Origin: Candidatus Nezhaarchaeales archaeon
GTDB lineage: Archaea > Thermoproteota > Methanomethylicia > Nezhaarchaeales > WYZ-LMO8
Assembly: GCA_038887515.1 (NCBI GenBank)
Contig: JAWAKK010000002.1
Span: forward strand, 310,803 to 374,802
Reading direction: 5' to 3'
DNA length: 64,000 nucleotides
The translations under genes were made by a program, and so were the position numbers. Below are positions 1 through 64,000 of the stretch, one piece after another. The notes beneath the pieces are model-generated. The model saw nothing but the letters and a program-made list of their open reading frames with translations, had not been told where the DNA came from and did no database searches. Each line of letters begins with the position of its first letter. Position 1 is the first letter of the stretch.

Positions 1-1
1 A

Positions 2-586
2 GGTTGTGACAGCATTATAGTAAAAGCTTTAGCGAAAAACATTGTTGTAGCATTAAAGATCAGGAGAACTGATTCTCACGTTAGGACGCTAGCTATTGAG
101 GGCGAGAACCAGAAACTAGCAAATAGCGTTGGTGTTGGAGCTAAGGTTTATGGTTTTAGCGACGACTTCATAGTTATGGATATAGTAAATGGATTACATA
201 TAGACTCGTTCGTAGAAAAAGCTAGTAATTATGATGCCAAGAGGGTAGTAATTGACTTGTTAAAACAATGTAGGAGACTAGACCTATTACACTTAGACCA
301 CGGTGAGCTTTCGAGGGCACACAGGCATGTAATGGTTACTCCGGATCTTAAACCCGTGATAATAGACTTTGGAAGTTCAAGCAGGGTCAGGAAGCCATCA
401 AACGTGTCGTCAATATTTAACTTCTTATTCCTGTCTAAAAGAAAGTTGTCGGCATTATTGTTAGAGAAGTTAGGGGTCTCGTTGATTGAGGATGAAGCCA
501 TTAAGATGCTTCGAGAATATAAGAGAGGATTGTCGGAGGAACTCTTCACGAAATTATTGAGCATGGTCTCTCTAGGCGAAACATAG
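2..586 (+). CDS. RIO/Bud32-like Ser/Thr protein kinase (5' truncated by window edge)
   Basis: Frame open from base 2: VALKIRRTDS (kinase VAIK lysine), HGEL catalytic-loop variant, IIDFG motif. Confidence 0.75.
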   Translation, partial: GCDSIIVKALAKNIVVALKIRRTDSHVRTLAIEGENQKLANSVGVGAKVYGFSDDFIVMDIVNGLHIDSFVEKASNYDAKRVVIDLLKQCRRLDLLHLDHGELSRAHRHVMVTPDLKPVIIDFGSSSRVRKPSNVSSIFNFLFLSKRKLSALLLEKLGVSLIEDEAIKMLREYKRGLSEELFTKLLSMVSLGET

Positions 587-622
587 ATAAATAGCCTCAT
601 CTAAACCTCTCAACGCTAAAGA

Positions 623-722
623 GGGGCCGTAGTCTAGCCTGGACTAGGATGCCAGCCTGGGGAGAAGTCCCCACAACTTCACGGATCGCTGGTGATCGGG
701 GGTTCAAATCCCCCCGGCCCCA
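623..722 (+). tRNA. tRNA-Pro(GGG) with 24-nt intron at 37/38 (663-686)
   Basis: GGGGCCG/CGGCCCC acceptor, CCAGC-CTGGGG..C-GCTGG anticodon arm, TTCAAAT T-loop, intron stem GAAGT/ACTTC. Confidence 0.93.
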
Positions 723-2845
723 TTAACCTTATATCCTAGCATCCTTTGTGCTTGTTCCACAATTTTTTGAGCTACTTTCGGCCCTATCTTTGGTATCTGA
801 GCTAACTCAGTGTGCTTAGCCTTCGCGATGTCCATTATGCTTCTTAACCCATGTTTATAAAGCATCCTAGCTCTAACCCTTCCTATACCTTCAAGCCTTA
901 AAAGTTCCAGCAACTCTTCTTTTACGCCCCACCTTATTCTCGGAACTAATCTACTAAGGTTCTTCGCATGTGTCACAAAGTTCATGACTTTGGCTATCTC
1001 ACTAGTAGCGTAACAAATCCACTCCGCTACCTGCGTAATCGCATATATGTCCCCTGGACCTACGTCATACTTAAGCAATAAGTCGTTCTCGGGGACTTCG
1101 TTTATCCAATCATGTATTAGGAGAGCCGTCTTCACCTCGGACAATGTTGCAGCAAAGTTTTCCTCGTCTAGCAAAACTTCGTTGCTATCTAAGATGAAAG
1201 ATCCCAACTCCTCCATTTCCTTCTTTTTAACATGGAGTTTAGGTACCTCAGGTACTTTACTTATTAAATGTAAATACTTCAGCGTCGAGGCCTCTCCTAA
1301 CCCCTTTAGGTATTTCAACAACACCATTGCTGATAGTGGATCTATGTATAGCTCTGAAATTCTACGGCCAAGCTTCGTAGCTCTTATAACGCCTCCACGA
1401 ATTGTTACGAATCCTTCTCTTTCTAGAAACCTTAAAATTCCTTTTATGCTCAACATGGCTCCAATGCCGGTAAATTGATGCGCATAAAACGTCTTGGAAA
1501 TAAAAGCTTGAACATCGCCAAGAGTAGCTTCATCCAAAGACGCGATGGTCGCTAGGACCTGCTTTCTCAGCGATGCTTCATTTGCCAATTGCGAAGTTAT
1601 ATTTTCTGGCTTGGACTTTACATAGTGTGTGAATACATCTAAAGCTTCTACTTCGGTCTTTGCTATCGCTATAGCCTCTCCATGCTCATCGTACTGCGGC
1701 CTTCCAGCCCTACCAGCCATCTGGTGGAACTCAAGTATTGGAATCTTGTACATTCCACGATCAACTTCATACCTCTTGTAGTCTTGTATTATAACCCTTC
1801 GAGCTGGCAAATTGACACCAGCAGCTAGCGTCGGCGTTGAACATACAACCTTTATCTTAAACCTCCTAAACCCTTCTTCTATTATCCTCCTCTGCCTGGC
1901 CGAAAGGCCCGCGTGATGGAACGCTACCCCCCTCCTTATTAACGCTACAAGTTCTTCATTTACAATGGAGGCCTCTTCACCTTCTTCAATTTCGTCGCAA
2001 ACGTCCCTGACATCTTTTGGATCTATGAACCCCTCTAAGTGTCTAGAAATTTTGCCAGCATACTTCACAGCATTTTGACGCGTGTTAGCAAATACAAGGC
2101 ATTGTCCTCCTTCTCTAACTACCTCTAAGGTCATATCTATTATCGGGTCGCCTGTTATCCTCTCAAAAACGTGCTCCTTACCATCGTCAAAGAGTACTCT
2201 GCTACCTAAACAAACGCCGACTTTCAATGGTACAGGCCGCCAATTACTTTCAACTAATTCTGCTTCAAGCCAATCGGCTATCTCCTTTGCGTTGCTTATC
2301 GTGGCGCTAAGTGCTACGATCTGCAACTTGCTATTAGAAGCCTTCAACCTTGCCAACACAGCTTCTAAGGTTGGTCCCCTATCTGGGTCATTTATCAAGT
2401 GTATTTCATCTGATACTACTACACCGACTTCATTAAGCCAAGGAGCCTTATGTCTTATTAGGCTATCGAGCTTCTCGTTTGTACAAATTATAACATCGTA
2501 GTTGATTAACCACCTATCATCGCTATCGTAATCGCCTGTGGTAACCGCCGCTTTCAAGAGCCCTTTCTCTTCGTACTTTTTAAATTCAAGCCACTTTTCA
2601 TAGGCCAACGCCCTAAGAGGCGTCAGATAAAGAGCTTTTACTCTTCGTTCTATAACACCTTTCGTTATTGCAAGTTCGGCGATAAGGGTCTTTCCCGAAG
2701 CTGTGGGAGCGGAAACAACGAGGTTTTTACCTTTCAATAGCCCAGCTTCTACAGCTTTCTCTTGGGGCGGATAGAGCTTCCTAAACCCCCTTTCGATAAG
2801 CACGTGCTTGACTTCATCAGGAACTTCTAAGGATTCTACATCGAT
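704..2845 (-). CDS. hel308: Ski2-like DEAD/DEAH helicase Hel308; probable ATC start at 2845 (ORF track starts at 2803)
   Basis: LYPPQ Q-motif, APTASGKT, DEIH, SAT, QMAGRAGR, C-terminal HhH; GGTGA RBS 6 nt before ATC. Confidence 0.93.
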   Translation of the reverse strand: MDVESLEVPDEVKHVLIERGFRKLYPPQEKAVEAGLLKGKNLVVSAPTASGKTLIAELAITKGVIERRVKALYLTPLRALAYEKWLEFKKYEEKGLLKAAVTTGDYDSDDRWLINYDVIICTNEKLDSLIRHKAPWLNEVGVVVSDEIHLINDPDRGPTLEAVLARLKASNSKLQIVALSATISNAKEIADWLEAELVESNWRPVPLKVGVCLGSRVLFDDGKEHVFERITGDPIIDMTLEVVREGGQCLVFANTRQNAVKYAGKISRHLEGFIDPKDVRDVCDEIEEGEEASIVNEELVALIRRGVAFHHAGLSARQRRIIEEGFRRFKIKVVCSTPTLAAGVNLPARRVIIQDYKRYEVDRGMYKIPILEFHQMAGRAGRPQYDEHGEAIAIAKTEVEALDVFTHYVKSKPENITSQLANEASLRKQVLATIASLDEATLGDVQAFISKTFYAHQFTGIGAMLSIKGILRFLEREGFVTIRGGVIRATKLGRRISELYIDPLSAMVLLKYLKGLGEASTLKYLHLISKVPEVPKLHVKKKEMEELGSFILDSNEVLLDEENFAATLSEVKTALLIHDWINEVPENDLLLKYDVGPGDIYAITQVAEWICYATSEIAKVMNFVTHAKNLSRLVPRIRWGVKEELLELLRLEGIGRVRARMLYKHGLRSIMDIAKAKHTELAQIPKIGPKVAQKIVEQAQRMLGYKVNGAGGI

Positions 2846-2870
2846 CGCCTCTCACCTTAACCTTTGGGTA

Positions 2871-4925
2871 CTAAACCTTCTTATAGTAACCATCACGAGG
2901 TTGGAACAGCACGCCGTCGTTGACAAGTTGTTTCAATGCTTTTTCGACGAAAGCCTTATCCATACCCTCTTGCTGAGCTTTCTCAAATATCAGTTCCTTG
3001 CTAACAGGTCCTCCTTGAAGCTCCTTTTGAAGCTCTTCCACTATCTCTACCAACTTAACCATTTTCTGCTGGACCGTTCTAGGCTTGCCTATCATTATTA
3101 TATCTATATCAGGTCGACCTGCCGCGTCGCTCCCTACAGTCCTCAAATAGTAGTCCATAAGCTTAATGGCTGCCTCAGCATCTTCTGCTCTCACTTCGCT
3201 TCTAAGTGCCATACGTGCCCTCGCTTCTGAGGCTCTTACAAGCGTTTCTAACTGCCTAACAGTGATAGGTACGGGGCTATCTTCCGAGGCCTTTTCCCTT
3301 AAGCTAAGGAAGTAGCTCTTTATTTTCTCGAGAGCCTCATCAGTTAACCTTGGTTTCACGTTTCTTCTAGCATACGATATGTATTTTCTAAGAAATTCGG
3401 GATTGAATGGTGCTATGGGCTCGCTCTTCATAGATCTTAAGCTTAAGACGTGGTCTGCTAATGCAGAGTCTCTAATTTTATTTGGCTTGTCGAGCGTTAC
3501 GAATATGAAGTCGAAACGAGACAATATCGTTACCGGCAGATTTATGTTCTCTGATACAGGCCTATTGGACATATATCTGCCGAATCTGGGGTTCGCAGCA
3601 GCTAGGACTGACGTTCTCGCGTTGAGCATGGCCACTATTCCTGCTTTGGCTATACTAATGGTCTGTTGTTCCATTGTCTCATGCATTGCAACTCTATCTT
3701 CATCCCTCATCTTGTCTATTTCGTCTATAGCGGCAACTCCGTTATCGGCGAGCACTAGGGCACCGGCTTCAAGGAAAAAGTCTCCTGTATTCTTGTCTCT
3801 AACAACTGTTGCCGTCAGACCGGCTGCCGTTGAGCCCTTACCGGAAGTATAGATTCCTCGCGGAGCGAGCTTAGCAACGTATTGAAGTAGTTGGCTCTTG
3901 GCCGTCCCAGGATCTCCAACAATGAGTACATGCAGGTCCCCCCGTATCTTTACCCCATCAGGCATGACCTTTGGGACTCCGCCGAAAAGCATGTAAGCTA
4001 TGGCCTCCTTCACTTCCTCCATTCCGTAAATCGAAGGAGCTATTGACCTTATTATCTTGTCAACAATTGCTGGGTCGCGGGCTGCCTCCCTTATCTTCTC
4101 TTCGTCTTCAGGAGTTATTTCAACGTCTTCTATTCCTTTAATTGGGACTTCGAGGTAATTGGCTTCTAAGTATGTTGTAAATGTGGTTAACCTACCTAAC
4201 TTTGGTGAATGGTCTTGCCTAACGGATAAAATACCACTTACCAAAACTCTATCGCCAGGCCTAGCCTTATCGACTAGGTCGTCGGTTACGAAAACCTCTA
4301 CGGAACGTGGTAATTGACCGGAGGGCACGTCTTCAGGCTTTTCTTGAATTACAAGCGTCTGGACATCCATGTATGTGGAGTTTTCTGGACTGAACTCCAA
4401 GGTTCCTCTTTTCCCACATTTAGGACAAGTATTCGGATAATTGAAGGTTCTAGAATTTTGTGGTACTTTAATTATTTCTTGACAGTTATCGTTCCTACAT
4501 ATGAATGCACCCTCTACGATTCTTTGCTTTATGCTACTAGCTCTAACAACGACGCCGTCAACAGTTATGATCTTATTAATATGCTCGGCTCTAATCTTCC
4601 TAATAGGGACGGTGTCGCCAGCTTTTCTGAACCTGGCATAAAACTTTCCAATTTTCTCAGCGTAAACTCTATTTTCGTTCTTTACAACGTCATAAAGAGC
4701 CATTGACGCGTAATCGAGATACTCCCTTGGTTTATCGACGACTCCTCTAGCCAGGTTCTCGTTGAATAATAATAAATCCTCAAAGTCTATTACAAGGGAC
4801 TTAGAACCTGATACTATCATATGACGTATCCTTTCTCTATACTTTAAAGCCCCCTTATCATCGATGAAAGACTTCAAGAACTCCGAGAAATGCCCTGTCG
4901 GATCTTCATGTCTTACTTCAACCAT
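2871..4925 (-). CDS. mcm: MCM replicative helicase
   Basis: Zn finger, GDPGTAKSQ Walker A, IDEIDKM, SRFD, ITVRQLE; GGTGA RBS before ATG at 4925. Confidence 0.97.
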   Translation of the reverse strand: MVEVRHEDPTGHFSEFLKSFIDDKGALKYRERIRHMIVSGSKSLVIDFEDLLLFNENLARGVVDKPREYLDYASMALYDVVKNENRVYAEKIGKFYARFRKAGDTVPIRKIRAEHINKIITVDGVVVRASSIKQRIVEGAFICRNDNCQEIIKVPQNSRTFNYPNTCPKCGKRGTLEFSPENSTYMDVQTLVIQEKPEDVPSGQLPRSVEVFVTDDLVDKARPGDRVLVSGILSVRQDHSPKLGRLTTFTTYLEANYLEVPIKGIEDVEITPEDEEKIREAARDPAIVDKIIRSIAPSIYGMEEVKEAIAYMLFGGVPKVMPDGVKIRGDLHVLIVGDPGTAKSQLLQYVAKLAPRGIYTSGKGSTAAGLTATVVRDKNTGDFFLEAGALVLADNGVAAIDEIDKMRDEDRVAMHETMEQQTISIAKAGIVAMLNARTSVLAAANPRFGRYMSNRPVSENINLPVTILSRFDFIFVTLDKPNKIRDSALADHVLSLRSMKSEPIAPFNPEFLRKYISYARRNVKPRLTDEALEKIKSYFLSLREKASEDSPVPITVRQLETLVRASEARARMALRSEVRAEDAEAAIKLMDYYLRTVGSDAAGRPDIDIIMIGKPRTVQQKMVKLVEIVEELQKELQGGPVSKELIFEKAQQEGMDKAFVEKALKQLVNDGVLFQPRDGYYKKV

Positions 4926-5463
4926 TGTCTTCACCTCTAATGCTTCGACGCCACCTTAAGATGAGATTGACCAATTCATTAAAAAATATCTTCTCTTCGG
5001 GTGCGAGTCTCTCAAAGACCTCCTTTGGAGGCTGAGTACCCATCAAAGCCATGTTTACGATCTTCTGAATTCTACAATTAATTATGTCAGTTAACTTTAC
5101 TTCGGCTATTCTCTTTTCGTTTAAAACTTCAGGGTTATTTTTTGCTCTCTCATTTAGAAGTTTGAGGTAACTTTTCGCTTTAACATAAAATGTAGGTTCG
5201 AGCTGAAGGAGTTGAGAAGTTCTATTCTCTCCCCAAGCAACCTTCGAGATAACTTTTAAATCTATACTCTTATCGTCGACTATCTCGACGTATCCTCCAT
5301 CCTTTAAGATATTAGCTATCCAACGCTCTACCTCTAACTCTTGGTCTTGTGCTAAGGGACCTAAAACTTCGTTTCCTACTTTTATCTCGGGGATCCTTTT
5401 AAGGACTTTAATCTTTACTTTTTCCATTTCGTATAAGGGCTTTCCGCAAAAAAACGTGGACAT
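4918..5463 (-). CDS. gins23: GINS complex subunit Gins23
   Basis: B-domain-first GINS pattern (VERWIA..L), helical domain ending LAPEEK..F; directly upstream of mcm. Confidence 0.8.
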   Translation of the reverse strand: MSTFFCGKPLYEMEKVKIKVLKRIPEIKVGNEVLGPLAQDQELEVERWIANILKDGGYVEIVDDKSIDLKVISKVAWGENRTSQLLQLEPTFYVKAKSYLKLLNERAKNNPEVLNEKRIAEVKLTDIINCRIQKIVNMALMGTQPPKEVFERLAPEEKIFFNELVNLILRWRRSIRGEDNG

Positions 5464-5587
5464 TAGTCTCTTCTCTATTTATTATTCTCCCCCCTACTAA
5501 AGGCTAACTTTAAATGCGCGGCATCGATCTACTTCACATTGGCTAAACCCTATAAGAGTGTAGTGCAATAGATAATCTGAGGGTTAT

Positions 5588-6568
5588 ATGGCCTTCAAGG
5601 AAGAAATACCAGCTCTCTGGGTTGAAAAATATAGACCCAAGAAGCTCGATGATATCGTGAACCAGAAAGAAGTTGTTGAGAGGCTGAAGAAATTCGTCGA
5701 AGAAAAGAACATTCCTCACATGCTCTTTGTCGGCCCACCGGGAACTGGTAAGACGACGGCTGCACTTTGTTTAGTATATGAACTTTACGGTGAGAATTGG
5801 AGGCAGAACGTCCTCGAGCTCAATGCATCTGACGAAAGAGGTATTCAAACGATAAGAGAAAGAGTAAAGGATTATGCTAGAACCGTTGCTTTAGGCGACG
5901 TACCTTTTAAAGTTATCATATTAGACGAATGCGATGCTATGACTTCAGAAGCTCAATGGAGCTTGAGACGAATAATGGAGATGTTCTGGAGGACTACAAG
6001 GTTCATATTGATAGCGAACTACGGTTCAAAAATCATAGAGCCTATACAATCTCGTTGTGCAATATTTAGATTCTCAATGTTGTCGAAAGAGGACATAGCA
6101 GAGAGACTTAAGTTCATAGCAGGTCAGGAAGGCGTTAACTTAACTCAAGAAGGGGTAGAAGCCATATGGTACGTTGCCGGAGGGGACATGAGGAGGGCTA
6201 TAAATCTTCTTCAGGCGGCGGCAGCTTATGGAGGACCAGTCGATGACATTACTGTATACAAGGTGGCTGGCAAGGCGAGACCAACCGAGGTTCATGAAAT
6301 GCTTAAACTTGCCCTTAAAGGTGATATCATAGCCGCAAGGCAAAAAGTTTACGATTTGATGATAAACTATGGCTTAACTGGTTCGGACATAATAAGGCAA
6401 GTGCATACGGAAATATTTCGCCTAGACATATCTGAACCAACTAAGATGGAGATAGAAGACCTCGTTGCCGAGACGGATTATAGACTTATCGAAGGGGCCA
6501 ATGAAGATATACAAATTACCGCCTTCTTGGCACAGTTAGCCAAGCTGGGTAAGAAAATGGCTGATTAA
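5588..6568 (+). CDS. rfcS: Replication factor C small subunit
   Basis: WVEKYRP, GPPGTGKTT, ELNASDERG, IQSRC. Confidence 0.97.
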   Translation: MAFKEEIPALWVEKYRPKKLDDIVNQKEVVERLKKFVEEKNIPHMLFVGPPGTGKTTAALCLVYELYGENWRQNVLELNASDERGIQTIRERVKDYARTVALGDVPFKVIILDECDAMTSEAQWSLRRIMEMFWRTTRFILIANYGSKIIEPIQSRCAIFRFSMLSKEDIAERLKFIAGQEGVNLTQEGVEAIWYVAGGDMRRAINLLQAAAAYGGPVDDITVYKVAGKARPTEVHEMLKLALKGDIIAARQKVYDLMINYGLTGSDIIRQVHTEIFRLDISEPTKMEIEDLVAETDYRLIEGANEDIQITAFLAQLAKLGKKMAD

Positions 6569-6569
6569 A

Positions 6570-7802
6570 ATGTCGTCGCGCTTAGTCCCGTGGACTGAAA
6601 AGCATAAGCCCCGCTCTATAGCTGAGATAAAGGAGATAGTAGGTGAAGCCGAGTATATAGATAATTTCGTCTCTTGGTTAAAGAATTGGAAGCCAGGGGA
6701 GAAGGCTGCATTACTTTATGGTCCTCCAGGCGTCGGTAAGACTCTTATAGTAGAAGTAGTAGCTAAAGAACTTGGTTATGAACTTTTTGAACTTAATGCA
6801 AGTGATGCTCGAACCGAAAGTGCATTAAGAAGACTTGTAGGTCAGTCATCTAAGACTATAAGCTTTTATAGTTCTAAGGGCAAAATAATATTCCTCGATG
6901 AAGTTGACGGCTTGTTTGGAACCGAAGAGGCCGGAGGAGTTAAGGCGATCGTGGAGCTAATTAAGGAGTCGAGGGTCCCTATAGTCATGGCTGCTAACGA
7001 TCCTTGGGATCCTAGGCTAAGACCTCTTAGAGATGTCTCAATCATGATAGAGTTTAAGCGTCTGAAATCGTACTCCATAATAAAGCATCTGAAAAAGATT
7101 TGTCTAAGAGAGGGTATAACTGCTGACGAGAAAGCGCTGAAGATAATTGCTGAGCTATCAGAAGGCGATATGAGAGCCGCTGTCAACGACTTACAAGCCG
7201 TTTCTCAAGGTAAAAAGAGGCTTTCGGTAAGTGATGTTTCATGGCTTAGAGCAAGAAATAGACAATACCAAGCTTTTGACGTTCTTAGGATGATGTTTTC
7301 GGCTAAGCGATGCGATGACGCTAGGAGTGTAGTGAATTCATCAATTCTGGATTACGAGACCCTTATGTTGTGGATAGATGAGAACTTGCCAAGACAATAT
7401 ACTGATCCAGAAGAACTCGCTAAGGCATATTACTACTTGGCGAGAGCTGACATATTTTTAGGCAGAATGAAGAGAGGACAGAAGTGGGAGCTGTTAAAGT
7501 ACGTTATAGACTTTATGACAGCTGGTGTGGCAATGTCTAAGATACACCCATACAAGTTCGCTAAGTATAGTTTTCCTCAAAAGTTGCTTTTGTTAGCTAA
7601 AGCTAAAAACGTAAGAACTATGAGAGAAGCCTTATGTGAGAAGATAGCTTCCAAATGCCATCTGTCAAAGAGAAAGGCAAGTACTGAAATCATACCTTTC
7701 CTACACGTTATTTATGAGTCTCCGGGCCTAGCTAAACGCGACATAAGCCGATGGCTTGACATCGACGAATCTATGGAGGCCCTCTTAAAAAAGCAGAGTT
7801 AG
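6570..7802 (+). CDS. rfcL: Replication factor C large subunit
   Basis: PWTEKHKP, GPPGVGKT, ELNASD, DEVDG; follows rfcS. Confidence 0.95.
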   Translation: MSSRLVPWTEKHKPRSIAEIKEIVGEAEYIDNFVSWLKNWKPGEKAALLYGPPGVGKTLIVEVVAKELGYELFELNASDARTESALRRLVGQSSKTISFYSSKGKIIFLDEVDGLFGTEEAGGVKAIVELIKESRVPIVMAANDPWDPRLRPLRDVSIMIEFKRLKSYSIIKHLKKICLREGITADEKALKIIAELSEGDMRAAVNDLQAVSQGKKRLSVSDVSWLRARNRQYQAFDVLRMMFSAKRCDDARSVVNSSILDYETLMLWIDENLPRQYTDPEELAKAYYYLARADIFLGRMKRGQKWELLKYVIDFMTAGVAMSKIHPYKFAKYSFPQKLLLLAKAKNVRTMREALCEKIASKCHLSKRKASTEIIPFLHVIYESPGLAKRDISRWLDIDESMEALLKKQS

Positions 7803-8524
7803 TCTAAACTTACTTCAAGATGTATCTTTCTTAAGTTTCTTGGAACCCCCTTCAGTATAGATACGAGTCCCTGTAGCATCTGAACTAATACCTTTGAAGT
7901 AAATTGGTTTAGTTGAACGTTCTCTCCGTTAACAATTAACTTTACGTTCTCTTTCCTCTTGGCGCACTTAAGTAGTGTCCCTTCACCCTTTGCTATGGCT
8001 TCAGCCAGCTCTCTACAATTGCTAAACCCGCACTGACCACAGTTATCCTGCGCAAGAGAGTTTAGGATATCTTTTATTAATCTTTCACGAACGATACCAA
8101 TGAGATCGTCAGTCCTCATAACCTTATATTTCCAAGGGCCTTCAATTTCTTTTTCTATTTTTTCGGTCATAGGCACTATTGCCATGCTTTTAAGACCAAA
8201 CTTTTTAACATCAGACATCGAGACCGCTGCCACAATGTAAGGGTCTTCTTCAAACCCATCGATTAGTGCTAAGCACCACCTCCCCGGAATAAGGCTCTTT
8301 ACATCGTCTAGGCTGACTCTGAAGTTTGCTCTTATAAAAATTGAAGAGCCTATGGTACTCATGACCAATGTTATTTTGGGGCTATTGTAATCGTAATTGT
8401 AATCGTAGTCCCTAAATACCAATAGTACGCTGTAACCTTCTTTTCCTAGTTTATCGCCTAACTCGCTCATTAATCTCAATCTTGCCTCTCTTGTAGAGCC
8501 TACTATGCCAATTGCCGTCTTCAT
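7799..8524 (-). CDS. MobB-like protein with degenerate P-loop and C-terminal Fe-S (CxxCx4Cx16C) domain
   Basis: NCGQCGFSNC..C plus V.LIVNG..V.LNQF tail as in archaeal MobB; operon with moaB/moaC. Confidence 0.6.
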   Translation of the reverse strand: MKTAIGIVGSTREARLRLMSELGDKLGKEGYSVLLVFRDYDYNYDYNSPKITLVMSTIGSSIFIRANFRVSLDDVKSLIPGRWCLALIDGFEEDPYIVAAVSMSDVKKFGLKSMAIVPMTEKIEKEIEGPWKYKVMRTDDLIGIVRERLIKDILNSLAQDNCGQCGFSNCRELAEAIAKGEGTLLKCAKRKENVKLIVNGENVQLNQFTSKVLVQMLQGLVSILKGVPRNLRKIHLEVSLD

Positions 8525-8527
8525 GAT

Positions 8528-9058
8528 TTAGCTCCTTACATGAGCTATTATGTGACTTGCCTCGGGCAGTATTAACTTCTTAAGAGCTAACTCGACGGCG
8601 TGAGGTGAACCGGGTATTGAGAATATGACTGTTTCTCCGTATATACCAGCCGTTGCTCTTGTTAGCATAGCTGCGCTGCCTATCTCGTTATAGCTTATGA
8701 ACCTGAGGAGTTCTCCAAAGCCTGGAATCTTCTTCCTTAGCAGCTCTTCAACAGCTTCAATTGTTACATCCCTATTGCTCAAGCCTGTACCGCCAGTTGT
8801 TATTATAACATCAGGCTTTAAAGTCTCCGCAATTCTCTCTATCTCCTGCTTTATTATAGATGGATCGTTGGGAACTATAGATCTACCTTTAAATATATGT
8901 CCGTGCTCTTCAACTATCTTCATGATCCTCATGCCATTTTCATCGTCTACTGCCTCTCCCTTCTTAAACTGATTATAGAACGTATCACTTGTCACTATCA
9001 CGTAGAAAGACACTTTTTGAGGTGCTTTCTTCTTGTGCTCGTCAGCTACTTTACTCAT
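8528..9058 (-). CDS. moaB: Molybdopterin adenylyltransferase MoaB/MogA
   Basis: TSD, ITTGGTG..RDVT, PGFGE, PGSP motifs. Confidence 0.92.
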   Translation of the reverse strand: MSKVADEHKKKAPQKVSFYVIVTSDTFYNQFKKGEAVDDENGMRIMKIVEEHGHIFKGRSIVPNDPSIIKQEIERIAETLKPDVIITTGGTGLSNRDVTIEAVEELLRKKIPGFGELLRFISYNEIGSAAMLTRATAGIYGETVIFSIPGSPHAVELALKKLILPEASHIIAHVRS

Positions 9059-9510
9059 TTCAAGCCCTCCTTAACCTTGCTAATAACTCTTATAGTTGTT
9101 ATCTCCGTGTAAGGGTACTGCCCTTTCTCGTCCTTCTCATACTTCTTAACCATATCCCACACGTTAAGTAAAGCTATGGCGGTAGCTACCAATGCCTCCA
9201 TTTCAACACCAGTTTTCCCCACAGCCTTCACGGTCGTTCGAACCCTTACCCCGTTATCTTCTACGATTATCTTTACGGAGACGTTGGTAAGAGGGATCGG
9301 GTGGCATAGTGGTAATATTTCGGCTGTCTTTTTCGCCGCCAATATGGCGGCTATTTCCGTCGTCGAAAACAGATCCCCCTTTTCCACACCACTTTCGCGT
9401 ATCCTCTTTATAGTTTCAGGCCTTAGCTTTACGAATCCCTCTGCCTCTGCCTCTCTATACACATCATCCTTTCCGGTTATATCAACCATGACTACTTTCA
9501 TTTCTATCAC
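9055..9510 (-). CDS. moaC: Cyclic pyranopterin monophosphate synthase
   Basis: MVDIT.K, LCHPIP, TGVEMEAL, WDMVK. Confidence 0.95.
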   Translation of the reverse strand: MIEMKVVMVDITGKDDVYREAEAEGFVKLRPETIKRIRESGVEKGDLFSTTEIAAILAAKKTAEILPLCHPIPLTNVSVKIIVEDNGVRVRTTVKAVGKTGVEMEALVATAIALLNVWDMVKKYEKDEKGQYPYTEITTIRVISKVKEGLK

Positions 9511-9778
9511 CCATAGATTTGAATAGACACATTAAAACTTCGACTCGAGGGTCTCTTAGGTTGATCCTGAAAACCCTTATCCTTCCAAAAATTTTTTCCG
9601 TAATAATACCAGTCTTCTTCAAGTCCTCAAGGTGTCGCGTAACTGTTTTGTAGTTAACCTCAGCTTCCCTAGCTATGGCAGTTATATTAAGCTCCTCTTT
9701 TTCTATTAGAACTCTTAGTATCCTTACTCTTGCCTTAGAACCAAGTAGACTTTCTATGCTCAACCCCTTTTCCTCCAA
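9482..9778 (-). CDS. ArsR-like winged-helix protein (cdc6-associated)
   Basis: LGSKARVRIL..L...ELNITAIARE wHTH pattern, overlaps cdc6 3' end. Confidence 0.75.
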   Translation of the reverse strand: MEEKGLSIESLLGSKARVRILRVLIEKEELNITAIAREAEVNYKTVTRHLEDLKKTGIITEKIFGRIRVFRINLRDPRVEVLMCLFKSMGDRNESSHG

Positions 9779-10981
9779 TATCTTCAGCTATAAGCTTTGA
9801 AATCTCTTTTTCGAGTAAAAATGCCGGTATTATTGGTAAGCCTATAAGCGTCGTTCTACCTCTACCTACGCTGGTGACTTTGGTGGCTAAGAGGCCCATT
9901 CTTTCTAAGCTCTTAATAATCTTCCAGAACTGCGTGTGCTTTTTGGCTTTAAGCCCCCAAAGCTCGCATTCACTTCGATACTTTTCTTCAAGACCTCCAA
10001 TTCTTACGTATGCCATGCCTTTCTTTAACTCTTTTGCGAGAGCCAATAAAACTAATTTCTCGTCAACTAACAGGCTCTTTAAATCTTCAATCCTAATAGC
10101 TGGATGTATGAAGCTACTGGCTTCCCTTACATCGTCAGGAGTTACTTCTCCTCTCCCCCTAACGTCGGCTATCTTGCCAGCTCGCCATAGTAACTCTATG
10201 GCAAGCCTAGCATCGCCACTACCTCCTCTATCGACACCAACATTGTCAGCTATGACCTCTAAGGCATCGTACGAAACCGCCCCTTCTCTAAACGCTAACT
10301 TAACTCTTTCCTGTAAAATCGCGGCTATCTGATGAGAGGTGTAGGGCTCGAACTCTATTATGTTCCTTGTAAGGCTACTTTTGACAACATCGTCTAGTTC
10401 GTAAATAAAGTCTTTGCTCCTCGAAATAAGGATCAATCCTACTTTAACGTTGCTATCGTCATGTCCTTCAAGTATCCTAACTAAGTTGTAGAGAGAATCT
10501 TGTCCAGCCGTCTTTACGAAGTAGTGAATTTCGTCAAGTACTAATATCGTTGAAACTTGCTTTTCTTCAAGCAGCAGAACTATTATTTTAAGAATTTCTT
10601 GTGGAGATAATCCTCTACTAGGCATCGATGGTGCTAAAGTCTCTATAATTCTTTGGCTTATGAGAAAAAGGGTTCTCTCACGATAACAATTTACGTACGT
10701 GAACTTGAAACTTTTATTTCTCTTCTTAAATTCTTCTTCCACGATTTTCCCAAAAAGTTTAGCAGTTGCCGTTTTTCCAGTCCCAACATTCCCGATCAAG
10801 AGGGCTTTTTGACAAAAACCCCCTCTCCTTCAATCATGTATCTAAAGAAGTTCGTCAACGTCTTCAACTGTCCTTCTCTATAAGGTAAGCTTGGAGGTAT
10901 GTACTCAAACGAGAGGGCCTTTTCGTTTTTAAATACTGACTTAGCTATTAAATTCAGGTCTTCAGAGTTCATGCGTAGCAC
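9735..10981 (-). CDS. cdc6: Orc1/Cdc6 replication initiator, split by a -1 frameshift near 10806-10818
   Basis: N-terminal ORF (LSFEYIPPSLPYREGQ) joins GNVGTGKT, YVNC, VLDEI, GDAR and wHTH in the next frame. Confidence 0.88.
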
Positions 10982-11047
10982 CGCATACTACTTATCATAT
11001 CATCCTTCGACGTCAATATAAACCCACAAATCGGTAGGACGAATAGT

Positions 11048-11500
11048 TTATGTTCGACACTGGTCCTCAATTAATGACAACCCTGCAACGTCCCAAACGA
11101 CTTCAATAATGAGCGTCCTATCTCCGCCAATAAGCTTAAGGCTATCCATTACGATATTGGATAGTTCATTTTCACTGACTCTAAGGTAATCTCCGCGTAC
11201 CCTACTTTCGACCTTCACTTCTTTTAAGCCTCCTAGGACTCTACGGGCCGAAGCTACGATATCTCTAATTCTTGTTGGAGAAGCGTCATCAAACTTCACT
11301 AACCTATGGACCCTCGTAAGTTTATTCAGTAGAAGTTCCACCAATTGACGGCCTGGCAATCTTGACCATAGAAGTACGATACCTCTCTTATTGAAAGCCC
11401 TTACGTAAGCATTTACGTCGTAAGGAAACACAGCGTCGATGATCTCCCATGCCGTCCAGCGTTCCTTGCCTACATCAGTAGTTGCCATAAGTCTCCACAT
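11048..11500 (-). CDS. THUMP-like domain protein
   Basis: LMATTDVGKE N-terminus, V..RVRG and LIIEVV..VAGLS tail resemble archaeal THUMP proteins. Confidence 0.55.
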   Translation of the reverse strand: MWRLMATTDVGKERWTAWEIIDAVFPYDVNAYVRAFNKRGIVLLWSRLPGRQLVELLLNKLTRVHRLVKFDDASPTRIRDIVASARRVLGGLKEVKVESRVRGDYLRVSENELSNIVMDSLKLIGGDRTLIIEVVWDVAGLSLIEDQCRT

Positions 11501-11552
11501 GGTTGGAAACCTATATCTTTAAAGCGGGGCAGGGAAAAAAGGTATCTATAGA

Positions 11553-11606
11553 ATGATGAAAGGGTAGGTTTGCGAGGCAATCGATGAACTTCAACCCCGA
11601 TGCTGA
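11553..11606 (+). ncRNA. C/D-box sRNA candidate
   Basis: C ATGATGA, guide AAGGGTAGGTTT, D' GCGA, C' TCGATGA, guide ACTTCAACCCCGATG, D CTGA; TTTAAA about 30 nt upstream. Confidence 0.7.
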
Positions 11607-11635
11607 TGATCCCTTTTTAGGTTGTGTGAGGAATC

Positions 11636-12712
11636 GTGTTGTGCTACGTGCTGACAACGGGTAAGTGTAACTTAAAATGCGATTACTGTGGAGGTAGTTT
11701 TCCTGAAAGTCTTGTACCTTCAACAATAAAGTATGGAGTAATAGATTTGAATAACTTTCTAAGTTGCGTCGAAAACGTTACGATAGCTTTTTACGGAGGA
11801 GAACCACTCATAAACTCCTCATGGATAATGAAGGTTATGAATAGAGTAGAGGCAAAGCACTACGTGATTCAAACTAACGGTCTCTTGATAGACAAACTCC
11901 CCATGGACTACTGGCTTCGCATGAGCGCGGTCCTTCTTTCAATCGACGGAGTGGAAGAGACAACCGACGCTCATAGAGGTAAAGGGGTTTATAAGGCTAT
12001 CATTGAAGCGGCCAAGAAACTTCGAAGCATGTGCTACGAGGGGGACATAATAGCCAGGATGACCCTAACCGAGTCAAGTGACGTCTATAGGGACGTCTTG
12101 CACCTTTTATCTCTAGAAATTTTCGACCATGTCCATTGGCAATTAAATGCCGTTTGGAACCCTAACATGATAGCTTTCAAGCGTTGGGCGACGCGCGACT
12201 ACATACCTAAGCTTAAAGCTTTGGTGGACTTATGGACTTTTAGGGCATTAAAAGGCGAGATCTTGGGGATAGCCCCATTTAAGGCCCTTTCTTATGCAAT
12301 GATAAAGGGCCTTGATCTAGGAAGCCCTCCATGTGGTGCTGGTTGGGCCTCCTTAGCTATAAACACCAATGGTGACGTCCTAGCCTGTCCGATAGCAGTT
12401 GATGTAAAGTGGGCTAGACTTGGAAATGTAAGAGAGTCTTCATGCAATGATCTTCTCGGAGTAGTAAGGATAGGAGAGCCTTGTGTGAGCTGCAACTATA
12501 ACAATTTATGTGGAGGTCGTTGCCTATATGCTTATTACGAGAGGTTATGGGGAGATGAAGGTTTCGGCTTGATGTGTGAAGTCTCTCGAGCACTTATAGA
12601 TAAGCTTCGCCAAGTTAAGCCGGTCATAGAGAAGGCATTGAAGAGTAACGGTGCAAATCTGGAATCTTTAAGGTATCCAACTTTCCCAAATAGCATCGAG
12701 ATAATACCTTAA
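11636..12712 (+). CDS. Radical SAM/SPASM protein, AF0577 (TIGR04084)-like
   Basis: CNLKCDYCGGSF, FYGGEPL, HVHWQLN, SPASM cysteines ending CGGRCLY, EIIP C-terminus. Confidence 0.82.
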   Translation: MLCYVLTTGKCNLKCDYCGGSFPESLVPSTIKYGVIDLNNFLSCVENVTIAFYGGEPLINSSWIMKVMNRVEAKHYVIQTNGLLIDKLPMDYWLRMSAVLLSIDGVEETTDAHRGKGVYKAIIEAAKKLRSMCYEGDIIARMTLTESSDVYRDVLHLLSLEIFDHVHWQLNAVWNPNMIAFKRWATRDYIPKLKALVDLWTFRALKGEILGIAPFKALSYAMIKGLDLGSPPCGAGWASLAINTNGDVLACPIAVDVKWARLGNVRESSCNDLLGVVRIGEPCVSCNYNNLCGGRCLYAYYERLWGDEGFGLMCEVSRALIDKLRQVKPVIEKALKSNGANLESLRYPTFPNSIEIIP

Positions 12713-12820
12713 ACTTTATTATAAGTCGCCCGTCCCGCCTCTATAGGGTCGCATCTTCAATTTAACTCGACGGCTTCACCATACGCTCGAGCTTCTCTCG
12801 CCTCTTCTTAAACGTCAGAT

Positions 12821-12877
12821 GGCTCAGCACTCAAGATCCTCTTCATCAGGGTCATAGAGGCCAGAGTCATCATTGCC
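12821..12877 (-). ncRNA. C/D-box sRNA candidate
   Basis: Minus strand GGCA-ATGATGA-CTCTGGCCTCT-ATGA-CCC-TGATGA-AGAGGATCTTGAGTG-CTGA-GCC with terminal GGC/GCC stem. Confidence 0.8.
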
Positions 12878-12912
12878 TAAATAAAATACCTCTTCCTCCT
12901 CCTCAAAATTCT

Positions 12913-13578
12913 TTACTCCCTATTATAAGGGCATACCCTTTGGCACTGTGAACATAGGATTAAAGTCCTTTCGGTAGGCTTTTTTAGAAGCTTTGAGGCG
13001 ACTTCTACAACGTCTTCGTCCACCTCTCTCGGTGGGGGAGATAAGGAGTTCACGCACCTCCTTGAGTCAACCTTGTAGGGCACCCTTATGGCTTGTAGGG
13101 GGCATGCCTTCATGCATGCATCGCATTTACCACATAAATCTTCTTCAAATGGCAAGTCAGGTTCAATATCGGCATCAGTAATAACGCATGTAAATCTAAT
13201 CTTAGAGCCAAAACGCGGATTTACAATTAACGAATTTTTGCCGTAACATCCAGCCCCAGCCTTAACAGCTATTTGCTTTAAAGGTAGATCGTAAGGCACA
13301 TGTTTAGCTTTGAATCCTAAGTCCCTTAAATAAAGGCATAGTTTAAGCGCTTTTCCTGTTAGGATAAGCTCATAAACATAGTAAACGTCAATACTGCCAT
13401 CTTTCACCCTAAAGATGGCCATGTCAAATGCCTCGTCCCAAACTTCGATCCCCAACAATATTATAGTTCTAGCCCAAGCTTCGACAAAATCTTTAAAGTC
13501 TTTTACCGAAGCGAAACCCACGAACTCAAGACCTAAAACTTCAATGGCATATCCACGAAGCTCCTCTTTCAAGGACAT
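12913..13578 (-). CDS. QueG/reductive-dehalogenase-like 2x[4Fe-4S] protein
   Basis: LK..AVKAG.G.YGKNSLIVNP.FGS, CGKCDACMKACP, CSQCQRVCP. Confidence 0.78.
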   Translation of the reverse strand: MSLKEELRGYAIEVLGLEFVGFASVKDFKDFVEAWARTIILLGIEVWDEAFDMAIFRVKDGSIDVYYVYELILTGKALKLCLYLRDLGFKAKHVPYDLPLKQIAVKAGAGCYGKNSLIVNPRFGSKIRFTCVITDADIEPDLPFEEDLCGKCDACMKACPLQAIRVPYKVDSRRCVNSLSPPPREVDEDVVEVASKLLKKPTERTLILCSQCQRVCPYNRE

Positions 13579-13717
13579 GAAATCAGCCTCAAACCCTATC
13601 CTTAAACTATCTAAGCATTATTATGAAGTAACTTAATAAATCCTATTGAAAGGACCTTAAAAGACGCGGTTAGCTTAACATAGAACTGGTTTGAGGAATT
13701 ACCCCTAATGGTTAAGG

Positions 13718-13805
13718 TGGTGCGGGGGGTGGGATTTGAACCCACGCAGGCCTACGCCACAGGGTCCTAAGCCCTGCGCCTTTGACCTAGCTCGGCCACC
13801 CCCGC
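13718..13805 (-). tRNA. tRNA-Leu(TAG), CCA encoded
   Basis: GCGGGGG acceptor, CAGGG-CTTAGGA-CCCTG, long variable arm. Confidence 0.96.
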
Positions 13806-13873
13806 TTGTCCCTCTTGTGTGTATAGCGTTTGATATTTATTTTTGTTTTATGTTGTTGAGGGACAGACAGGCC

Positions 13874-14769
13874 GTGAAAGCCATTATTTCTAGAGACGTA
13901 TGGAAGACGTATAAGAATGGTGTGACAGCTCTGAAAGGAGTTTCATTTAGCGTAGATAAGGGTAAGGTAGTCGCAATCTTGGGGAGGAATGGTGCTGGTA
14001 AGACTACTTGGATAAAAATAGCTTCTACTCAACTTCTACCTACTCAAGGAACAGTTGAGATCTTGGGATATGACGTCGTCTCTAACCCTTGGAATGTAAG
14101 AGAGCTCATCGCTACAGTCCCTCAAGAGGGATCTCCGCTAGACGTACTAACTCCTTTCGAATTCGTATATTCATACCTTTTGATTAGGGGTTATGAGAGA
14201 GCCGAGGCTAAGGAGAGGAGCTACGAGGTTCTTGAACTCTTAGAGCTCAAACCTTACGAGAAAGTTACTATCGGCGAGCTTTCTGGCGGGCTTAAGAGAA
14301 GAGTGATGGTTGCAACAGTGCTAGCCTCTGGGGCTGAAGTCATGTTCTTAGATGAGCCTACCACGGGGCTTGACCCCCTAGCCCGAAGAAGTGTCTGGAA
14401 GGCTTTAAGGGAGGCTAAGAGGCTTGGTGGAACTATGCTTTTGACGACCCACTATATGGATGAGGTCGAGAGCTTAGCCGACAACATTGTCATAATTCAT
14501 GACGGTAAGCTCATGTTCACGGGATCCATAGAGGATGCTAGAAAGCTATCGGTTACAAGCTTAAGGTCGAGGTTTACGGCGAACTAGAAGCTGGAGGCTA
14601 CGATTATTTGAATATTAGAGGTACGACTATTTTTTATGTCGAGGATGGCGAGGCTGAAGAAATCCTCAAGAAAGCTATGGCGAGAGGTTATGATGCAACA
14701 ATAAGGGCCACAAGCCTTGAAGACTTATTCATTAGATTGACAGGTGAGAAGATTGAGGAAGGGAGTTAA
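13874..14769 (+). CDS. ABC-2 type exporter ATPase with -1 frameshift near 14542-14545
   Basis: GRNGAGKT, LSGG, LDEPTTGLD, TTHYM; -1 frame continues IGYKLKVEV...TSLEDLFIRLTGEKIEEGS. Confidence 0.82.
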
Positions 14770-15505
14770 TAGGCAGTTGGTCGCAATATTGACGATAACG
14801 TGGGTTGACGGCGTTTTAGCGTTGAAGAGGGTCCCGCTTTGGGTCATCTCGTACCTGTTAATGCCGATGACCTTACTATTTTTCTCGTCCATATATGGAA
14901 ACGGCTCGATGTCGAGGTTCGCAATTATAGGAGGAATAATAATGATAGCTGCTAGCAACGGCGTGGCAGTGCTTGGAGATGCGGCGTTTTATAGGATTTA
15001 CATCAAATTTCAAGACCTGTTGGTAGCAACCCCCATAAGGCCCTTAAGCTATATAATGGGGTTATCGCTATCCATGCTTATCTTTGCCGCACCGGGGCTA
15101 GCCCTCTTCATAGCGTTGGCGTGGCTTTCGGGGATGCTAACATCGCTCTTCTCGCTGGTTCTAGTAGCATGTTTGGCAATGGTATGGGCATCTTCGTCCT
15201 TCATGGGCTTCATGGTATCAACGTTCTTTCATCACTTAAGGCATGTATGGCCACTCGCGTCAATATTATCGCTCTCACTAAGTATTTTACCTCCAGTATA
15301 CTATCCAGCCACTATATTCCCACAGGGTTACCAGTGGATCGGAGCGCTAGCCCCTACAGGGGCAGCAGCTATGATTCTACACAGTGTAGCAGGTCTAATT
15401 GAGCTAGAAACTTCAGCCCTAGTTGTATCGATAGTGTCCTTGATTTCCTACACCATGTTGTTCATGTTACTTTCTCTATTTAAAATTAGGTGGAGAGAAA
15501 AGTAG
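14744..15505 (+). CDS. ABC-2 type permease
   Basis: About 6 hydrophobic segments, LLVATPI and PPVYYP motifs, coupled to the ATPase. Confidence 0.82.
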   Translation: MRRLRKGVNRQLVAILTITWVDGVLALKRVPLWVISYLLMPMTLLFFSSIYGNGSMSRFAIIGGIIMIAASNGVAVLGDAAFYRIYIKFQDLLVATPIRPLSYIMGLSLSMLIFAAPGLALFIALAWLSGMLTSLFSLVLVACLAMVWASSSFMGFMVSTFFHHLRHVWPLASILSLSLSILPPVYYPATIFPQGYQWIGALAPTGAAAMILHSVAGLIELETSALVVSIVSLISYTMLFMLLSLFKIRWREK

Positions 15506-15832
15506 CTAAACGCCCTCAATAACATATTTAAGAACTCTAGCGATGTAGGTGCCGTTCGTCGTTCTGTAATACCAAGCTGGCTGGAAGGGGTCTTCTCCTT
15601 TACTAGCCACGTTAACGGCTGTTTTCCAGCACTTTTCTAGGACCTTTCTCGTTATTACGCGGACACTACCGGTGGACTCCAATTTAATAAAAAGGGCGTC
15701 GCCATCAATCCAAGCAGTAAACTTAGATCTGCCTGTAGGTGAGGAAAGCTCAAGAGGTTTAGAGAAAAGTGCAGATATTAGAGACCACACGTCCTCAAAA
15801 TCCATGCCAACTATCTTGTTATTTAAGCTCAT
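15506..15832 (-). CDS. Hypothetical protein
   Basis: 108-aa ORF with ATG and protein-like composition; family not recognised. Confidence 0.5.
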   Translation of the reverse strand: MSLNNKIVGMDFEDVWSLISALFSKPLELSSPTGRSKFTAWIDGDALFIKLESTGSVRVITRKVLEKCWKTAVNVASKGEDPFQPAWYYRTTNGTYIARVLKYVIEGV

Positions 15833-16076
15833 AATAATCTAAAAAATAATAACAGTAATACCTTAAAGAAGATTTTTGCAAGTAGCGTTGGCTAGACTAG
15901 ATGTGCTAAAATCGATTACATAGAGATCAAGTTGGTTTAGACGTAAATGGAACGGGTTCGTAAAGTTGAGATAGGATATTTAAAGAGGCAAGGTGTACAG
16001 TCAACGTATACTTGAGCTTTTGAGTGTAGGATCATAGGTTACCTTTATACCTACCTGGACAAAATAAAAAGGCACA

Positions 16077-16151
16077 GCCCCCGTAGTATAGCCCGGTCAA
16101 GTATGCAGGCCTCTCGAGCCTGCGGCCCGGGTTCAAATCCCGGCGGGGGCA
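16077..16151 (+). tRNA. tRNA-Glu(CTC)
   Basis: GCCCCCG/CGGGGGC acceptor, CAGGC-CTCTCGA-GCCTG. Confidence 0.96.
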
Positions 16152-16424
16152 CTAAAGATAAAATTATTTTGAAAGTTCTATCAGTCCATCATCAAATTAT
16201 GAATTTCAAACCTATGATTAAACTTTATGAAGGCTAGAAATTTTAGGTGTTAAATGCAGATTACCGTTTTACTAGACGTTAAGGTGAAGAACTTTTAAAT
16301 ACGTATGTTGTGATGTATAACTCCTCCACGAGAGGGTTGAAGTCATGGGTATCACTATACTTAAAACTTTTATTGAGGCCGTACACGCGTCGTTTGGTTG
16401 CGAGGTTTTTGGAGTTGAGCTAAG

Positions 16425-17000
16425 TTGATTGACGACATTGTTAGAGCATTCATATCGCTATTCGTAATCATGAACCCCTTCGCCAGCATTCCAATATTCC
16501 TAGCGGTTGCAAAGGAAAAAGACGTAAATAAAGCTACAACACAAGCAGTATCGGTTGCAGCCGCCGTTCTATTTACATTCTTGTTCTTCGGCCCTTTGGT
16601 ACTAGCAGCTTTTGGCATAACGCTCAATTCCTTAAAGGTGGCAGGCGGTCTAGTGCTTGGAATTTTAGGCATTCAGCTCGTACTTGGGCAGAAACTCTTT
16701 GAAAAGGATAAGAAGTATCCTCCTGCCCTAACTTTAATAGGAACTCCTATGCTAACTGGACCAGGAGTTATAACCATGACTATGATCCTTACTAAGGAAT
16801 ATGGTTACATAGTAACTACATGCGCTGCTGTAGCGTCCTTAACCCTAAGTTGGCTTGTGCTAAGAGCCTCAGGCTTCATAGAGAGGGCCGTGGGAGGGAA
16901 TGTGATAGATATAGTGTCAAGAGTCATGGGGCTCTTAGTAACCGCTACGGCAGTCGAGCTAGTTGTAGGCGGGATCACGGCTATGCTCAAGGGGGTTTAG
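16425..17000 (+). CDS. MarC family membrane protein
   Basis: LFVIMNPF..IP.F, KVAGG.VL, PMLTGPG, SRVMGLL. Confidence 0.88.
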   Translation: MIDDIVRAFISLFVIMNPFASIPIFLAVAKEKDVNKATTQAVSVAAAVLFTFLFFGPLVLAAFGITLNSLKVAGGLVLGILGIQLVLGQKLFEKDKKYPPALTLIGTPMLTGPGVITMTMILTKEYGYIVTTCAAVASLTLSWLVLRASGFIERAVGGNVIDIVSRVMGLLVTATAVELVVGGITAMLKGV

Positions 17001-17308
17001 AACGTCCCGACGCTAATTATTTAGGCGAATAACCACTTTGGCTGTTGCTGTTAGATATTTTACCGCTTCTTTGGGCAATAACGCTCACTTTATACTTAAA
17101 GCTCTTGTACTTGTTGAGGTTCTCAAAACTTTTGCCCGCTTTAGTTCGCCAGGCAGAACTAATAAACCATAGCCTGATGTCCTATACCGATGTTATGGCT
17201 CAAGTAGTATTGGTTTAGATTAAGTTTATTATAAGGTTTTTCTGATCTTAACCTTCATTGGTATGATTTATTTTATTGTTCAGGCATTACTTCTACCGGT
17301 GTTTGGTT

Positions 17309-18502
17309 ATGGTTATTAAGTGCATAACAAATGGCGTTTTTTATGTAGGCGTTGACGATTTGGGGCTCGACATTTTTGAGTCTCTGTGGCCGTTACCTCA
17401 TGGAGTTTCCTATAATAGCTACCTAATTATAGGCCGTGAGAAGACGGCTTTAATAGATACTGTTGATGCTAGGTGCTCTCAAGAGTTTTTAGACAAAGTA
17501 ACCGAAGCCCTTAGAGATCGAGAATTAGACTACATCGTTTTAAATCACATGGAACAAGACCACAGCGGCTCTCTTCCAAGAGTCTTGGAGGCATACCCTG
17601 ATGCAACCGTCGTCGGAACCCCTATGACCACAAATATGGTAAAGAGTTTTTACGGTGTAACGTGCAGGAGTATGGCTGTTAAGGACGGCGATACAATAAA
17701 TCTTGGAGGCAAGACTCTAAAGTTCATTCACGCTCCTTGGCTCCACTGGCCTGAAACTATGGTCACCTACCTCCTTGAAGATCGCATACTCTTCACTTGT
17801 GACGCTTTTGGATCTTTTGGTGCACTGAGAGGCAAGCTGTTCGACGAAGAGATTGATATGAGCCTTTACTTGGATGAAGCTAAGAGGTACTTCTCTAACA
17901 TAGTAGCTCCAGTAGCTGACTACGTACTAAAAGCTATAGAGAAAATTGAAAATTATGGATTAGAAATAAATGTTTTAGCTCCAAGTCATGGACCTCTGTA
18001 CAGGAGACCTCACGAAATAATTAAGTCCTATGCAGATTGGAGTAAGCCAGTGCTAAAGCCGAAGGTCGTAATAGCTTATAGCTCTATGTATGGCAACGTG
18101 AAGAAGATGGCCCAGGAGATCGCTAAGGGAGTTGATAGTAAGGGGGTCTTACCAATCCTAATAGACCTAGCAAGAACGCACATAAGTTATGTGTTGAAAG
18201 AAGTCATTGACGCGCCATCAATAGCCGTGGGATCTCCAACATATGATAATACCGTACATCCGCATGTAAAGATGTTCATCGAATACCTTACGATAAAAAG
18301 AATAAAGCAACGCAACATGGGCGTATTTGTCGCGTATGCTTGGGGTAGCAATATTCATAAGAGAATAGTCGAAATGCTTATGGCTCAAGGTAATGATATC
18401 GTAGAGCCTGTTATAGCAACTAGAGCATCCCCGACTGAAGAAACTTTAAAGCAATGTAGGGAGCTCGGCGAAAAGTTAGCTGAAAAGAGCGCCAAATTTT
18501 AA
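17309..18502 (+). CDS. fprA: Flavodiiron protein (FprA/ROO)
   Basis: YNSYLI, HMEQDHSG, HWPE, CDAFG, PSHG, SMYGN flavodoxin motif. Confidence 0.92.
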   Translation: MVIKCITNGVFYVGVDDLGLDIFESLWPLPHGVSYNSYLIIGREKTALIDTVDARCSQEFLDKVTEALRDRELDYIVLNHMEQDHSGSLPRVLEAYPDATVVGTPMTTNMVKSFYGVTCRSMAVKDGDTINLGGKTLKFIHAPWLHWPETMVTYLLEDRILFTCDAFGSFGALRGKLFDEEIDMSLYLDEAKRYFSNIVAPVADYVLKAIEKIENYGLEINVLAPSHGPLYRRPHEIIKSYADWSKPVLKPKVVIAYSSMYGNVKKMAQEIAKGVDSKGVLPILIDLARTHISYVLKEVIDAPSIAVGSPTYDNTVHPHVKMFIEYLTIKRIKQRNMGVFVAYAWGSNIHKRIVEMLMAQGNDIVEPVIATRASPTEETLKQCRELGEKLAEKSAKF

Positions 18503-18605
18503 GTCCATGCTTTTTCATCCATCTTCGAAATGATAATATTATTTTCGGCAACGTAGGCCATAAATACGATACCAAGCTTATCAACAAGCCCCTTACAGGA
18601 AGTAG

Positions 18606-18680
18606 TGCGGCCGCCGGGATTTGAACCCGGGTCGCAGGCTCGGGAGGCCTGTGTCCTAGTCCAGGCTAGACGACGGCCGC
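18606..18680 (-). tRNA. tRNA-Gly(CCC)
   Basis: GCGGCCG/CGGCCGC acceptor, CAGGC-CTCCCGA-GCCTG. Confidence 0.96.
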
Positions 18681-18789
18681 TTCTAAGGCTTCTTAAATTT
18701 GGAGGTGTGGTTTAAGCTTTGCTTTGATGTTTGTCTGTGAAGCTAGATTTTTATTTTTTTGCGTTCGTTGTTTGTTTAGGTGCCCATGA

Positions 18790-19308
18790 ATGGGAGAAGA
18801 TTGGTTTGACGAATGGTTTAATATATCGAGAAAGAAGAGTCCCTTTGATAAGTTCTTTGAAGACACTTTTGATTTCGAAGAAATAATGAAAGAATTTGAA
18901 AGGTTCTTTAAGGAAAGCGGGGCTAGGTCTTTCGTTTACGGTTTTAGTGTGACCATGGGCCCCGACGGCAGGCCTGTAGTTAGAGAATTCGGTAACATTA
19001 AACCTTCGAGTCGAGGATTTGTGATTAACGAGGAAGTGGAGCCTCTAATAGATGTTATTGAAGAAAGGGACGTGATAAAGGTATGTGCAGAGATACCTAG
19101 CGTCAACAAAGAGGATATTAAACTTAGGCTGACAGATGACGGTAAACTGATAATTTCGGCCAATACCCCCCAAAAGAAGTACTATAAAGAAGTTGAGCTT
19201 CCAGCCAAGGTAAACCCAGAAAAGGCTAGAGCAACTTACAAAAACGGCGTATTAGAGGTAGTGCTCGAGAAAGTTGAGAAGAAAGGGAAAAGTATAACAG
19301 TAGAGTGA
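18790..19308 (+). CDS. hsp20: Small heat-shock protein Hsp20
   Basis: VYGFSVT.GPDGRP.VREFGN, EPL.DV, ATYKNGVLEV. Confidence 0.93.
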   Translation: MGEDWFDEWFNISRKKSPFDKFFEDTFDFEEIMKEFERFFKESGARSFVYGFSVTMGPDGRPVVREFGNIKPSSRGFVINEEVEPLIDVIEERDVIKVCAEIPSVNKEDIKLRLTDDGKLIISANTPQKKYYKEVELPAKVNPEKARATYKNGVLEVVLEKVEKKGKSITVE

Positions 19309-19345
19309 GATTTTAGAGTCTAACCCCAAGTATGGCGGGTCCGCT

Positions 19346-19792
19346 ATGATCACTAAACGCAGGGAGAAGAAGAGTAGAAAGATGAGGGGATCGAGGGTCT
19401 GTGGATGGGGTAGGACAGGCCAACACAGAAAGCATGGAGGGAAGGGCGGTAGAAGGGGTTCAGGTTTACACAAACATAAATGGACTTACATGGTTAAGTA
19501 CCTCCCGGATTACTTCGGCAAACACGGGTTTAAGAGGCCTAAGTGCCTGCTTAAAGCTATAAAGCCCATAAACGTTGGGTATCTATGCGAGATAGCAGAT
19601 AAACTCGTCGAACTAGGTCTAGCTAAAATTGAAGGTGAAATGTACGTAATTAACATAGAGAAAATAGGTTACAACAAAGTCCTTGGGGAAGGCAAGGTAA
19701 CTAAACCACTTCACGTGGTAACACCGTTAATAAGTGAAGTTGCCAAAGAGAAGATAGAAGCGGCCGGAGGTAAAGTCGTAGTAGTAGAGTAG
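19346..19792 (+). CDS. rpl15: 50S ribosomal protein uL15
   Basis: KKSRKMRGSR.CGWG..GQHR, KVLG.G, EKIEAAGG. Confidence 0.96.
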   Translation: MITKRREKKSRKMRGSRVCGWGRTGQHRKHGGKGGRRGSGLHKHKWTYMVKYLPDYFGKHGFKRPKCLLKAIKPINVGYLCEIADKLVELGLAKIEGEMYVINIEKIGYNKVLGEGKVTKPLHVVTPLISEVAKEKIEAAGGKVVVVE

Positions 19793-19818
19793 AATTTATG
19801 TAGGCAAGGTAGAGCGAG

Positions 19819-21174
19819 ATGGTTAATGTTCGTAGCATAATAGAAGGCGCGGCTAAAGTAGTCCCAAGGGTTCAGAGGCCTGTAAGGAAAGTTGGTTTTG
19901 GGGAGAGGATCCTTTGGACTACCATAGCTCTTACAGTTTTCCTAGTAATGGGTCAGATACCTCTCTACGGTATACCAAGAGAGAGTCCATCTTTTCAGCA
20001 AACGATTTTCAACGTAATATTCGCTGCTAGGCGTGGTACCTTACTTGAACTAGGCATAGGTCCGATAGTTACTGCCGGATTAATAATGCAGATCCTAGTA
20101 GGTACGAAGATAGTAAGACTTGACTTAACTAATCCTCGTGACCGAGCACTTTTCACGAGCTCTCAAAAAGTCTTAACATTGATAGTCACAGCAATAGAGG
20201 CTGCTGCCTCGGCCTTAGCGTACAGGTTCGTTGGAAGTGCATTGACGCCGATTGTCGTATTCGTCCAGTTATTTGTTGCAACCATTCTGCTTATGCTTTT
20301 AGACGAACTCATAGACAAAGGTTGGGGTATAGGTAGCGGGATAAGTCTGTTCATTGCTGCCGGCGTAGCTCAACACATTTTTTGGTTCTGCTTCAGTCCC
20401 ATACCAGTTAGAGAGAATGGTGGACCCTTAGGCATATTCCCAGCTTTAATATCTTACGCTATGAATGGGAAGGATTTATGGAGCGTCGTGATAGGTAGCC
20501 CTGAGAATCCTTGGTTACCGACGCTTACGGGATTTATAGCAATGGTCGTTATGCTCGTATTAATAGTATACCTTGAGGGGATGAGGGTTGAAATCCCCAT
20601 AGTCTATTCAAAGTATGGAGGGTTTAGAGCTAAAACTCCTCTGAAGCTTCTATACGTGTCAAACATTCCAGTAATATTTTTCGGAGTCGTAGCTGCAAAT
20701 CTCCATATGCTCGCTAACTTAACTAATAACCCATTCATAATAGGTATAAGTAATGCCTTCACAGCACCACATGGAATACTTCAAGCACTTCAAAACCCTC
20801 TGCACACGTTAGCCTACATCTTGCTTATGTGCTCCATATGTGCCCTCCTGGCTCTGGCTTGGGTCGAGGCAGCTGGCATGTCTGCTAGGACCCAAGCGGA
20901 AAACATCATAAGGTCCGGACTTCAAATACCTGGATTTAGAAGTGCCCCATCAGTTATTGAGCAGTATCTAGCTAGATACATCCATACACTAACATGGGTT
21001 AGCGGCATAATAGTAGCATTAATAGCCGCTTTTGGCGACATACTTGGAGTCTTAGGGGGCGGCATAGGGATACTCTTATTGGTCGGCATCCTATATCAGT
21101 ACTACCAAATATTGGCTAGAGAAAGAGCCCTAGAGATGTATCCAATGTTAAAACAGTTCTTAGGAACTGAGTAG
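19819..21174 (+). CDS. secY: Preprotein translocase SecY
   Basis: GTLLELGIGPIVTAG, GIGSGISLFI, LLYVSNIP, IPGFR. Confidence 0.97.
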   Translation: MVNVRSIIEGAAKVVPRVQRPVRKVGFGERILWTTIALTVFLVMGQIPLYGIPRESPSFQQTIFNVIFAARRGTLLELGIGPIVTAGLIMQILVGTKIVRLDLTNPRDRALFTSSQKVLTLIVTAIEAAASALAYRFVGSALTPIVVFVQLFVATILLMLLDELIDKGWGIGSGISLFIAAGVAQHIFWFCFSPIPVRENGGPLGIFPALISYAMNGKDLWSVVIGSPENPWLPTLTGFIAMVVMLVLIVYLEGMRVEIPIVYSKYGGFRAKTPLKLLYVSNIPVIFFGVVAANLHMLANLTNNPFIIGISNAFTAPHGILQALQNPLHTLAYILLMCSICALLALAWVEAAGMSARTQAENIIRSGLQIPGFRSAPSVIEQYLARYIHTLTWVSGIIVALIAAFGDILGVLGGGIGILLLVGILYQYYQILARERALEMYPMLKQFLGTE

Positions 21175-21678
21175 GTGATGCATGTGGAGTGGTTTCAAGG
21201 TTTAACTGATTGGCTTAGGGGTGCTCTAGGCCCGTTTACAAGCCCGCCGCTAAGTACCGTTTTCGTAGTACTCATATCTTTAGCAGTCAGTCTAGTAGCT
21301 ACTGGAGCTCAAAGACTTATGCTTGATGTAAAGATAATCAGACAACATGCACAAGAACTAAGCAAGTGGAGGAAAGAGCTCCTTAAAGCACAGAGAGAAA
21401 GAGACATAAAGGCTATAGAGAAGCTAATGAAAAAGAAGCCTTATATAGATAAACTCCAAGCAAGGTATACCGTGCAAACGATGAAGCCTGCGATCATTTA
21501 CATGGTCCCACTGTTCATTCTTTATTGGCTCTTCATAGGGGTATTTGACAAACCGGTCGTCTACTTACCCCTTATAGGGACGCCAGTACCTTTCTGGATC
21601 TGGTACTTTATTACTTACAGCGGGTTTTATCCTATCCTACAGAGAGCTTTAAATGTAGATTTTCAATCCTCCGACTGA
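21175..21678 (+). CDS. DUF106/EMC3-TMCO1 family membrane insertase
   Basis: TM-coiled coil-TM topology, MKP, WYF; conserved position after secY. Confidence 0.82.
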   Translation: MMHVEWFQGLTDWLRGALGPFTSPPLSTVFVVLISLAVSLVATGAQRLMLDVKIIRQHAQELSKWRKELLKAQRERDIKAIEKLMKKKPYIDKLQARYTVQTMKPAIIYMVPLFILYWLFIGVFDKPVVYLPLIGTPVPFWIWYFITYSGFYPILQRALNVDFQSSD

Positions 21679-21679
21679 G

Positions 21680-21967
21680 GTGGTTACTGTGGTAAGACCA
21701 GGACTCAGGGGGAAACCTCATAAGCTCGTTAGAACTCCAGGTGGAAGACTTGTGCGAAGACCAGTCGAACCCAAGAAAAAAGAAGCTAAGTGCGCATGGT
21801 GTCACGAAGAGCTCCATGGAGCTCCAGCTTTATCAAAGACAAATATAAAAAAGTTGCCGAAAAGCAGTAGGAGACCTGAAAGACCCTATGGCGGCTACAT
21901 ATGTCCAAGGTGCTTAAAGATGGGGCTTATTAGATCGGTGATTAAATCCGCTTCAATATCGACATAG
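21680..21967 (+). CDS. rpl34e: 50S ribosomal protein eL34
   Basis: RTPGGR, CxxC, RPERPYGGYIC. Confidence 0.95.
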   Translation: MVTVVRPGLRGKPHKLVRTPGGRLVRRPVEPKKKEAKCAWCHEELHGAPALSKTNIKKLPKSSRRPERPYGGYICPRCLKMGLIRSVIKSASIST

Positions 21968-22042
21968 TGCTATGTAAAGTTCATGACATAAAAAGCTGAA
22001 GTCAGCAGAGTTTATAAATGAACTAGCTAAGCTAAAGAGTTT

Positions 22043-22591
22043 ATGAAGCTCGTGATAGCTATAAGTGGCAAACCCGGTGCCGGTAAAACAACTTTTGCGA
22101 AGGAAATAGCATACTTGTTTGACCTGAGGTACGTATCCTCCGGAATGTTATTTAGACGCTTAGCTGAGGAGAGGGGGGTTAGCTTAGTAGATTTCCATAA
22201 ACTTGCAGAAAAGGAACTAGAAATAGACAGGACGATTGACAATAAAGCAATAGAGGAAGCTCGAAGAGGAAATGTAGTCGTTGAGGGACATCTTGCTGGC
22301 TGGATTTTACATGATTTAGCGGACCTTAAAATATTCTTCACCGCACCACTAGAAGTCAGGGCTATGAGGGTTGCAGCTAGAGACTGCATACCTTATGAGG
22401 AGGCTCTAAAAGAGCTTAAGCTTAGAGAGGAGAGCAACAAGCTTAGAGCTAAAGTAGTGTATGGCTTCGATTTAGAAGACCTCTCGATCTTTGACGTGAT
22501 CTTTAATACGAATAGGCTGAGTAAGGAAGTTATATCCGAAACATTAAAAACCCTAATCTCAAAGTTCATAGAGCACCGGGCTACAGGGTGA
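22043..22591 (+). CDS. cmk: Cytidylate kinase
   Basis: ISGKPGAGKTT, SSG.LFR, VVEGHLAGW; between L34e and L14e. Confidence 0.92.
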   Translation: MKLVIAISGKPGAGKTTFAKEIAYLFDLRYVSSGMLFRRLAEERGVSLVDFHKLAEKELEIDRTIDNKAIEEARRGNVVVEGHLAGWILHDLADLKIFFTAPLEVRAMRVAARDCIPYEEALKELKLREESNKLRAKVVYGFDLEDLSIFDVIFNTNRLSKEVISETLKTLISKFIEHRATG

Positions 22592-22597
22592 TAAGAA

Positions 22598-22882
22598 GTG
22601 CCGGCTATAGAAATAGGTAGGATATGTGTTAAGAATGCTGGCAGGTTCGCTGGAAGGAAGTGCGTCATAATCGACGTAATTGATGAAAACTTTGTCCTAG
22701 TGACAGGACCAAAGGAACTAACAGGTATCAAGAGGAAGAGGTGCAACATTAAACATTTAGTGCCAACGCACGAGAAAATAGAGGTAACAAAGGGAGCTAG
22801 TGACGAAGAGGTGAAGGCAGCCCTCGAAAAAGCTGGTAAAGTAGAGTTTATGAAAGAAAAAGTCTCCCCGATAACTCCATAA
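22598..22882 (+). CDS. rpl14e: 50S ribosomal protein eL14
   Basis: [31 protein letters not shown]. Confidence 0.96.
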
Positions 22883-22907
22883 ACTCCTTCTTTCAATACA
22901 TTTTCTG

Positions 22908-23912
22908 GTGAAGCAAGTGGGTGTACTTATTAAAGCTGAGGATACCACCGACTATAGTTATGGTTGCCCTCCAGACCTTAGACCTATCGAGCTTCACATA
23001 GATTTGGGCATAATAAACCTTGACAAGCCTTCAGGCCCTACAAGTCATGAGGTTACATCATGGGTTAAGAAGCTCATCGGTGTTGATAAAGCCGGACATG
23101 GTGGAACCCTAGAGCCCACATAAGGGCGGGGAAATCCGAGAGTTACAGGCGTATTACCTATTGCTCTAGGTAGAGCACGAAAGATCCTTCGATACATTGT
23201 TCACTCAGACAAAACCTACGTCTGTGTGATGGCTCTTCACGGGGTGGTCTCTGAAGACAAAATAAGAGAGGTGTGCGAGGAGTTCGTGGGGCCGATATAT
23301 CAGAGACCGCCGCTCAAGGCTTCGGTTGAAAGGAGGTTGAGAATTAGGAGGGTATATTCAATAGATGTGCATGAAGTCGTTGGCAAGCTAGTGCTAATGA
23401 CTGTACGCTGCGAGGCTGGAACGTACATACGGAAGTTGTGCCACGATATAGGCGAAGTCCTTGGCGTAGGAGCTCACATGGCCGAGCTTCGAAGGATACA
23501 GACGGGCCCCTTCACTGAAAATGAGAATTTAGTGACCATGCACGAGCTTCATGAAGCAGTAATAGCATGGAGGGAGTACAACAATGGGGGGCTCCTTAGA
23601 AAAGTTGTTTTGCCAGTAGAGTACACTGTGAGGAATATGCCAAAGATCTATATAAGGGATTCAGCCGTTGACGCTATATGTCACGGTGCACCTTTAGCCG
23701 CCCCGGGTGTAGTTCATCTTACGGACGATATTGTGAAAGATAAGCATGTAGCAATAATGACTCTAAAGGGTGAGCTTGTTGCTATAGCAAAAGCACTTAT
23801 GAGTTCGAACGAAATAATGGAGGTAGAAAAAGGGATCGTAGCAAAACCGATACGAGTAATAATGAAGCCAGGAATATACCCTAAGCAGTGGGGAAACACT
23901 AGGCTTGTATAG
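22908..23912 (+). CDS. cbf5: H/ACA pseudouridine synthase Cbf5; two exons (22908-23112, 23134-23912) with a 21-nt BHB intron
   Basis: LDKPSGPTSHEV, GHGGTL|DP restored by removing 23113-23133; GTYIRKLCHD, PUA domain. Confidence 0.93.
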
Positions 23913-23953
23913 AAAGGATAATTAAAGAGGGGGAAACCATCATTATAATCAGA

Positions 23954-24057
23954 GCCGGGATACCCTAGTGGTAGGGGGCAGGCCTGGAGGGGCTTTAAGC
24001 CCCATTGAGCCTGTGGCCCTCTGGGCCGCGCGGGTTCGAATCCCGCTCCCGGCGCCA
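23954..24057 (+). tRNA. tRNA-Ser(GGA) with 18-nt intron at 37/38 (23990-24007), CCA encoded
   Basis: GCCGGGA/TCCCGGC acceptor, CAGGC-CTGGAG..A-GCCTG, long variable arm. Confidence 0.93.
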
Positions 24058-24136
24058 GTAACCTGTTTTTCGAAGCTTTTCTCCGAAACCCCTTTTCTTG
24101 AGCACTAGTCCCTTAGTAAGGGGGCCCTTTAGGTCT

Positions 24137-25387
24137 CTAGACCTTTATTTCATATACTTTCTTCATTTTTTCAAGATTGACAACGCTTTCAAGATTCCCT
24201 CTCTTTATGACTCTAAAAGCATGCTCTATCAAAATCTTATAAAATTCGCAGTTTGGGCTTTTGCTGAAGAGAGAGCCCTTTTCAGCATAAACCTCTGCGG
24301 GGCATGGACTACCACATATATTCCTATAAACACAGTCTTTGCATTCCTCAATTCTCTCCACAATCCTTTCCCTAACAATTCTAAAACTCTCCCTCAACCT
24401 TTCAGGGTTGTTTACAACATGTAATGGGCTCCTAAATTCCTCCATCCCGATAAATTCGCTGCACGGAAAAACTCCATCAGGAGTTATAGCGAAAAATCTT
24501 CTCCCACCACCACATGGTGAAATATCGCACTGCAAAACTCTTGAATAAGGAGCAACGATGCCTAGAACTATGTTCGCAAAGTCACCTATAACGATTCTTT
24601 TACCGCTTTTTGTGTATTCTATTGCTTTTTCAACAGCCTTCACGAATTCGATTGCAGCCTCTTTTGGATCAGCTCTAAGGTTTCTCCCTCCCTCGCTCGT
24701 CCCCCTCACGGGGTTCATTAAAACAAGTCTCACTTTTCCAGCGAGAAAATCTATGAGGTCACTTAGCTGTGAGTAGTTAAGCCTCGTAATCGTGGTAATC
24801 GTATAAAATTCTTTATAGCCTTTAAACCACTCAAGGATCTTGCAGATCTTATCGAAGTGACCTCTCCCTCTTAAATAATCTTCTATCTCTCTTGAAGGAG
24901 AGTCAAATGAGACCCCAACGTTAACCTTTTTCTCCTTGAAGAAATCAGCGTCTTCTTCCTCCATTAAAAAACCATTCGTTTGAATCCCAAACTTCATTTG
25001 TTTGTGGTCGTCTATGATTTCGTATAATTGTTTTTTCATCAGTAAGGGTTCTACCCCATGAAAAACAACATTTCTGATTCCTAGCTCCTCAAACTTCTTC
25101 AGTAATGATCTTAAGTCCTCAGAACTGAACTCCCTCCTCCTCTTTCTCACCCTCTCTGGGATGTAGCAGTAAGGACAGTTTGTATTACATCTTTCTGTTA
25201 TATTCACGTAAACCGTGTTAAAATCGACTTCGAACCTATATCTCTCCATTTTTAACTTAAGCTCTCTGCCGATTTTCTCGTATAATTTAAGCGCGTTTTC
25301 AGGCATTTCAGAGTCATAAATGACCCAGAAGTTTGTTTCAGGATCTATCAGCACCTTAAAGTCATCAATGACTTGTACTCTGCTCAT
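24137..25387 (-). CDS. cbpB: Peptide-modifying radical SAM/SPASM maturase, CbpB-like
   Basis: TERCNTNCPYCYIPE, FHGVEP, DISPCGGGRRFFA, FPCSEF, CKDC...CGSPCPAE; adjacent peptide gene. Confidence 0.78.
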   Translation of the reverse strand: MSRVQVIDDFKVLIDPETNFWVIYDSEMPENALKLYEKIGRELKLKMERYRFEVDFNTVYVNITERCNTNCPYCYIPERVRKRRREFSSEDLRSLLKKFEELGIRNVVFHGVEPLLMKKQLYEIIDDHKQMKFGIQTNGFLMEEEDADFFKEKKVNVGVSFDSPSREIEDYLRGRGHFDKICKILEWFKGYKEFYTITTITRLNYSQLSDLIDFLAGKVRLVLMNPVRGTSEGGRNLRADPKEAAIEFVKAVEKAIEYTKSGKRIVIGDFANIVLGIVAPYSRVLQCDISPCGGGRRFFAITPDGVFPCSEFIGMEEFRSPLHVVNNPERLRESFRIVRERIVERIEECKDCVYRNICGSPCPAEVYAEKGSLFSKSPNCEFYKILIEHAFRVIKRGNLESVVNLEKMKKVYEIKV

Positions 25388-25416
25388 AACAACACCCAAA
25401 AATAAAAATGAGAGGA

Positions 25417-25530
25417 TTAAAATGGAGAGTCATCGGCCATTATGTAATGCGTTAATCCCCCACCTACCTCGCATTCAAACTGGAACGTTAACTCCATCTT
25501 CTCCTTCCTCCTTTTGGATGGATTATTCAT
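25417..25530 (-). CDS. cbpA: 37-aa RiPP precursor peptide, CbpA-like (MNNPSKRRKEKMELTFQFECEVGGGLTHYIMADDSPF)
   Basis: Below the ORF-track cutoff; ends 29 nt upstream of the maturase; C-x-x-x-G-GL-T-HYI-M matches the remembered CbpA C..GTGLSHYIL core. Confidence 0.75.
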   Translation of the reverse strand: MNNPSKRRKEKMELTFQFECEVGGGLTHYIMADDSPF

Positions 25531-25968
25531 CCATATCATTTATCCTTAGTATTTAAGCCTTTTCGTAAAAGAACTCAAAAGAGGTGTAAACTCATTAAAA
25601 AGGTTTGTAGCTTTTGATTCCTGATCGTGGATTGCATGAGTTTTATAAAGTCTATGGGAGATGGGCATTTTATGTGTTACTTATGCCTAGGGGATCATTA
25701 TGATTTTTAGTACATTCATTTCCCCGGAGACCGCCACATAATTTGTGCTTTCTAAATCTAGCACCGCAACATTTTGTGCTAACTGAAATCCAAAGTAAAG
25801 TCATGGGGACAGGTTTTTAGCATCGAGTTTTGTGCGAATTTCGGCAAAGCCCGTTCTATCGAGTACACCTTGCAAACAAGCTAAAAATTTAAGATTAAAA
25901 TCGAATATGTGAAGTGATTATTTGGTTTAAGCATTAAAGTTATGATGGTTGTAGCGTGGTGAGACATA

Positions 25969-26842
25969 ATTAGTACCGATGTCGTTATTGTAGGCAGTGG
26001 TGCTGGAGGCAGTATAGTATCTTACGACCTTGTTAATAGAGGGCTTAAGGTGATGCTGGTGAGGAGATAGCCCCGAAAAGGCTAGAGAAGGCTATCGCCC
26101 TGTACTATCGTCAATTGAAGTTCAGAGGTGCATGTGCATAGGTGGGATAACGCTCGTCTCTCTAGGAAACATTTCCATTACTGATGGTATAATTGAGAGG
26201 TTCAGAGAGCTTGGCATCGACTTGAAGAGGGAGGAGACGAAGTTTGTAGGTTAATGCGGGTTGCCGAAGTTCCACGAAGTAAATTACCGCCATTCACCAT
26301 GAAGTTCGTAGAGGCTGCTGAGAAGTTGGGAGTAAAAGCAAGACCGATGCCTAAGTCGGTTGACTTCAATAAGTGCATTGGTTGCGGCAAGTGCGCTTAC
26401 GGTTGTACCAAAGGGTGCGAAGCTCACAACTCTAGACCTCATTAGGAAAAACTTACAGCAAGGATTGACGTTGCCACGTAGATTCAAGGTGGAAAAGCTA
26501 TATCGACAGCATGGAGGGTTGGTCGTGGAAGGTTTTGCGAGTGGAAGTATGGTAAAGGTCAAGTGTAAAGCTCTAGTCTTGGCTGCTGCTCTTGAAACTC
26601 CAAGACTTTTAACTCAAATCGACGATGAAAACATTAGGAAAAAACCTCTTCATTGATCCTTTTGTAGCCATAGGCAGACCCTACAATGGGCCCTCCGCAA
26701 GCGATGGAATTCAGATGCCCGCCTACATTGATTGCCACGACTTCCTACTTTCTCCTCATTACTCGGGTCTTCTACAGTTTCAGCTGATTGCAAGGAGCGT
26801 AGATTGCAAAGGTAGAGGAATCGCCTCTGTAATGGTCAAGGT
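25969..26842 (+). pseudogene. Degraded paralog of the GMC-type oxidoreductase at 29125
   Basis: DVVIVGSGAGGSIVS, KSVDFNKCIGCGKCAYGC, ALETPRLL, LFIDPF spread over several frames with stops; truncated at MVKV. Confidence 0.85.
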
Positions 26843-27037
26843 GGTAGAATCATTGCAAGGGGATTTGTGAGCGCCATTGTCTACTTATCATTCCTACTCA
26901 TTCTTAGCGCTATTTCTCCGCAAGCTCTAGCCATACTACCCCTAGGCCTGCTCTTTACTTTAATATTCGTGATTATAGGAGTCTACGAAACTTACAGAAA
27001 GAGGAGTTTAGCTAGGGAGTTGAAGGAGGGTTCTTAG
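26843..27037 (+). pseudogene. 3' fragment of a paralog of the HTH-membrane gene at 33598
   Basis: GRIIARGFVSAIVYLSFLL...IGVYETYR aligns with GNRILPRGFISAIAYLAFLL...IGIYETYR. Confidence 0.8.
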
Positions 27038-27201
27038 GAGGGTAACTCGAAGACGAGAAAGCAACCTAATTTTCACGGTCGTCATTTAAAGCTTTAGAGA
27101 AAACTCGTTGAGCATGATAACTCTCACTTACTAGCTCCTTATCTACCTAAGAAAAGTTTTAAACTCGTTCTCGTTTAAGTCGATGCGCTTGAAGAGATCG
27201 A

Positions 27202-27253
27202 GCCCCGGTAGCTCAGTCTGGTTAGAGCACTGCCTTGGTATACCGAACAAAGA
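27202..27253 (+). pseudogene. tRNA-Thr(GGT) 5' half plus intron-like sequence, no 3' half
   Basis: 27202-27240 identical to 34257-34295; TACCGAACAAAGA vs TATCAAACAAAGA; then diverges. Confidence 0.85.
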
Positions 27254-27705
27254 AACTCCTTCCCTTTTTAATCTAGAAGTAATGAGCTTACTACGAGAGA
27301 GCAAGATCTACCATTATGAAGAGAGGCCTGAGCCTTACAGGCGGATTATAGCTGGATTCTGTCACAATGGTGACCACTTGACTGGCTCGAGTCTCCCAGT
27401 TGACAGGTTGAGTAGTATATGCTGAGGAAGCCTGTTTCAAAGGTGAAAAGGAAAGCTTATAATACCCAACTTCTTTGAAGTCGGAGAGAATGAAAATGAT
27501 TAAGGTGTATATAATCATGTTTACTCTTGCAAATACCCCCGAGATCATTCGTAGGATACATAGTGTCCCACTTCTCGAATATTAGTAAGCATTTCATCCA
27601 GCAAGTGAAGCCATTAAACGTCTCTTCGACATATAAGAGGGGCTTTAAGGTGCACTTACGTTAAAATACAAGGCTGATAAAGTGAATTAACCTGAGGAGG
27701 GTTTA

Positions 27706-28236
27706 GTGTTGAAATATCGTGCACTCTTTATTGGTAGATTTCAACCTTTTCATAATGGACATTTACATTCCATCAACCACATCCTCGAGGAGTTTGATGA
27801 AGTGGTAGTTATTATTGCAGCAGCTCAGTACAGCTTTACGACGGATAATCCTTTTACAGCTGGCGAAAGAATAGAAATGATACGTGCAGGTCTCGGTAAT
27901 GTTTATGAAAGAGTTTACATAGTTCCAGTTGACAACATACCAAGCAATTACGAATGGCCGAGACACGTTCTCTCATACTCCCCAAGAATTCACGTAGTTT
28001 ACAGCAACAATGAGTTCGTCAGACTTTTGTTTAAGAACTACGGGATTGAGACCCGAGAGACTCCTCTTCTGCCTGGTGTTAGTGGATCTATTGTTAGAAG
28101 GTTCATGGTTGAAGATGGTGAATGGGAGCGGCTAGTGCCGGTTGGTACGGCTGAAGTGATAAAGGAGGTTAAAGGTGTTGAAAGGTTAAAGCTTCTCTGG
28201 AAACTCTCACCTAAAATAGCTGGCGAGAGATATTAG
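27706..28236 (+). CDS. nadM: Nicotinamide-nucleotide adenylyltransferase
   Basis: GRFQPFHNGH, NPFTAGERI, SGS.VR. Confidence 0.93.
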   Translation: MLKYRALFIGRFQPFHNGHLHSINHILEEFDEVVVIIAAAQYSFTTDNPFTAGERIEMIRAGLGNVYERVYIVPVDNIPSNYEWPRHVLSYSPRIHVVYSNNEFVRLLFKNYGIETRETPLLPGVSGSIVRRFMVEDGEWERLVPVGTAEVIKEVKGVERLKLLWKLSPKIAGERY

Positions 28237-28368
28237 GTTCTAAACTACTCAATCTGATCTTGTATAACGCTCCTAAACAGCTTCCTCCCCACTAGGGGTT
28301 GTGTTGATAGGCTGGGACCTCAAAGAAAGGCTATTTATTCTGCCCTTTACGATAACAATAAGTGTGAG

Positions 28369-28980
28369 TTGCCTTTGGCTAATAACGTGGAAAAGATGCA
28401 AGATAACAAGTCTATGCCTAATATCGTTTCGATTAAGCTTATTATATTATGCTCAGTCGTATTTGGTTTAGGTTTAGTCCTAGGCCACTTTCTTGTACCA
28501 TCCTTAACAGGTACAGAAATCGTGGAAGAACTTACTGAGTACTTTCGTCCTCTAGTAGAATTTCCTCCACATGTATTTGTCCTCTTAATATTTGCTAATA
28601 ATTTCTTCAAAACTCTAATTCTGGGTCTTATTCTTGGGATTCTTATAGCCATCCCACCTATGATTTTTGCTTTTCTTAATGGCCTAATCATCGGACTAGT
28701 AAGCTCTATGGTTGCTGAAAGAAGTGGGGCGCTGTTTGTGCTTTTAGGCATCTTGCCGCATGGAATCCTAGAGATACCAGCGCTCTTAATAAGCTGTGCT
28801 TTGGGCGTTAAAGTTGGCTTAACAGTTTACGACAATATCAGGAATGGGGGCTTTGGCGTTGGAATTGTAATTAGAAAATTTGTTAAAACTTACTTAAAAG
28901 TAGTTGTTCCATTACTACTAGTAGCAGCTATAGTCGAGACTTACGTAACCCCTCTTCTGCTACACTTTATACATCAATAG
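28369..28980 (+). CDS. SpoIIM/DUF95 family membrane protein
   Basis: IFANN, NGLIIG, ILPHGILEIPA, AAIVETYVTP. Confidence 0.88.
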   Translation: MPLANNVEKMQDNKSMPNIVSIKLIILCSVVFGLGLVLGHFLVPSLTGTEIVEELTEYFRPLVEFPPHVFVLLIFANNFFKTLILGLILGILIAIPPMIFAFLNGLIIGLVSSMVAERSGALFVLLGILPHGILEIPALLISCALGVKVGLTVYDNIRNGGFGVGIVIRKFVKTYLKVVVPLLLVAAIVETYVTPLLLHFIHQ

Positions 28981-29124
28981 TACGCAATCCAACAAGAGTT
29001 AGACTAGTAAGAGTCGTGCGATTATTAGCTTACTTAGAGGCTTCAGTCAAGTTAAAGTTAAAAATATCAATTATGATCTTAAAGACTGTCAGGCTCAAGA
29101 ATCACCATAAATGCGTGATGGATT

Positions 29125-30384
29125 ATGAAAGCGGACGTAGTAGTCGTAGGGAGTGGAGCTGGTGGAAGTATAGTTTCTAACGAGCTTGTAAACAGAGGTT
29201 TAAAGGTGGTTCTAGTAGAGAAAGGCGAAGATTTAGGACTTGAAAAGGCTTATTTGGGCTTTCGCTCGACGCTGTCATCAATAGACTTACTTAGATGCGA
29301 AGCTGTTGGAGGTACGACCCTCATATCCCTCGGGAACATGCTTATAACCAATACAATTATCGAGAAGTTTAAGGAAGTCGGTATAGATTTGACGGCTGAG
29401 GTCGATGAGGTGCGTAAGCTCATGCACGTAAAAGATATTCCAGTAGATAAGTTGCCGCAGTTTGCTGTGAAATTCATCGAGGTTTCTAGGAGTATGGGAT
29501 TAGATGCAAAGGTTATGCAGAAATCAATAGACTTTAACAAATGTATAGGTTGTGGTGGCTGTGCTTATGGCTGTGCAAGGGATGCAAAACGTACAGCGCT
29601 TGATCTGATAAGGAGAAGCCTTAGACAAGGATTGGTGTTACTAAGCTCATTTGAAGTTAACAGGGTACATAGATCTCAGGGTCAGGGAGAAGAGATAGTA
29701 GTTGAGGGAGTCGTTAGAGGTGAGAAGCTCAAGGTTATTTGTAAGGCTCTAATTCTAGCCGCAGGCGCTCTTGAAACCCCTAGGCTTTTAATTCAATTAC
29801 ACGACAACGATAACATCGGGAAGCACCTCTTTGTAGATCCATTCTTAATCGTAGGCGGACCTTATAGCGGACCTCCAGCAAATGAAGGAATTCAGATGGC
29901 GGCCTATATTGACTATCAAGACTACATGCTTTCACCTAATTTCTCGGGCGCCTTACAATTTCAGTTGTTATCAAAAAAGGTTGACTATCGAGGGAAGAGC
30001 CTTGCATCAATAATGGTAAAAGTAGGCGACGAAGGGAGCGGGAGGGTATGGCCCGATGGAATTGTCGAAATACACATGACAAGGAGGGATCTAAAAGTTC
30101 TTGAGAGAGGAGTAAAAGAAGCCAAGAACATACTTTCCGAGTTAGGAGTAAAGGATGAAGACGTAGTTGTAACCCCTATAAGGGGGGCGCATCCAGGTGG
30201 GACAGCGGCACTAGGTTACGTAGTATCTCGAGATTTAAGCATAAGCGGTTGTGATGGTGTATTCGTGGCCGACGCAAGTCTAATACCACCTCTGCTTGGA
30301 AAACCACCAATGCTGCTGATAATGGCCTTAGCTATGAAAGTATCAAAGAAAGTATGTGAATACTTAGGGAAATATGCGAGCTAA
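29125..30384 (+). CDS. GMC-family FAD oxidoreductase with ferredoxin-like Cys motif
   Basis: DVVVVGSGAGG, CIGCGGCAYGC, AAGALETPRLL, AHPGGTA, FVADAS. Confidence 0.85.
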   Translation: MKADVVVVGSGAGGSIVSNELVNRGLKVVLVEKGEDLGLEKAYLGFRSTLSSIDLLRCEAVGGTTLISLGNMLITNTIIEKFKEVGIDLTAEVDEVRKLMHVKDIPVDKLPQFAVKFIEVSRSMGLDAKVMQKSIDFNKCIGCGGCAYGCARDAKRTALDLIRRSLRQGLVLLSSFEVNRVHRSQGQGEEIVVEGVVRGEKLKVICKALILAAGALETPRLLIQLHDNDNIGKHLFVDPFLIVGGPYSGPPANEGIQMAAYIDYQDYMLSPNFSGALQFQLLSKKVDYRGKSLASIMVKVGDEGSGRVWPDGIVEIHMTRRDLKVLERGVKEAKNILSELGVKDEDVVVTPIRGAHPGGTAALGYVVSRDLSISGCDGVFVADASLIPPLLGKPPMLLIMALAMKVSKKVCEYLGKYAS

Positions 30385-30475
30385 AAGTCCACAACTCTTA
30401 GGCAACTCCATAAGATTAGCGCAAGAAAGGTTGAGGAGGTTTTGTCCCTAAGGAGCTTCGTCGTTTCATTCACCT

Positions 30476-30913
30476 TTATTCTTCCTTGTATAAGGAGTTT
30501 ACTAAGTTTTTTAACGTTGAGAGGACGTTAGGATTCTCTTTCAGGTAACACATTAATTTCAGTATCCTGCTGACCGTTAGATCGTGAAGCTCGTGTTCAA
30601 TGTTGCAGGCATCATCTTCAGCTATATCGCCAGGGAGCTTCAGGAACGTCATCAAAAATTCTTTAAGGGCCTCATGCCTTCGATATATGTTCTCCGCAAC
30701 TTTGACGCCCTCTTCTGTTAAGGTTATCATTTCATGCCTAACATACTTAACGAGACCCTTACGGGCAAGTCTATCGAGGTATTCAACTATGCTGGGGGGC
30801 TTAACGTTCAGTATTTCAGCTAATCCTTTAACTCTTATAACCCCCTCCCTCTTCCACAACAAGTATAGTGCTTCTAGGTATTCCTCTTCTCTTCGAGTCT
30901 TCCTCGGTAACAA
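30476..30913 (-). CDS. DtxR/MntR metal-dependent transcriptional regulator
   Basis: EEYLEALY, LNVKPPS, LTEEG, RRHE, DACNIEH. Confidence 0.92.
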   Translation of the reverse strand: MLPRKTRREEEYLEALYLLWKREGVIRVKGLAEILNVKPPSIVEYLDRLARKGLVKYVRHEMITLTEEGVKVAENIYRRHEALKEFLMTFLKLPGDIAEDDACNIEHELHDLTVSRILKLMCYLKENPNVLSTLKNLVNSLYKEE

Positions 30914-31119
30914 TTCCTATCAGCTCTTGGCGAGATACAACATCTCTCTTTTTAGAGTCTAAACTAGCCCTAAAATTTTTTGAAATGTTACGAAGAACAA
31001 CTATAATTAATAATACAGGAGTTATCAACGACTTGCAGAACTAAATAAATAGGGCCCCGAGCCTTCACTACGAACATTATTTGGTGGCTTGCTTTAGAAT
31101 TTGAAGTTAACAAATTGTA

Positions 31120-31185
31120 GCCGAGTCAGACGGCCTAGCGCTGCCCTCACCGATTCGGGAGGGGTCTGGGGTCTTCATTCTCGGC
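31120..31185 (-). ncRNA. C/D-box sRNA candidate
   Basis: Minus strand GCCGAG-A-ATGAAGA-CCCCAGACCCCTC-CCGA-ATCG-GTGAGGG-CAGCGCTAGGCCGT-CTGA-CTCGGC with 6-bp terminal stem. Confidence 0.72.
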
Positions 31186-31878
31186 TCGACAAGGATATCC
31201 TCGACTTCTTCTTATGAGTTTTTCTTAAAGCGTGTAAATGGGCCAACAATGTAACGTTTACTGGCATCGTCTACGAATTGCAGAGCAGCACATCAAATCC
31301 GTTTCTTAATAATGGATTGCAACTTCATGCTTCATGGTCTATTAACTCTGCTACTAACTTGATCGCATCGAGTTTCTGAAAGATAGCTAAAAGGTAGAAG
31401 CCTAAGCAAAAGGTTGAGCTTACTTACATTTTTAGTCTTTATGAGGTTAGCTACGGACCCTTTGAGTATACCGGCTCCATTACGCTACTTGTCATTTTTA
31501 CGTCAGGTACAACGTTTACTGGCTTCTCATTTTTACGGTCACGGCTTTAGTTTTACTAGGCTTATAGAATGAACAATTTGGTCTCAACTCTAACCCTAAT
31601 TTACACTTACCCATGTTATAGTACTTACATACATTACACTTCATTTCACACCACCTCAAACGAGTTCTCAAATATTGATTCGAGGACTATAAGTTTGAGA
31701 TTCCCCATGTTACTTCAGCGTTTAGAGTCGACAGAGGCATCTATAGGCTTCTTATTTCGAAGAAAGAAGACTAGTTAATAAAAAGTTTACCCACCTTTTC
31801 TACGAAGAAGGTAATTATCTACACTGAAGAGCAGAGAGCAATAAAGAAGAGTTTTTTTATTATATTCAGAGGGGATTC

Positions 31879-32598
31879 ATGTACTTTGATGCTCACTGCC
31901 ACCTTCACGAGATCGACGAGGAGGAGATTAGAGGGTTTAAGGACTATGTACTAGTGGCTGTATCAGATGACCTAGAATCCTCTAAGAAGAGCCTGAGTCT
32001 CGCCAAAAAATATGATAACGTAATACCTTGCTTTGGGGTGCATCCCTGGGCCATCGATAAAGCCTCTACGAGTAATATTGATGAGATAGAAAGGCTTGTT
32101 TCAGAGACCGGTTGTTGTGTACTAGGTGAAGTAGGACTCGATAAGAAGTTTGTACCCCAAACGTTCTCTAGACAGTTGAAGTTCTTTGAAGGGTTTATAG
32201 ACATAGCGGTTGAGTACGATGTACCGCTTAACATTCATGCCGCTGGCGCATGGCGCGAAGTATACCAAATACTTGTGAAAAGGGATGTAGAAAAAGCTGT
32301 GATTCATTGGTATACTGGACCCCTCGACTTGTTAGAAGAATTAACAGCTAAGGGGTACTTTGTGACGATAAACCCTGCAGTGGAAGTACAAGAGAAACAT
32401 AGAAAAGTAGCGATAGAAGTTGACTTGAGGCATGTACTTGTTGAAAGTGATGCTCCCTACGAATACAGAGGATTGCGGCTCACGCCAAGGCTTATACCTC
32501 GGGTCCTTAAAATTTTAGCTGAAATTAAGGGTCTAAGACTAGAAGAAGTAAAAGCAACAGTAGAAGTCAACTTTAGGGGGCTTTTCAGGTACCGATAG
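31879..32598 (+). CDS. tatD: TatD family nuclease
   Basis: DAHCH, GVHPW, GEVGLD, HWY, ESDAP. Confidence 0.92.
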   Translation: MYFDAHCHLHEIDEEEIRGFKDYVLVAVSDDLESSKKSLSLAKKYDNVIPCFGVHPWAIDKASTSNIDEIERLVSETGCCVLGEVGLDKKFVPQTFSRQLKFFEGFIDIAVEYDVPLNIHAAGAWREVYQILVKRDVEKAVIHWYTGPLDLLEELTAKGYFVTINPAVEVQEKHRKVAIEVDLRHVLVESDAPYEYRGLRLTPRLIPRVLKILAEIKGLRLEEVKATVEVNFRGLFRYR

Positions 32599-32640
32599 GA
32601 TTCTTTGACCTTCAAAACATGAACTTTAAGGTCCATAGGC

Positions 32641-33519
32641 CTAAATTTTTCTTATACATTCTTTAGCTAATTGATAAGCATCTTCAACGTTACTGGGATC
32701 CCTTATATCCAAGTAAGCAGCTTGTTTATTAAAGTAAGGAGAACCTTTCCTCGAGAATATTGTTATCAGTCTACCGTTGTGTAAGACCATGTATCCTTCA
32801 TCACAGGGTTCATGTCCTCTGATGACGATCCTAACTCCTAAACTCTTTAAGAATTTTTCAGTAACGTCAGGACCAAACAGGTAACCAGCACCTCTAGGTG
32901 ACGCGCCTATACCATTAATAGTCATGGGGTCGTTCCACAAAAGTTCTTCTAAGAGACTCATGTTTTGATGGGCATTAACGAGCGATTTTATGGTTACGGG
33001 CTGTGTAGGGACCCCTCCATGAACCATGAAAAGAGAGCCCTCTAAGAGAGCGCAAGCGTAAAGATTTCTTAGACAACCCATTATCGACTCGTAGATTTCT
33101 CTCCACGAAGTTCCGTATAAACGGCTTAAGTGCCACGGAAAGTCGTGAGGATATACGGGTAGCTCTTGAGGACCCTCGTGATTGCCCATTAATAAGATTA
33201 CGGAATGTGGGCTTTTGAGCTTGATGTTAAATATCTCGTAGACGACGCGAGGTGCCTCAGACCCTCTATCTACGTAGTCTCCGAGAAAGACTACTATTGC
33301 TTCCTTTAAGTCGGTACCCGATATTATCTTAGTTAAGCTCTCGTAGTCGCCATGGATATCTCCTATAACTACAATCCTCTTGGCGCTATCCTTTATCTTT
33401 GCTAAGGAGCCGTGGGCTTCATAGCCTCCAACGTCAACTCTTTTTCTTTCCTCTATTAGTAAATTCCTTACTTTAGAGGACAGTTCAATGAATTCTTCAG
33501 TTGTTGGTAGTGAAGACAT
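32641..33519 (-). CDS. PPP-family Ser/Thr protein phosphatase
   Basis: GDIHG, GDYVDRG, GNHE, HGG, LLWNDP, SPRG, RGHE. Confidence 0.92.
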   Translation of the reverse strand: MSSLPTTEEFIELSSKVRNLLIEERKRVDVGGYEAHGSLAKIKDSAKRIVVIGDIHGDYESLTKIISGTDLKEAIVVFLGDYVDRGSEAPRVVYEIFNIKLKSPHSVILLMGNHEGPQELPVYPHDFPWHLSRLYGTSWREIYESIMGCLRNLYACALLEGSLFMVHGGVPTQPVTIKSLVNAHQNMSLLEELLWNDPMTINGIGASPRGAGYLFGPDVTEKFLKSLGVRIVIRGHEPCDEGYMVLHNGRLITIFSRKGSPYFNKQAAYLDIRDPSNVEDAYQLAKECIRKI

Positions 33520-33597
33520 TCTTCTTCACATTCCTTGCACTTAAACGTTAATTGGAGTACTAAACTATATGTCTGCTGCACCAGAGGGTTTAGATAC

Positions 33598-34062
33598 ATG
33601 AAGGAGGGTTTTGACTTAATCAAGGTGCGTAAGGAACTTAAGGGAAATACGTTGAAGCTTTACCTCTATTTAACCAAGAGAGCTAGCGGGTACACCATTG
33701 ACGAGATGAGATTCTTTAGCGGCTTTTCTAATAAGGCATTGATAAACCAATGCCTTGCAGAAATGAAGCGACTTGGAATAGTAGAGAAGCGGGAAGACCG
33801 ATATTATGTTCCTAGACCGATAGCAGAAGCTGTAGATTACGTACTCAAACATTACGTCAAGGTAGGCAATAGAATTTTGCCAAGAGGTTTTATAAGTGCC
33901 ATAGCTTATCTAGCATTCCTACTAGTGTTCTTTTCAATATTTCCTTCAACCCTCCTACTGTTACCCTTCGGTGTAGTGATGAGCTCCATTTTCATAGCCA
34001 TCGGAATTTACGAAACATATAGGCTTAGAAAGTTCGTTAAAAAGGTTAAAGAGCCAAAGTAG
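33598..34062 (+). CDS. Winged-helix protein with two C-terminal TM helices
   Basis: LKGNTLKLYLYL wHTH-like N-terminus followed by two hydrophobic segments. Confidence 0.65.
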   Translation: MKEGFDLIKVRKELKGNTLKLYLYLTKRASGYTIDEMRFFSGFSNKALINQCLAEMKRLGIVEKREDRYYVPRPIAEAVDYVLKHYVKVGNRILPRGFISAIAYLAFLLVFFSIFPSTLLLLPFGVVMSSIFIAIGIYETYRLRKFVKKVKEPK

Positions 34063-34256
34063 AAAGTCATGTAAAGCTTACTTAAATAAAGGGAAGACAG
34101 AATAGTCGTTGCTTATCTCCATTTTAGAGCAATAGGATCAATATCCTACACAGAACTGTCTTTAGAAACAGTAATGTAAGATATCATGTAACTTGGATCT
34201 GTATTTACTTGAGAAAAGTTTAAGCTTTTTCAAATTGAGATGCTTGAAACAGTTGA

Positions 34257-34343
34257 GCCCCGGTAGCTCAGTCTGGTTAGAGCACTGCCTTGGTATATCA
34301 AACAAAGAGGCAGGGGTCGCGGGTTCGAATCCCGCCCGGGGCT
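34257..34343 (+). tRNA. tRNA-Thr(GGT) with 12-nt intron at 37/38 (34296-34307)
   Basis: GCCCCGG/CCGGGGC acceptor, U73, CTGCC-TTGGTA..A-GGCAG. Confidence 0.93.
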
Positions 34344-34491
34344 TTAACTCTATCTTTAAACTTTGTTGTCCTATCTACTTGTTGATTTACTTTTAATTTT
34401 CCCGTCTATACTTAGAACTTTTAATTACTCGGAGGAGTATGTTATTATCTCACTTAATTGCTTAACTATCTTAATGTAACCCTGTAATTCG

Positions 34492-35196
34492 ATGTTGGTG
34501 ATTAAGTTGGAGGTCGAAGCGTGTAAGAAGATAGCGGCTAAAGCTGCTTTAAGCGAACTAGTAGACAAAATGGTATTGGGACTTGGGACGGGATCTACAG
34601 TAGAATATTTCGCAGCGTTTTTAGGCGAGGAGGTTAAGAAGGGGTTAAGGATTAAAGTTGTTCCAACGTCGTACCATTCCCTTCAGATGGCCGTTAAGTA
34701 CGGCTTAGAGGTTTTACCAGCAGAGCTTGTGGATGAGATAGACGTGGTTGTCGATGGAGCAGACGAAGTTGATCAAAGGCTCAATTTGATTAAAGGTAGG
34801 GGCGCGGCCCTTTCAAAGGAGAAGGTGGTTGCATCGATGGCCTTGAAGAAAGTGTACATAGTTAGCTACGATAAGCTCGTAGATAAGCTATGTTCCACGA
34901 AGCCTGTACCTGTGGAAGTCCTTCCGTTCGCTTATAGATACGTAATGAAGAGATTGAGAGAGCTTGGAGGAGAACCAGAGCTTCGTGAGGCTGGAAGATT
35001 TAAAGATGGACCTCTCGTGACAGATAACGGTAACTTCATAATTGACGTACGCTTTAACCCTATAGACAACCCCAAAGAGCTTGAAACTAAAATTAAGGAG
35101 ATACCTGGAGTGGTCGAAGTCGGCATTTTCTGCAATATAGCAGATGTAGTATACGTTGGAAGGCCTAGTGGTGTAGAAGTGCTCAAGAGGTGCTAG
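34492..35196 (+). CDS. rpiA: Ribose-5-phosphate isomerase A
   Basis: GLGTGST, DGADEVD, IKGRG, TDNGN. Confidence 0.96.
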   Translation: MLVIKLEVEACKKIAAKAALSELVDKMVLGLGTGSTVEYFAAFLGEEVKKGLRIKVVPTSYHSLQMAVKYGLEVLPAELVDEIDVVVDGADEVDQRLNLIKGRGAALSKEKVVASMALKKVYIVSYDKLVDKLCSTKPVPVEVLPFAYRYVMKRLRELGGEPELREAGRFKDGPLVTDNGNFIIDVRFNPIDNPKELETKIKEIPGVVEVGIFCNIADVVYVGRPSGVEVLKRC

Positions 35197-35244
35197 ACTA
35201 TTAGGTAAGCTTTTAAAGGCTTGAAATCAGATGGTTATCTTGGA

Positions 35245-35346
35245 GCCGGGGTCGCCTAGGGGCCTAAGGCGCCGGACTCATAATCTCGATAATGTGAGGC
35301 TAGAGGTGTAATCCGGTTATCGCGGGTTCGAATCCCGCCCCCGGCA
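35245..35346 (+). tRNA. tRNA-Met(CAT), elongator type, with 28-nt intron (best BHB fit 38/39, 35284-35311)
   Basis: GCCGGGG/CCCCGGC acceptor, CCGGA-CTCATAA-TCCGG after intron removal; TAATC repeat makes the exact site ambiguous. Confidence 0.85.
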
Positions 35347-35488
35347 CTAGCATAACTCCTTTTCCTCACCGACTCTCTAAGTTTTAAACGGCTAGTTTAA
35401 GCAGGAAGCCCATTTTCATAATTACTGTGTAGAGCGCTCACTGCGAACAATGTACTTTTAATGAGTTACGTCGAAAGACTTAGGAGAG

Positions 35489-36868
35489 TTAACGCTCTAT
35501 TTCGAGCCATGGATAGAGTTCCTTTAATTTCTGTACGGCGTCTTTAACCTTCTCGTCAGGGTACTCGTACGGCAGTAACTTTCCACTTAAATAATCGCTA
35601 AATGCTTGCATATCAAAGTGGCCGTGTCCACATAATAGGAACAGTATGGTCTTCTCCTCTCCAGTTTCCTTGCATTTTAATGCTTCATCTATGACGGCTT
35701 TTATTGCGTGACTGGGCTCTGGAGCTGGTATGAGACCTTCAGTTTTAGCAAATAAGTGTGCTGCCTCGAAGACCTCTACTTGGTTGTAGGCTACAGTCTT
35801 AACTATCCCTTCTTTGCTCAGCAAGCATAGAGTCGGTGCCTTTCCATGATATCTTAAGCCTCCTGCATGTATTGGTGGTGGAATGAACATGTGCCCAAGT
35901 GTATACATCTTCAGCATAGGTGTTAAGCGAGCTGTGTCACCGTGATCGTACGTATAGAAGCCCTTAGTTATGCTCGGGCAAGCAGTCGGCTCAACAGCTA
36001 GAAATTTAACGTCTTTTGGGGCTTTGCCTGAGATCTTGTCGTAATAGAATGGCCAAAATAGCCCAGAAAAACTGCTTCCGCCACCAATGCATCCAACTAT
36101 GAGGTCTGGATAGTCATCTACAAGCTCCATCTGTTTTTTAGCCTCTAATCCGACGACCGTCTGATGTAGCAATACGAAGTTTAAAACGCTTCCAAGAGAG
36201 TACTTAACCCCCTCATGTGTCAAGGCATCTTCTATAGCTTCACTTATAGCTATGCCAAGACTACCAGGGTTGTCGGGATCGTTTTCAAGAATACTTCTTC
36301 CATATTTGGTGTTAGTGCTTGGGCTTGGGTAAACGTCAGCCCCCCACATCTCCATTAAGACGCGCCTATACGGTTTCTGGTTATAGCTTACCTTAACCAT
36401 GTATATGGTTGCTTTAAGCTCAAATAGCATACAGCCGAAGGCTAGCGCAGAACCCCATTGTCCAGCGCCAGTTTCTGTCGTCAATCTCTTAATCCCTTCC
36501 TTCATAGCATAATATGCTTGCGCTACAGCTGTGTTAGGTTTATGACTACCGGGGGGACTAACCCCTTCATACTTGTAATATATCTTCGCGGGGGTCTTGA
36601 GAGCTTTCTCAAGATTAGTAGCTCTATAAAGTGGTGTCGGTCTCCATAATGTATAGGCTTCGCGAACTTCACTTGGAATATCTATCCATCTTTCCTGGCT
36701 AAGCTCTTGTATTATACACTCTTTTGGAAATAGAGCCATCAGGTCATCCGGTTTTACTGGCTCCCTTGTTACTGGGTTTATTGGTGGAGGTAGTGGTTTC
36801 GGAAGGTCCGGTAAGATGTTGTACCATTGTTTTGGTACTTCATCTTCGGTTAAAAGTATCTTCCTCAC
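35489..36868 (-). CDS. trpB2: Tryptophan synthase beta chain 2 (TrpB2)
   Basis: [39 protein letters not shown]. Confidence 0.93.
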
Positions 36869-37152
36869 AATTATGCACACACCTGATCAATAATGTAAAA
36901 ATATGTTCATTTAAGATATATTTAAATCTTCTGTGTATTTAAATATACAAAATTGTTTTAATGATAATATGTAGAACTTATCCTCTAATACTGCTGTCCT
37001 CTGAAAATCTTCTAGCACTCTTAACCGTTGCAACGATATTAAAAGACTTCAGACTTAAGAGTTTTTACATTAATAATCTCTTCGAAATAAACCTACGAGG
37101 CTTTCAAGTTAAAAAACGAGGTAAATTTTTAAAAGGGTAGGAGAACTAAATC

Positions 37153-37581
37153 TTGATGTCCATGGTTTCTAAAGAGTTATTGGACTTACTGAACGAAGCT
37201 ATTGCACGAGAGATACAAGTATCCATCCAGTACATGTGGCAACACGTTCAATGGAGAGGGGTTAAAGCCTTCGCAGTACGAGATGAGTTAAAGAAGATAG
37301 CAATAACTGAGATGAAGCATGCGGAAGCCATCGCCGAAAGGCTCTTTTATCTAGGTGGCGTTCCAACAACTAAGCCTAAAGAGATTTTTGTTGGCAAGAC
37401 TTTGAAGGAAATGGTTGAACAGGACGTAAAAGATGAGGAGTATGCCATAAGGTTATACAAGGAGATAATAGAGAGAGCTCGCAAGGAAAATGATATCACA
37501 ACTGCGGTTCTATTTGAAGGAATACTAAAGGATGAAGAAGAGCATCACGACTTCTTTACATCGCTACTAGAAGAACTCTAG
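37153..37581 (+). CDS. Ferritin-like (bacterioferritin-type) diiron protein
   Basis: LNEAIAREIQVSIQY, EMKHAE, DEEEHHD. Confidence 0.85.
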   Translation: MMSMVSKELLDLLNEAIAREIQVSIQYMWQHVQWRGVKAFAVRDELKKIAITEMKHAEAIAERLFYLGGVPTTKPKEIFVGKTLKEMVEQDVKDEEYAIRLYKEIIERARKENDITTAVLFEGILKDEEEHHDFFTSLLEEL

Positions 37582-37651
37582 TCTTCATAACTTGTCAAAT
37601 CTCAATCAAATTTTTTAATTTGATATTCATCTCGCATTTTACTTCCCTAAC

Positions 37652-38377
37652 TTACTTGATGAGATTTTTCAGGTCACTTCTTGAAAGTATTTCCCTTATG
37701 ATTTTTGATGTGCTACAAAGCTTATGCTCTTTGTAAGACTCTCTTAACCTCACGACTTCTACCCTTAAGCCTCTCTGTTCTAGCTCTCTTCTGAGTTTCT
37801 CTTCATCGAAGTTTTGGTTTGGTCCAAGCATTATAATATCGGGTTTTATTTCCTCGACTATTCTAAGCATGTCTTCCCCTTCATTCCCCAAAAACGCCTC
37901 TTTAACTCCTTTAATGCTTCTAACCACCTCCAACCTCTGTTCCTCCGGTATTATTGGTCTTCTTCCCTTGAACTTCTCGACTGTTGAATCTCGTGCAACA
38001 ACAACTATTACGTCTCCTAATTCGGCTGCCTTTGATATCAAGTATATGTGGCCCGGGTGTATTATATCAAAAACTCCTGCAATCATTACTTTCTTCTTCG
38101 TCACAAATCTCCCCCCTCCATCAACTTCAATTAAATCTAACAATTTAAGTGAATCTAATAGACCTTCGCAGTAGGCTATACAGACGTAACTTGTAGGATA
38201 GTCCCTTATCGCTGCGTAATATTTAGCATCTTCATAATATCGCTTTGCGTTATCGATTATCCTTTCTACTTGGATCCTTAGGTTACTGGATGGTCTTGAC
38301 CTCAAGTTCCTTAGGGTTTTTTCGACGTAATTGAAGTACTTTAAGAGCCTCTCGTCGTCGCTTTTTGAATAACTCAT
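37652..38377 (-). CDS. ribL: DUF357 domain fused to FAD synthetase RibL-like cytidylyltransferase
   Basis: AKRYYEDAKYY..YCEGLLD (DUF357) then GVFDIIHPGH, VVARD, STSKI. Confidence 0.8.
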   Translation of the reverse strand: MSYSKSDDERLLKYFNYVEKTLRNLRSRPSSNLRIQVERIIDNAKRYYEDAKYYAAIRDYPTSYVCIAYCEGLLDSLKLLDLIEVDGGGRFVTKKKVMIAGVFDIIHPGHIYLISKAAELGDVIVVVARDSTVEKFKGRRPIIPEEQRLEVVRSIKGVKEAFLGNEGEDMLRIVEEIKPDIIMLGPNQNFDEEKLRRELEQRGLRVEVVRLRESYKEHKLCSTSKIIREILSRSDLKNLIK

Positions 38378-38379
38378 GG

Positions 38380-39147
38380 TTAATCCTCCATGCCCGCAAG
38401 GACTTTAAGCGCTTCGTGTTCCATGAAGTGGAGCGATCCAGGCACGACTATGATGTGAGGTGGAGGGCCAAAGTCGTAGTGAAGGAGATTTAAGAGCTTA
38501 GACGCTTTCACGATCATATTGTTCCAGCAAGCTCTCGCAACTCCAACCATTAGCATGTTACCATCTATTACGCCTTCTCTCCTACGGGTCTCAACTTCGA
38601 GGAGTATAGTTAGTGCCTCATTGATGGTCATAGCCCTACCATTCTCAACGTCTAAGTACAGTAGGGTGTGGAGACCTCTGGACTTATTGTCCTTTATGGA
38701 GTCGTAGGCAGCGTTATTTGGCCCCTTATCTGGAAAGACTATGGTGGCAGCCCTCCCAAACTTATAGCTCGATAAACCGGTTAAGCCGGGTATTACGCTT
38801 AGTATGGAGGCGGAGGGTACGTACTTCACCTTAATTCCCTTCTTGACGGCTTCTACCATTAAAGCTATATGAGTCGTAGCTATAAAGGGATCCCCTATTA
38901 CGAGAAGCGCTACATGCTCTTTTTCGGCTAACTTTAAAACCTCTCGAGCTCCACCGCCCTCTAAATCGGACCTGCGAAGTAGTTTTAACTTCTTGCCTAT
39001 TAACGATTGGAGTGCATGCAACTCGCTATCTGGAATTAGGCTCGTGTAAGTGTCTACGAGTACGTGATCGGCTCTCTGAGCTTCGTAAATTCCCTCAATG
39101 GATAAACCCCTAGCTGTCAGCCCTACGCCTATGAAAGTTAGGCCCAG
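38380..39147 (-). CDS. dph5: Diphthine synthase; probable CTG start at 39147
   Basis: Frame extends upstream to GLTFIGVGL..VDTYTS; GDPFIATTH, YKFG, GLHTL, FGPPPH. Confidence 0.92.
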   Translation of the reverse strand: MGLTFIGVGLTARGLSIEGIYEAQRADHVLVDTYTSLIPDSELHALQSLIGKKLKLLRRSDLEGGGAREVLKLAEKEHVALLVIGDPFIATTHIALMVEAVKKGIKVKYVPSASILSVIPGLTGLSSYKFGRAATIVFPDKGPNNAAYDSIKDNKSRGLHTLLYLDVENGRAMTINEALTILLEVETRRREGVIDGNMLMVGVARACWNNMIVKASKLLNLLHYDFGPPPHIIVVPGSLHFMEHEALKVLAGMED

Positions 39148-39214
39148 CTATTTTCACCTCAATATTTATGTGTTCTCCTGCGTGAATTGTTAAGAAGGTT
39201 CGGGAGATAATAAA

Positions 39215-40192
39215 ATGCTATTGCAACCAACAGCTCCAACTATTATAAATCTATTGAAACAGCAGAAATACCAGCTTATTGGTAGTAGGAAGACGGCCGC
39301 CGTCAAGAAATGCCACTGGCTTCACATAGCTCTAACTAGTGACAGATTTTGTTATAAGAACTGGTATGGAATTGAGAGCCACAGATGTATACAAATGACT
39401 CCAACGCTGGCTTGTCCAAACAGTTGTCTCCATTGCTGGAGGATTGAAAAGGGCGATCCCAATACCATTTCTTGGGCGGAAGACGACTTCATGACATACG
39501 ACGACGAGAAGACCCTTTTGGACCAAGCCATTAGGGCCCAGTTCAGGATATTAAGCGGTTATAAGTCAAACCCAAAGGTGATAAGGGAAAGGTACATCGA
39601 AGCTCTACATCCAAAACACATTGCAATAAGTCTTGCTGGAGAACCAACGCTTTATGAAAGGCTTGGAGACTTCATAGAACTTTGCAGGAGCAAAGGTTTC
39701 ACGACATTTCTTGTAACTAATGGTATGTACCCTGAGAGACTAATGAAGCTACTAGATAGGGGGCAACCTTCACAACTTTACGTGTCTGTAAACAGCTCTT
39801 CAAGTGAAAAATTCGAACTGCTTTCAAGATGCAGCTTAGCTGATGGGTGGCAGAAGTTGATACGTAGCCTAAGGCTCCTTAAGGACTTCAAGTGTCCCTC
39901 CGTTATTAGGATAACTTTAATTAAGAACGTAAACGACCATGAAGCCGACTTAGAGGGGTTCTCAAAACTTTTGTCTATTGCCGAGCCTTGGTACGTAGAG
40001 GTAAAAGGTTACATGTACTTAGGATTTTCTAGGTTTAGGTTAAAGCTCGATAACATGCCCAAACATAGAGAGGTGCTCGACTTCGCAAAAAAGTTAAGTG
40101 CGATAAGCGGCTACAATATTGTCGCTGATAGTATTGGCTCGAGGGTAGTACTGCTCTCGAGGGTTGGCCCTCCTCTTAAAGTTAAACCATAA
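39215..40192 (+). CDS. taw1: 4-demethylwyosine synthase Taw1/TYW1
   Basis: AVKKCHW, CYK.WYGIESHRCIQMTP, CxxxCxxCWR, VEVKGYM. Confidence 0.93.
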   Translation: MLLQPTAPTIINLLKQQKYQLIGSRKTAAVKKCHWLHIALTSDRFCYKNWYGIESHRCIQMTPTLACPNSCLHCWRIEKGDPNTISWAEDDFMTYDDEKTLLDQAIRAQFRILSGYKSNPKVIRERYIEALHPKHIAISLAGEPTLYERLGDFIELCRSKGFTTFLVTNGMYPERLMKLLDRGQPSQLYVSVNSSSSEKFELLSRCSLADGWQKLIRSLRLLKDFKCPSVIRITLIKNVNDHEADLEGFSKLLSIAEPWYVEVKGYMYLGFSRFRLKLDNMPKHREVLDFAKKLSAISGYNIVADSIGSRVVLLSRVGPPLKVKP

Positions 40193-40193
40193 G

Positions 40194-40841
40194 CTACTTT
40201 ATTGTCTCGAAAGTTTCTTCCGCTCGGTCTTTAGTTATCATTAAGATATCTATACCATCACCGCTCAGAGCGTCTCTCTCGATTGCCGCTCTAACGGCCT
40301 TTACGGCTAGGTTCCTTGCCTCTTCTATCGTCAAGTCTTTTTTATAGTTGGATTCTAGCACGCCTATAGCTATGGTGGAGCCACTACCAAGAGATGCGTA
40401 GTCGTCTTCTATTAGTGAGCCGATAGCATCTAATACATATAGGCGAGGACCAGTCTCATCCACTCCGCCAACAAGAGTCTCGCTTATCAGAGGCATGTAC
40501 CGTTGGCTGAAAAGTATGTTAGCGAGTAGCTTAGCAGCGGCCTTGATAGGCATCTTCCTATTCAAGTCCAACTCGTAAAGCTTAACCTCAGCCTTTAAGC
40601 TCCTAGCTATTGCTTGCATGTCTCCTATCAATCCCGCACAAGCTATCCCCAGGTAATCAGTTATCTTGAAGACTTTCTTCGCTGACTTGCTTGTAACAGT
40701 GAAGCCGTAGCTGACCCTCTTTTCTGATGCAAGTACTACCCCATCACCAACCCTTATGCCGACGGTGGTGGCACCTAACGCCCAGTAGGGGCTTATCTGA
40801 TCGTCATAAACGTTGTGTTTAATACTATACATGAAGCGCAC
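40194..40841 (-). CDS. psmB: Proteasome beta subunit
   Basis: GA|TTVG processing site, SLGSGS, ERDALSGDG. Confidence 0.93.
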   Translation of the reverse strand: MRFMYSIKHNVYDDQISPYWALGATTVGIRVGDGVVLASEKRVSYGFTVTSKSAKKVFKITDYLGIACAGLIGDMQAIARSLKAEVKLYELDLNRKMPIKAAAKLLANILFSQRYMPLISETLVGGVDETGPRLYVLDAIGSLIEDDYASLGSGSTIAIGVLESNYKKDLTIEEARNLAVKAVRAAIERDALSGDGIDILMITKDRAEETFETIK

Positions 40842-40937
40842 CTGCCTAATTTACTCTAGGAAACCTTGTTTAAATCTTTTGGAGGTTGACGAGTGGTTAA
40901 TAAAGACCTTTGAGAGTATCCGAAAGTAGAGGCCATT

Positions 40938-41960
40938 ATGGTAAAGGAACAACCATTCAGTAGGATCCCTGAAATACCGTCATCCGAGCAACTAATAGAT
41001 GTAGCCTTTAGGAAAGCTTCTCGAATAACAGTTAAAGTACCGACTAAGAGGGATAAACTGTTGATAGCTAAACTAAGGGAACTAACTAAAATCAGAACGG
41101 TCGCTTCAGTCATAACTGATAGACTAAAAAAAATTAAGGGATCCATACCATCTATAGATTCACTTCACCCTTTCTATAGGGACATGTTTTACTTAATGAT
41201 AGAACCTAATAAGTTTAAGATCGCATTGGCTAGGCTCTCTAAGCTATCCAAGATGATAGAAAAACTTTCTAAAGAGTACGTGGCCAAAGTAAGATCTTCG
41301 TTAAGTCCTGCTGAAGCTTCAAGGCTTCGCAAAGAGTTCTATGGGCGAATTGCCTCAATGGTCAAGGAAATAAGAGAGGACCTGCAAGTTTTATCAGAAA
41401 GCAGAAAGCTTAAAAAACTGCCTTCCTTTGACTTCGATGTACCAATAATTATTGTGAGCGGAGCTCCAAATGTAGGCAAATCCTCCTTTGTAAAATGTGT
41501 ATCAACTGCAAAACCCGAGATAGCCGAATATCCATTTACAACTAAAGATGTAAGCGTAGGCCATATAATGGGTCCTAGGGGGATAATAGCTCAAGTCGTG
41601 GATACTCCTGGTCTACTAGATAGACCCCTAGAAGAGAGGAATAAAATAGAGCTTAAAGCTATAGTGGCTTTAAAGAACCTTAAAGGTGGGTTAGTCTTCT
41701 TAATAGATCCGACAGAAACATGTGGCTATACCCTTGATTATCAGCTCAACGTTCTCAAGAGCGTAAAAGAACTATTCAAGGAGAAACCTATGGTGATAGC
41801 GCTAACGAAAATAGACTTAGCCTCGCAGGAACATATACAAAAAGCTTTGGACAAGCTTAAGGACGAAAAAGTCTTCATGTGCAATACCCTTGAAAACATT
41901 GGAGTAAAGGAGGTAATAAGTAGTATATTGGGGGAGGTTAAGAAAAGTGATAGAAGTTGA
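40938..41960 (+). CDS. NOG1-family GTPase
   Basis: LHPFY, GAPNVGKSS, YPFTTK, DTPGLLDRP, TKID. Confidence 0.92.
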   Translation: MVKEQPFSRIPEIPSSEQLIDVAFRKASRITVKVPTKRDKLLIAKLRELTKIRTVASVITDRLKKIKGSIPSIDSLHPFYRDMFYLMIEPNKFKIALARLSKLSKMIEKLSKEYVAKVRSSLSPAEASRLRKEFYGRIASMVKEIREDLQVLSESRKLKKLPSFDFDVPIIIVSGAPNVGKSSFVKCVSTAKPEIAEYPFTTKDVSVGHIMGPRGIIAQVVDTPGLLDRPLEERNKIELKAIVALKNLKGGLVFLIDPTETCGYTLDYQLNVLKSVKELFKEKPMVIALTKIDLASQEHIQKALDKLKDEKVFMCNTLENIGVKEVISSILGEVKKSDRS

Positions 41961-43020
41961 CGGTAGTATGCTGGAAGGAGGAGGTCAAATACTTAGGATG
42001 GCTATAGCTCTATCTGCTGTAACCGGCATCCCGGTAAGAATCTTTAATATAAGAGCTAAGAGGAAGGATCCTGGGCTTAAGGCCCAGCATATGACAGCAA
42101 TAAGGGCTGTAGCAAGCTTAGTGAATGCAGAAATCGAAGGCTTAGCTCTTGGATCAAGAGAACTAATTTTTAAGCCTAAGACGATCAGGGGAGGAGGCTT
42201 AAGATTCGATATTGGAACCGCTGGATCTATTACGCTTGTACTTCAAAGCATATTGCCGACCGCTGCTTTTGCGCCATCAAAAATTAATGTTGAAATAGTT
42301 GGTGGTACGGATAACCCCCTAGCGCCACCGATAGACTACGTAGCCAACGTCTTAAAACCCGCTGTAGCTAAAATGGGTTATAGCTTCGATGTAAACGTTT
42401 TAAAAAGAGGCTTCTACCCCAAAGGAGGGGGGATCGTAAGAGCTTCAACAACTCCAGTCGTAAATCTCTCACCCATAAGGCTCGAGGAACAAGGTCACAT
42501 AAAGATTGTAAAAGGGGTTTCCTACAGCTCTAGGCTACCGGACCACATAGCTCGAAGGATGGCTAACAGTGCCTCGAAAACTTTGGAGAGTGCTGGGCTT
42601 GAAGCACAGATAGAGGTAGAGGTCTTACAGCAGGGGCATCCTAAGTGTGCTTTGAATCCAGGCTGTGGCATAGTACTTTGGACAGAAACCACGAAAGGTG
42701 CCATACTGGGCTCGGACAGTTTAGGAGAAGTAGGGAAGCCTGCCGAAAAGGTAGGCGAGGAAGCAGCCAGGAAGTTACTGGAAGAAATTAAAGGTGGAGC
42801 CACGGTAGATAGACATCTAGCCGATCAGCTCATAGTGTACATGACGCTAGCAAGCGGTGTGTCTATAATTAAGACTAGTGAGCTTACGATGCATACATTG
42901 ACTTGCATTGAGCTTAGTAAGAGGCTCGTACCCGAAGCATCGTTCGAGGTTAGAGAAGGCAAACCAGTCACGATAATTTGTAGGGGCGTTGGATTCAAAA
43001 ACAAGTTTTTAAGTGGCTAG
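41947..43020 (+). CDS. rtcA: RNA 3'-terminal phosphate cyclase
   Basis: DGSMLEGGGQILR, RGFYPKGGG, DRHLADQL. Confidence 0.95.
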   Translation: MIEVDGSMLEGGGQILRMAIALSAVTGIPVRIFNIRAKRKDPGLKAQHMTAIRAVASLVNAEIEGLALGSRELIFKPKTIRGGGLRFDIGTAGSITLVLQSILPTAAFAPSKINVEIVGGTDNPLAPPIDYVANVLKPAVAKMGYSFDVNVLKRGFYPKGGGIVRASTTPVVNLSPIRLEEQGHIKIVKGVSYSSRLPDHIARRMANSASKTLESAGLEAQIEVEVLQQGHPKCALNPGCGIVLWTETTKGAILGSDSLGEVGKPAEKVGEEAARKLLEEIKGGATVDRHLADQLIVYMTLASGVSIIKTSELTMHTLTCIELSKRLVPEASFEVREGKPVTIICRGVGFKNKFLSG

Positions 43021-43928
43021 TCTAGCGGAAGCATCTTCTCTACGAGCCATTTAGCGTCGAATGGTATCAAGTCATCATATCCCTGTCCAACGCCAAGGTA
43101 AATTATGGGCTTACGTGTAGCGAAGCTTATTGATATGGCAGCTCCTCCCTTAACGTCGGCATCGACCTTAGTTAGTATCGTTGCATCAATTCCTACAGCA
43201 TCGTTAAACTTTATGGCCATATCATACGCATCATTGCCTGTAAGGGCGTCAACAACAAGTACCTTGAGGTCGGGCTTTGTAACGCGAACAATCTTTTTCA
43301 GCTCATCCATTAAGCTCTTATCCGTTTGAAGGCGGCCAGCCGTATCTATTAAGACGCAGGATATACCTTTCGATGAAGCATGAGCTACAGCATCATAGGC
43401 AACAGCAGCGGGGTCAGCACCATATTTATGCTTTATGACCTTTACGCCTAGCCTAGAAGCGTGGACTTCGAGTTGTTCTTCAGCACCAGCTCTAAAAGTG
43501 TCGCTACACGCCAAGACTACTGAGAGACCATTTTTTAAAAATATGTTAGCGACTTTCGCTACAGTCAAAGTCTTGCCATGTCCGTTCGGCCCTACGAACA
43601 TTACAGTAAATACCTTGCCCTCTTGCTTTCTCTTTTTAGCTTCTGATACCAAGTCTATTTGCGGCGTAGAAATCAGTACCTTGTATATGTTTTCCCTAAG
43701 ACTTTTCACAACAACATTATATACGCTTTCAGCCCTACTTATCCTCATCCCTCTAAGGGAGGATACAACGTTATCTACAATTTCAAAGGCGACAGGGAGA
43801 GCTACGTCACTCTCAATTAATGCTAAACGTAGTTTTTCTGCAACTTCTGAAAGACTCTTATCATCGAGCTCCTTAGTGGTTACCTCTTGAAAAAAAGTCT
43901 TTAGCTTGGCCTTAAGGAACGTAAACAA
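43017..43928 (-). CDS. ftsY: SRP receptor FtsY
   Basis: GPNGHGKT, DTFRAGA, DTAGR, TKVD. Confidence 0.95.
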   Translation of the reverse strand: MFTFLKAKLKTFFQEVTTKELDDKSLSEVAEKLRLALIESDVALPVAFEIVDNVVSSLRGMRISRAESVYNVVVKSLRENIYKVLISTPQIDLVSEAKKRKQEGKVFTVMFVGPNGHGKTLTVAKVANIFLKNGLSVVLACSDTFRAGAEEQLEVHASRLGVKVIKHKYGADPAAVAYDAVAHASSKGISCVLIDTAGRLQTDKSLMDELKKIVRVTKPDLKVLVVDALTGNDAYDMAIKFNDAVGIDATILTKVDADVKGGAAISISFATRKPIIYLGVGQGYDDLIPFDAKWLVEKMLPLD

Positions 43929-44390
43929 TTATTTTTTACCTCCAGCCTGAGTCTCGGACCGACTTTCAGCTACCCTCCTTAGCTCGGGTTCGAGCTTAGA
44001 GATCCTTGCTGAAACAGTCGCTAGCTGCTGTTGGGTTTCAGTAACTACTCTTCTCAATGAGTCTATTCGCGTTTCTAAGAACTTCTTTGCATCTTCCAAG
44101 CTCTTTTCGATTAAAACGTTAGCACCTACGTTTATAAGCACCCTTTTAGAGTCAGTTATTTTACCTTTTGCATAGGCGTTGGCCCCCAAAACAAAGAGAG
44201 CCTCAACCTCTCCTGAAACCTTACCCAGCTCGTCGATCGCTTGAATAGTATTCTCAATTTCGCTTATTGCTGCTAACGCCACGTCTATCCTCTGCTTAAG
44301 CGCTTCAGCTAAATTCTGAAGATATTGCCACTCGGCTACAAGCCTACTTATGTCCTCTTGCGAGGTACCGACCTCCCTACTTTCCGCCAT
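43929..44390 (-). CDS. pfdA: Prefoldin alpha subunit
   Basis: Coiled coils flanking beta hairpins ([13 protein letters not shown]); conserved context. Confidence 0.9.
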
Positions 44391-44577
44391 CTTCAGCCAA
44401 CTCCTTTATTTCTTCAATCTTTACGTTAAACCTCTTAAGTTTATGCCTACTACCCAATAGCGAGTATACCTTCTCTAGTGCGTGCTCAGGCTTTAGCGCC
44501 CTTACCGCGATTAGGAACTGGGTCCATCGAGTCTTGATTCTCATCTTGCCGATTACCTTGAATGTCTTGACTTGCAT
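44377..44577 (-). CDS. rpl18a: 50S ribosomal protein LX/eL20 (L18a)
   Basis: [19 protein letters not shown]. Confidence 0.92.
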
Positions 44578-44587
44578 AAAGCCACCC

Positions 44588-45253
44588 CTATAAGAACAAT
44601 ATCTGTTCAATTCTAGCGAGTTCCGGACCAGTAGTGGTAGGTGCTATAAGTGCACCCTTAGAATTTAAAACCATTGCTATTCTTAATAAATACGAACCCA
44701 TCATCGCGGTACCAACATCAGCCCTCACTTTCATTACCTCTGAGACCCACTTTGCTTCATCTTCTGAGGTCATGGGGTGTAAGAGGGCGCCTCTGTTGTT
44801 AGCGACCGCTACTGAACCTACCAACTTTATTCCTCCTAGGCTACCCTTCACAACCTCTACATTTAAAGTGTCCTCGACTAGCTTAGCTTCACTCCTCGTA
44901 AAATCATCGTGGACTATGGCTGCCCTATCGTTCACTAAAATCATGTTTCCTAAAGCTGTTTTAGCTGAAGGTATAATAGCTATATTAATATCGAGCTCCC
45001 TTTTTAGCATGTCAAGCTCGTCGGCCAAGGTTATAAACGGGAGCACAAGTCCATAGGAATTTCCGGCGGCTAGTATTCCCAGCAGGGGGGATGCACCTAT
45101 GCTTACTCTAAACGCTGGAACTTCAAGGTTCCCCTCAATTATCTTCTTAAATTTCTCACTTGCATCCTTGGGTATTAATGCGTACTTATCTGTTGCCAAA
45201 CAAAAGGCTCCTACATGTTCGCTTCCATATATCGTCGCTAGCTCTATGGGCAA
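44588..45253 (-). CDS. eif6: Translation initiation factor aIF6
   Basis: [32 protein letters not shown]. Confidence 0.93.
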
Positions 45254-45265
45254 TTGAGGGCTCCC

Positions 45266-45544
45266 TCACAGAGGTTCCACTTTAACTAAGCCATCTTTGT
45301 ACTTTACCGCTTTAACCCTAACTTTTTTAGGAGGTTTCTTAGCCCCCCTGTTCCATATAAGTTGAGATACCTTGGGATCTATCTTTACGTTATCCGATTT
45401 CATGTGTCTCGAAATGAAGGCCTTGACGAACCTAATGGCTCTAGCAGCTCTCCTCCACCTAGGTACCCCTAGCGTAACCCTTAAAGGTATGGTATATTGC
45501 CTTTCGAGTTCTACTTCTGCCTCGCCCTCAGACATGTTATACAC
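45266..45544 (-). CDS. rpl31e: 50S ribosomal protein eL31
   Basis: YTIPLR, RA.RAI, RHMK, IW.RG..KPP. Confidence 0.95.
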   Translation of the reverse strand: MYNMSEGEAEVELERQYTIPLRVTLGVPRWRRAARAIRFVKAFISRHMKSDNVKIDPKVSQLIWNRGAKKPPKKVRVKAVKYKDGLVKVEPL

Positions 45545-45548
45545 CTAA

Positions 45549-45704
45549 TTACGCCTTCAGTTTAACCCTTCTCCAATGTCTGAGCTTTGGATGAGATCTA
45601 AATTCCCTCTTTGTTTTAACTACAACCCACGCAGGCACCGCATTGTTTTGTTTACAGGCCTTCGCTAACCTTCTCTTCTTAGCCGTATGCTTATATTTAG
45701 CCAT
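45549..45704 (-). CDS. rpl39e: 50S ribosomal protein eL39 (missing from ORF track)
   Basis: [31 protein letters not shown]...[10 protein letters not shown], 51 aa. Confidence 0.95.
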
Positions 45705-45705
45705 C

Positions 45706-46053
45706 TTAAATCCTCCTAATCCTTATTTCTCTACGGGTAGATTGAAGGGATTCGAGTATCCTCTTTAGCTGTTCATCGGTTATTGGAACAGGGATTCTAC
45801 CGGATTGAGCTAATTGGATCAGTTGAGCTTCAAGTTGTTCAGCGAACTCGGGCCTAACCATTTTTATATTGGAAAGCCTCATCCTAGCTTCAGGAGTAAG
45901 GATTGTCCTTAGAAGGGCTTGCTTCTTTACTTCATATTCTCTTCTTAACCTTTCCTGCTCTTCAGCTATAGCCGCCCTCCTTTGAAGTTCCATAAGCTTC
46001 CTTTGCTTGATATCTTCAAGTTCTTCGTCATGTACCTCGGCCACAGCTACCAC
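45706..46053 (-). CDS. PDCD5-like DNA-binding protein
   Basis: [29 protein letters not shown]. Confidence 0.92.
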
Positions 46054-46518
46054 CTAAGCGTATTTTCTAAGTTCTGGCATATCTTTTTGAAGCTCTCTCA
46101 AGATTTTGTGCGCCAGCCTATCTAGCAAGGACCTACCTTTGGGGGCGAGGATCCGACCTTTATTTCCAGCCTTTTCTACCAAACCTGCCTGTTCTAATTG
46201 TTGAAGTATCTTCCTTATTATCGTGCCCCCAGCCTTTCTAAAGTGTTCTCGACCTTTAGAGCCTGGTCTCTGTCTACATCCAAAAGCGGTCCTCAAACTA
46301 CCAACGCCAACGGGACCGTAAATATAGATTTTCCTAAGTATGGCCGCAGACCTGACATACCACCAATCTTTTCTAACAGGCGGTCTCTCCTTGCCGGGCC
46401 CGGTCTTGACTACTAAGGCCCATGATGGCGGCTTAATAATGTCGGATAGATTTTCCCTTAAGTAGGCTGCTAGTTCTTCTACCAGTAGTGCTGGAGGTAC
46501 CTTCAATACTTCGGACAT
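46054..46518 (-). CDS. rps19e: 30S ribosomal protein eS19
   Basis: PSWA..VKTG, WWYVRSAAILRK, IIRKILQQLE. Confidence 0.96.
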   Translation of the reverse strand: MSEVLKVPPALLVEELAAYLRENLSDIIKPPSWALVVKTGPGKERPPVRKDWWYVRSAAILRKIYIYGPVGVGSLRTAFGCRQRPGSKGREHFRKAGGTIIRKILQQLEQAGLVEKAGNKGRILAPKGRSLLDRLAHKILRELQKDMPELRKYA

Positions 46519-46571
46519 GTCTTTTCAACTCGGTTTCTCTTTTGAGCGTAGAGGAGTAGTAGAGTGGCTTA

Positions 46572-46859
46572 TTAAAGTGTTCTCTTCCTTCGTCTCCTAT
46601 ATAAGACGAGGGCATAGCCTCTTATTTCCATTGCGTCAGCATCGAGCTTCTGAGCTATTATCTCTGCGAGTTTTTTCCTGTCTTCTATTCCTTCAACGGT
46701 GAGGGCAGACTTTAGAATCCTGATTTTTACTATTTCCTGCTCGTCAAGCCTTCTATTTATTTCCTTCAAAACAGCTTCTGTTAAGCCTTGTTTACCTATG
46801 TTAACATCAACATCTTCCAACATTTTTTCTTTGAGCCTTCTCTTAACCCCTCTACTCAT
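46572..46859 (-). CDS. YhbY/CRM RNA-binding protein
   Basis: [24 protein letters not shown]. Confidence 0.9.
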
Positions 46860-47181
46860 GTTTCAGACCTCTTAAGTTTAGTCTCATGACTCTACCGCAT
46901 TCAAAGCATGTTATAGCGATGTGTGGCTCTCTTCTTTTAGCTATTCTAACTCTGCAGTTAACGCCAGACCTCAGAAACTTGTAACAATAATGACAGAACC
47001 TCCTTCTGTATTCTCTAGGTATCCTGACCTTACTCTTCATGGCTATTTTCCTGGCCAATTCTACGTACCTATGCGATAATTCGGGCTTCGTATTGGAGAA
47101 GAAGTCTGCCATTTTGAACAACCTCTCTATCCTCTCTTTTGCAATAACTCTAATTCTAGCTACCTGCCTTTTACAGGACAT
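46852..47181 (-). CDS. rnp4: RNase P protein Rpp21
   Basis: [21 protein letters not shown]...CFECG. Confidence 0.93.
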
Positions 47182-47221
47182 ATTAATCTGCCAATTTAGG
47201 TGTGTAGAGGAATAATATTAA

Positions 47222-47959
47222 GTGAACTGCCAGGTGAAGCTTGTGTACACTAAGCAGTATATCGCCTTAGTATTAGTAGATGCCTCCTTAGAGCTAGTGC
47301 CACCAGAAATAGCTAGGCACCCTTCAGTCAAGAAAACCGCAAAAAAGAGGAAGAAAGAGCCTTTAACGATTCTACTTGATAAATCCCTTCACTATCACGC
47401 AATGAAGAAGTTACCAAGACAGGAGAAGAGAGGAAGACCAGATATAGTGCACTTATGTATGCTAGAGGTATTATCATCCCCCCTCTGCAGTAAGGGTTAC
47501 CTTCAACTCTACGTTCACACGATAAATAGCTTGGTCTTCAAGGTAAGGAGCGATGTTAGGTTACCGAAGAACTACAATAGATTCGTCGGCTTAATGGAAC
47601 AATTGTTAGCTTTCAACAGAGTTCCGGAGAAGGGTGAAGCGCTACTTGAAATTATAGGGAGGGGACTAGATAAAGTCGTAGAAGACTTTAAACCAACGAA
47701 GAAGATTCTGCTGTCTGAAAAGGGTGTTAGAATGACACCTCTAGATTTAGCGGAGGAAGTGTTAAGCGGAGGAGGAAGAGCAATGATTATGGTTGGAGCT
47801 TTTCCTCACGGAGATTTCAGCGATGAAGTTCTTAGAGTCGCTGATAAAGCAGTATCACTATACAATGGCGTCCTCGAAGGTTTCGTAACTATTTCAATAG
47901 TAATGAGGGCTCTAGAGTTTAAAATCGGTTTGTATAGTATCAATGGAGGAAATGTTTAA
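47222..47959 (+). CDS. nep1: Nep1/Emg1 rRNA pseudouridine methyltransferase
   Basis: KRGRPDIVH, RLPKNYNRF.GLMEQL, GAFPHG. Confidence 0.93.
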   Translation: MNCQVKLVYTKQYIALVLVDASLELVPPEIARHPSVKKTAKKRKKEPLTILLDKSLHYHAMKKLPRQEKRGRPDIVHLCMLEVLSSPLCSKGYLQLYVHTINSLVFKVRSDVRLPKNYNRFVGLMEQLLAFNRVPEKGEALLEIIGRGLDKVVEDFKPTKKILLSEKGVRMTPLDLAEEVLSGGGRAMIMVGAFPHGDFSDEVLRVADKAVSLYNGVLEGFVTISIVMRALEFKIGLYSINGGNV

Positions 47960-47992
47960 GTGTAAAATTACTTGACGAGGTAGTTGAGGCGG

Positions 47993-48099
47993 GGCCGAGG
48001 TGGCGTAGATTGGCTAACGCGCCGGCCTGTACCACCGGGTTCACGAGCCTGGTGGGGGCAAGGAGCCGGAGATCGCGGGTTCAAGTCCCGCCCTCGGCC
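47993..48099 (+). tRNA. tRNA-His(GTG) with encoded G-1 and a 31-nt intron at 35/36 (48031-48061)
   Basis: G-GCCGAGG/CCTCGGC-C73; CCGGC-CTGT|GGA-GCCGG; bulge-helix geometry at both junctions. Confidence 0.88.
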
Positions 48100-48110
48100 T
48101 CCAAATTAGT

Positions 48111-48184
48111 GGGCCGGTAGATCAGCCTGGTGGATCGCCCGCTTTGCAAGCGGGAGGTCGCGGGTTCAAGTCCCGCCCGGTCCA
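48111..48184 (+). tRNA. tRNA-Ala(TGC)
   Basis: GGGCCGG/CCGGTCC with G3-U70, CCCGC-TTTGCAA-GCGGG. Confidence 0.96.
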
Positions 48185-48316
48185 CAACTTATTTTTACTG
48201 GAAGTCTCGATTTGCAACTTGATATTGGTCATGATTAAAGGTCACTACGTAAAATGTCGGTTTTAGGGATATTTTCTTGCAAGATGGGACATATCTTTAT
48301 ATTGGTCGTCCAATAA

Positions 48317-48943
48317 ATGAGTATGGGGGAAAGAACTACGTCTTCTAAAGAAGTTAATACTTATAGAGAAACCTCTAAGGCTCTTTTAAATACAGTACTG
48401 TTTATAGTGATCTACGTATTAATATCGGCTGCCATCCAGTACATGATAACCACGGTTCTACCCATGTTCAATATATCCATCTTAGATTACGCCGTCTACA
48501 TACACATACTTTTAGCACTGGCATTCGGTTACCTAATAATTAGCGGAGTTGCGAACTTTTTCTACTGGACTCTTAGAGCTAAGCATGATCATCCCACAGC
48601 AGCAGCCATTAGGAACGTTGTAAGGATCATTGGCCTAGGAGCCATGATAGCGGCTATAGCTGGCGGAGCTGCTGGTGTCGCTCTCGGCGGCTTTCTAGGC
48701 ATAGTCATAGGTTTTGCCTCTCAGCAAGTTCTAGGGCAAGCCGTTGCGGGGCTTTTCCTGCTTATGGCGAGACCGTTTAAGATAGGTGACTCCGTTGTGA
48801 TTGCCGGAGAGGATGGAGTTATCGAGGACGTTGCAACGCTCAATAATACGATAGTCAAGCACGACGGAACTAAGGCACTCATACCTAATAGCTCAATAAT
48901 TGGCAGTAAGATCCTCCTCAAACCAAGAACCGAGAAAACATAA
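48317..48943 (+). CDS. MscS-family mechanosensitive channel
   Basis: IGFASQQVLGQAVAGLFL..RPFKIGD, IPNS. Confidence 0.88.
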   Translation: MSMGERTTSSKEVNTYRETSKALLNTVLFIVIYVLISAAIQYMITTVLPMFNISILDYAVYIHILLALAFGYLIISGVANFFYWTLRAKHDHPTAAAIRNVVRIIGLGAMIAAIAGGAAGVALGGFLGIVIGFASQQVLGQAVAGLFLLMARPFKIGDSVVIAGEDGVIEDVATLNNTIVKHDGTKALIPNSSIIGSKILLKPRTEKT

Positions 48944-49127
48944 AAAATCGGCTTTAATGAAATATCAAAACTCTCCCCTTATTTTATTGCATCATCGAAT
49001 AAACTTCTTGAAAGCTCGGAAGCGTATAACCTTCAATACTCTTTAAATGGCATTGTATGCCTATAACGCAAAGTGTAGTGTGGAGAAATCTACGTTAAAT
49101 GGGAGTGCGTATTCCTCTCGATCGACT

Positions 49128-49733
49128 CTAACTTAAGATACTCCTTATGAATAGCTCGTGTATTCTTGTGTCGTTCGTCAGCTCTGGGTGAAATGTCGCT
49201 GCTAGTATTTTGTCTTGTCGTACAAGGACCGGAAGACCTTCATATGTAGCTAGAACCTCGACCTTACTGCCCACAGATTCTATCGCCGGAGCTCTTATGA
49301 AGACTCCTCGAAAAGGTTTGTCGCCTAACGCTGAAATTGAGAGGTCGACTTCAAAAGACTCTTTCTGTCTACCGTAGTAATTTCTCACAATTTTTATGTC
49401 CATAACCCCTACAAGTGGCTGATTAACCCTACCAATTTTCGCATCGCATACTTCTTTAGCTAGTAGTATAGCTCCAGCGCATGTACCGAAAGCCGGCAGT
49501 CCTTCATCTATCTTCTTTCTTAAAGCTTTGAGTAGGCCTACTCTTTCAGCTACTCTGCCTATGACAGTGCTTTCCCCTCCAGGTATTACTATACCTTGAA
49601 CCTTGTCTACGTCGCTAGGTTTTTTGATCAACTCTATGTTACTGCTTAGATTAAGCTTAGACATGGCTAGTTTTAGTGCTTCCACGTGTTCCGAAATTGC
49701 TCCCTGAAGTGCTAAGACACCTAACTTAAGCAT
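49128..49733 (-). CDS. pdxT: PLP synthase glutaminase subunit
   Basis: GVLALQG, PGGEST, GTCAG, FIRAP, FHPEL. Confidence 0.96.
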   Translation of the reverse strand: MLKLGVLALQGAISEHVEALKLAMSKLNLSSNIELIKKPSDVDKVQGIVIPGGESTVIGRVAERVGLLKALRKKIDEGLPAFGTCAGAILLAKEVCDAKIGRVNQPLVGVMDIKIVRNYYGRQKESFEVDLSISALGDKPFRGVFIRAPAIESVGSKVEVLATYEGLPVLVRQDKILAATFHPELTNDTRIHELFIRSILS

Positions 49734-49736
49734 AAC

Positions 49737-50735
49737 TTATTCACCTCTTATCTGAAGTAGCTCTTCGGGCTTTAAGCTCCTGATGTCTATTCCTATCATG
49801 GACTTCTTCTCGGATACCATCCTACAAGCTTCAACTACTATTTCAGGATCATCCCAATGGCTCGTCGATAATACTATTGCTTGAGCTCTAGACTCAGGAT
49901 CTGAGGACTTAAATATTCCAGAGCCTACAAAGACGCCGTCAGCGCCGAGAAGCATCATTAACGCGGCATCAGCCGGAGTAGCTATACCTCCAGCGGCAAA
50001 GTTGACTACTGGTAGTCTGCCGAGTCTTGCAGTTTCCTTCACGAGCTCGTATGGTACGTTGTAGTTTCTAGCCACCTCCAGTAGCTCTTCATCGTTCATT
50101 GCTCTTAAAGTCCTTATCTCGCCCATTATTTGCTTCATGTGTTTTACTGCCTCAGAAACGTTACCGGTACCAGCTTCGCCCTTAGTTCTTATCATAGATG
50201 CCCCTTCGTATATTCTCCTCAACGCTTCTCCCAAGTTCCTTGCACCATTTACGAAGGGGGTCCTGAATAACCACTTGTTTATGTGATGCTTCTCGTCGGC
50301 TGGCGTTAGAACTTCGCTTTCGTCAATCATGTCCACCCCTATGCTTTCAAGGACCTTAGCCTCCATGTAGTGGCCTATTCTACACTTAGCCATGACAGGT
50401 ATAGTAACGTTATCCATGACTTCCTCTATTACTTTAACGTCGGCCATTCTTGCCACACCGCCTGCTTTCCTTACGTCGTAGGGGAGCTTGTCAAGTACCA
50501 TTACTGAGACCGCGCCTGCATCTTCAGCTATCCTCGCCTGCTCAACGCTTGTCACATCCATACAGACGCCACCCTTCTGCATCTTAGCAAAACCTCTTTT
50601 TACAACCACAGTACCCTTGACTGGTATCTTTAGTTCCGAAGGCAGAGAGGCTTGAGTAAACATACTCTTAATCTTATCCCTAGCTTCCAATAGACCGTAC
50701 AGAAAGTCCCTAAGTTCCTCGAGACTATCGACCAC
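49737..50735 (-). CDS. pdxS: PLP synthase lyase subunit
   Basis: [36 protein letters not shown]. Confidence 0.97.
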
Positions 50736-50832
50736 TTATCGACACCTCATTCTAGGAGAGAGTATCGCAGAACCACTTATTAAGTATTGAGTAGTAAATT
50801 TTCTTGACGTATCGTTTAACGGAGGACTTGAT

Positions 50833-51768
50833 GTGAGCTTGAGAGGACGTGACATCTTAACCCTACAAGAGCTTTCCCCTAGTGAGATATCGGTACTCAT
50901 CGACAAATGTTTTGAATTAAAGAGAGAGTGGTTGAGAGGGAATAGAAGGAGGGGAGATCTTAATGGAAAAAGCGTACTCTTGTTTTTTGAGAAGCCATCT
51001 ACTAGGACTAGGCTTGCATTTGAGGTTGCAGCCCAAAGCCTCGGAGCACATCCAATATACACCTCGACAGCAGATCTACAGCTAGCTCGAGGCGAGACTT
51101 TGTCTGATACAGCAAAAGTACTTTCTAGGTTAGTTGACTGCTTAGTCGCGAGAGTTAAAGATCATGCCACCGTTGAAGAGTTAGCTAAGCACTGTACAAT
51201 TCCAGTAATAAATGGACTTAGCGATATACATCACCCAACACAAGCCTTAACCGATGTCTTCACCATGTTTGAGGCGAAGGGCAAAAGGAAGCTGAAGGTC
51301 GTCTTTATAGGCGACGGTGGAGCCAATACTTGTCATAGCCTAATGATCTGTTGCAGCAAGCTCGGGCTAGATATGATAATTGCTTGCCCGCCAGATTTTA
51401 GACCTAGAATTGAAATTCTAAACATGGTCAAGAAGAATTGCGAGATTAGTGGATCTAACATAGAAATCGTTGATGACCCGGCGATCGCAGTTAAAGATGC
51501 CGACGTAATATATACGGACGTCTTTGTTAGTATGGGTTTTGAAGCCGAAAGAGAATTAAGGTTGAAGAAGTTTCTCCCTAAGTACCAAGTGAACAAGGAG
51601 CTGGTAAGTAAAGCGCCGAATGATTACATATTCATGCACTGTCTTCCAGCCAAGCGAGGGGAAGAGGTAATTGACGAGGTAATTGACGACCCAGAGCACT
51701 CAATTGTGTGGATTCAATCAGAAAACAAGCTGCATATGGCTAGAGCAATCTTGTACAGTTTAGTATAG
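50833..51768 (+). CDS. argF: Ornithine carbamoyltransferase
   Basis: FEKPSTRT, HPTQ, DVFVSMG, HCLP. Confidence 0.93.
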   Translation: MSLRGRDILTLQELSPSEISVLIDKCFELKREWLRGNRRRGDLNGKSVLLFFEKPSTRTRLAFEVAAQSLGAHPIYTSTADLQLARGETLSDTAKVLSRLVDCLVARVKDHATVEELAKHCTIPVINGLSDIHHPTQALTDVFTMFEAKGKRKLKVVFIGDGGANTCHSLMICCSKLGLDMIIACPPDFRPRIEILNMVKKNCEISGSNIEIVDDPAIAVKDADVIYTDVFVSMGFEAERELRLKKFLPKYQVNKELVSKAPNDYIFMHCLPAKRGEEVIDEVIDDPEHSIVWIQSENKLHMARAILYSLV

Positions 51769-51778
51769 GTGGAGGAAT

Positions 51779-52603
51779 TTGTTGCACGGACGCTTAGCCA
51801 TAGTGTGTTCAAAGGTAGATCCGGCCAGCATGAACATTAGGGACAAGCTCCTAAAGAATATGAACTTCAAAAGAGTTGAGGAAAAGCTGTGGGGCAACGA
51901 CGTCTACGTACTTGACGACGTTCTACTAGTTACGGTGAACCAAGAACTGATATATGCTGATGGCGTAGACGAAATTTTAAAGGTAAAAGGCATAATATTT
52001 GCTTCCCGTCACGCGGCTGAATCAGGTATGCCGGCATTTTTAGCTCATACACCTGGCAACTGGACTGACGAGACTTTGTATGGCGGTAGGCCGAGAAGCA
52101 TTTGCGTTGCGATGCCTATACAGCTAATGGCCATTGTAAGGGATCTAAATAGGTTTCGAGAAGAAGAGGGACTTATAGATTGGCGCTGTGGTTTGGAAGT
52201 AACACATCATGGTCCTTACATAGAGCACGTACCTGCAATGTTCGTTGAACTAGGTAGTACGCACAATGAGTGGCGTAACAGTAAGGCTGCTGAGCTTGTC
52301 GCCCGTGCGATAGTAAATGTACTGGAGGTCACTGAAGAGGTGCCCGTAGCAGTAGGGTTTGGGGGACCACATTACGCACCACAATTTAACAAGGTGTTAC
52401 TTAACGAAAAATTGGCGATATCGCATATAGTCCCTAAATACGCTTTCCCGAAAGTTACGAATAGAGAGCTTATGTTAGCGGTGGAGAGGAGCACTGTTAA
52501 GCCTAGTTTCGCGTTAATAGATTGGAAAGGCCTTAAATCTGACGAAAGGCAGCTAGTCTTAAAGTTTTGTAACGAGATAGGACTTCGAATTAGAAAGTTA
52601 TAG
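51779..52603 (+). CDS. dtdA: D-aminoacyl-tRNA deacylase (archaeal DTD2)
   Basis: DPAS.NI, SRH, HTPGN, EVTHHGP, GGPHYAP. Confidence 0.92.
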   Translation: MLHGRLAIVCSKVDPASMNIRDKLLKNMNFKRVEEKLWGNDVYVLDDVLLVTVNQELIYADGVDEILKVKGIIFASRHAAESGMPAFLAHTPGNWTDETLYGGRPRSICVAMPIQLMAIVRDLNRFREEEGLIDWRCGLEVTHHGPYIEHVPAMFVELGSTHNEWRNSKAAELVARAIVNVLEVTEEVPVAVGFGGPHYAPQFNKVLLNEKLAISHIVPKYAFPKVTNRELMLAVERSTVKPSFALIDWKGLKSDERQLVLKFCNEIGLRIRKL

Positions 52604-52658
52604 GTAATATTTAACCTCATGTTTAAAGGGGAAAAGTTATAATAGAGGGTTTTAGCTA

Positions 52659-52868
52659 GTGAGAACAACCCTAAATGCAAGGGGTTCTGAGTTGCCTATA
52701 AAACAAGCTCTTTGGGATATCGCGAAGATACTGAAAGTAGCTCGTAGACCTGATAGAAGAGAGTTTACTTTATTGCTTAAGATATGCAGCCTGGGGCTCG
52801 CCATCCTAGGCGCTTACAGCTTTATAATACTTTATCTTTCCTTCGTCTTCCTCTTCGGAGGAGCCTGA
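52659..52868 (+). CDS. secE: SecE/Sec61-gamma
   Basis: ILKVARRPDRREF plus one TM helix; upstream of spt5. Confidence 0.88.
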   Translation: MRTTLNARGSELPIKQALWDIAKILKVARRPDRREFTLLLKICSLGLAILGAYSFIILYLSFVFLFGGA

Positions 52869-52881
52869 GTGGTGAGGCGAG

Positions 52882-53349
52882 ATGTCGAGAGAGAAAGCTA
52901 GCTTTTATCTCGTCAGGACTACGATAGGTCAAGAGCGCAGCGTAGCGTTAATAGTTGAAGAAAGGATAAAGCAAGCTAAGGTTCCCATAAAATCAATAGC
53001 GATATTGGAAGGAATGAGGGGTTACATAATAGTAGAGACTGATAGGCCAGACATAATAGATAGGGTGTTTTATGGCATTAAGCATGTAAAAGACGTTGTG
53101 GCTAAAAGGGTCGAATTTAATGAGATAGAGGGCTTTTTAGTACCTAAACCCTCGATAGAGGGCATAGATATAGGTGATGTTGTCGAGATAGTAGCAGGAC
53201 CGTTAAAGGGGCTTAGAGGGACCGTGACGAGAATCGATAAGAGTAAAGAGGAAGTCACCTTAGAGCTTCACGAGACAAGTTATCCTCTACCCATAACCAT
53301 ACATGGCGATTACGTAAAGGTCGTTGAGAAAACTAAAAAGGTGGGTTAG
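52882..53349 (+). CDS. spt5: Transcription elongation factor Spt5
   Basis: VRTT.GQE NGN domain, KOW GDVVEIVAGP.KG. Confidence 0.95.
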   Translation: MSREKASFYLVRTTIGQERSVALIVEERIKQAKVPIKSIAILEGMRGYIIVETDRPDIIDRVFYGIKHVKDVVAKRVEFNEIEGFLVPKPSIEGIDIGDVVEIVAGPLKGLRGTVTRIDKSKEEVTLELHETSYPLPITIHGDYVKVVEKTKKVG

Positions 53350-53350
53350 A

Positions 53351-53851
53351 GTGGTCCAGAAGTCTGTTAGATTTATAGTGGAAGGAGGAAAAGCGACTGC
53401 AGGACCACCAATAGGCCCGGCCCTTGGTCCGACGGGCTTAAACGTTATGGCAGTCGTCAACAGGATAAACGAACTTACGAAAGAGTTCTCCGGAATGAGG
53501 GTTCCAGTCGATGTACTTTACGACCCAGAGACCAAGGAGTTTGAAGTTAAGGTTGGAATACCCACTACTGCGGCTTTACTACTGAGAGAGCTAAAAGCGG
53601 AAAAGGGCTCGTCTTCGCCTGCAAAGCAGAAGATTGGCAATTTAAGTATTGAACAAGTGATAAAGGTAGCCTTGGTTAAGAGGCCAGACCTATTGGCAAA
53701 AACTCTGAAAGCTGCAACTAAAGAGGTCCTAGGTACTTGTCTCAGTCTAGGCATAACTGTTGAGGGTAAGAGCCCGAAGGAGGTTCAAAGAGAAATTGAT
53801 ATGGGCGTTTACGATAAGATCTTCGCGAAGTACGAGGCGGAGTGGAAATGA
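53351..53851 (+). CDS. rpl11: 50S ribosomal protein uL11
   Basis: EGGKATAGPPIGPALGP. Confidence 0.96.
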   Translation: MVQKSVRFIVEGGKATAGPPIGPALGPTGLNVMAVVNRINELTKEFSGMRVPVDVLYDPETKEFEVKVGIPTTAALLLRELKAEKGSSSPAKQKIGNLSIEQVIKVALVKRPDLLAKTLKAATKEVLGTCLSLGITVEGKSPKEVQREIDMGVYDKIFAKYEAEWK

Positions 53852-54513
53852 GTGCGTCGTTTAATGATCTTGTTAAAGCAGTTAAAGAAGCCAGGGATAG
53901 GGCAGAGAAGAGAAATTTTGAGCAATCATTCGAGCTTATAGTAGTTTACGAAGGCCTAAACCTTAAGGATCCAGCCAATAAGATCAATGAGGTTCTGGTA
54001 CTACCAAACCCCCTACAAGGTAAGGAGGCCAAGGTGTGTATATTCGCCGAAGGGGACCTAGCCCTAAAGGCTAGGGAAGTTAAAGCGGATCTTGTCTTAG
54101 GAAAAGCCGATATACAGAAGTGTCAAGCAGACAAGAAGTACGCTAAGAAACTGGCCAATGACTACGACTTCTTCTTGGCTCAAGCAGACCTAATGCCCAT
54201 TATCGGTAGAACCCTAGGTCCCTATCTAGGGCCTAGGGGGAAGATGCCTATTCCAATAACCCTGGGATCTGATTTAGCAGGCTTGATTAGCAAATGCAAG
54301 AAGTCTATTAGGGTAAGAATCAAGAACAATCCCATAGTTCAATGTAAGATAGGCGTTGAAAGCATGGAAGACGAAAGAGTAGCTGAAAACGCTAAGACGG
54401 TCCTCGATCTATTAAGGGAAAAGATAAAACATCCAGCTAAGATAAAGAGCATTTATGTAAAACTAACAATGGGAAGCCCTGTAAAAGTACCTATCTCTGG
54501 TAAAGGAGGCTGA
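53848..54513 (+). CDS. rpl1: 50S ribosomal protein uL1
   Basis: KRNFEQSFELI, LGPRGKMP, VKLTMG. Confidence 0.96.
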   Translation: MSASFNDLVKAVKEARDRAEKRNFEQSFELIVVYEGLNLKDPANKINEVLVLPNPLQGKEAKVCIFAEGDLALKAREVKADLVLGKADIQKCQADKKYAKKLANDYDFFLAQADLMPIIGRTLGPYLGPRGKMPIPITLGSDLAGLISKCKKSIRVRIKNNPIVQCKIGVESMEDERVAENAKTVLDLLREKIKHPAKIKSIYVKLTMGSPVKVPISGKGG

Positions 54514-54518
54514 ATTAA

Positions 54519-55391
54519 ATGTCCATATCCCTTTTAAGGAATGAAAGGCCCAAGGATAGGAAGAGGAAGCTTATAGACGAACTTGCTGAGATTATCAGTA
54601 CTCACAAGACAATAGCCCTCGCAGACGTTAGCGGGTTAAGGGCTCTACAATTTCAAAGGTTAAGGAGTAAGTTTAGGGGGATCCTTCAAATAAAGGTCGC
54701 CAAAACTAGCCTATTGAGGAAAGCCTTAGAGGAAGTTAAAGAAAGAAAGAAGTTGGATCTATCGCCGTTAAGAAGTTACTTAAGCGGGCAGTTAGCTGTT
54801 GTAGCTTCTAACTTGAGTCCCTTCGAAGTCTATAGTTTATTGGAAAAGAACAAGGTCCCTGCAAAAGCTAAGCCCGGTGATATAGCCATTAGGGACATAG
54901 TGTTGCCGGCAGGAAATACCGGTATTCCGGCTGGGCCTGCTCTAAGTATGTTCAAGAAGTTTAAGGTCCCGGTCAAAGTAGAAGAAGGGTCCATATACGT
55001 GACTAATGATACTGTTGTTGTTAAAGCTGGTGAAGCAATACCTGCTGAAATAATTGACCTCCTCAATAAGCTAGGTATCGAGCCCGTAGAATGTGGACTG
55101 AAGATTAAGGTTGCATACTCTGAAGGGATACTCTATAAGGTCGAGGACCTGAAAATAGATGTAGAGAGCTACAGAAAGAGACTTGTCGAAGCATTCACGA
55201 ACGCCCTATCATTGGCAGTAAATGCTGTATTCATGACTCCTGAGAGCGCGCCGTACATAATAGCTAAGGCGTTTATGAATGCTAGGAACTTGGCAATTAA
55301 TTCGTGCTACCCAACGCCTGAAAGCATAGGTTACATACTTGCCAAAGCACATGCACAGGCTATTGCCTTGAGCAATGCGATAAAAATCTAA
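54519..55391 (+). CDS. rpl10: 50S ribosomal protein uL10/P0
   Basis: AKPGDIA..DIV.PAGNTG..AGP, L.KLGIEP. Confidence 0.95.
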   Translation: MSISLLRNERPKDRKRKLIDELAEIISTHKTIALADVSGLRALQFQRLRSKFRGILQIKVAKTSLLRKALEEVKERKKLDLSPLRSYLSGQLAVVASNLSPFEVYSLLEKNKVPAKAKPGDIAIRDIVLPAGNTGIPAGPALSMFKKFKVPVKVEEGSIYVTNDTVVVKAGEAIPAEIIDLLNKLGIEPVECGLKIKVAYSEGILYKVEDLKIDVESYRKRLVEAFTNALSLAVNAVFMTPESAPYIIAKAFMNARNLAINSCYPTPESIGYILAKAHAQAIALSNAIKI

Positions 55392-55472
55392 GGATGATGA
55401 AGAGAAGCGAGTAAAAATTTATAAAGGTTAGAGTAAGAGCTAGACAGTCACCAACGAGGGGGTTTCGTAAAG

Positions 55473-55796
55473 TTGGAATATGTCTATGCTGCCTTACTAC
55501 TTCATCAAGCTGGTAAGAACATAACCGAAGACGCGGTAAAATCGGTATTGCAAGCAGCCGGTATAGAAGTCGACGATGTTAAAGTTAAGGCGCTATGCGC
55601 GGCCCTAAAGGAAGTCAACATAGACGAAGCGATTAAAGGAGCTGTACTGCCAGCGATTACGCCTGCAACTGCGCCACAACCAACCGCGGCTCCTCAAACG
55701 CCTGCCGAAGAAAAGAAGGAGGAGAAGAAGGAGGAGAAGAAGGAGGAAGTGTCTGAGGAAACCATAGCAGAAGGGCTATCTTCACTCTTCGGTTAG
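55473..55796 (+). CDS. rpl12: 50S ribosomal stalk protein P1/L12
   Basis: [11 protein letters not shown], acidic hinge, GLSSLFG. Confidence 0.96.
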
Positions 55797-55856
55797 ACGA
55801 AAGAAAATTTTTACCATTCATGCTTTTTCATAAATACCAACTACTGTAGTAAAGGG

Positions 55857-58574
55857 TTGAAACTGATGGTAGTCTCAGAGGAAGAGTATAAACTAGAGTT
55901 TTTTATAAAAAATGGGTTTGCAAGGAGAAGGTGTAAAGTTTGTGGTTCAGCCTTTTGGACTTTAGATAAAAATAGGGAAACTTGTGGAGATGCTCCATGT
56001 CAAGAGTATACATTTATTGGTAAAGAACTTAAGAAGGACGTTGATGTGCCTAAGGTTAGGAGTCTCTTTCTTGACTTCTTCAGAAGTAAAGGTCACGAAG
56101 TCATAAAACCGTATCCAGTAGTAGCTAGGTGGCGCGAAGACATATACTTGACCATAGCTAGTATAGCTGTTTTCCAACCCTTCGTTACAGATGGCGTTGT
56201 ACCGCCGCCGGCAAATCCTTTGGTCATATCACAGCCATGCATAAGGTTGGTCGACATAGACAACGTAGGTCTAACGGCCGGAAGGCACTTGACGATATTC
56301 GAAATGGGTGGCCACCATGCCTTCAACTATCCCGATAAAGAAGTCTACTGGAAAGAAGAGACTGTAAAGCTATGTCATGAATTCTTGACGGAAGTTATAG
56401 GAGTAAATGAAGAGTCAGTGACGTACAAAGAAGATTTTTGGGTCGGAGGAGGTAACGCTGGTCCAGATGTCGAGGTTTGCGTTGACGGCATGGAACTCGC
56501 AACATTGGTATTTATGTGCTTTAAGGTCAGGAATGAAGAGTACATTCCCATGAACATGAAAATTGTCGATACTGGCTACGGAATTGAGAGGTTTGCTTGG
56601 TTCTTAAGTGGGAAGCCTACAGCCTTTCACGCGATATATGGAAATTTGATAGATAGGGTATGTCGTGATGTTGGAATTACACCCCCTACCCCTGAACTGC
56701 TAACTCAAGTAGCTAGGGCCTCAGCCCTCATGAGAGTTGAAAGAGGGAAGACCATCGACGAACTTAGAAGAGAACTCTCGGCAGCTACGAAAATACCGTA
56801 TGAGATCTTGGAGAGAGAGATTGCACCTTTCGAGAGGGTCTGCGCGCTAGTCGACCACACTAAGTGCCTAACATTTATGCTTGCTGACGGCGTTGTACCT
56901 TCAAATGTTGGAGAAGGTTACTTAGCTCGTCTAGTTATAAGGAGGGCCCTTCGACTATGCGAGCTCTTACGCCTAGAAGAAGGTTACCTAAAGATCCTTG
57001 CGAATCATCAGATAAGGATTTGGAGTAGTGACTATCCGCAACTGAGTAAAATGTTGAAGACAATAATGGAGATCCTAGATTTAGAAGAGGAAAAGTTTAG
57101 GAATGCAATAAGCCGAGGAAGGGGCTTAATCGGAAGGCTTGTGAGAGGGTTGAAGGATGACGTAATTCCTCTCAATATGCTCTTGCAATTATATGATTCA
57201 CATGGCTTACCCCCTGAGGTTGTAAAGGAGGAAGCTGAAAAGTTAGGGTTTAAAGTTAAAATCCCAGATAACTTTTATGGTCTTGTAGCACGACTACATC
57301 AATCAACTAGGCCTACAGAAGAGCAACCACAATACGATGTATCCGGTATAACGCCTACAAGACTACTTTACTACGAAGATCAATACATGTTTAACTTCGA
57401 TGGGCGGGTTTTAAAGAGCGGTGAAGGATATGTAATCCTCGACAAAACTTGTTTCTATCCTCGAGGGGGAGGACAGGATGCTGATAGGGGCTTTTTGTTG
57501 TTTGAAAATTCTCGAATCGAGGTAGTGGATGTCGTTAAGATTGGAGATGTAGTGGTACACGTGGTCAAAGGCAATATACCGGAAGGAGCCTTAGTGAAGG
57601 GAGAAGTGGATGCCGAGAGGAGAATGGGTTTAATGAGGCATCACACAGCCACACACATTCTTCTTGAGGCTATAAGGAGGGTCCTTGGAAGCCATGTATG
57701 GCAAGCAGGGGCTCAGAAGATGCCTGATCGTGCACATTTAGATGTAACTCATTACAAGGGGGTCACAAACGATCAATTGAAGTTGATAGAAGAACTAGCT
57801 AACGATGTAATATTAAGGAACCTACCGGTTAGAGCATCTTTTGTTGAGAGAGAGAAAGCGGAGGAGAAGTATGGGTTTGAAATATATCAAGGAGGCGTCG
57901 TGCCTGGAAGAACCGTAAGGGTCATAGAAATAGAAGGTTGGAACGCTCAGGCCTGTGGCGGAACTCATGTAAGAAGCACTGGAGAAGTGGGGTTAATCAA
58001 GATAGTGAAGGTTGATAGGATACAAGACGGGGTTCTCAGGTTTGAATATAGGGTCGGAAAAGCGGCTTTAGAATACATGAGGGAACTTGAAAGTAATTTG
58101 CTTGAAATATCGCAGACGTTTGAATGTCCAGTCGACCAGGTTATTACAGTTGCCAATAAATTAAAGGTAGAACTCAAACAATTGAGGAAGGAGAACGAAG
58201 TTTTAAAGAGCAGAATTGCTGAGGGTTTGCTCCCAACCGTTTTGAATAGGAAGAATAGAGGAGAAATAATAATAGACATAGAGCTTCACGGAATGGACTA
58301 TGATGGTATATTAGCATTTATCGAAAAGGCTTTAAAGAAGGTCGACGATGCTGCTCTAATAGTATTTTCAAGGCAGAACGGCAGGGCCTTAATGGTCGTA
58401 GCTTGTGGGTCCAAAGCCCTAAGCATGGGTTTAGAGGCCAACAAACTAGCTATCGAAATAGCCCAGGCAGGTAAAGGAAAGGCTGGAGGAAAGAAGGAGT
58501 TAGCTCAAGGGGTTGTTGAAGAGCTAGAGAAGGCACGTAGCAAGGTCGAGGAAATTAAGAAGAAGTACGGTTAG
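55857..58574 (+). CDS. alaS: Alanine--tRNA ligase
   Basis: YPVVARWR, GRHLT.FEM, DTGYG.ER, HTATH and ACGGTH editing motifs. Confidence 0.97.
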   Translation: MKLMVVSEEEYKLEFFIKNGFARRRCKVCGSAFWTLDKNRETCGDAPCQEYTFIGKELKKDVDVPKVRSLFLDFFRSKGHEVIKPYPVVARWREDIYLTIASIAVFQPFVTDGVVPPPANPLVISQPCIRLVDIDNVGLTAGRHLTIFEMGGHHAFNYPDKEVYWKEETVKLCHEFLTEVIGVNEESVTYKEDFWVGGGNAGPDVEVCVDGMELATLVFMCFKVRNEEYIPMNMKIVDTGYGIERFAWFLSGKPTAFHAIYGNLIDRVCRDVGITPPTPELLTQVARASALMRVERGKTIDELRRELSAATKIPYEILEREIAPFERVCALVDHTKCLTFMLADGVVPSNVGEGYLARLVIRRALRLCELLRLEEGYLKILANHQIRIWSSDYPQLSKMLKTIMEILDLEEEKFRNAISRGRGLIGRLVRGLKDDVIPLNMLLQLYDSHGLPPEVVKEEAEKLGFKVKIPDNFYGLVARLHQSTRPTEEQPQYDVSGITPTRLLYYEDQYMFNFDGRVLKSGEGYVILDKTCFYPRGGGQDADRGFLLFENSRIEVVDVVKIGDVVVHVVKGNIPEGALVKGEVDAERRMGLMRHHTATHILLEAIRRVLGSHVWQAGAQKMPDRAHLDVTHYKGVTNDQLKLIEELANDVILRNLPVRASFVEREKAEEKYGFEIYQGGVVPGRTVRVIEIEGWNAQACGGTHVRSTGEVGLIKIVKVDRIQDGVLRFEYRVGKAALEYMRELESNLLEISQTFECPVDQVITVANKLKVELKQLRKENEVLKSRIAEGLLPTVLNRKNRGEIIIDIELHGMDYDGILAFIEKALKKVDDAALIVFSRQNGRALMVVACGSKALSMGLEANKLAIEIAQAGKGKAGGKKELAQGVVEELEKARSKVEEIKKKYG

Positions 58575-58623
58575 ACAAAAATTTAAGCTTAAAGGGAGAA
58601 CCCTAAAATGTAGTTAACGAAAT

Positions 58624-58720
58624 GGGCCCGTGGCGCAGCCCGGATAGCGCGGCATCAACCGTTAAGGTTGCCGTAAGCCTTCTAAGCTGACGGTCGCGGG
58701 TTCAAATCCCGCCGGGCCCG
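58624..58720 (+). tRNA. tRNA-Arg(TCT) with 22-nt intron at 29/30 (58655-58676)
   Basis: GGGCCCG/CGGGCCC acceptor, GCA|GC-CTTCTAA-GCTGA; helix GCGG/CCGT with intron stem CAACC/GGTTG. Confidence 0.87.
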
Positions 58721-58721
58721 C

Positions 58722-58931
58722 TTACTCAACCACCACTTCAAAATTAGATTTAGAACTTTTCTTACTATAGACGCAATATATCTTTACTTTCCTTCCCTTC
58801 TCAAGGGGCTTCTCTGAAAAAAAGTATTCGACTAGGAATCCGTTCTTCACGCCTATAGCGTACCCCTCGGCTGTTTTCTCGACGTCGATCACTATACCCT
58901 CTCTGTAGAGCATCTTTTTCTCTTCGCTCAA
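58722..58931 (-). CDS. Small hypothetical beta-rich (OB-like) protein
   Basis: 69-aa ORF with TTG start, 14 nt downstream of speE. Confidence 0.5.
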   Translation of the reverse strand: MSEEKKMLYREGIVIDVEKTAEGYAIGVKNGFLVEYFFSEKPLEKGRKVKIYCVYSKKSSKSNFEVVVE

Positions 58932-58945
58932 GTACGGTCACGCAC

Positions 58946-59866
58946 TCATGCCGGCATGAAAGTAGGCTTCTCGTCTGTCACTATTCCCCTTTCCTCGTCC
59001 AAAGCTTTCTTCAAGTAAAGTGGTAAGGTGAATAGAGCCCTATGGTATTCGGGATAATAATACTTAAGGTTTGAAACGCCTCTTTCACTTAACCTGCTAC
59101 TAACATCATCTTCACTTAGATCAAGTGGGTCATACTTCAAGGATGCTAGAACGAAACCCCACATAGAGCCAAACGATGGGACCCAAGCGCAATAAGCCCT
59201 AACTACCGGAAAGACGCTTTTCAAAGTACTGTAGATTAGGGTAAAGGACTTTCTACTGTAAAAGGTCGAAGTGGCTTGAGTCGTCATAATCCCGTCGGGT
59301 TTAAGGCGTTTCTTAACTAGCTCGTAGAATTGTCTAGTATATAGGAGGTATGAGGGGCCCTCACGTAAAGGGTCGGTTACGTCAATTATTACGACGTCGT
59401 ATTCTTCAGCGACCCTCTCGACGTAAGCTCGCCCGTCGTCGATTATAAGTTTTAACCTCTTATCATCAAAAGCACCTGCACTTAGTTGAGGCATATACTT
59501 TTTAGATACCCGAATTACTTCTTCATCCAAGTCGACCATTACGACGCTCTTGACGATATTGTGTTTGAGAACCTCGCGTGCTATAGCCCCTTCGCCGCCA
59601 CCTATTATGAGGACTTTTTCAGGGTAAGGATGAGAGACCATTGCTGGATGGACCAAAACCTCATGGTATATGAACTCGTCGACGGTCGACGACTGCACCT
59701 TACCATCTAAAACTAGACAAGTACCATAATCTTCTGTTTCGACTACATCTATTTCTTGGTATCTCGATCTACCGCTGTATATGATCCTCTTCACTTTATG
59801 TATTATGAGAGTCTCGTCTGTTTGATGTTCGACAAGCCATCTCCAGTTAATCGTCGTTTTAATCAC
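58946..59866 (-). CDS. speE: Polyamine aminopropyltransferase
   Basis: LVLDGKVQS, YHE.LVHP, VLIIGGGEG, DVTDP. Confidence 0.95.
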   Translation of the reverse strand: MIKTTINWRWLVEHQTDETLIIHKVKRIIYSGRSRYQEIDVVETEDYGTCLVLDGKVQSSTVDEFIYHEVLVHPAMVSHPYPEKVLIIGGGEGAIAREVLKHNIVKSVVMVDLDEEVIRVSKKYMPQLSAGAFDDKRLKLIIDDGRAYVERVAEEYDVVIIDVTDPLREGPSYLLYTRQFYELVKKRLKPDGIMTTQATSTFYSRKSFTLIYSTLKSVFPVVRAYCAWVPSFGSMWGFVLASLKYDPLDLSEDDVSSRLSERGVSNLKYYYPEYHRALFTLPLYLKKALDEERGIVTDEKPTFMPA

Positions 59867-59874
59867 CTTACCTA

Positions 59875-60231
59875 TTACTGCCTCTGAGGCAATAATCCTC
59901 TTTTAATTTCGAGGACGTTGAAGTTTGAAGGCTTAAAATTATTGACTATGTACTCACAAGCCTTCCACGGATTCATACGCTCACCGCAAGTAAAGACGTC
60001 GACAGCTGCATACCCGTACTCGGGCCACGTATGTATCGTTATATGAGATTCAGATATCACGACTACGCCAGTTACACCTTGCGGATTAAACTTATGGAAA
60101 AATACGCCACAAATGTTACCATTGGCCACCTTTACGGCTTCAGACAAAATCTTCTTTACGAAGGCCTCATCGTCGAGAACCTTGGGGGAACAACCATACA
60201 ATTCAAGTATCACGTGCCTCCCTAGTTCCAA
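59875..60231 (-). CDS. speH: S-adenosylmethionine decarboxylase proenzyme (or paralogous arginine decarboxylase)
   Basis: GRH, F.PQGVTG, ESHITIHTWPE, DVFTCG. Confidence 0.88.
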   Translation of the reverse strand: MELGRHVILELYGCSPKVLDDEAFVKKILSEAVKVANGNICGVFFHKFNPQGVTGVVVISESHITIHTWPEYGYAAVDVFTCGERMNPWKACEYIVNNFKPSNFNVLEIKRGLLPQRQ

Positions 60232-60509
60232 GCTAAATTCCCCCCTCTTCAATTCGAGTCTCAGCCCCCTTCTACTCAACATTCATTGGGTTTTTGAACC
60301 CCTCAACCTTTAAACATTTCGCATACGCCCATTCATCAATTAATGTTATTGAATGAAGTGAATGCTCGAAGAGTTCTTCGGGAACAACATTAAATACTCC
60401 TCTATTTGCAGGAAAAGACATTTGAAAGTTTATGGATGAATACATTACTCTTTAAAGATTCCTCTTATATCGATAGCTATTTCTTAAAGAATAGTTAAGG
60501 TAGGGAATT

Positions 60510-62216
60510 CTAGACTTCTATACCTAATTTTTCAACCAAGTCTTTTGGTATAAGGTCTTTAACATCATCAAGGCTTTGGAGAGGTCTTCTCCCTAAAATA
60601 CGCAAAATAGCTGGCTTCGACAAGCCTGGTATGCTTTCAAGTAATTTACGATGTGCTTTATTTAAGTTAATAGGTGTCTCTATGCCTACAAGAGACCTAA
60701 AGCCGTGTCCGGTAACTACTACATCGACTTTCTCCCTGACATTACGCGGGTAGGGAAGGAAGATTAATATTGGATAAGAGCCAGCTTGTCTAGCATATGT
60801 CCCCCCTTTACTTCGCTTCTCAACATAGCAATCTTTTAATCTAGTCCAAGTTGGGGCGACCTTCCTAAGCATAGGAAGATCAACTTTAAACCTCATCTTC
60901 CTCTTGTATGCTTTAAAAAGTTTTTTGTTCCTTTTTATTACAGCATCACCTACCTCCCACATCGGTGTGTTAGGGAAAGCCATTACCTGTCTCATGTTGA
61001 TCCTTCTAACCAATAGACCCTCATCCAAGACCCTTAACATAAAGTCTAGGTTAGCTTGGTAAGTTTCTTCAGTTTCACCTTTTAATCCATGTACAAAGTT
61101 CACGCCAGGTAAGAGTTCTGGTAGGCCGTTGTAGCCTCTCTTAGCACCTATGCTATTCACTATTCGAATGGCTTCGAGAGCCTCTTCTGGGTAAACCTTT
61201 AAGTTATTTAATTTGACCACCTTTGGGTCTACAGACTCTATGCCAAATGCCGCCACGTCGCCTGGCGTATGGAACTCTACTATGACCTTACAGATTTCAA
61301 GGGCCTCTTCTTTATGATAGAAAACGGTTCCAGGGTTAACATTGTCTATATGAAGGGTTTCAAGATTTGGTGCTACAGCCCTTATACCTTTAAAGAGCTT
61401 TCTTATTGCTTCTACGTTAGGTCTTGGAAACTCTTTTTCGCCAACTTCTCTTGACTGATACGCAAAGAGATCTGGTTGCCTACCTAACCTTACGTGTCTA
61501 AGCCCAGCTTGATAAAGAGCCTCAACTTCGCTGATGATATCTTCAACCACCCTGAACTTTGGCTCACCGTAAAGAGGTTCTACGCAAAAAGAGCACCCCC
61601 CAACTATGTATCTAGGACACCCCCAGTAGGTCTCTACTTCACATATTAGGTTGAAACCGTAGTTTGGATGTTGTGCTATGATTCTTGCTCCACGTAAAGC
61701 TACCTTAGACGTAAAGTCGGGCTCTCTTTCGAAGATAGGTAAGTTAAGGTCTCGTTTGAAACCGTTTAGGGCTAATTCATAAACGTACCTCTCAAAGGCC
61801 ATGTGGAACATGTAGTCAAAGTCCCGCCAAACCTCTTTAGGTATGATCGCCGTTCTTCCTCCTTCAACCCCAAAGCCGAATGATACTACGGGCCCTACAA
61901 GCACCTTTACCGGTTCTACGAGTAGGCGGGACCAAGTCTTTAATTCGCTAAGTTTAATCGGTGTTCCGCCCAGATATTTCCCTGGAACAGCCACTCCAGC
62001 TATGAAGAATAAACAATCAAATGTGGCTAATTCTCTCAAGTAAAAATCTAAGTTACCTCTTAGCTGATCTACCGTTAAGTAAAAGACTTCAGCAAAAGGA
62101 TCTGCAAGCCATATGGCCCCGGCCGTGTATCTCGCGTAGATGTCAAGATATGGAGGGACCCCTAGACCGCTAGGTTCATCGTTATAACCATCAATTATAC
62201 AGATCCTAGGCGACAT
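60510..62216 (-). CDS. Uncharacterised archaeal radical SAM protein with TRAM-like and HhH C-terminal domains
   Basis: IIDGY.DEP.GLGVPPY, GCx6CxxC cluster motif, RRINMRQV, N.A....LESIPG. Confidence 0.8.
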   Translation of the reverse strand: MSPRICIIDGYNDEPSGLGVPPYLDIYARYTAGAIWLADPFAEVFYLTVDQLRGNLDFYLRELATFDCLFFIAGVAVPGKYLGGTPIKLSELKTWSRLLVEPVKVLVGPVVSFGFGVEGGRTAIIPKEVWRDFDYMFHMAFERYVYELALNGFKRDLNLPIFEREPDFTSKVALRGARIIAQHPNYGFNLICEVETYWGCPRYIVGGCSFCVEPLYGEPKFRVVEDIISEVEALYQAGLRHVRLGRQPDLFAYQSREVGEKEFPRPNVEAIRKLFKGIRAVAPNLETLHIDNVNPGTVFYHKEEALEICKVIVEFHTPGDVAAFGIESVDPKVVKLNNLKVYPEEALEAIRIVNSIGAKRGYNGLPELLPGVNFVHGLKGETEETYQANLDFMLRVLDEGLLVRRINMRQVMAFPNTPMWEVGDAVIKRNKKLFKAYKRKMRFKVDLPMLRKVAPTWTRLKDCYVEKRSKGGTYARQAGSYPILIFLPYPRNVREKVDVVVTGHGFRSLVGIETPINLNKAHRKLLESIPGLSKPAILRILGRRPLQSLDDVKDLIPKDLVEKLGIEV

Positions 62217-62266
62217 AACTTATTAAAAATTTCCAGTATGCTCTAATAAAGGCAGAGGAGTGTTTT

Positions 62267-63253
62267 GTGAAAGTCGGAGATGTTGGCGAGTGGGGTATTA
62301 TCGATAGGATATGGAAGATACTCACTAAAGATCCTAGCGAAATCATGGGTTCAAACGACGATGTCATCGCTAAGATCATCGGTAGAGAGCGCGTCTTAGT
62401 CGCCCACACAGATACTCTTACAGAAAGCACAGACGTCCTGCCTGGAATGACTCCTCATAGCATAGGATTTAAGTCGGTCGTAATGAACGTTAGCGATTTT
62501 GCATCTAAGGGCGTAAAGCCTCTAGGCATGCTCTTCACTCTTGGAATACCTAGGTATGCGGTTGTTGATTATGTACAAGAAATTGCGAGAGGTTGGAGGG
62601 ATGCTGCTTTGAGGTATGGTCTTTACGTATGGGGAGGGGATATAACTGAAGCTAAAGAGCTCTTCGTAAGTGGCACTATAATCGGGATGGCCAAAGAGAA
62701 GAACTTAATGAAGAGAGTGGGAGCAAGAGAAGGAGACCTAGTTGCATGTATAGGTCAGTTTGGATGGACAAGTATTGCCTATATGATGCTCCTCAAGGGC
62801 AAAAAAGCCCCTAACAAAAGGGTAGAGAGGATAGCTAAGAAGGCTGTCTATTACCCTAAGGCCTATTTAAAAGAAGGCTTAATGCTTGCACGCTTCGGTG
62901 TCGTAACGTCTTCAATGGATTGTAGTGACGGGCTTGCTTGGAGCTTACATACGTTGTGCCGTTTGAACCGTGTGGGGATGGTAATAGAGAGAATCCCTAT
63001 CCCTCCTGAGGTTTGGTGTTATGCTGAAGAGCACGACCTAGACCCCTACGACTTAGCATTATATGGTGGAGAAGAGTATGCGTTAATATTCACGTTAAAG
63101 AAAGATTACATCGATGTTATTCCTAAAAGCTTAGCCAAAAAAATACAGGTCATAGGTGAAGTAACTGCCGAAAGAAAGCTTAGGCTCATAGTTGACAATG
63201 TTGAAAGAAGCATTGATGAACGAGGATGGGAGCACTTTAAGTCTAAAGAGTAG
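62267..63253 (+). CDS. thiL: Thiamine-monophosphate kinase
   Basis: GE..II, NVSDFAS.G, GGD, MDCSDGL, GGEEY.L, GWEHF. Confidence 0.93.
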   Translation: MKVGDVGEWGIIDRIWKILTKDPSEIMGSNDDVIAKIIGRERVLVAHTDTLTESTDVLPGMTPHSIGFKSVVMNVSDFASKGVKPLGMLFTLGIPRYAVVDYVQEIARGWRDAALRYGLYVWGGDITEAKELFVSGTIIGMAKEKNLMKRVGAREGDLVACIGQFGWTSIAYMMLLKGKKAPNKRVERIAKKAVYYPKAYLKEGLMLARFGVVTSSMDCSDGLAWSLHTLCRLNRVGMVIERIPIPPEVWCYAEEHDLDPYDLALYGGEEYALIFTLKKDYIDVIPKSLAKKIQVIGEVTAERKLRLIVDNVERSIDERGWEHFKSKE

Positions 63254-63327
63254 AGCATTGTTTTTAACTAGAAAGAGAATGTAAACAAAACCATAACCCC
63301 GGTAGCCGCGACCTAACTATTATTTAA

Positions 63328-63400
63328 AGCCCCGGGCGGGGTTCGAACCCGCGACCTGCCGCTTACGAGGCGGCCGCCATAACCGCTAGGCAACCGGGGC
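63328..63400 (-). tRNA. tRNA-Thr(CGT)
   Basis: GCCCCGG/CCGGGGC acceptor, U73, GCCGC-CTCGTAA-GCGGC. Confidence 0.93.
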
Positions 63401-63557
63401 TCTCTTTCATCTTTCCTTTCTACGCTTTAAGATAAAACTTACTTTAAAGAGTATTAGGCTTGACGAGACCGCGACTCTAATTTTTCTGATAACCATGTTT
63501 ATCATTAGGTCTCGACACGAAATTAATATAATACGCTTTGTAGTCATGAATAGGCGA

Positions 63558-63671
63558 GCGGGGGTGGCCGAGCTAGGTCAAAGGCGCGGGACTGAGGCAC
63601 GGCATTACCATAAAGCCGCTCGATTCCCGTGGCGTAGGCCTTCGTGGGTTCAAATCCCACCCCCCGCACCA
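63558..63671 (+). tRNA. tRNA-Leu(GAG) with 26-nt intron (best fit 38/39, 63599-63624), CCA encoded
   Basis: GCGGGGG acceptor, long variable arm, helix TGAG/CTCG, intron stem CGGC/GCCG. Confidence 0.92.
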
Positions 63672-63736
63672 ATACCCCTAGTTCTGGTGCGGTTACCATA
63701 AGCCCAACTTTTAAGTTTTCAGGTACAGAGTTTAAT

Positions 63737-64000
63737 GTGACTGCGGATATACATGATTATGCTGGTAGACTTCGGAGTGCTAGGGAGAGACTTAGTCGGC
63801 TGGAGAACAGCAGCCTACTATTATCATTCATAGATCATTTGAGCGCTCTTGGATTATCGGCTGGTAGGGTTGCTAAGTACGCTAACCAGCTGTGCACACT
63901 GATGAAGAACTGTTCATTCGACCAGGCTAAGGCTGATAGGCGTATGGTTGAGCGCGTAATAGCCTGGATAAACAGCCAGCCGTATAAGTCTTCGACTAAG
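63737..64000 (+). mobile_element. N-terminus of a tyrosine recombinase/integrase (runs off window); left edge of a tRNA-Leu-integrated element
   Basis: 88 open codons MTADIHDYAGRL...FIDHLSALGLSAGRVAKYANQL...WINSQPYKSSTK, 65 nt after the tRNA CCA. Confidence 0.68.

Follow-up and report, generated by a model that had tools for sequence, protein, structure and literature searches.

A minus-strand gene for a radical SAM/SPASM enzyme, preceded by a very short open reading frame, lies beside a tRNA gene in the 64,000-nucleotide stretch of archaeal DNA analysed here (the window). The question raised by this locus is whether the two genes form a working peptide-modifying system, where that system came from and what it makes. 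The sequence-only reading, made before the present analysis, had described a two-gene unit resembling CbpA/CbpB, with a 37-residue precursor of unusual core and a possible lateral origin. Taken as a whole, the locus is best explained as a two-gene CbpA/CbpB system in working order that was gained laterally from Archaeoglobaceae, and this explanation is probably correct. The coordinates of its parts are collected in Table 1.

Table 1. Features of the cassette and its surroundings (window positions)
Feature	Position	Strand	Description	Evidence
tRNA-Ser(GGA) with intron	23954..24057	+	Left border of the insert	Rfam tRNA, 51.8 bits
Segment absent from same-genus genomes	24058..25880	.	~1.8 kb; right border approximate	
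cbpB, radical SAM/SPASM peptide maturase	24137..25387	-	ATG start, 416 aa	TIGR04163 match
cbpA, conserved form	25417..25497	-	26 codons + stop, MELTFQFECEVGGGLTHYIMADDSPF	TIGR04164 match, peptide alignment, nucleotide homology, predicted interface
Optional N-terminal extension of the 40/37-aa reading	25498..25539	-	ATGs at 25539 and 25530	
Purine-rich Shine-Dalgarno-like stretch, GGAGGAAGGAG	25501..25511	-	Ends 3 nt before ATG 25497	Direct reading; function inferred
TATA-like box, CTTAAATA	25550..25557	-	~20-27 nt upstream of ATGs 25530/25539	
Broken GMC-type oxidoreductase paralogue	25965..26870	+	Split into short ORFs	GMC gene of G005/G006 ~70% identical at the nucleotide level

Judged by its sequence, the enzyme is a member of TIGR04163 ('peptide-modifying radical SAM enzyme CbpB') at the NCBI curated cut-off. 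It scores 442.6 bits (cut-off 375, E 1.3e-132) over profile positions 10-426 of 428, and cbpB is the only gene of the genome that passes as TIGR04163. The name CbpB is also given by NCBI to the best named relatives, Archaeoglobaceae proteins that are 68-72% identical. The three motifs quoted in the sequence-only reading all occur in the translated protein, as ITERCNTNCPYCYIPE, DISPCGGGRRFFAIT and ICGSPCPAEV; an alternative TTG start at 25399 would lengthen the protein to 420 residues. Cys67, Cys71 and Cys74 and the C-terminal residues C287, C292, C309, C349, C358, C362 and C380 are invariant in 30 CbpB homologues, and Cys352 is retained in at least 90% of them, so that seven of the eight C-terminal cysteines are fully invariant. 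The Pfam SPASM model gives no match to CbpB at E <= 10; the SPASM assignment is based on the pattern of cysteines and on the fold. In the AF2 model (pLDDT 91.9) an N-terminal docking sheet is followed by the radical SAM barrel and, at the C-terminus, by a twin-cluster domain. A look-up of the first 60 residues in an atlas returned scores of 0.85-0.88, which lie below the useful range; a PqqD-tagged cluster stood at rank 16, a bare hint.

The small open reading frame is a CbpA homologue. It matches TIGR04164 ('modified peptide precursor CbpA') with E 2.3e-4 and 20.6 bits, below the curated cut-off of 35, and was the sole match at E <= 10 when the entire 1.29-Mb genome was scanned in six frames, with 15 candidates scored. 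In five of five other genomes the best TIGR04164 match is likewise the ORF upstream of cbpB, and these peptides too fall under the cut-off (20.6-33.2 bits). Since the peptides next to CbpB score below the cut-off in the window and in all five of these genomes, the TIGR04164 model is too narrow for the archaeal branch. Similarity was thus found for both products; the likeness claimed earlier holds for the enzyme above its cut-off and for the peptide by E-value, but not by the peptide's bit score.

The pairing of the two genes is more than chance, and they form a genuine two-gene unit. The stop codon of cbpA occupies 25417-25419 and cbpB starts 29 nt further downstream, exactly as had been read from the letters. 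The arrangement is conserved: an ORF for a G-L-T-H-Y peptide lies directly upstream of cbpB in all 40 archaeal loci surveyed (36 distinct, window counted in), so that a conserved peptide does accompany the enzyme homologues. The peptides of 39 of these loci contain an E-C pair, 33 have a Met 6-8 residues ahead of the Cys, and in 8 loci the open frame of cbpA has just 27-29 codons. E, C, G-L-T-H-Y and P-F are invariant across an alignment of 32 archaeal peptides. The core of the window peptide, ECEVGGGLTHY, has a single Cys followed by G-x-G-L-[ST]-H-Y and so shares the common core C...G-x-G-L-[ST]-H-Y of the family. In the one bacterial locus examined (L015) the peptide gene also lies directly upstream of cbpB, and the peptide carries C...GTGLSHY, in which S-H-Y is kept. 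The archaeal branch differs from the rest of the family in its E-C pair, in an acidic tail ending in S-P-F and in having only about eight residues before the Cys. The acidic core FECEVGGGLTHY, which had been regarded as a divergent variant, is not peculiar to the window: near-identical peptides (MAVAFQFECEVGGGLTHYIMGEDSPF and similar) are encoded in six genomes of the class Archaeoglobi.

The length of the precursor depends on which of three ATGs is used. The first gives a minus-strand ORF of 40 residues at 25417..25539, the second, at 25530, gives the 37-residue form, which matches the earlier peptide sequence exactly, and the third is at 25497. The N-terminal extension of the 40- and 37-residue forms has no counterpart in the 39 other loci, and nucleotide homology with the Archaeoglobi loci ends at 25485-25500, leaving the extension outside. 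The predicted interface with the enzyme comprises residues 13-40 of the 40-residue ORF, residues 1-12 being outside it. Conservation, nucleotide homology and predicted interface all begin at 25497, and the conserved gene is therefore 25417..25497. By these comparisons the conserved CbpA precursor is a peptide of 26 residues, almost leaderless, in place of the 37 residues proposed before. It is rather unlikely that the 37- or 40-residue form is the precursor, made from a leaderless mRNA and carrying a host-specific N-terminal leader. The TATA-like box favours that form, because it stands about 20-27 nt before the ATGs at 25530 and 25539, the spacing expected of a leaderless archaeal transcript. 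The lack of conservation of the extension among homologues, the absence of a predicted enzyme contact for residues 1-12 and a GGAGG stretch ahead of the third ATG all argue against it. The window holds 120 copies of the TATA-like pattern where shuffles lead one to expect 130, and the box is therefore weak evidence. A sigma-70/terminator scan was at chance level, with models not applicable to archaea. The segment 25498..25539 is either an unconserved 5' leader or a lineage-specific extension.

The two products are also predicted to bind each other. The predicted complex of CbpB and the 40-residue peptide scores 0.90 compared with 0.02 for the best control; a score of 0.90 is attained by 116 of 157 solved complexes and by 2 of 215 mismatched pairs, with the reservations that custom alignments and riding ligands fall outside this calibration and that the score may partly reflect memory of the solved CteB and SuiB peptide complexes. 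Three prediction runs share at least 80% of contacts, with partner pLDDT of at least 59. In the predicted complex peptide residues 17-21 lie against CbpB residues 20-25 and 409-414. The roughly eight residues preceding the Cys correspond to this predicted docking strand: the N-terminal stretch LTFQF of the peptide would dock as an extra beta-strand between the small N-terminal sheet of CbpB and its C-terminal tail, and the remainder of the peptide would thread into the barrel above the SAM cluster.

The origin of the cassette was traced from its distribution, its phylogeny and the site it occupies. The host is Nezhaarchaeota-like, the window SecY being 77-81% identical to that of Nezhaarchaeota, and it comes from a hot spring. 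CbpB is found in none of 40 relatives, in 2 of the 401 genomes from the phylum of the host, and in 38 of 96 Archaeoglobi. In the tree the window CbpB groups with Archaeoglobaceae sequences in a clade of 12 rows (SH-aLRT 98), and the nearest sequence, P0002, is 74-75% identical. The site itself is marked by a tRNA gene that ARAGORN labelled 'Stop tta'; a manual reading, which replaces this label, gives tRNA-Ser(GGA), whose variable arm is long and which is interrupted after position 37 by an intron of ~18 nt. The tRNA gene ends 79 nt away from the stop codon of cbpB, and the two are convergent. Homology to five same-genus genomes breaks off at 24057, and the cassette is missing from the tRNA-Ser junction in all five of these assembled genomes. 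In each of them (G005, G006, G003, G001 and G004) a GMC-oxidoreductase gene is the next gene after tRNA-Ser, at a distance, in the four that were sized, of ~206-225 nt in three and ~678 nt in G001, compared with 1907 nt in the window. The broken GMC paralogue of the window marks the old neighbour of the tRNA; an intact GMC oxidoreductase copy is found at 29125-30384. The right border of the insert could not be placed by intergenic alignment with G005, G006 and G003, in which mean column identity was 56%. Only short, chance-level repeats were found in a search for a direct repeat of the tRNA-Ser end flanking the cassette, and no integrase-like family was detected among the 24 ORFs scanned from 17276 to 36880. 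Composition gives no foreign signal (GC 0.396 in cbpB, 0.431 in the window and 0.38-0.45 in the Archaeoglobi loci; GC3 likewise); the likely donors have similar GC.

Based on these comparisons, lateral acquisition of the cassette is well supported, and the earlier suggestion of a laterally acquired cassette adjoining tRNA-Ser is borne out by the distribution of CbpB, its nesting in Archaeoglobaceae and the five empty junctions. The cassette would have reached a Nezhaarchaeota-like genome from Archaeoglobaceae, with insertion immediately behind tRNA-Ser(GGA). Inheritance by vertical descent and repeated loss is highly improbable. It could draw on the incompleteness of many of the relatives' MAGs and on the unremarkable composition of the cassette, but the rarity of CbpB in the host phylum, its position inside Archaeoglobaceae and the empty site in the same genus all oppose it. 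The two host-phylum copies are moreover not sisters: a constraint test, run after the tree had been seen, puts the cost of uniting them at 200 log-likelihood units (p-AU 2.4e-66). A transferred cassette might also be an inert passenger, silent or no longer functional in its host. The rearranged stretch in which it lies, where a GMC paralogue is broken and a fragment of a tRNA occurs, would fit such a fate, as would the absence of late B12 assembly genes from the host; two metatranscriptome runs of the source study gave 0 reads at the cassette, at ~3% sampled, which is too shallow to test expression. Both frames are nevertheless intact with all family-invariant residues retained, the 34 listed strain variants in cbpB are mostly synonymous (24, against 10 nonsynonymous), and fragments 95-99% identical occur in two further hot-spring samples of a second study. 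An inert passenger is an improbable account, and a working copy remains the preferred one.

The chemistry of the putative product was approached through the relatives of CbpB. CteB, the SCIFF thioether enzyme acting on CteA (PDB 5WGG/5WHY), is its best solved relative by both sequence (E 1.1e-18) and fold (TM 0.70-0.72), at ~20% identity. CteB and CbpB share the N-terminal peptide-docking sheet, the barrel and the twin-cluster domain, and in the complex model of CbpB the peptide is added as a strand as in CteB. Unlike CteB, CbpB has an N-terminal domain cut down to three strands and one long helix, and CbpA has one Cys where CteA has six. The next-best profile families after CbpB itself are PapB, a ranthipeptide maturase (102.7 bits), TIGR04083, TIGR04084 and the SCIFF maturase (90.6 bits), but CbpB is far below the cut-offs of PapB (340) and SCIFF (425). 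Lower scores were obtained with the cyclophane formers YhhB (83.4) and AmcB (74.9), with the anaerobic sulfatase-maturating enzyme anSME (76.1) and with the mycofactocin maturase (75 bits). An archaeal enzyme of related type is CrpC of Methanococcus voltae, a SPASM-domain radical SAM enzyme that carries three [4Fe-4S] clusters and reportedly forms ranthionine thioethers on CrpA, a substrate from the same gene cluster; by that description the large, cysteine-rich CrpA is set apart from the 26-residue, single-Cys CbpA (PMC13692751). By analogy with these enzymes, CbpB would cleave SAM to give a 5'-deoxyadenosyl radical, which would abstract a hydrogen from the invariant G-L-T-H-Y. The single invariant Cys would then be joined to that carbon in an intramolecular thioether, closing a ring of ~8-10 residues.

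A Cys thioether is our best guess for the CbpA product, at slightly under even chances; it is drawn from relatives at only ~20% identity, and cyclophane formers and anSME score not far below the thioether formers. A less likely course is that CbpB makes a C-C or C-O crosslink on the invariant His or Tyr, as in cyclophanes, streptide or PQQ, and that the free Cys, His and Tyr act as ligands to a metal or corrinoid within a small cofactor- or chaperone-like product. T-H-Y is as invariant as the Cys, and S-H-Y persists in the bacterial peptide; cyclophane-forming families reach 65-83 bits against CbpB, and the bacterial homologue has a B12 riboswitch ahead of it. CbpA is conserved over its whole length and is almost leaderless, and no protease or transporter gene lies beside the pair among the scanned neighbours in the window and in 7 archaeal loci. 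In these traits it is closer to PqqA or MftA than to the precursor of an antibiotic. In the PqqA/PqqE and MftA/MftC systems a very short, fully conserved peptide is encoded beside a radical SAM/SPASM enzyme, with no exporter. CbpA is like them in these respects, and the mycofactocin maturase model gives the score named above, but cbpAB has no further pathway genes alongside and its motif differs. Against a His/Tyr crosslink, the characterised enzymes nearest to CbpB in HMM score, sequence and fold form thioethers, and a single invariant Cys is the expected look of a thioether donor. Oxidation of Cys (or Thr) with no crosslink, in the way that anSMEs make formylglycine from Cys or Ser, is very improbable: anSME is the second-best solved relative of CbpB (E 1.2e-12, TM 0.67-0.68), but the peptide does not contain the sulfatase-type C/S-x-P-x-R motif, and the thioether-forming families score higher than anSME.

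A role for the thioether candidate or any other CbpA product may be sought in the handling of vitamin B12. In the one bacterial locus, cbpA is immediately preceded by a cobalamin riboswitch (73.4 bits), suggesting a role in corrinoid or cobalt handling more than an antibiotic. The archaeal loci differ from it: no riboswitch was found in 9 archaeal loci scanned or, at the gathering score, in the whole window, and at E <= 0.1 the tRNA is the only Rfam match in 22800-27800. The neighbours of the cassette are Cbf5, the GMC-oxidoreductase pseudogene, an NMN adenylyltransferase and a SpoIIM-like protein. The earlier remark that cobalt and cobalamin genes are missing nearby is correct for the scanned neighbours of the window cassette, but it does not single the cassette out, as none was found among the ORFs scanned in 7 archaeal loci either; standing alone is normal for archaeal CbpA/CbpB members. 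The host has B12-binding proteins, BtuC-like permeases and CbiM, and CobS, CbiB and a PduO-type adenosyltransferase were searched for in it and not found, which makes a role in B12 assembly unlikely here. More speculatively, and with the odds well against it, the CbpA product may be a small intracellular peptide cofactor or chaperone, not an antibiotic, in which a crosslinked ring would offer Cys, His and Tyr ligands to cobalt or a corrinoid. The cassette would on this proposal have spread from Archaeoglobi to a B12-dependent archaeon unable to assemble B12 and have improved its corrinoid scavenging or handling. If true, this would add to the ribosomal peptide products a new functional class, common to bacteria and archaea.

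CbpA/CbpB is a widespread family, already catalogued and named in databases, and the copy in the window does not change its classification. No study of the product or role of CbpA/CbpB was found in the openly accessible literature, in agreement with the earlier statement that no characterised product was known, and a term search of a SPASM review (PMC10114670) gave no match. What the archaeal loci add is its bare form, two genes with a 26-residue, almost leaderless precursor, which makes the system a convenient minimal substrate for biochemistry. As the unit moves between archaeal phyla alone, it must work with no dedicated partner genes. The recipient appears to use B12 in the absence of the late assembly genes and thus helps to tell a system that helps make B12 from one that helps obtain or handle it.

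The CbpA/CbpB family is already catalogued, and the enzyme encoded by cbpB (Table) is a member of it. CbpB scores 442.6 bits against NCBIfam TIGR04163 'peptide-modifying radical SAM enzyme CbpB' (cut-off 375), and far lower against PapB (102.7), TIGR04083 (96.2), TIGR04084 (94.2) and the lower-ranked SCIFF maturase (90.6), YhhB (83.4) and anSME (76.1). The Pfam radical SAM domain matches CbpB with 94.3 bits and the Pfam SPASM model does not match it. The enzyme motifs quoted in the sequence-only reading are found in the translation, and the small ORF lies where that reading had placed it, with 29 nt between its stop and the cbpB start. The expected family match holds for the enzyme; the peptide matches TIGR04164 'modified peptide precursor CbpA' with an E-value of 2.3e-4 and 20.6 bits, under the cut-off of 35. 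When all six frames of the entire 1.29-Mb genome are scanned with TIGR04164, the cbpA ORF is the sole match at E <= 10. The genome has one CbpB gene. Another radical SAM gene in the window matches the CbpB model weakly and in part (49 bits; G000:C2:322444-323397). A literature search largely outside subscription journals yielded nothing on CbpA/CbpB. Among characterised archaeal enzymes the nearest one met was CrpC of Methanococcus voltae, reported to install ranthionine links on a cysteine-rich protein (PMC13692751).

Features of the cassette and its surroundings in the window
Feature	Coordinates	Strand	Remarks
second radical SAM gene	11636-12712	+	
cbf5	22908-23912	+	one reading frame, broken by in-frame TAA at 23121-23123
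tRNA-Ser(GGA)	23954-24057	+	Rfam 51.8 bits; ~79 nt past cbpB stop codon
cbpB	24137..25387	-	416 aa
cbpA ORF	25417..25539	-	40 aa from first ATG; 37 aa from second ATG at 25530
GMC-type FAD oxidoreductase copy 1	25965-26870	+	broken into short ORFs
truncated tRNA copy	27140-27253	+	upstream region and 5' half
NMN adenylyltransferase gene	27706-28236	+	
GMC-type FAD oxidoreductase copy 2	29125-30384	+	intact; then MntR-like regulator, as in relatives
tRNA	34257-34343	+	Rfam match; missed by ARAGORN

The neighbourhood survey that had been suggested revealed a conserved peptide beside the enzyme homologues. The homologue search gave nine true loci, of which one belongs to a Thermodesulfobacteriota bacterium and the other eight are archaeal (a tenth match, weak and unrelated, was set aside), and all nine have a small ORF with the same core directly upstream of cbpB. 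Genome searches yielded 31 more loci, giving an archaeal total of 40 including the window (36 distinct, four having been fetched twice). An ORF with G-L-T-H-Y is found just upstream of cbpB in every one of the 40, and E-C stands five or six residues ahead of it in 39. Across 32 aligned peptides there is no variation at E, C, G-L-T-H-Y or the terminal P-F, and at least 90% have S ahead of P-F. In five other genomes the best TIGR04164 match is also the ORF ahead of cbpB, and all these scores are below the cut-off (20.6-33.2 bits), which indicates that the low score of the window's peptide is due to a narrow model rather than to a doubtful gene. At the one archaeal locus without E-C, L039 (G106:C10), a stop codon shortens the peptide frame to 22 codons by a frameshift, an assembly error or decay.

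Judged from the sequence, the conserved CbpA precursor is 26 residues long. The sequence-only reading, right in its main lines, had proposed 37 residues, and it is on details such as this that it is corrected, from the position of the Met and the limit of nucleotide homology. A Met lies 6-8 residues before the Cys in 33 of the 40 loci, and the entire open frame of the peptide is just 27-29 codons in eight. At the nucleotide level the window resembles the Archaeoglobi loci (up to 70% over 1354 nt) from 24147 as far as 25485-25500 and no further; this tract takes in cbpB and the final 26 codons of the small ORF. A purine-rich GGAGGAAGGAG stands ahead of the third ATG, at 25497. Use of the longer forms (37 or 40 aa) instead is possible: a TATA-like box at 25550-25557 would fit a leaderless mRNA starting near 25530, although TATA-like patterns are no more frequent in the window than expected by chance.

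The catalytic cysteines of CbpB are intact. Among 30 CbpB sequences C67/C71/C74 are invariant, as are C287, C292, C309, C349, C358, C362 and C380 in the C-terminal part, and at least 90% retain C352. AF2 gave a confident model (pLDDT 91.9), made up of a sheet of three strands (residues 3-24), a long helix (30-52), a barrel and a cysteine-rich C-terminal domain. Its nearest solved structure is the thioether-forming CteB (sequence E-value 1.1e-18, fold TM 0.70-0.72), followed by TigE, anSME, SkfB, ChlB and SuiB. Prediction of the CbpA-CbpB complex, with both alignments, SAM and three clusters as inputs, scored 0.90 versus 0.02 for the best control; the model may remember the solved CteB/SuiB peptide complexes, and alignments and ligands lie outside the calibration, in which 116 of 157 solved complexes and 2 of 215 mismatched pairs reached the mark. 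At least 80% of the contacts agreed between runs, with a partner pLDDT of at least 59. The modelling thus supports binding of CbpA to CbpB. The predicted interface comprises only peptide residues 13-40 (numbered from the first ATG): residues 17-21 (LTFQF) are placed alongside residues 20-25 and 409-414 of the enzyme, and the remainder touches the barrel and the part near C287/C292.

In the complex so modelled, the first residues of the peptide would dock as a strand and the core would thread into the barrel. SAM cleavage would then be followed by hydrogen abstraction within G-L-T-H-Y and capture by the single Cys to give a thioether ring, a tentative scheme that has somewhat less than an even chance of being right. 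A carbon-carbon or carbon-oxygen link on the His or Tyr, with the Cys left free, is a less likely alternative, and simple oxidation would be a very improbable reaction for CbpB.

The proposal that the cassette was laterally acquired beside tRNA-Ser is well supported by the distribution of CbpB, its tree and the empty junctions of same-genus genomes, and on this evidence the transfer appears to have crossed phyla. None of 40 relatives, drawn from genus to class, yielded a CbpB; it occurs in 2 of 401 sampled genomes of the host phylum, one of them the host itself, and in the class Archaeoglobi in 38 genomes out of 96. The best named relatives of the window's CbpB, annotated Archaeoglobaceae, are 68-72% identical, and only protein P0002 (74-75%) is closer. 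SecY from the window shares 77-81% identity with proteins labelled Candidatus Nezhaarchaeota, Nezhaarchaeales or Thermoprotei. A maximum-likelihood tree built from 54 sequences places the window in a 12-row clade with Archaeoglobaceae (SH-aLRT 98) and the other host-phylum copy, at locus L065, elsewhere; forcing the two together, a test chosen after the tree was seen, cost 200 log-likelihood units (p-AU 2.4e-66). Composition gave no signal for or against foreign origin. The cassette is of interest for this probable cross-phylum transfer and for its minimal, almost leaderless putative precursor.

In five genomes of the same genus the match to the window extends over cbf5 and tRNA-Ser to 24057; these genomes continue into a GMC-type oxidoreductase gene, after a gap of ~206-225 nt in G005, G006 and G003 and ~678 nt in G001 (the G004 gap is unsized). 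In the window 1907 nt with cbpBA separate tRNA-Ser from the broken GMC copy. G005 and G006 have a single such gene, with which both GMC copies share ~68-70% identity; the NMN adenylyltransferase gene between the two copies lies elsewhere in those two genomes. The region behind tRNA-Ser has undergone more than one rearrangement. No att-like repeat was found at the cassette. The tRNA has a long variable arm, and an intron follows its position 37; hand reading gave tRNA-Ser(GGA), and the ARAGORN label 'Stop tta' was rejected. In run X3 one contig (depth 21.5, shorter side only 26 letters) joins 24060 to 24138, omitting the 77-nt spacer between tRNA and cbpB stop, and in other contigs the tRNA is followed from 24060 by unrelated sequence; such contigs may reflect strain variants or tRNA genes of other organisms.

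The cassette is probably still functional in its host. Contig fragments 95-99% identical to cbpB, the cbpA end and the GMC pseudogene occur in two hot-spring metagenomes of a second study. Synonymous changes account for 24 of the 34 variants listed inside cbpB, beyond which there are 18 more. The cbpA and cbpB frames are intact and every family-invariant residue is kept.

The absence of the usual transporter genes had been pointed out. The neighbours of seven archaeal loci are mutually unrelated and include no cobalt or cobalamin family among the 67 ORFs scanned (out of 99 with 80 aa or more; the others were cbpB itself and, for the most part, outermost ORFs), so that a bare two-gene unit is the normal state in archaea. 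A heavy-metal P-type ATPase lies 3 kb from one archaeal locus. Two homologue loci have mobile-element genes close to cbpAB: L011 has a TnpB/Cas12f-like fragment (5387-5740) directly upstream of cbpA, and L008 a Rep-like ORF (9636-10250) 2.4 kb downstream. A cobalamin riboswitch (RF00174, 73.4 bits) is directly upstream of cbpA at the one bacterial locus; none was found in nine archaeal loci or in the window. In the host genome, which is 94% complete, two ORFs with a B12-binding domain, three FecCD-type permeases and CbiM are present; CobS, CbiB and a PduO-type adenosyltransferase were not found. If CbpA/CbpB serves B12 supply, its role in this host would be in uptake or handling, not in assembly.

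Two other RNA features lie in the window. The cbf5 frame appears to contain an intron at ~23114-23134, like the archaeal mRNA intron of crenarchaeal cbf5; the RNA folds into a bulge-helix-bulge, and excision of 21 nt restores the conserved GHGGTLDPRVTGVLPIALGRA motif. The truncated tRNA copy repeats the upstream region and 5' half of the tRNA that ARAGORN missed, the tRNA part being nearly identical and the upstream part ~70% so, and is 88-94% conserved across the genus.
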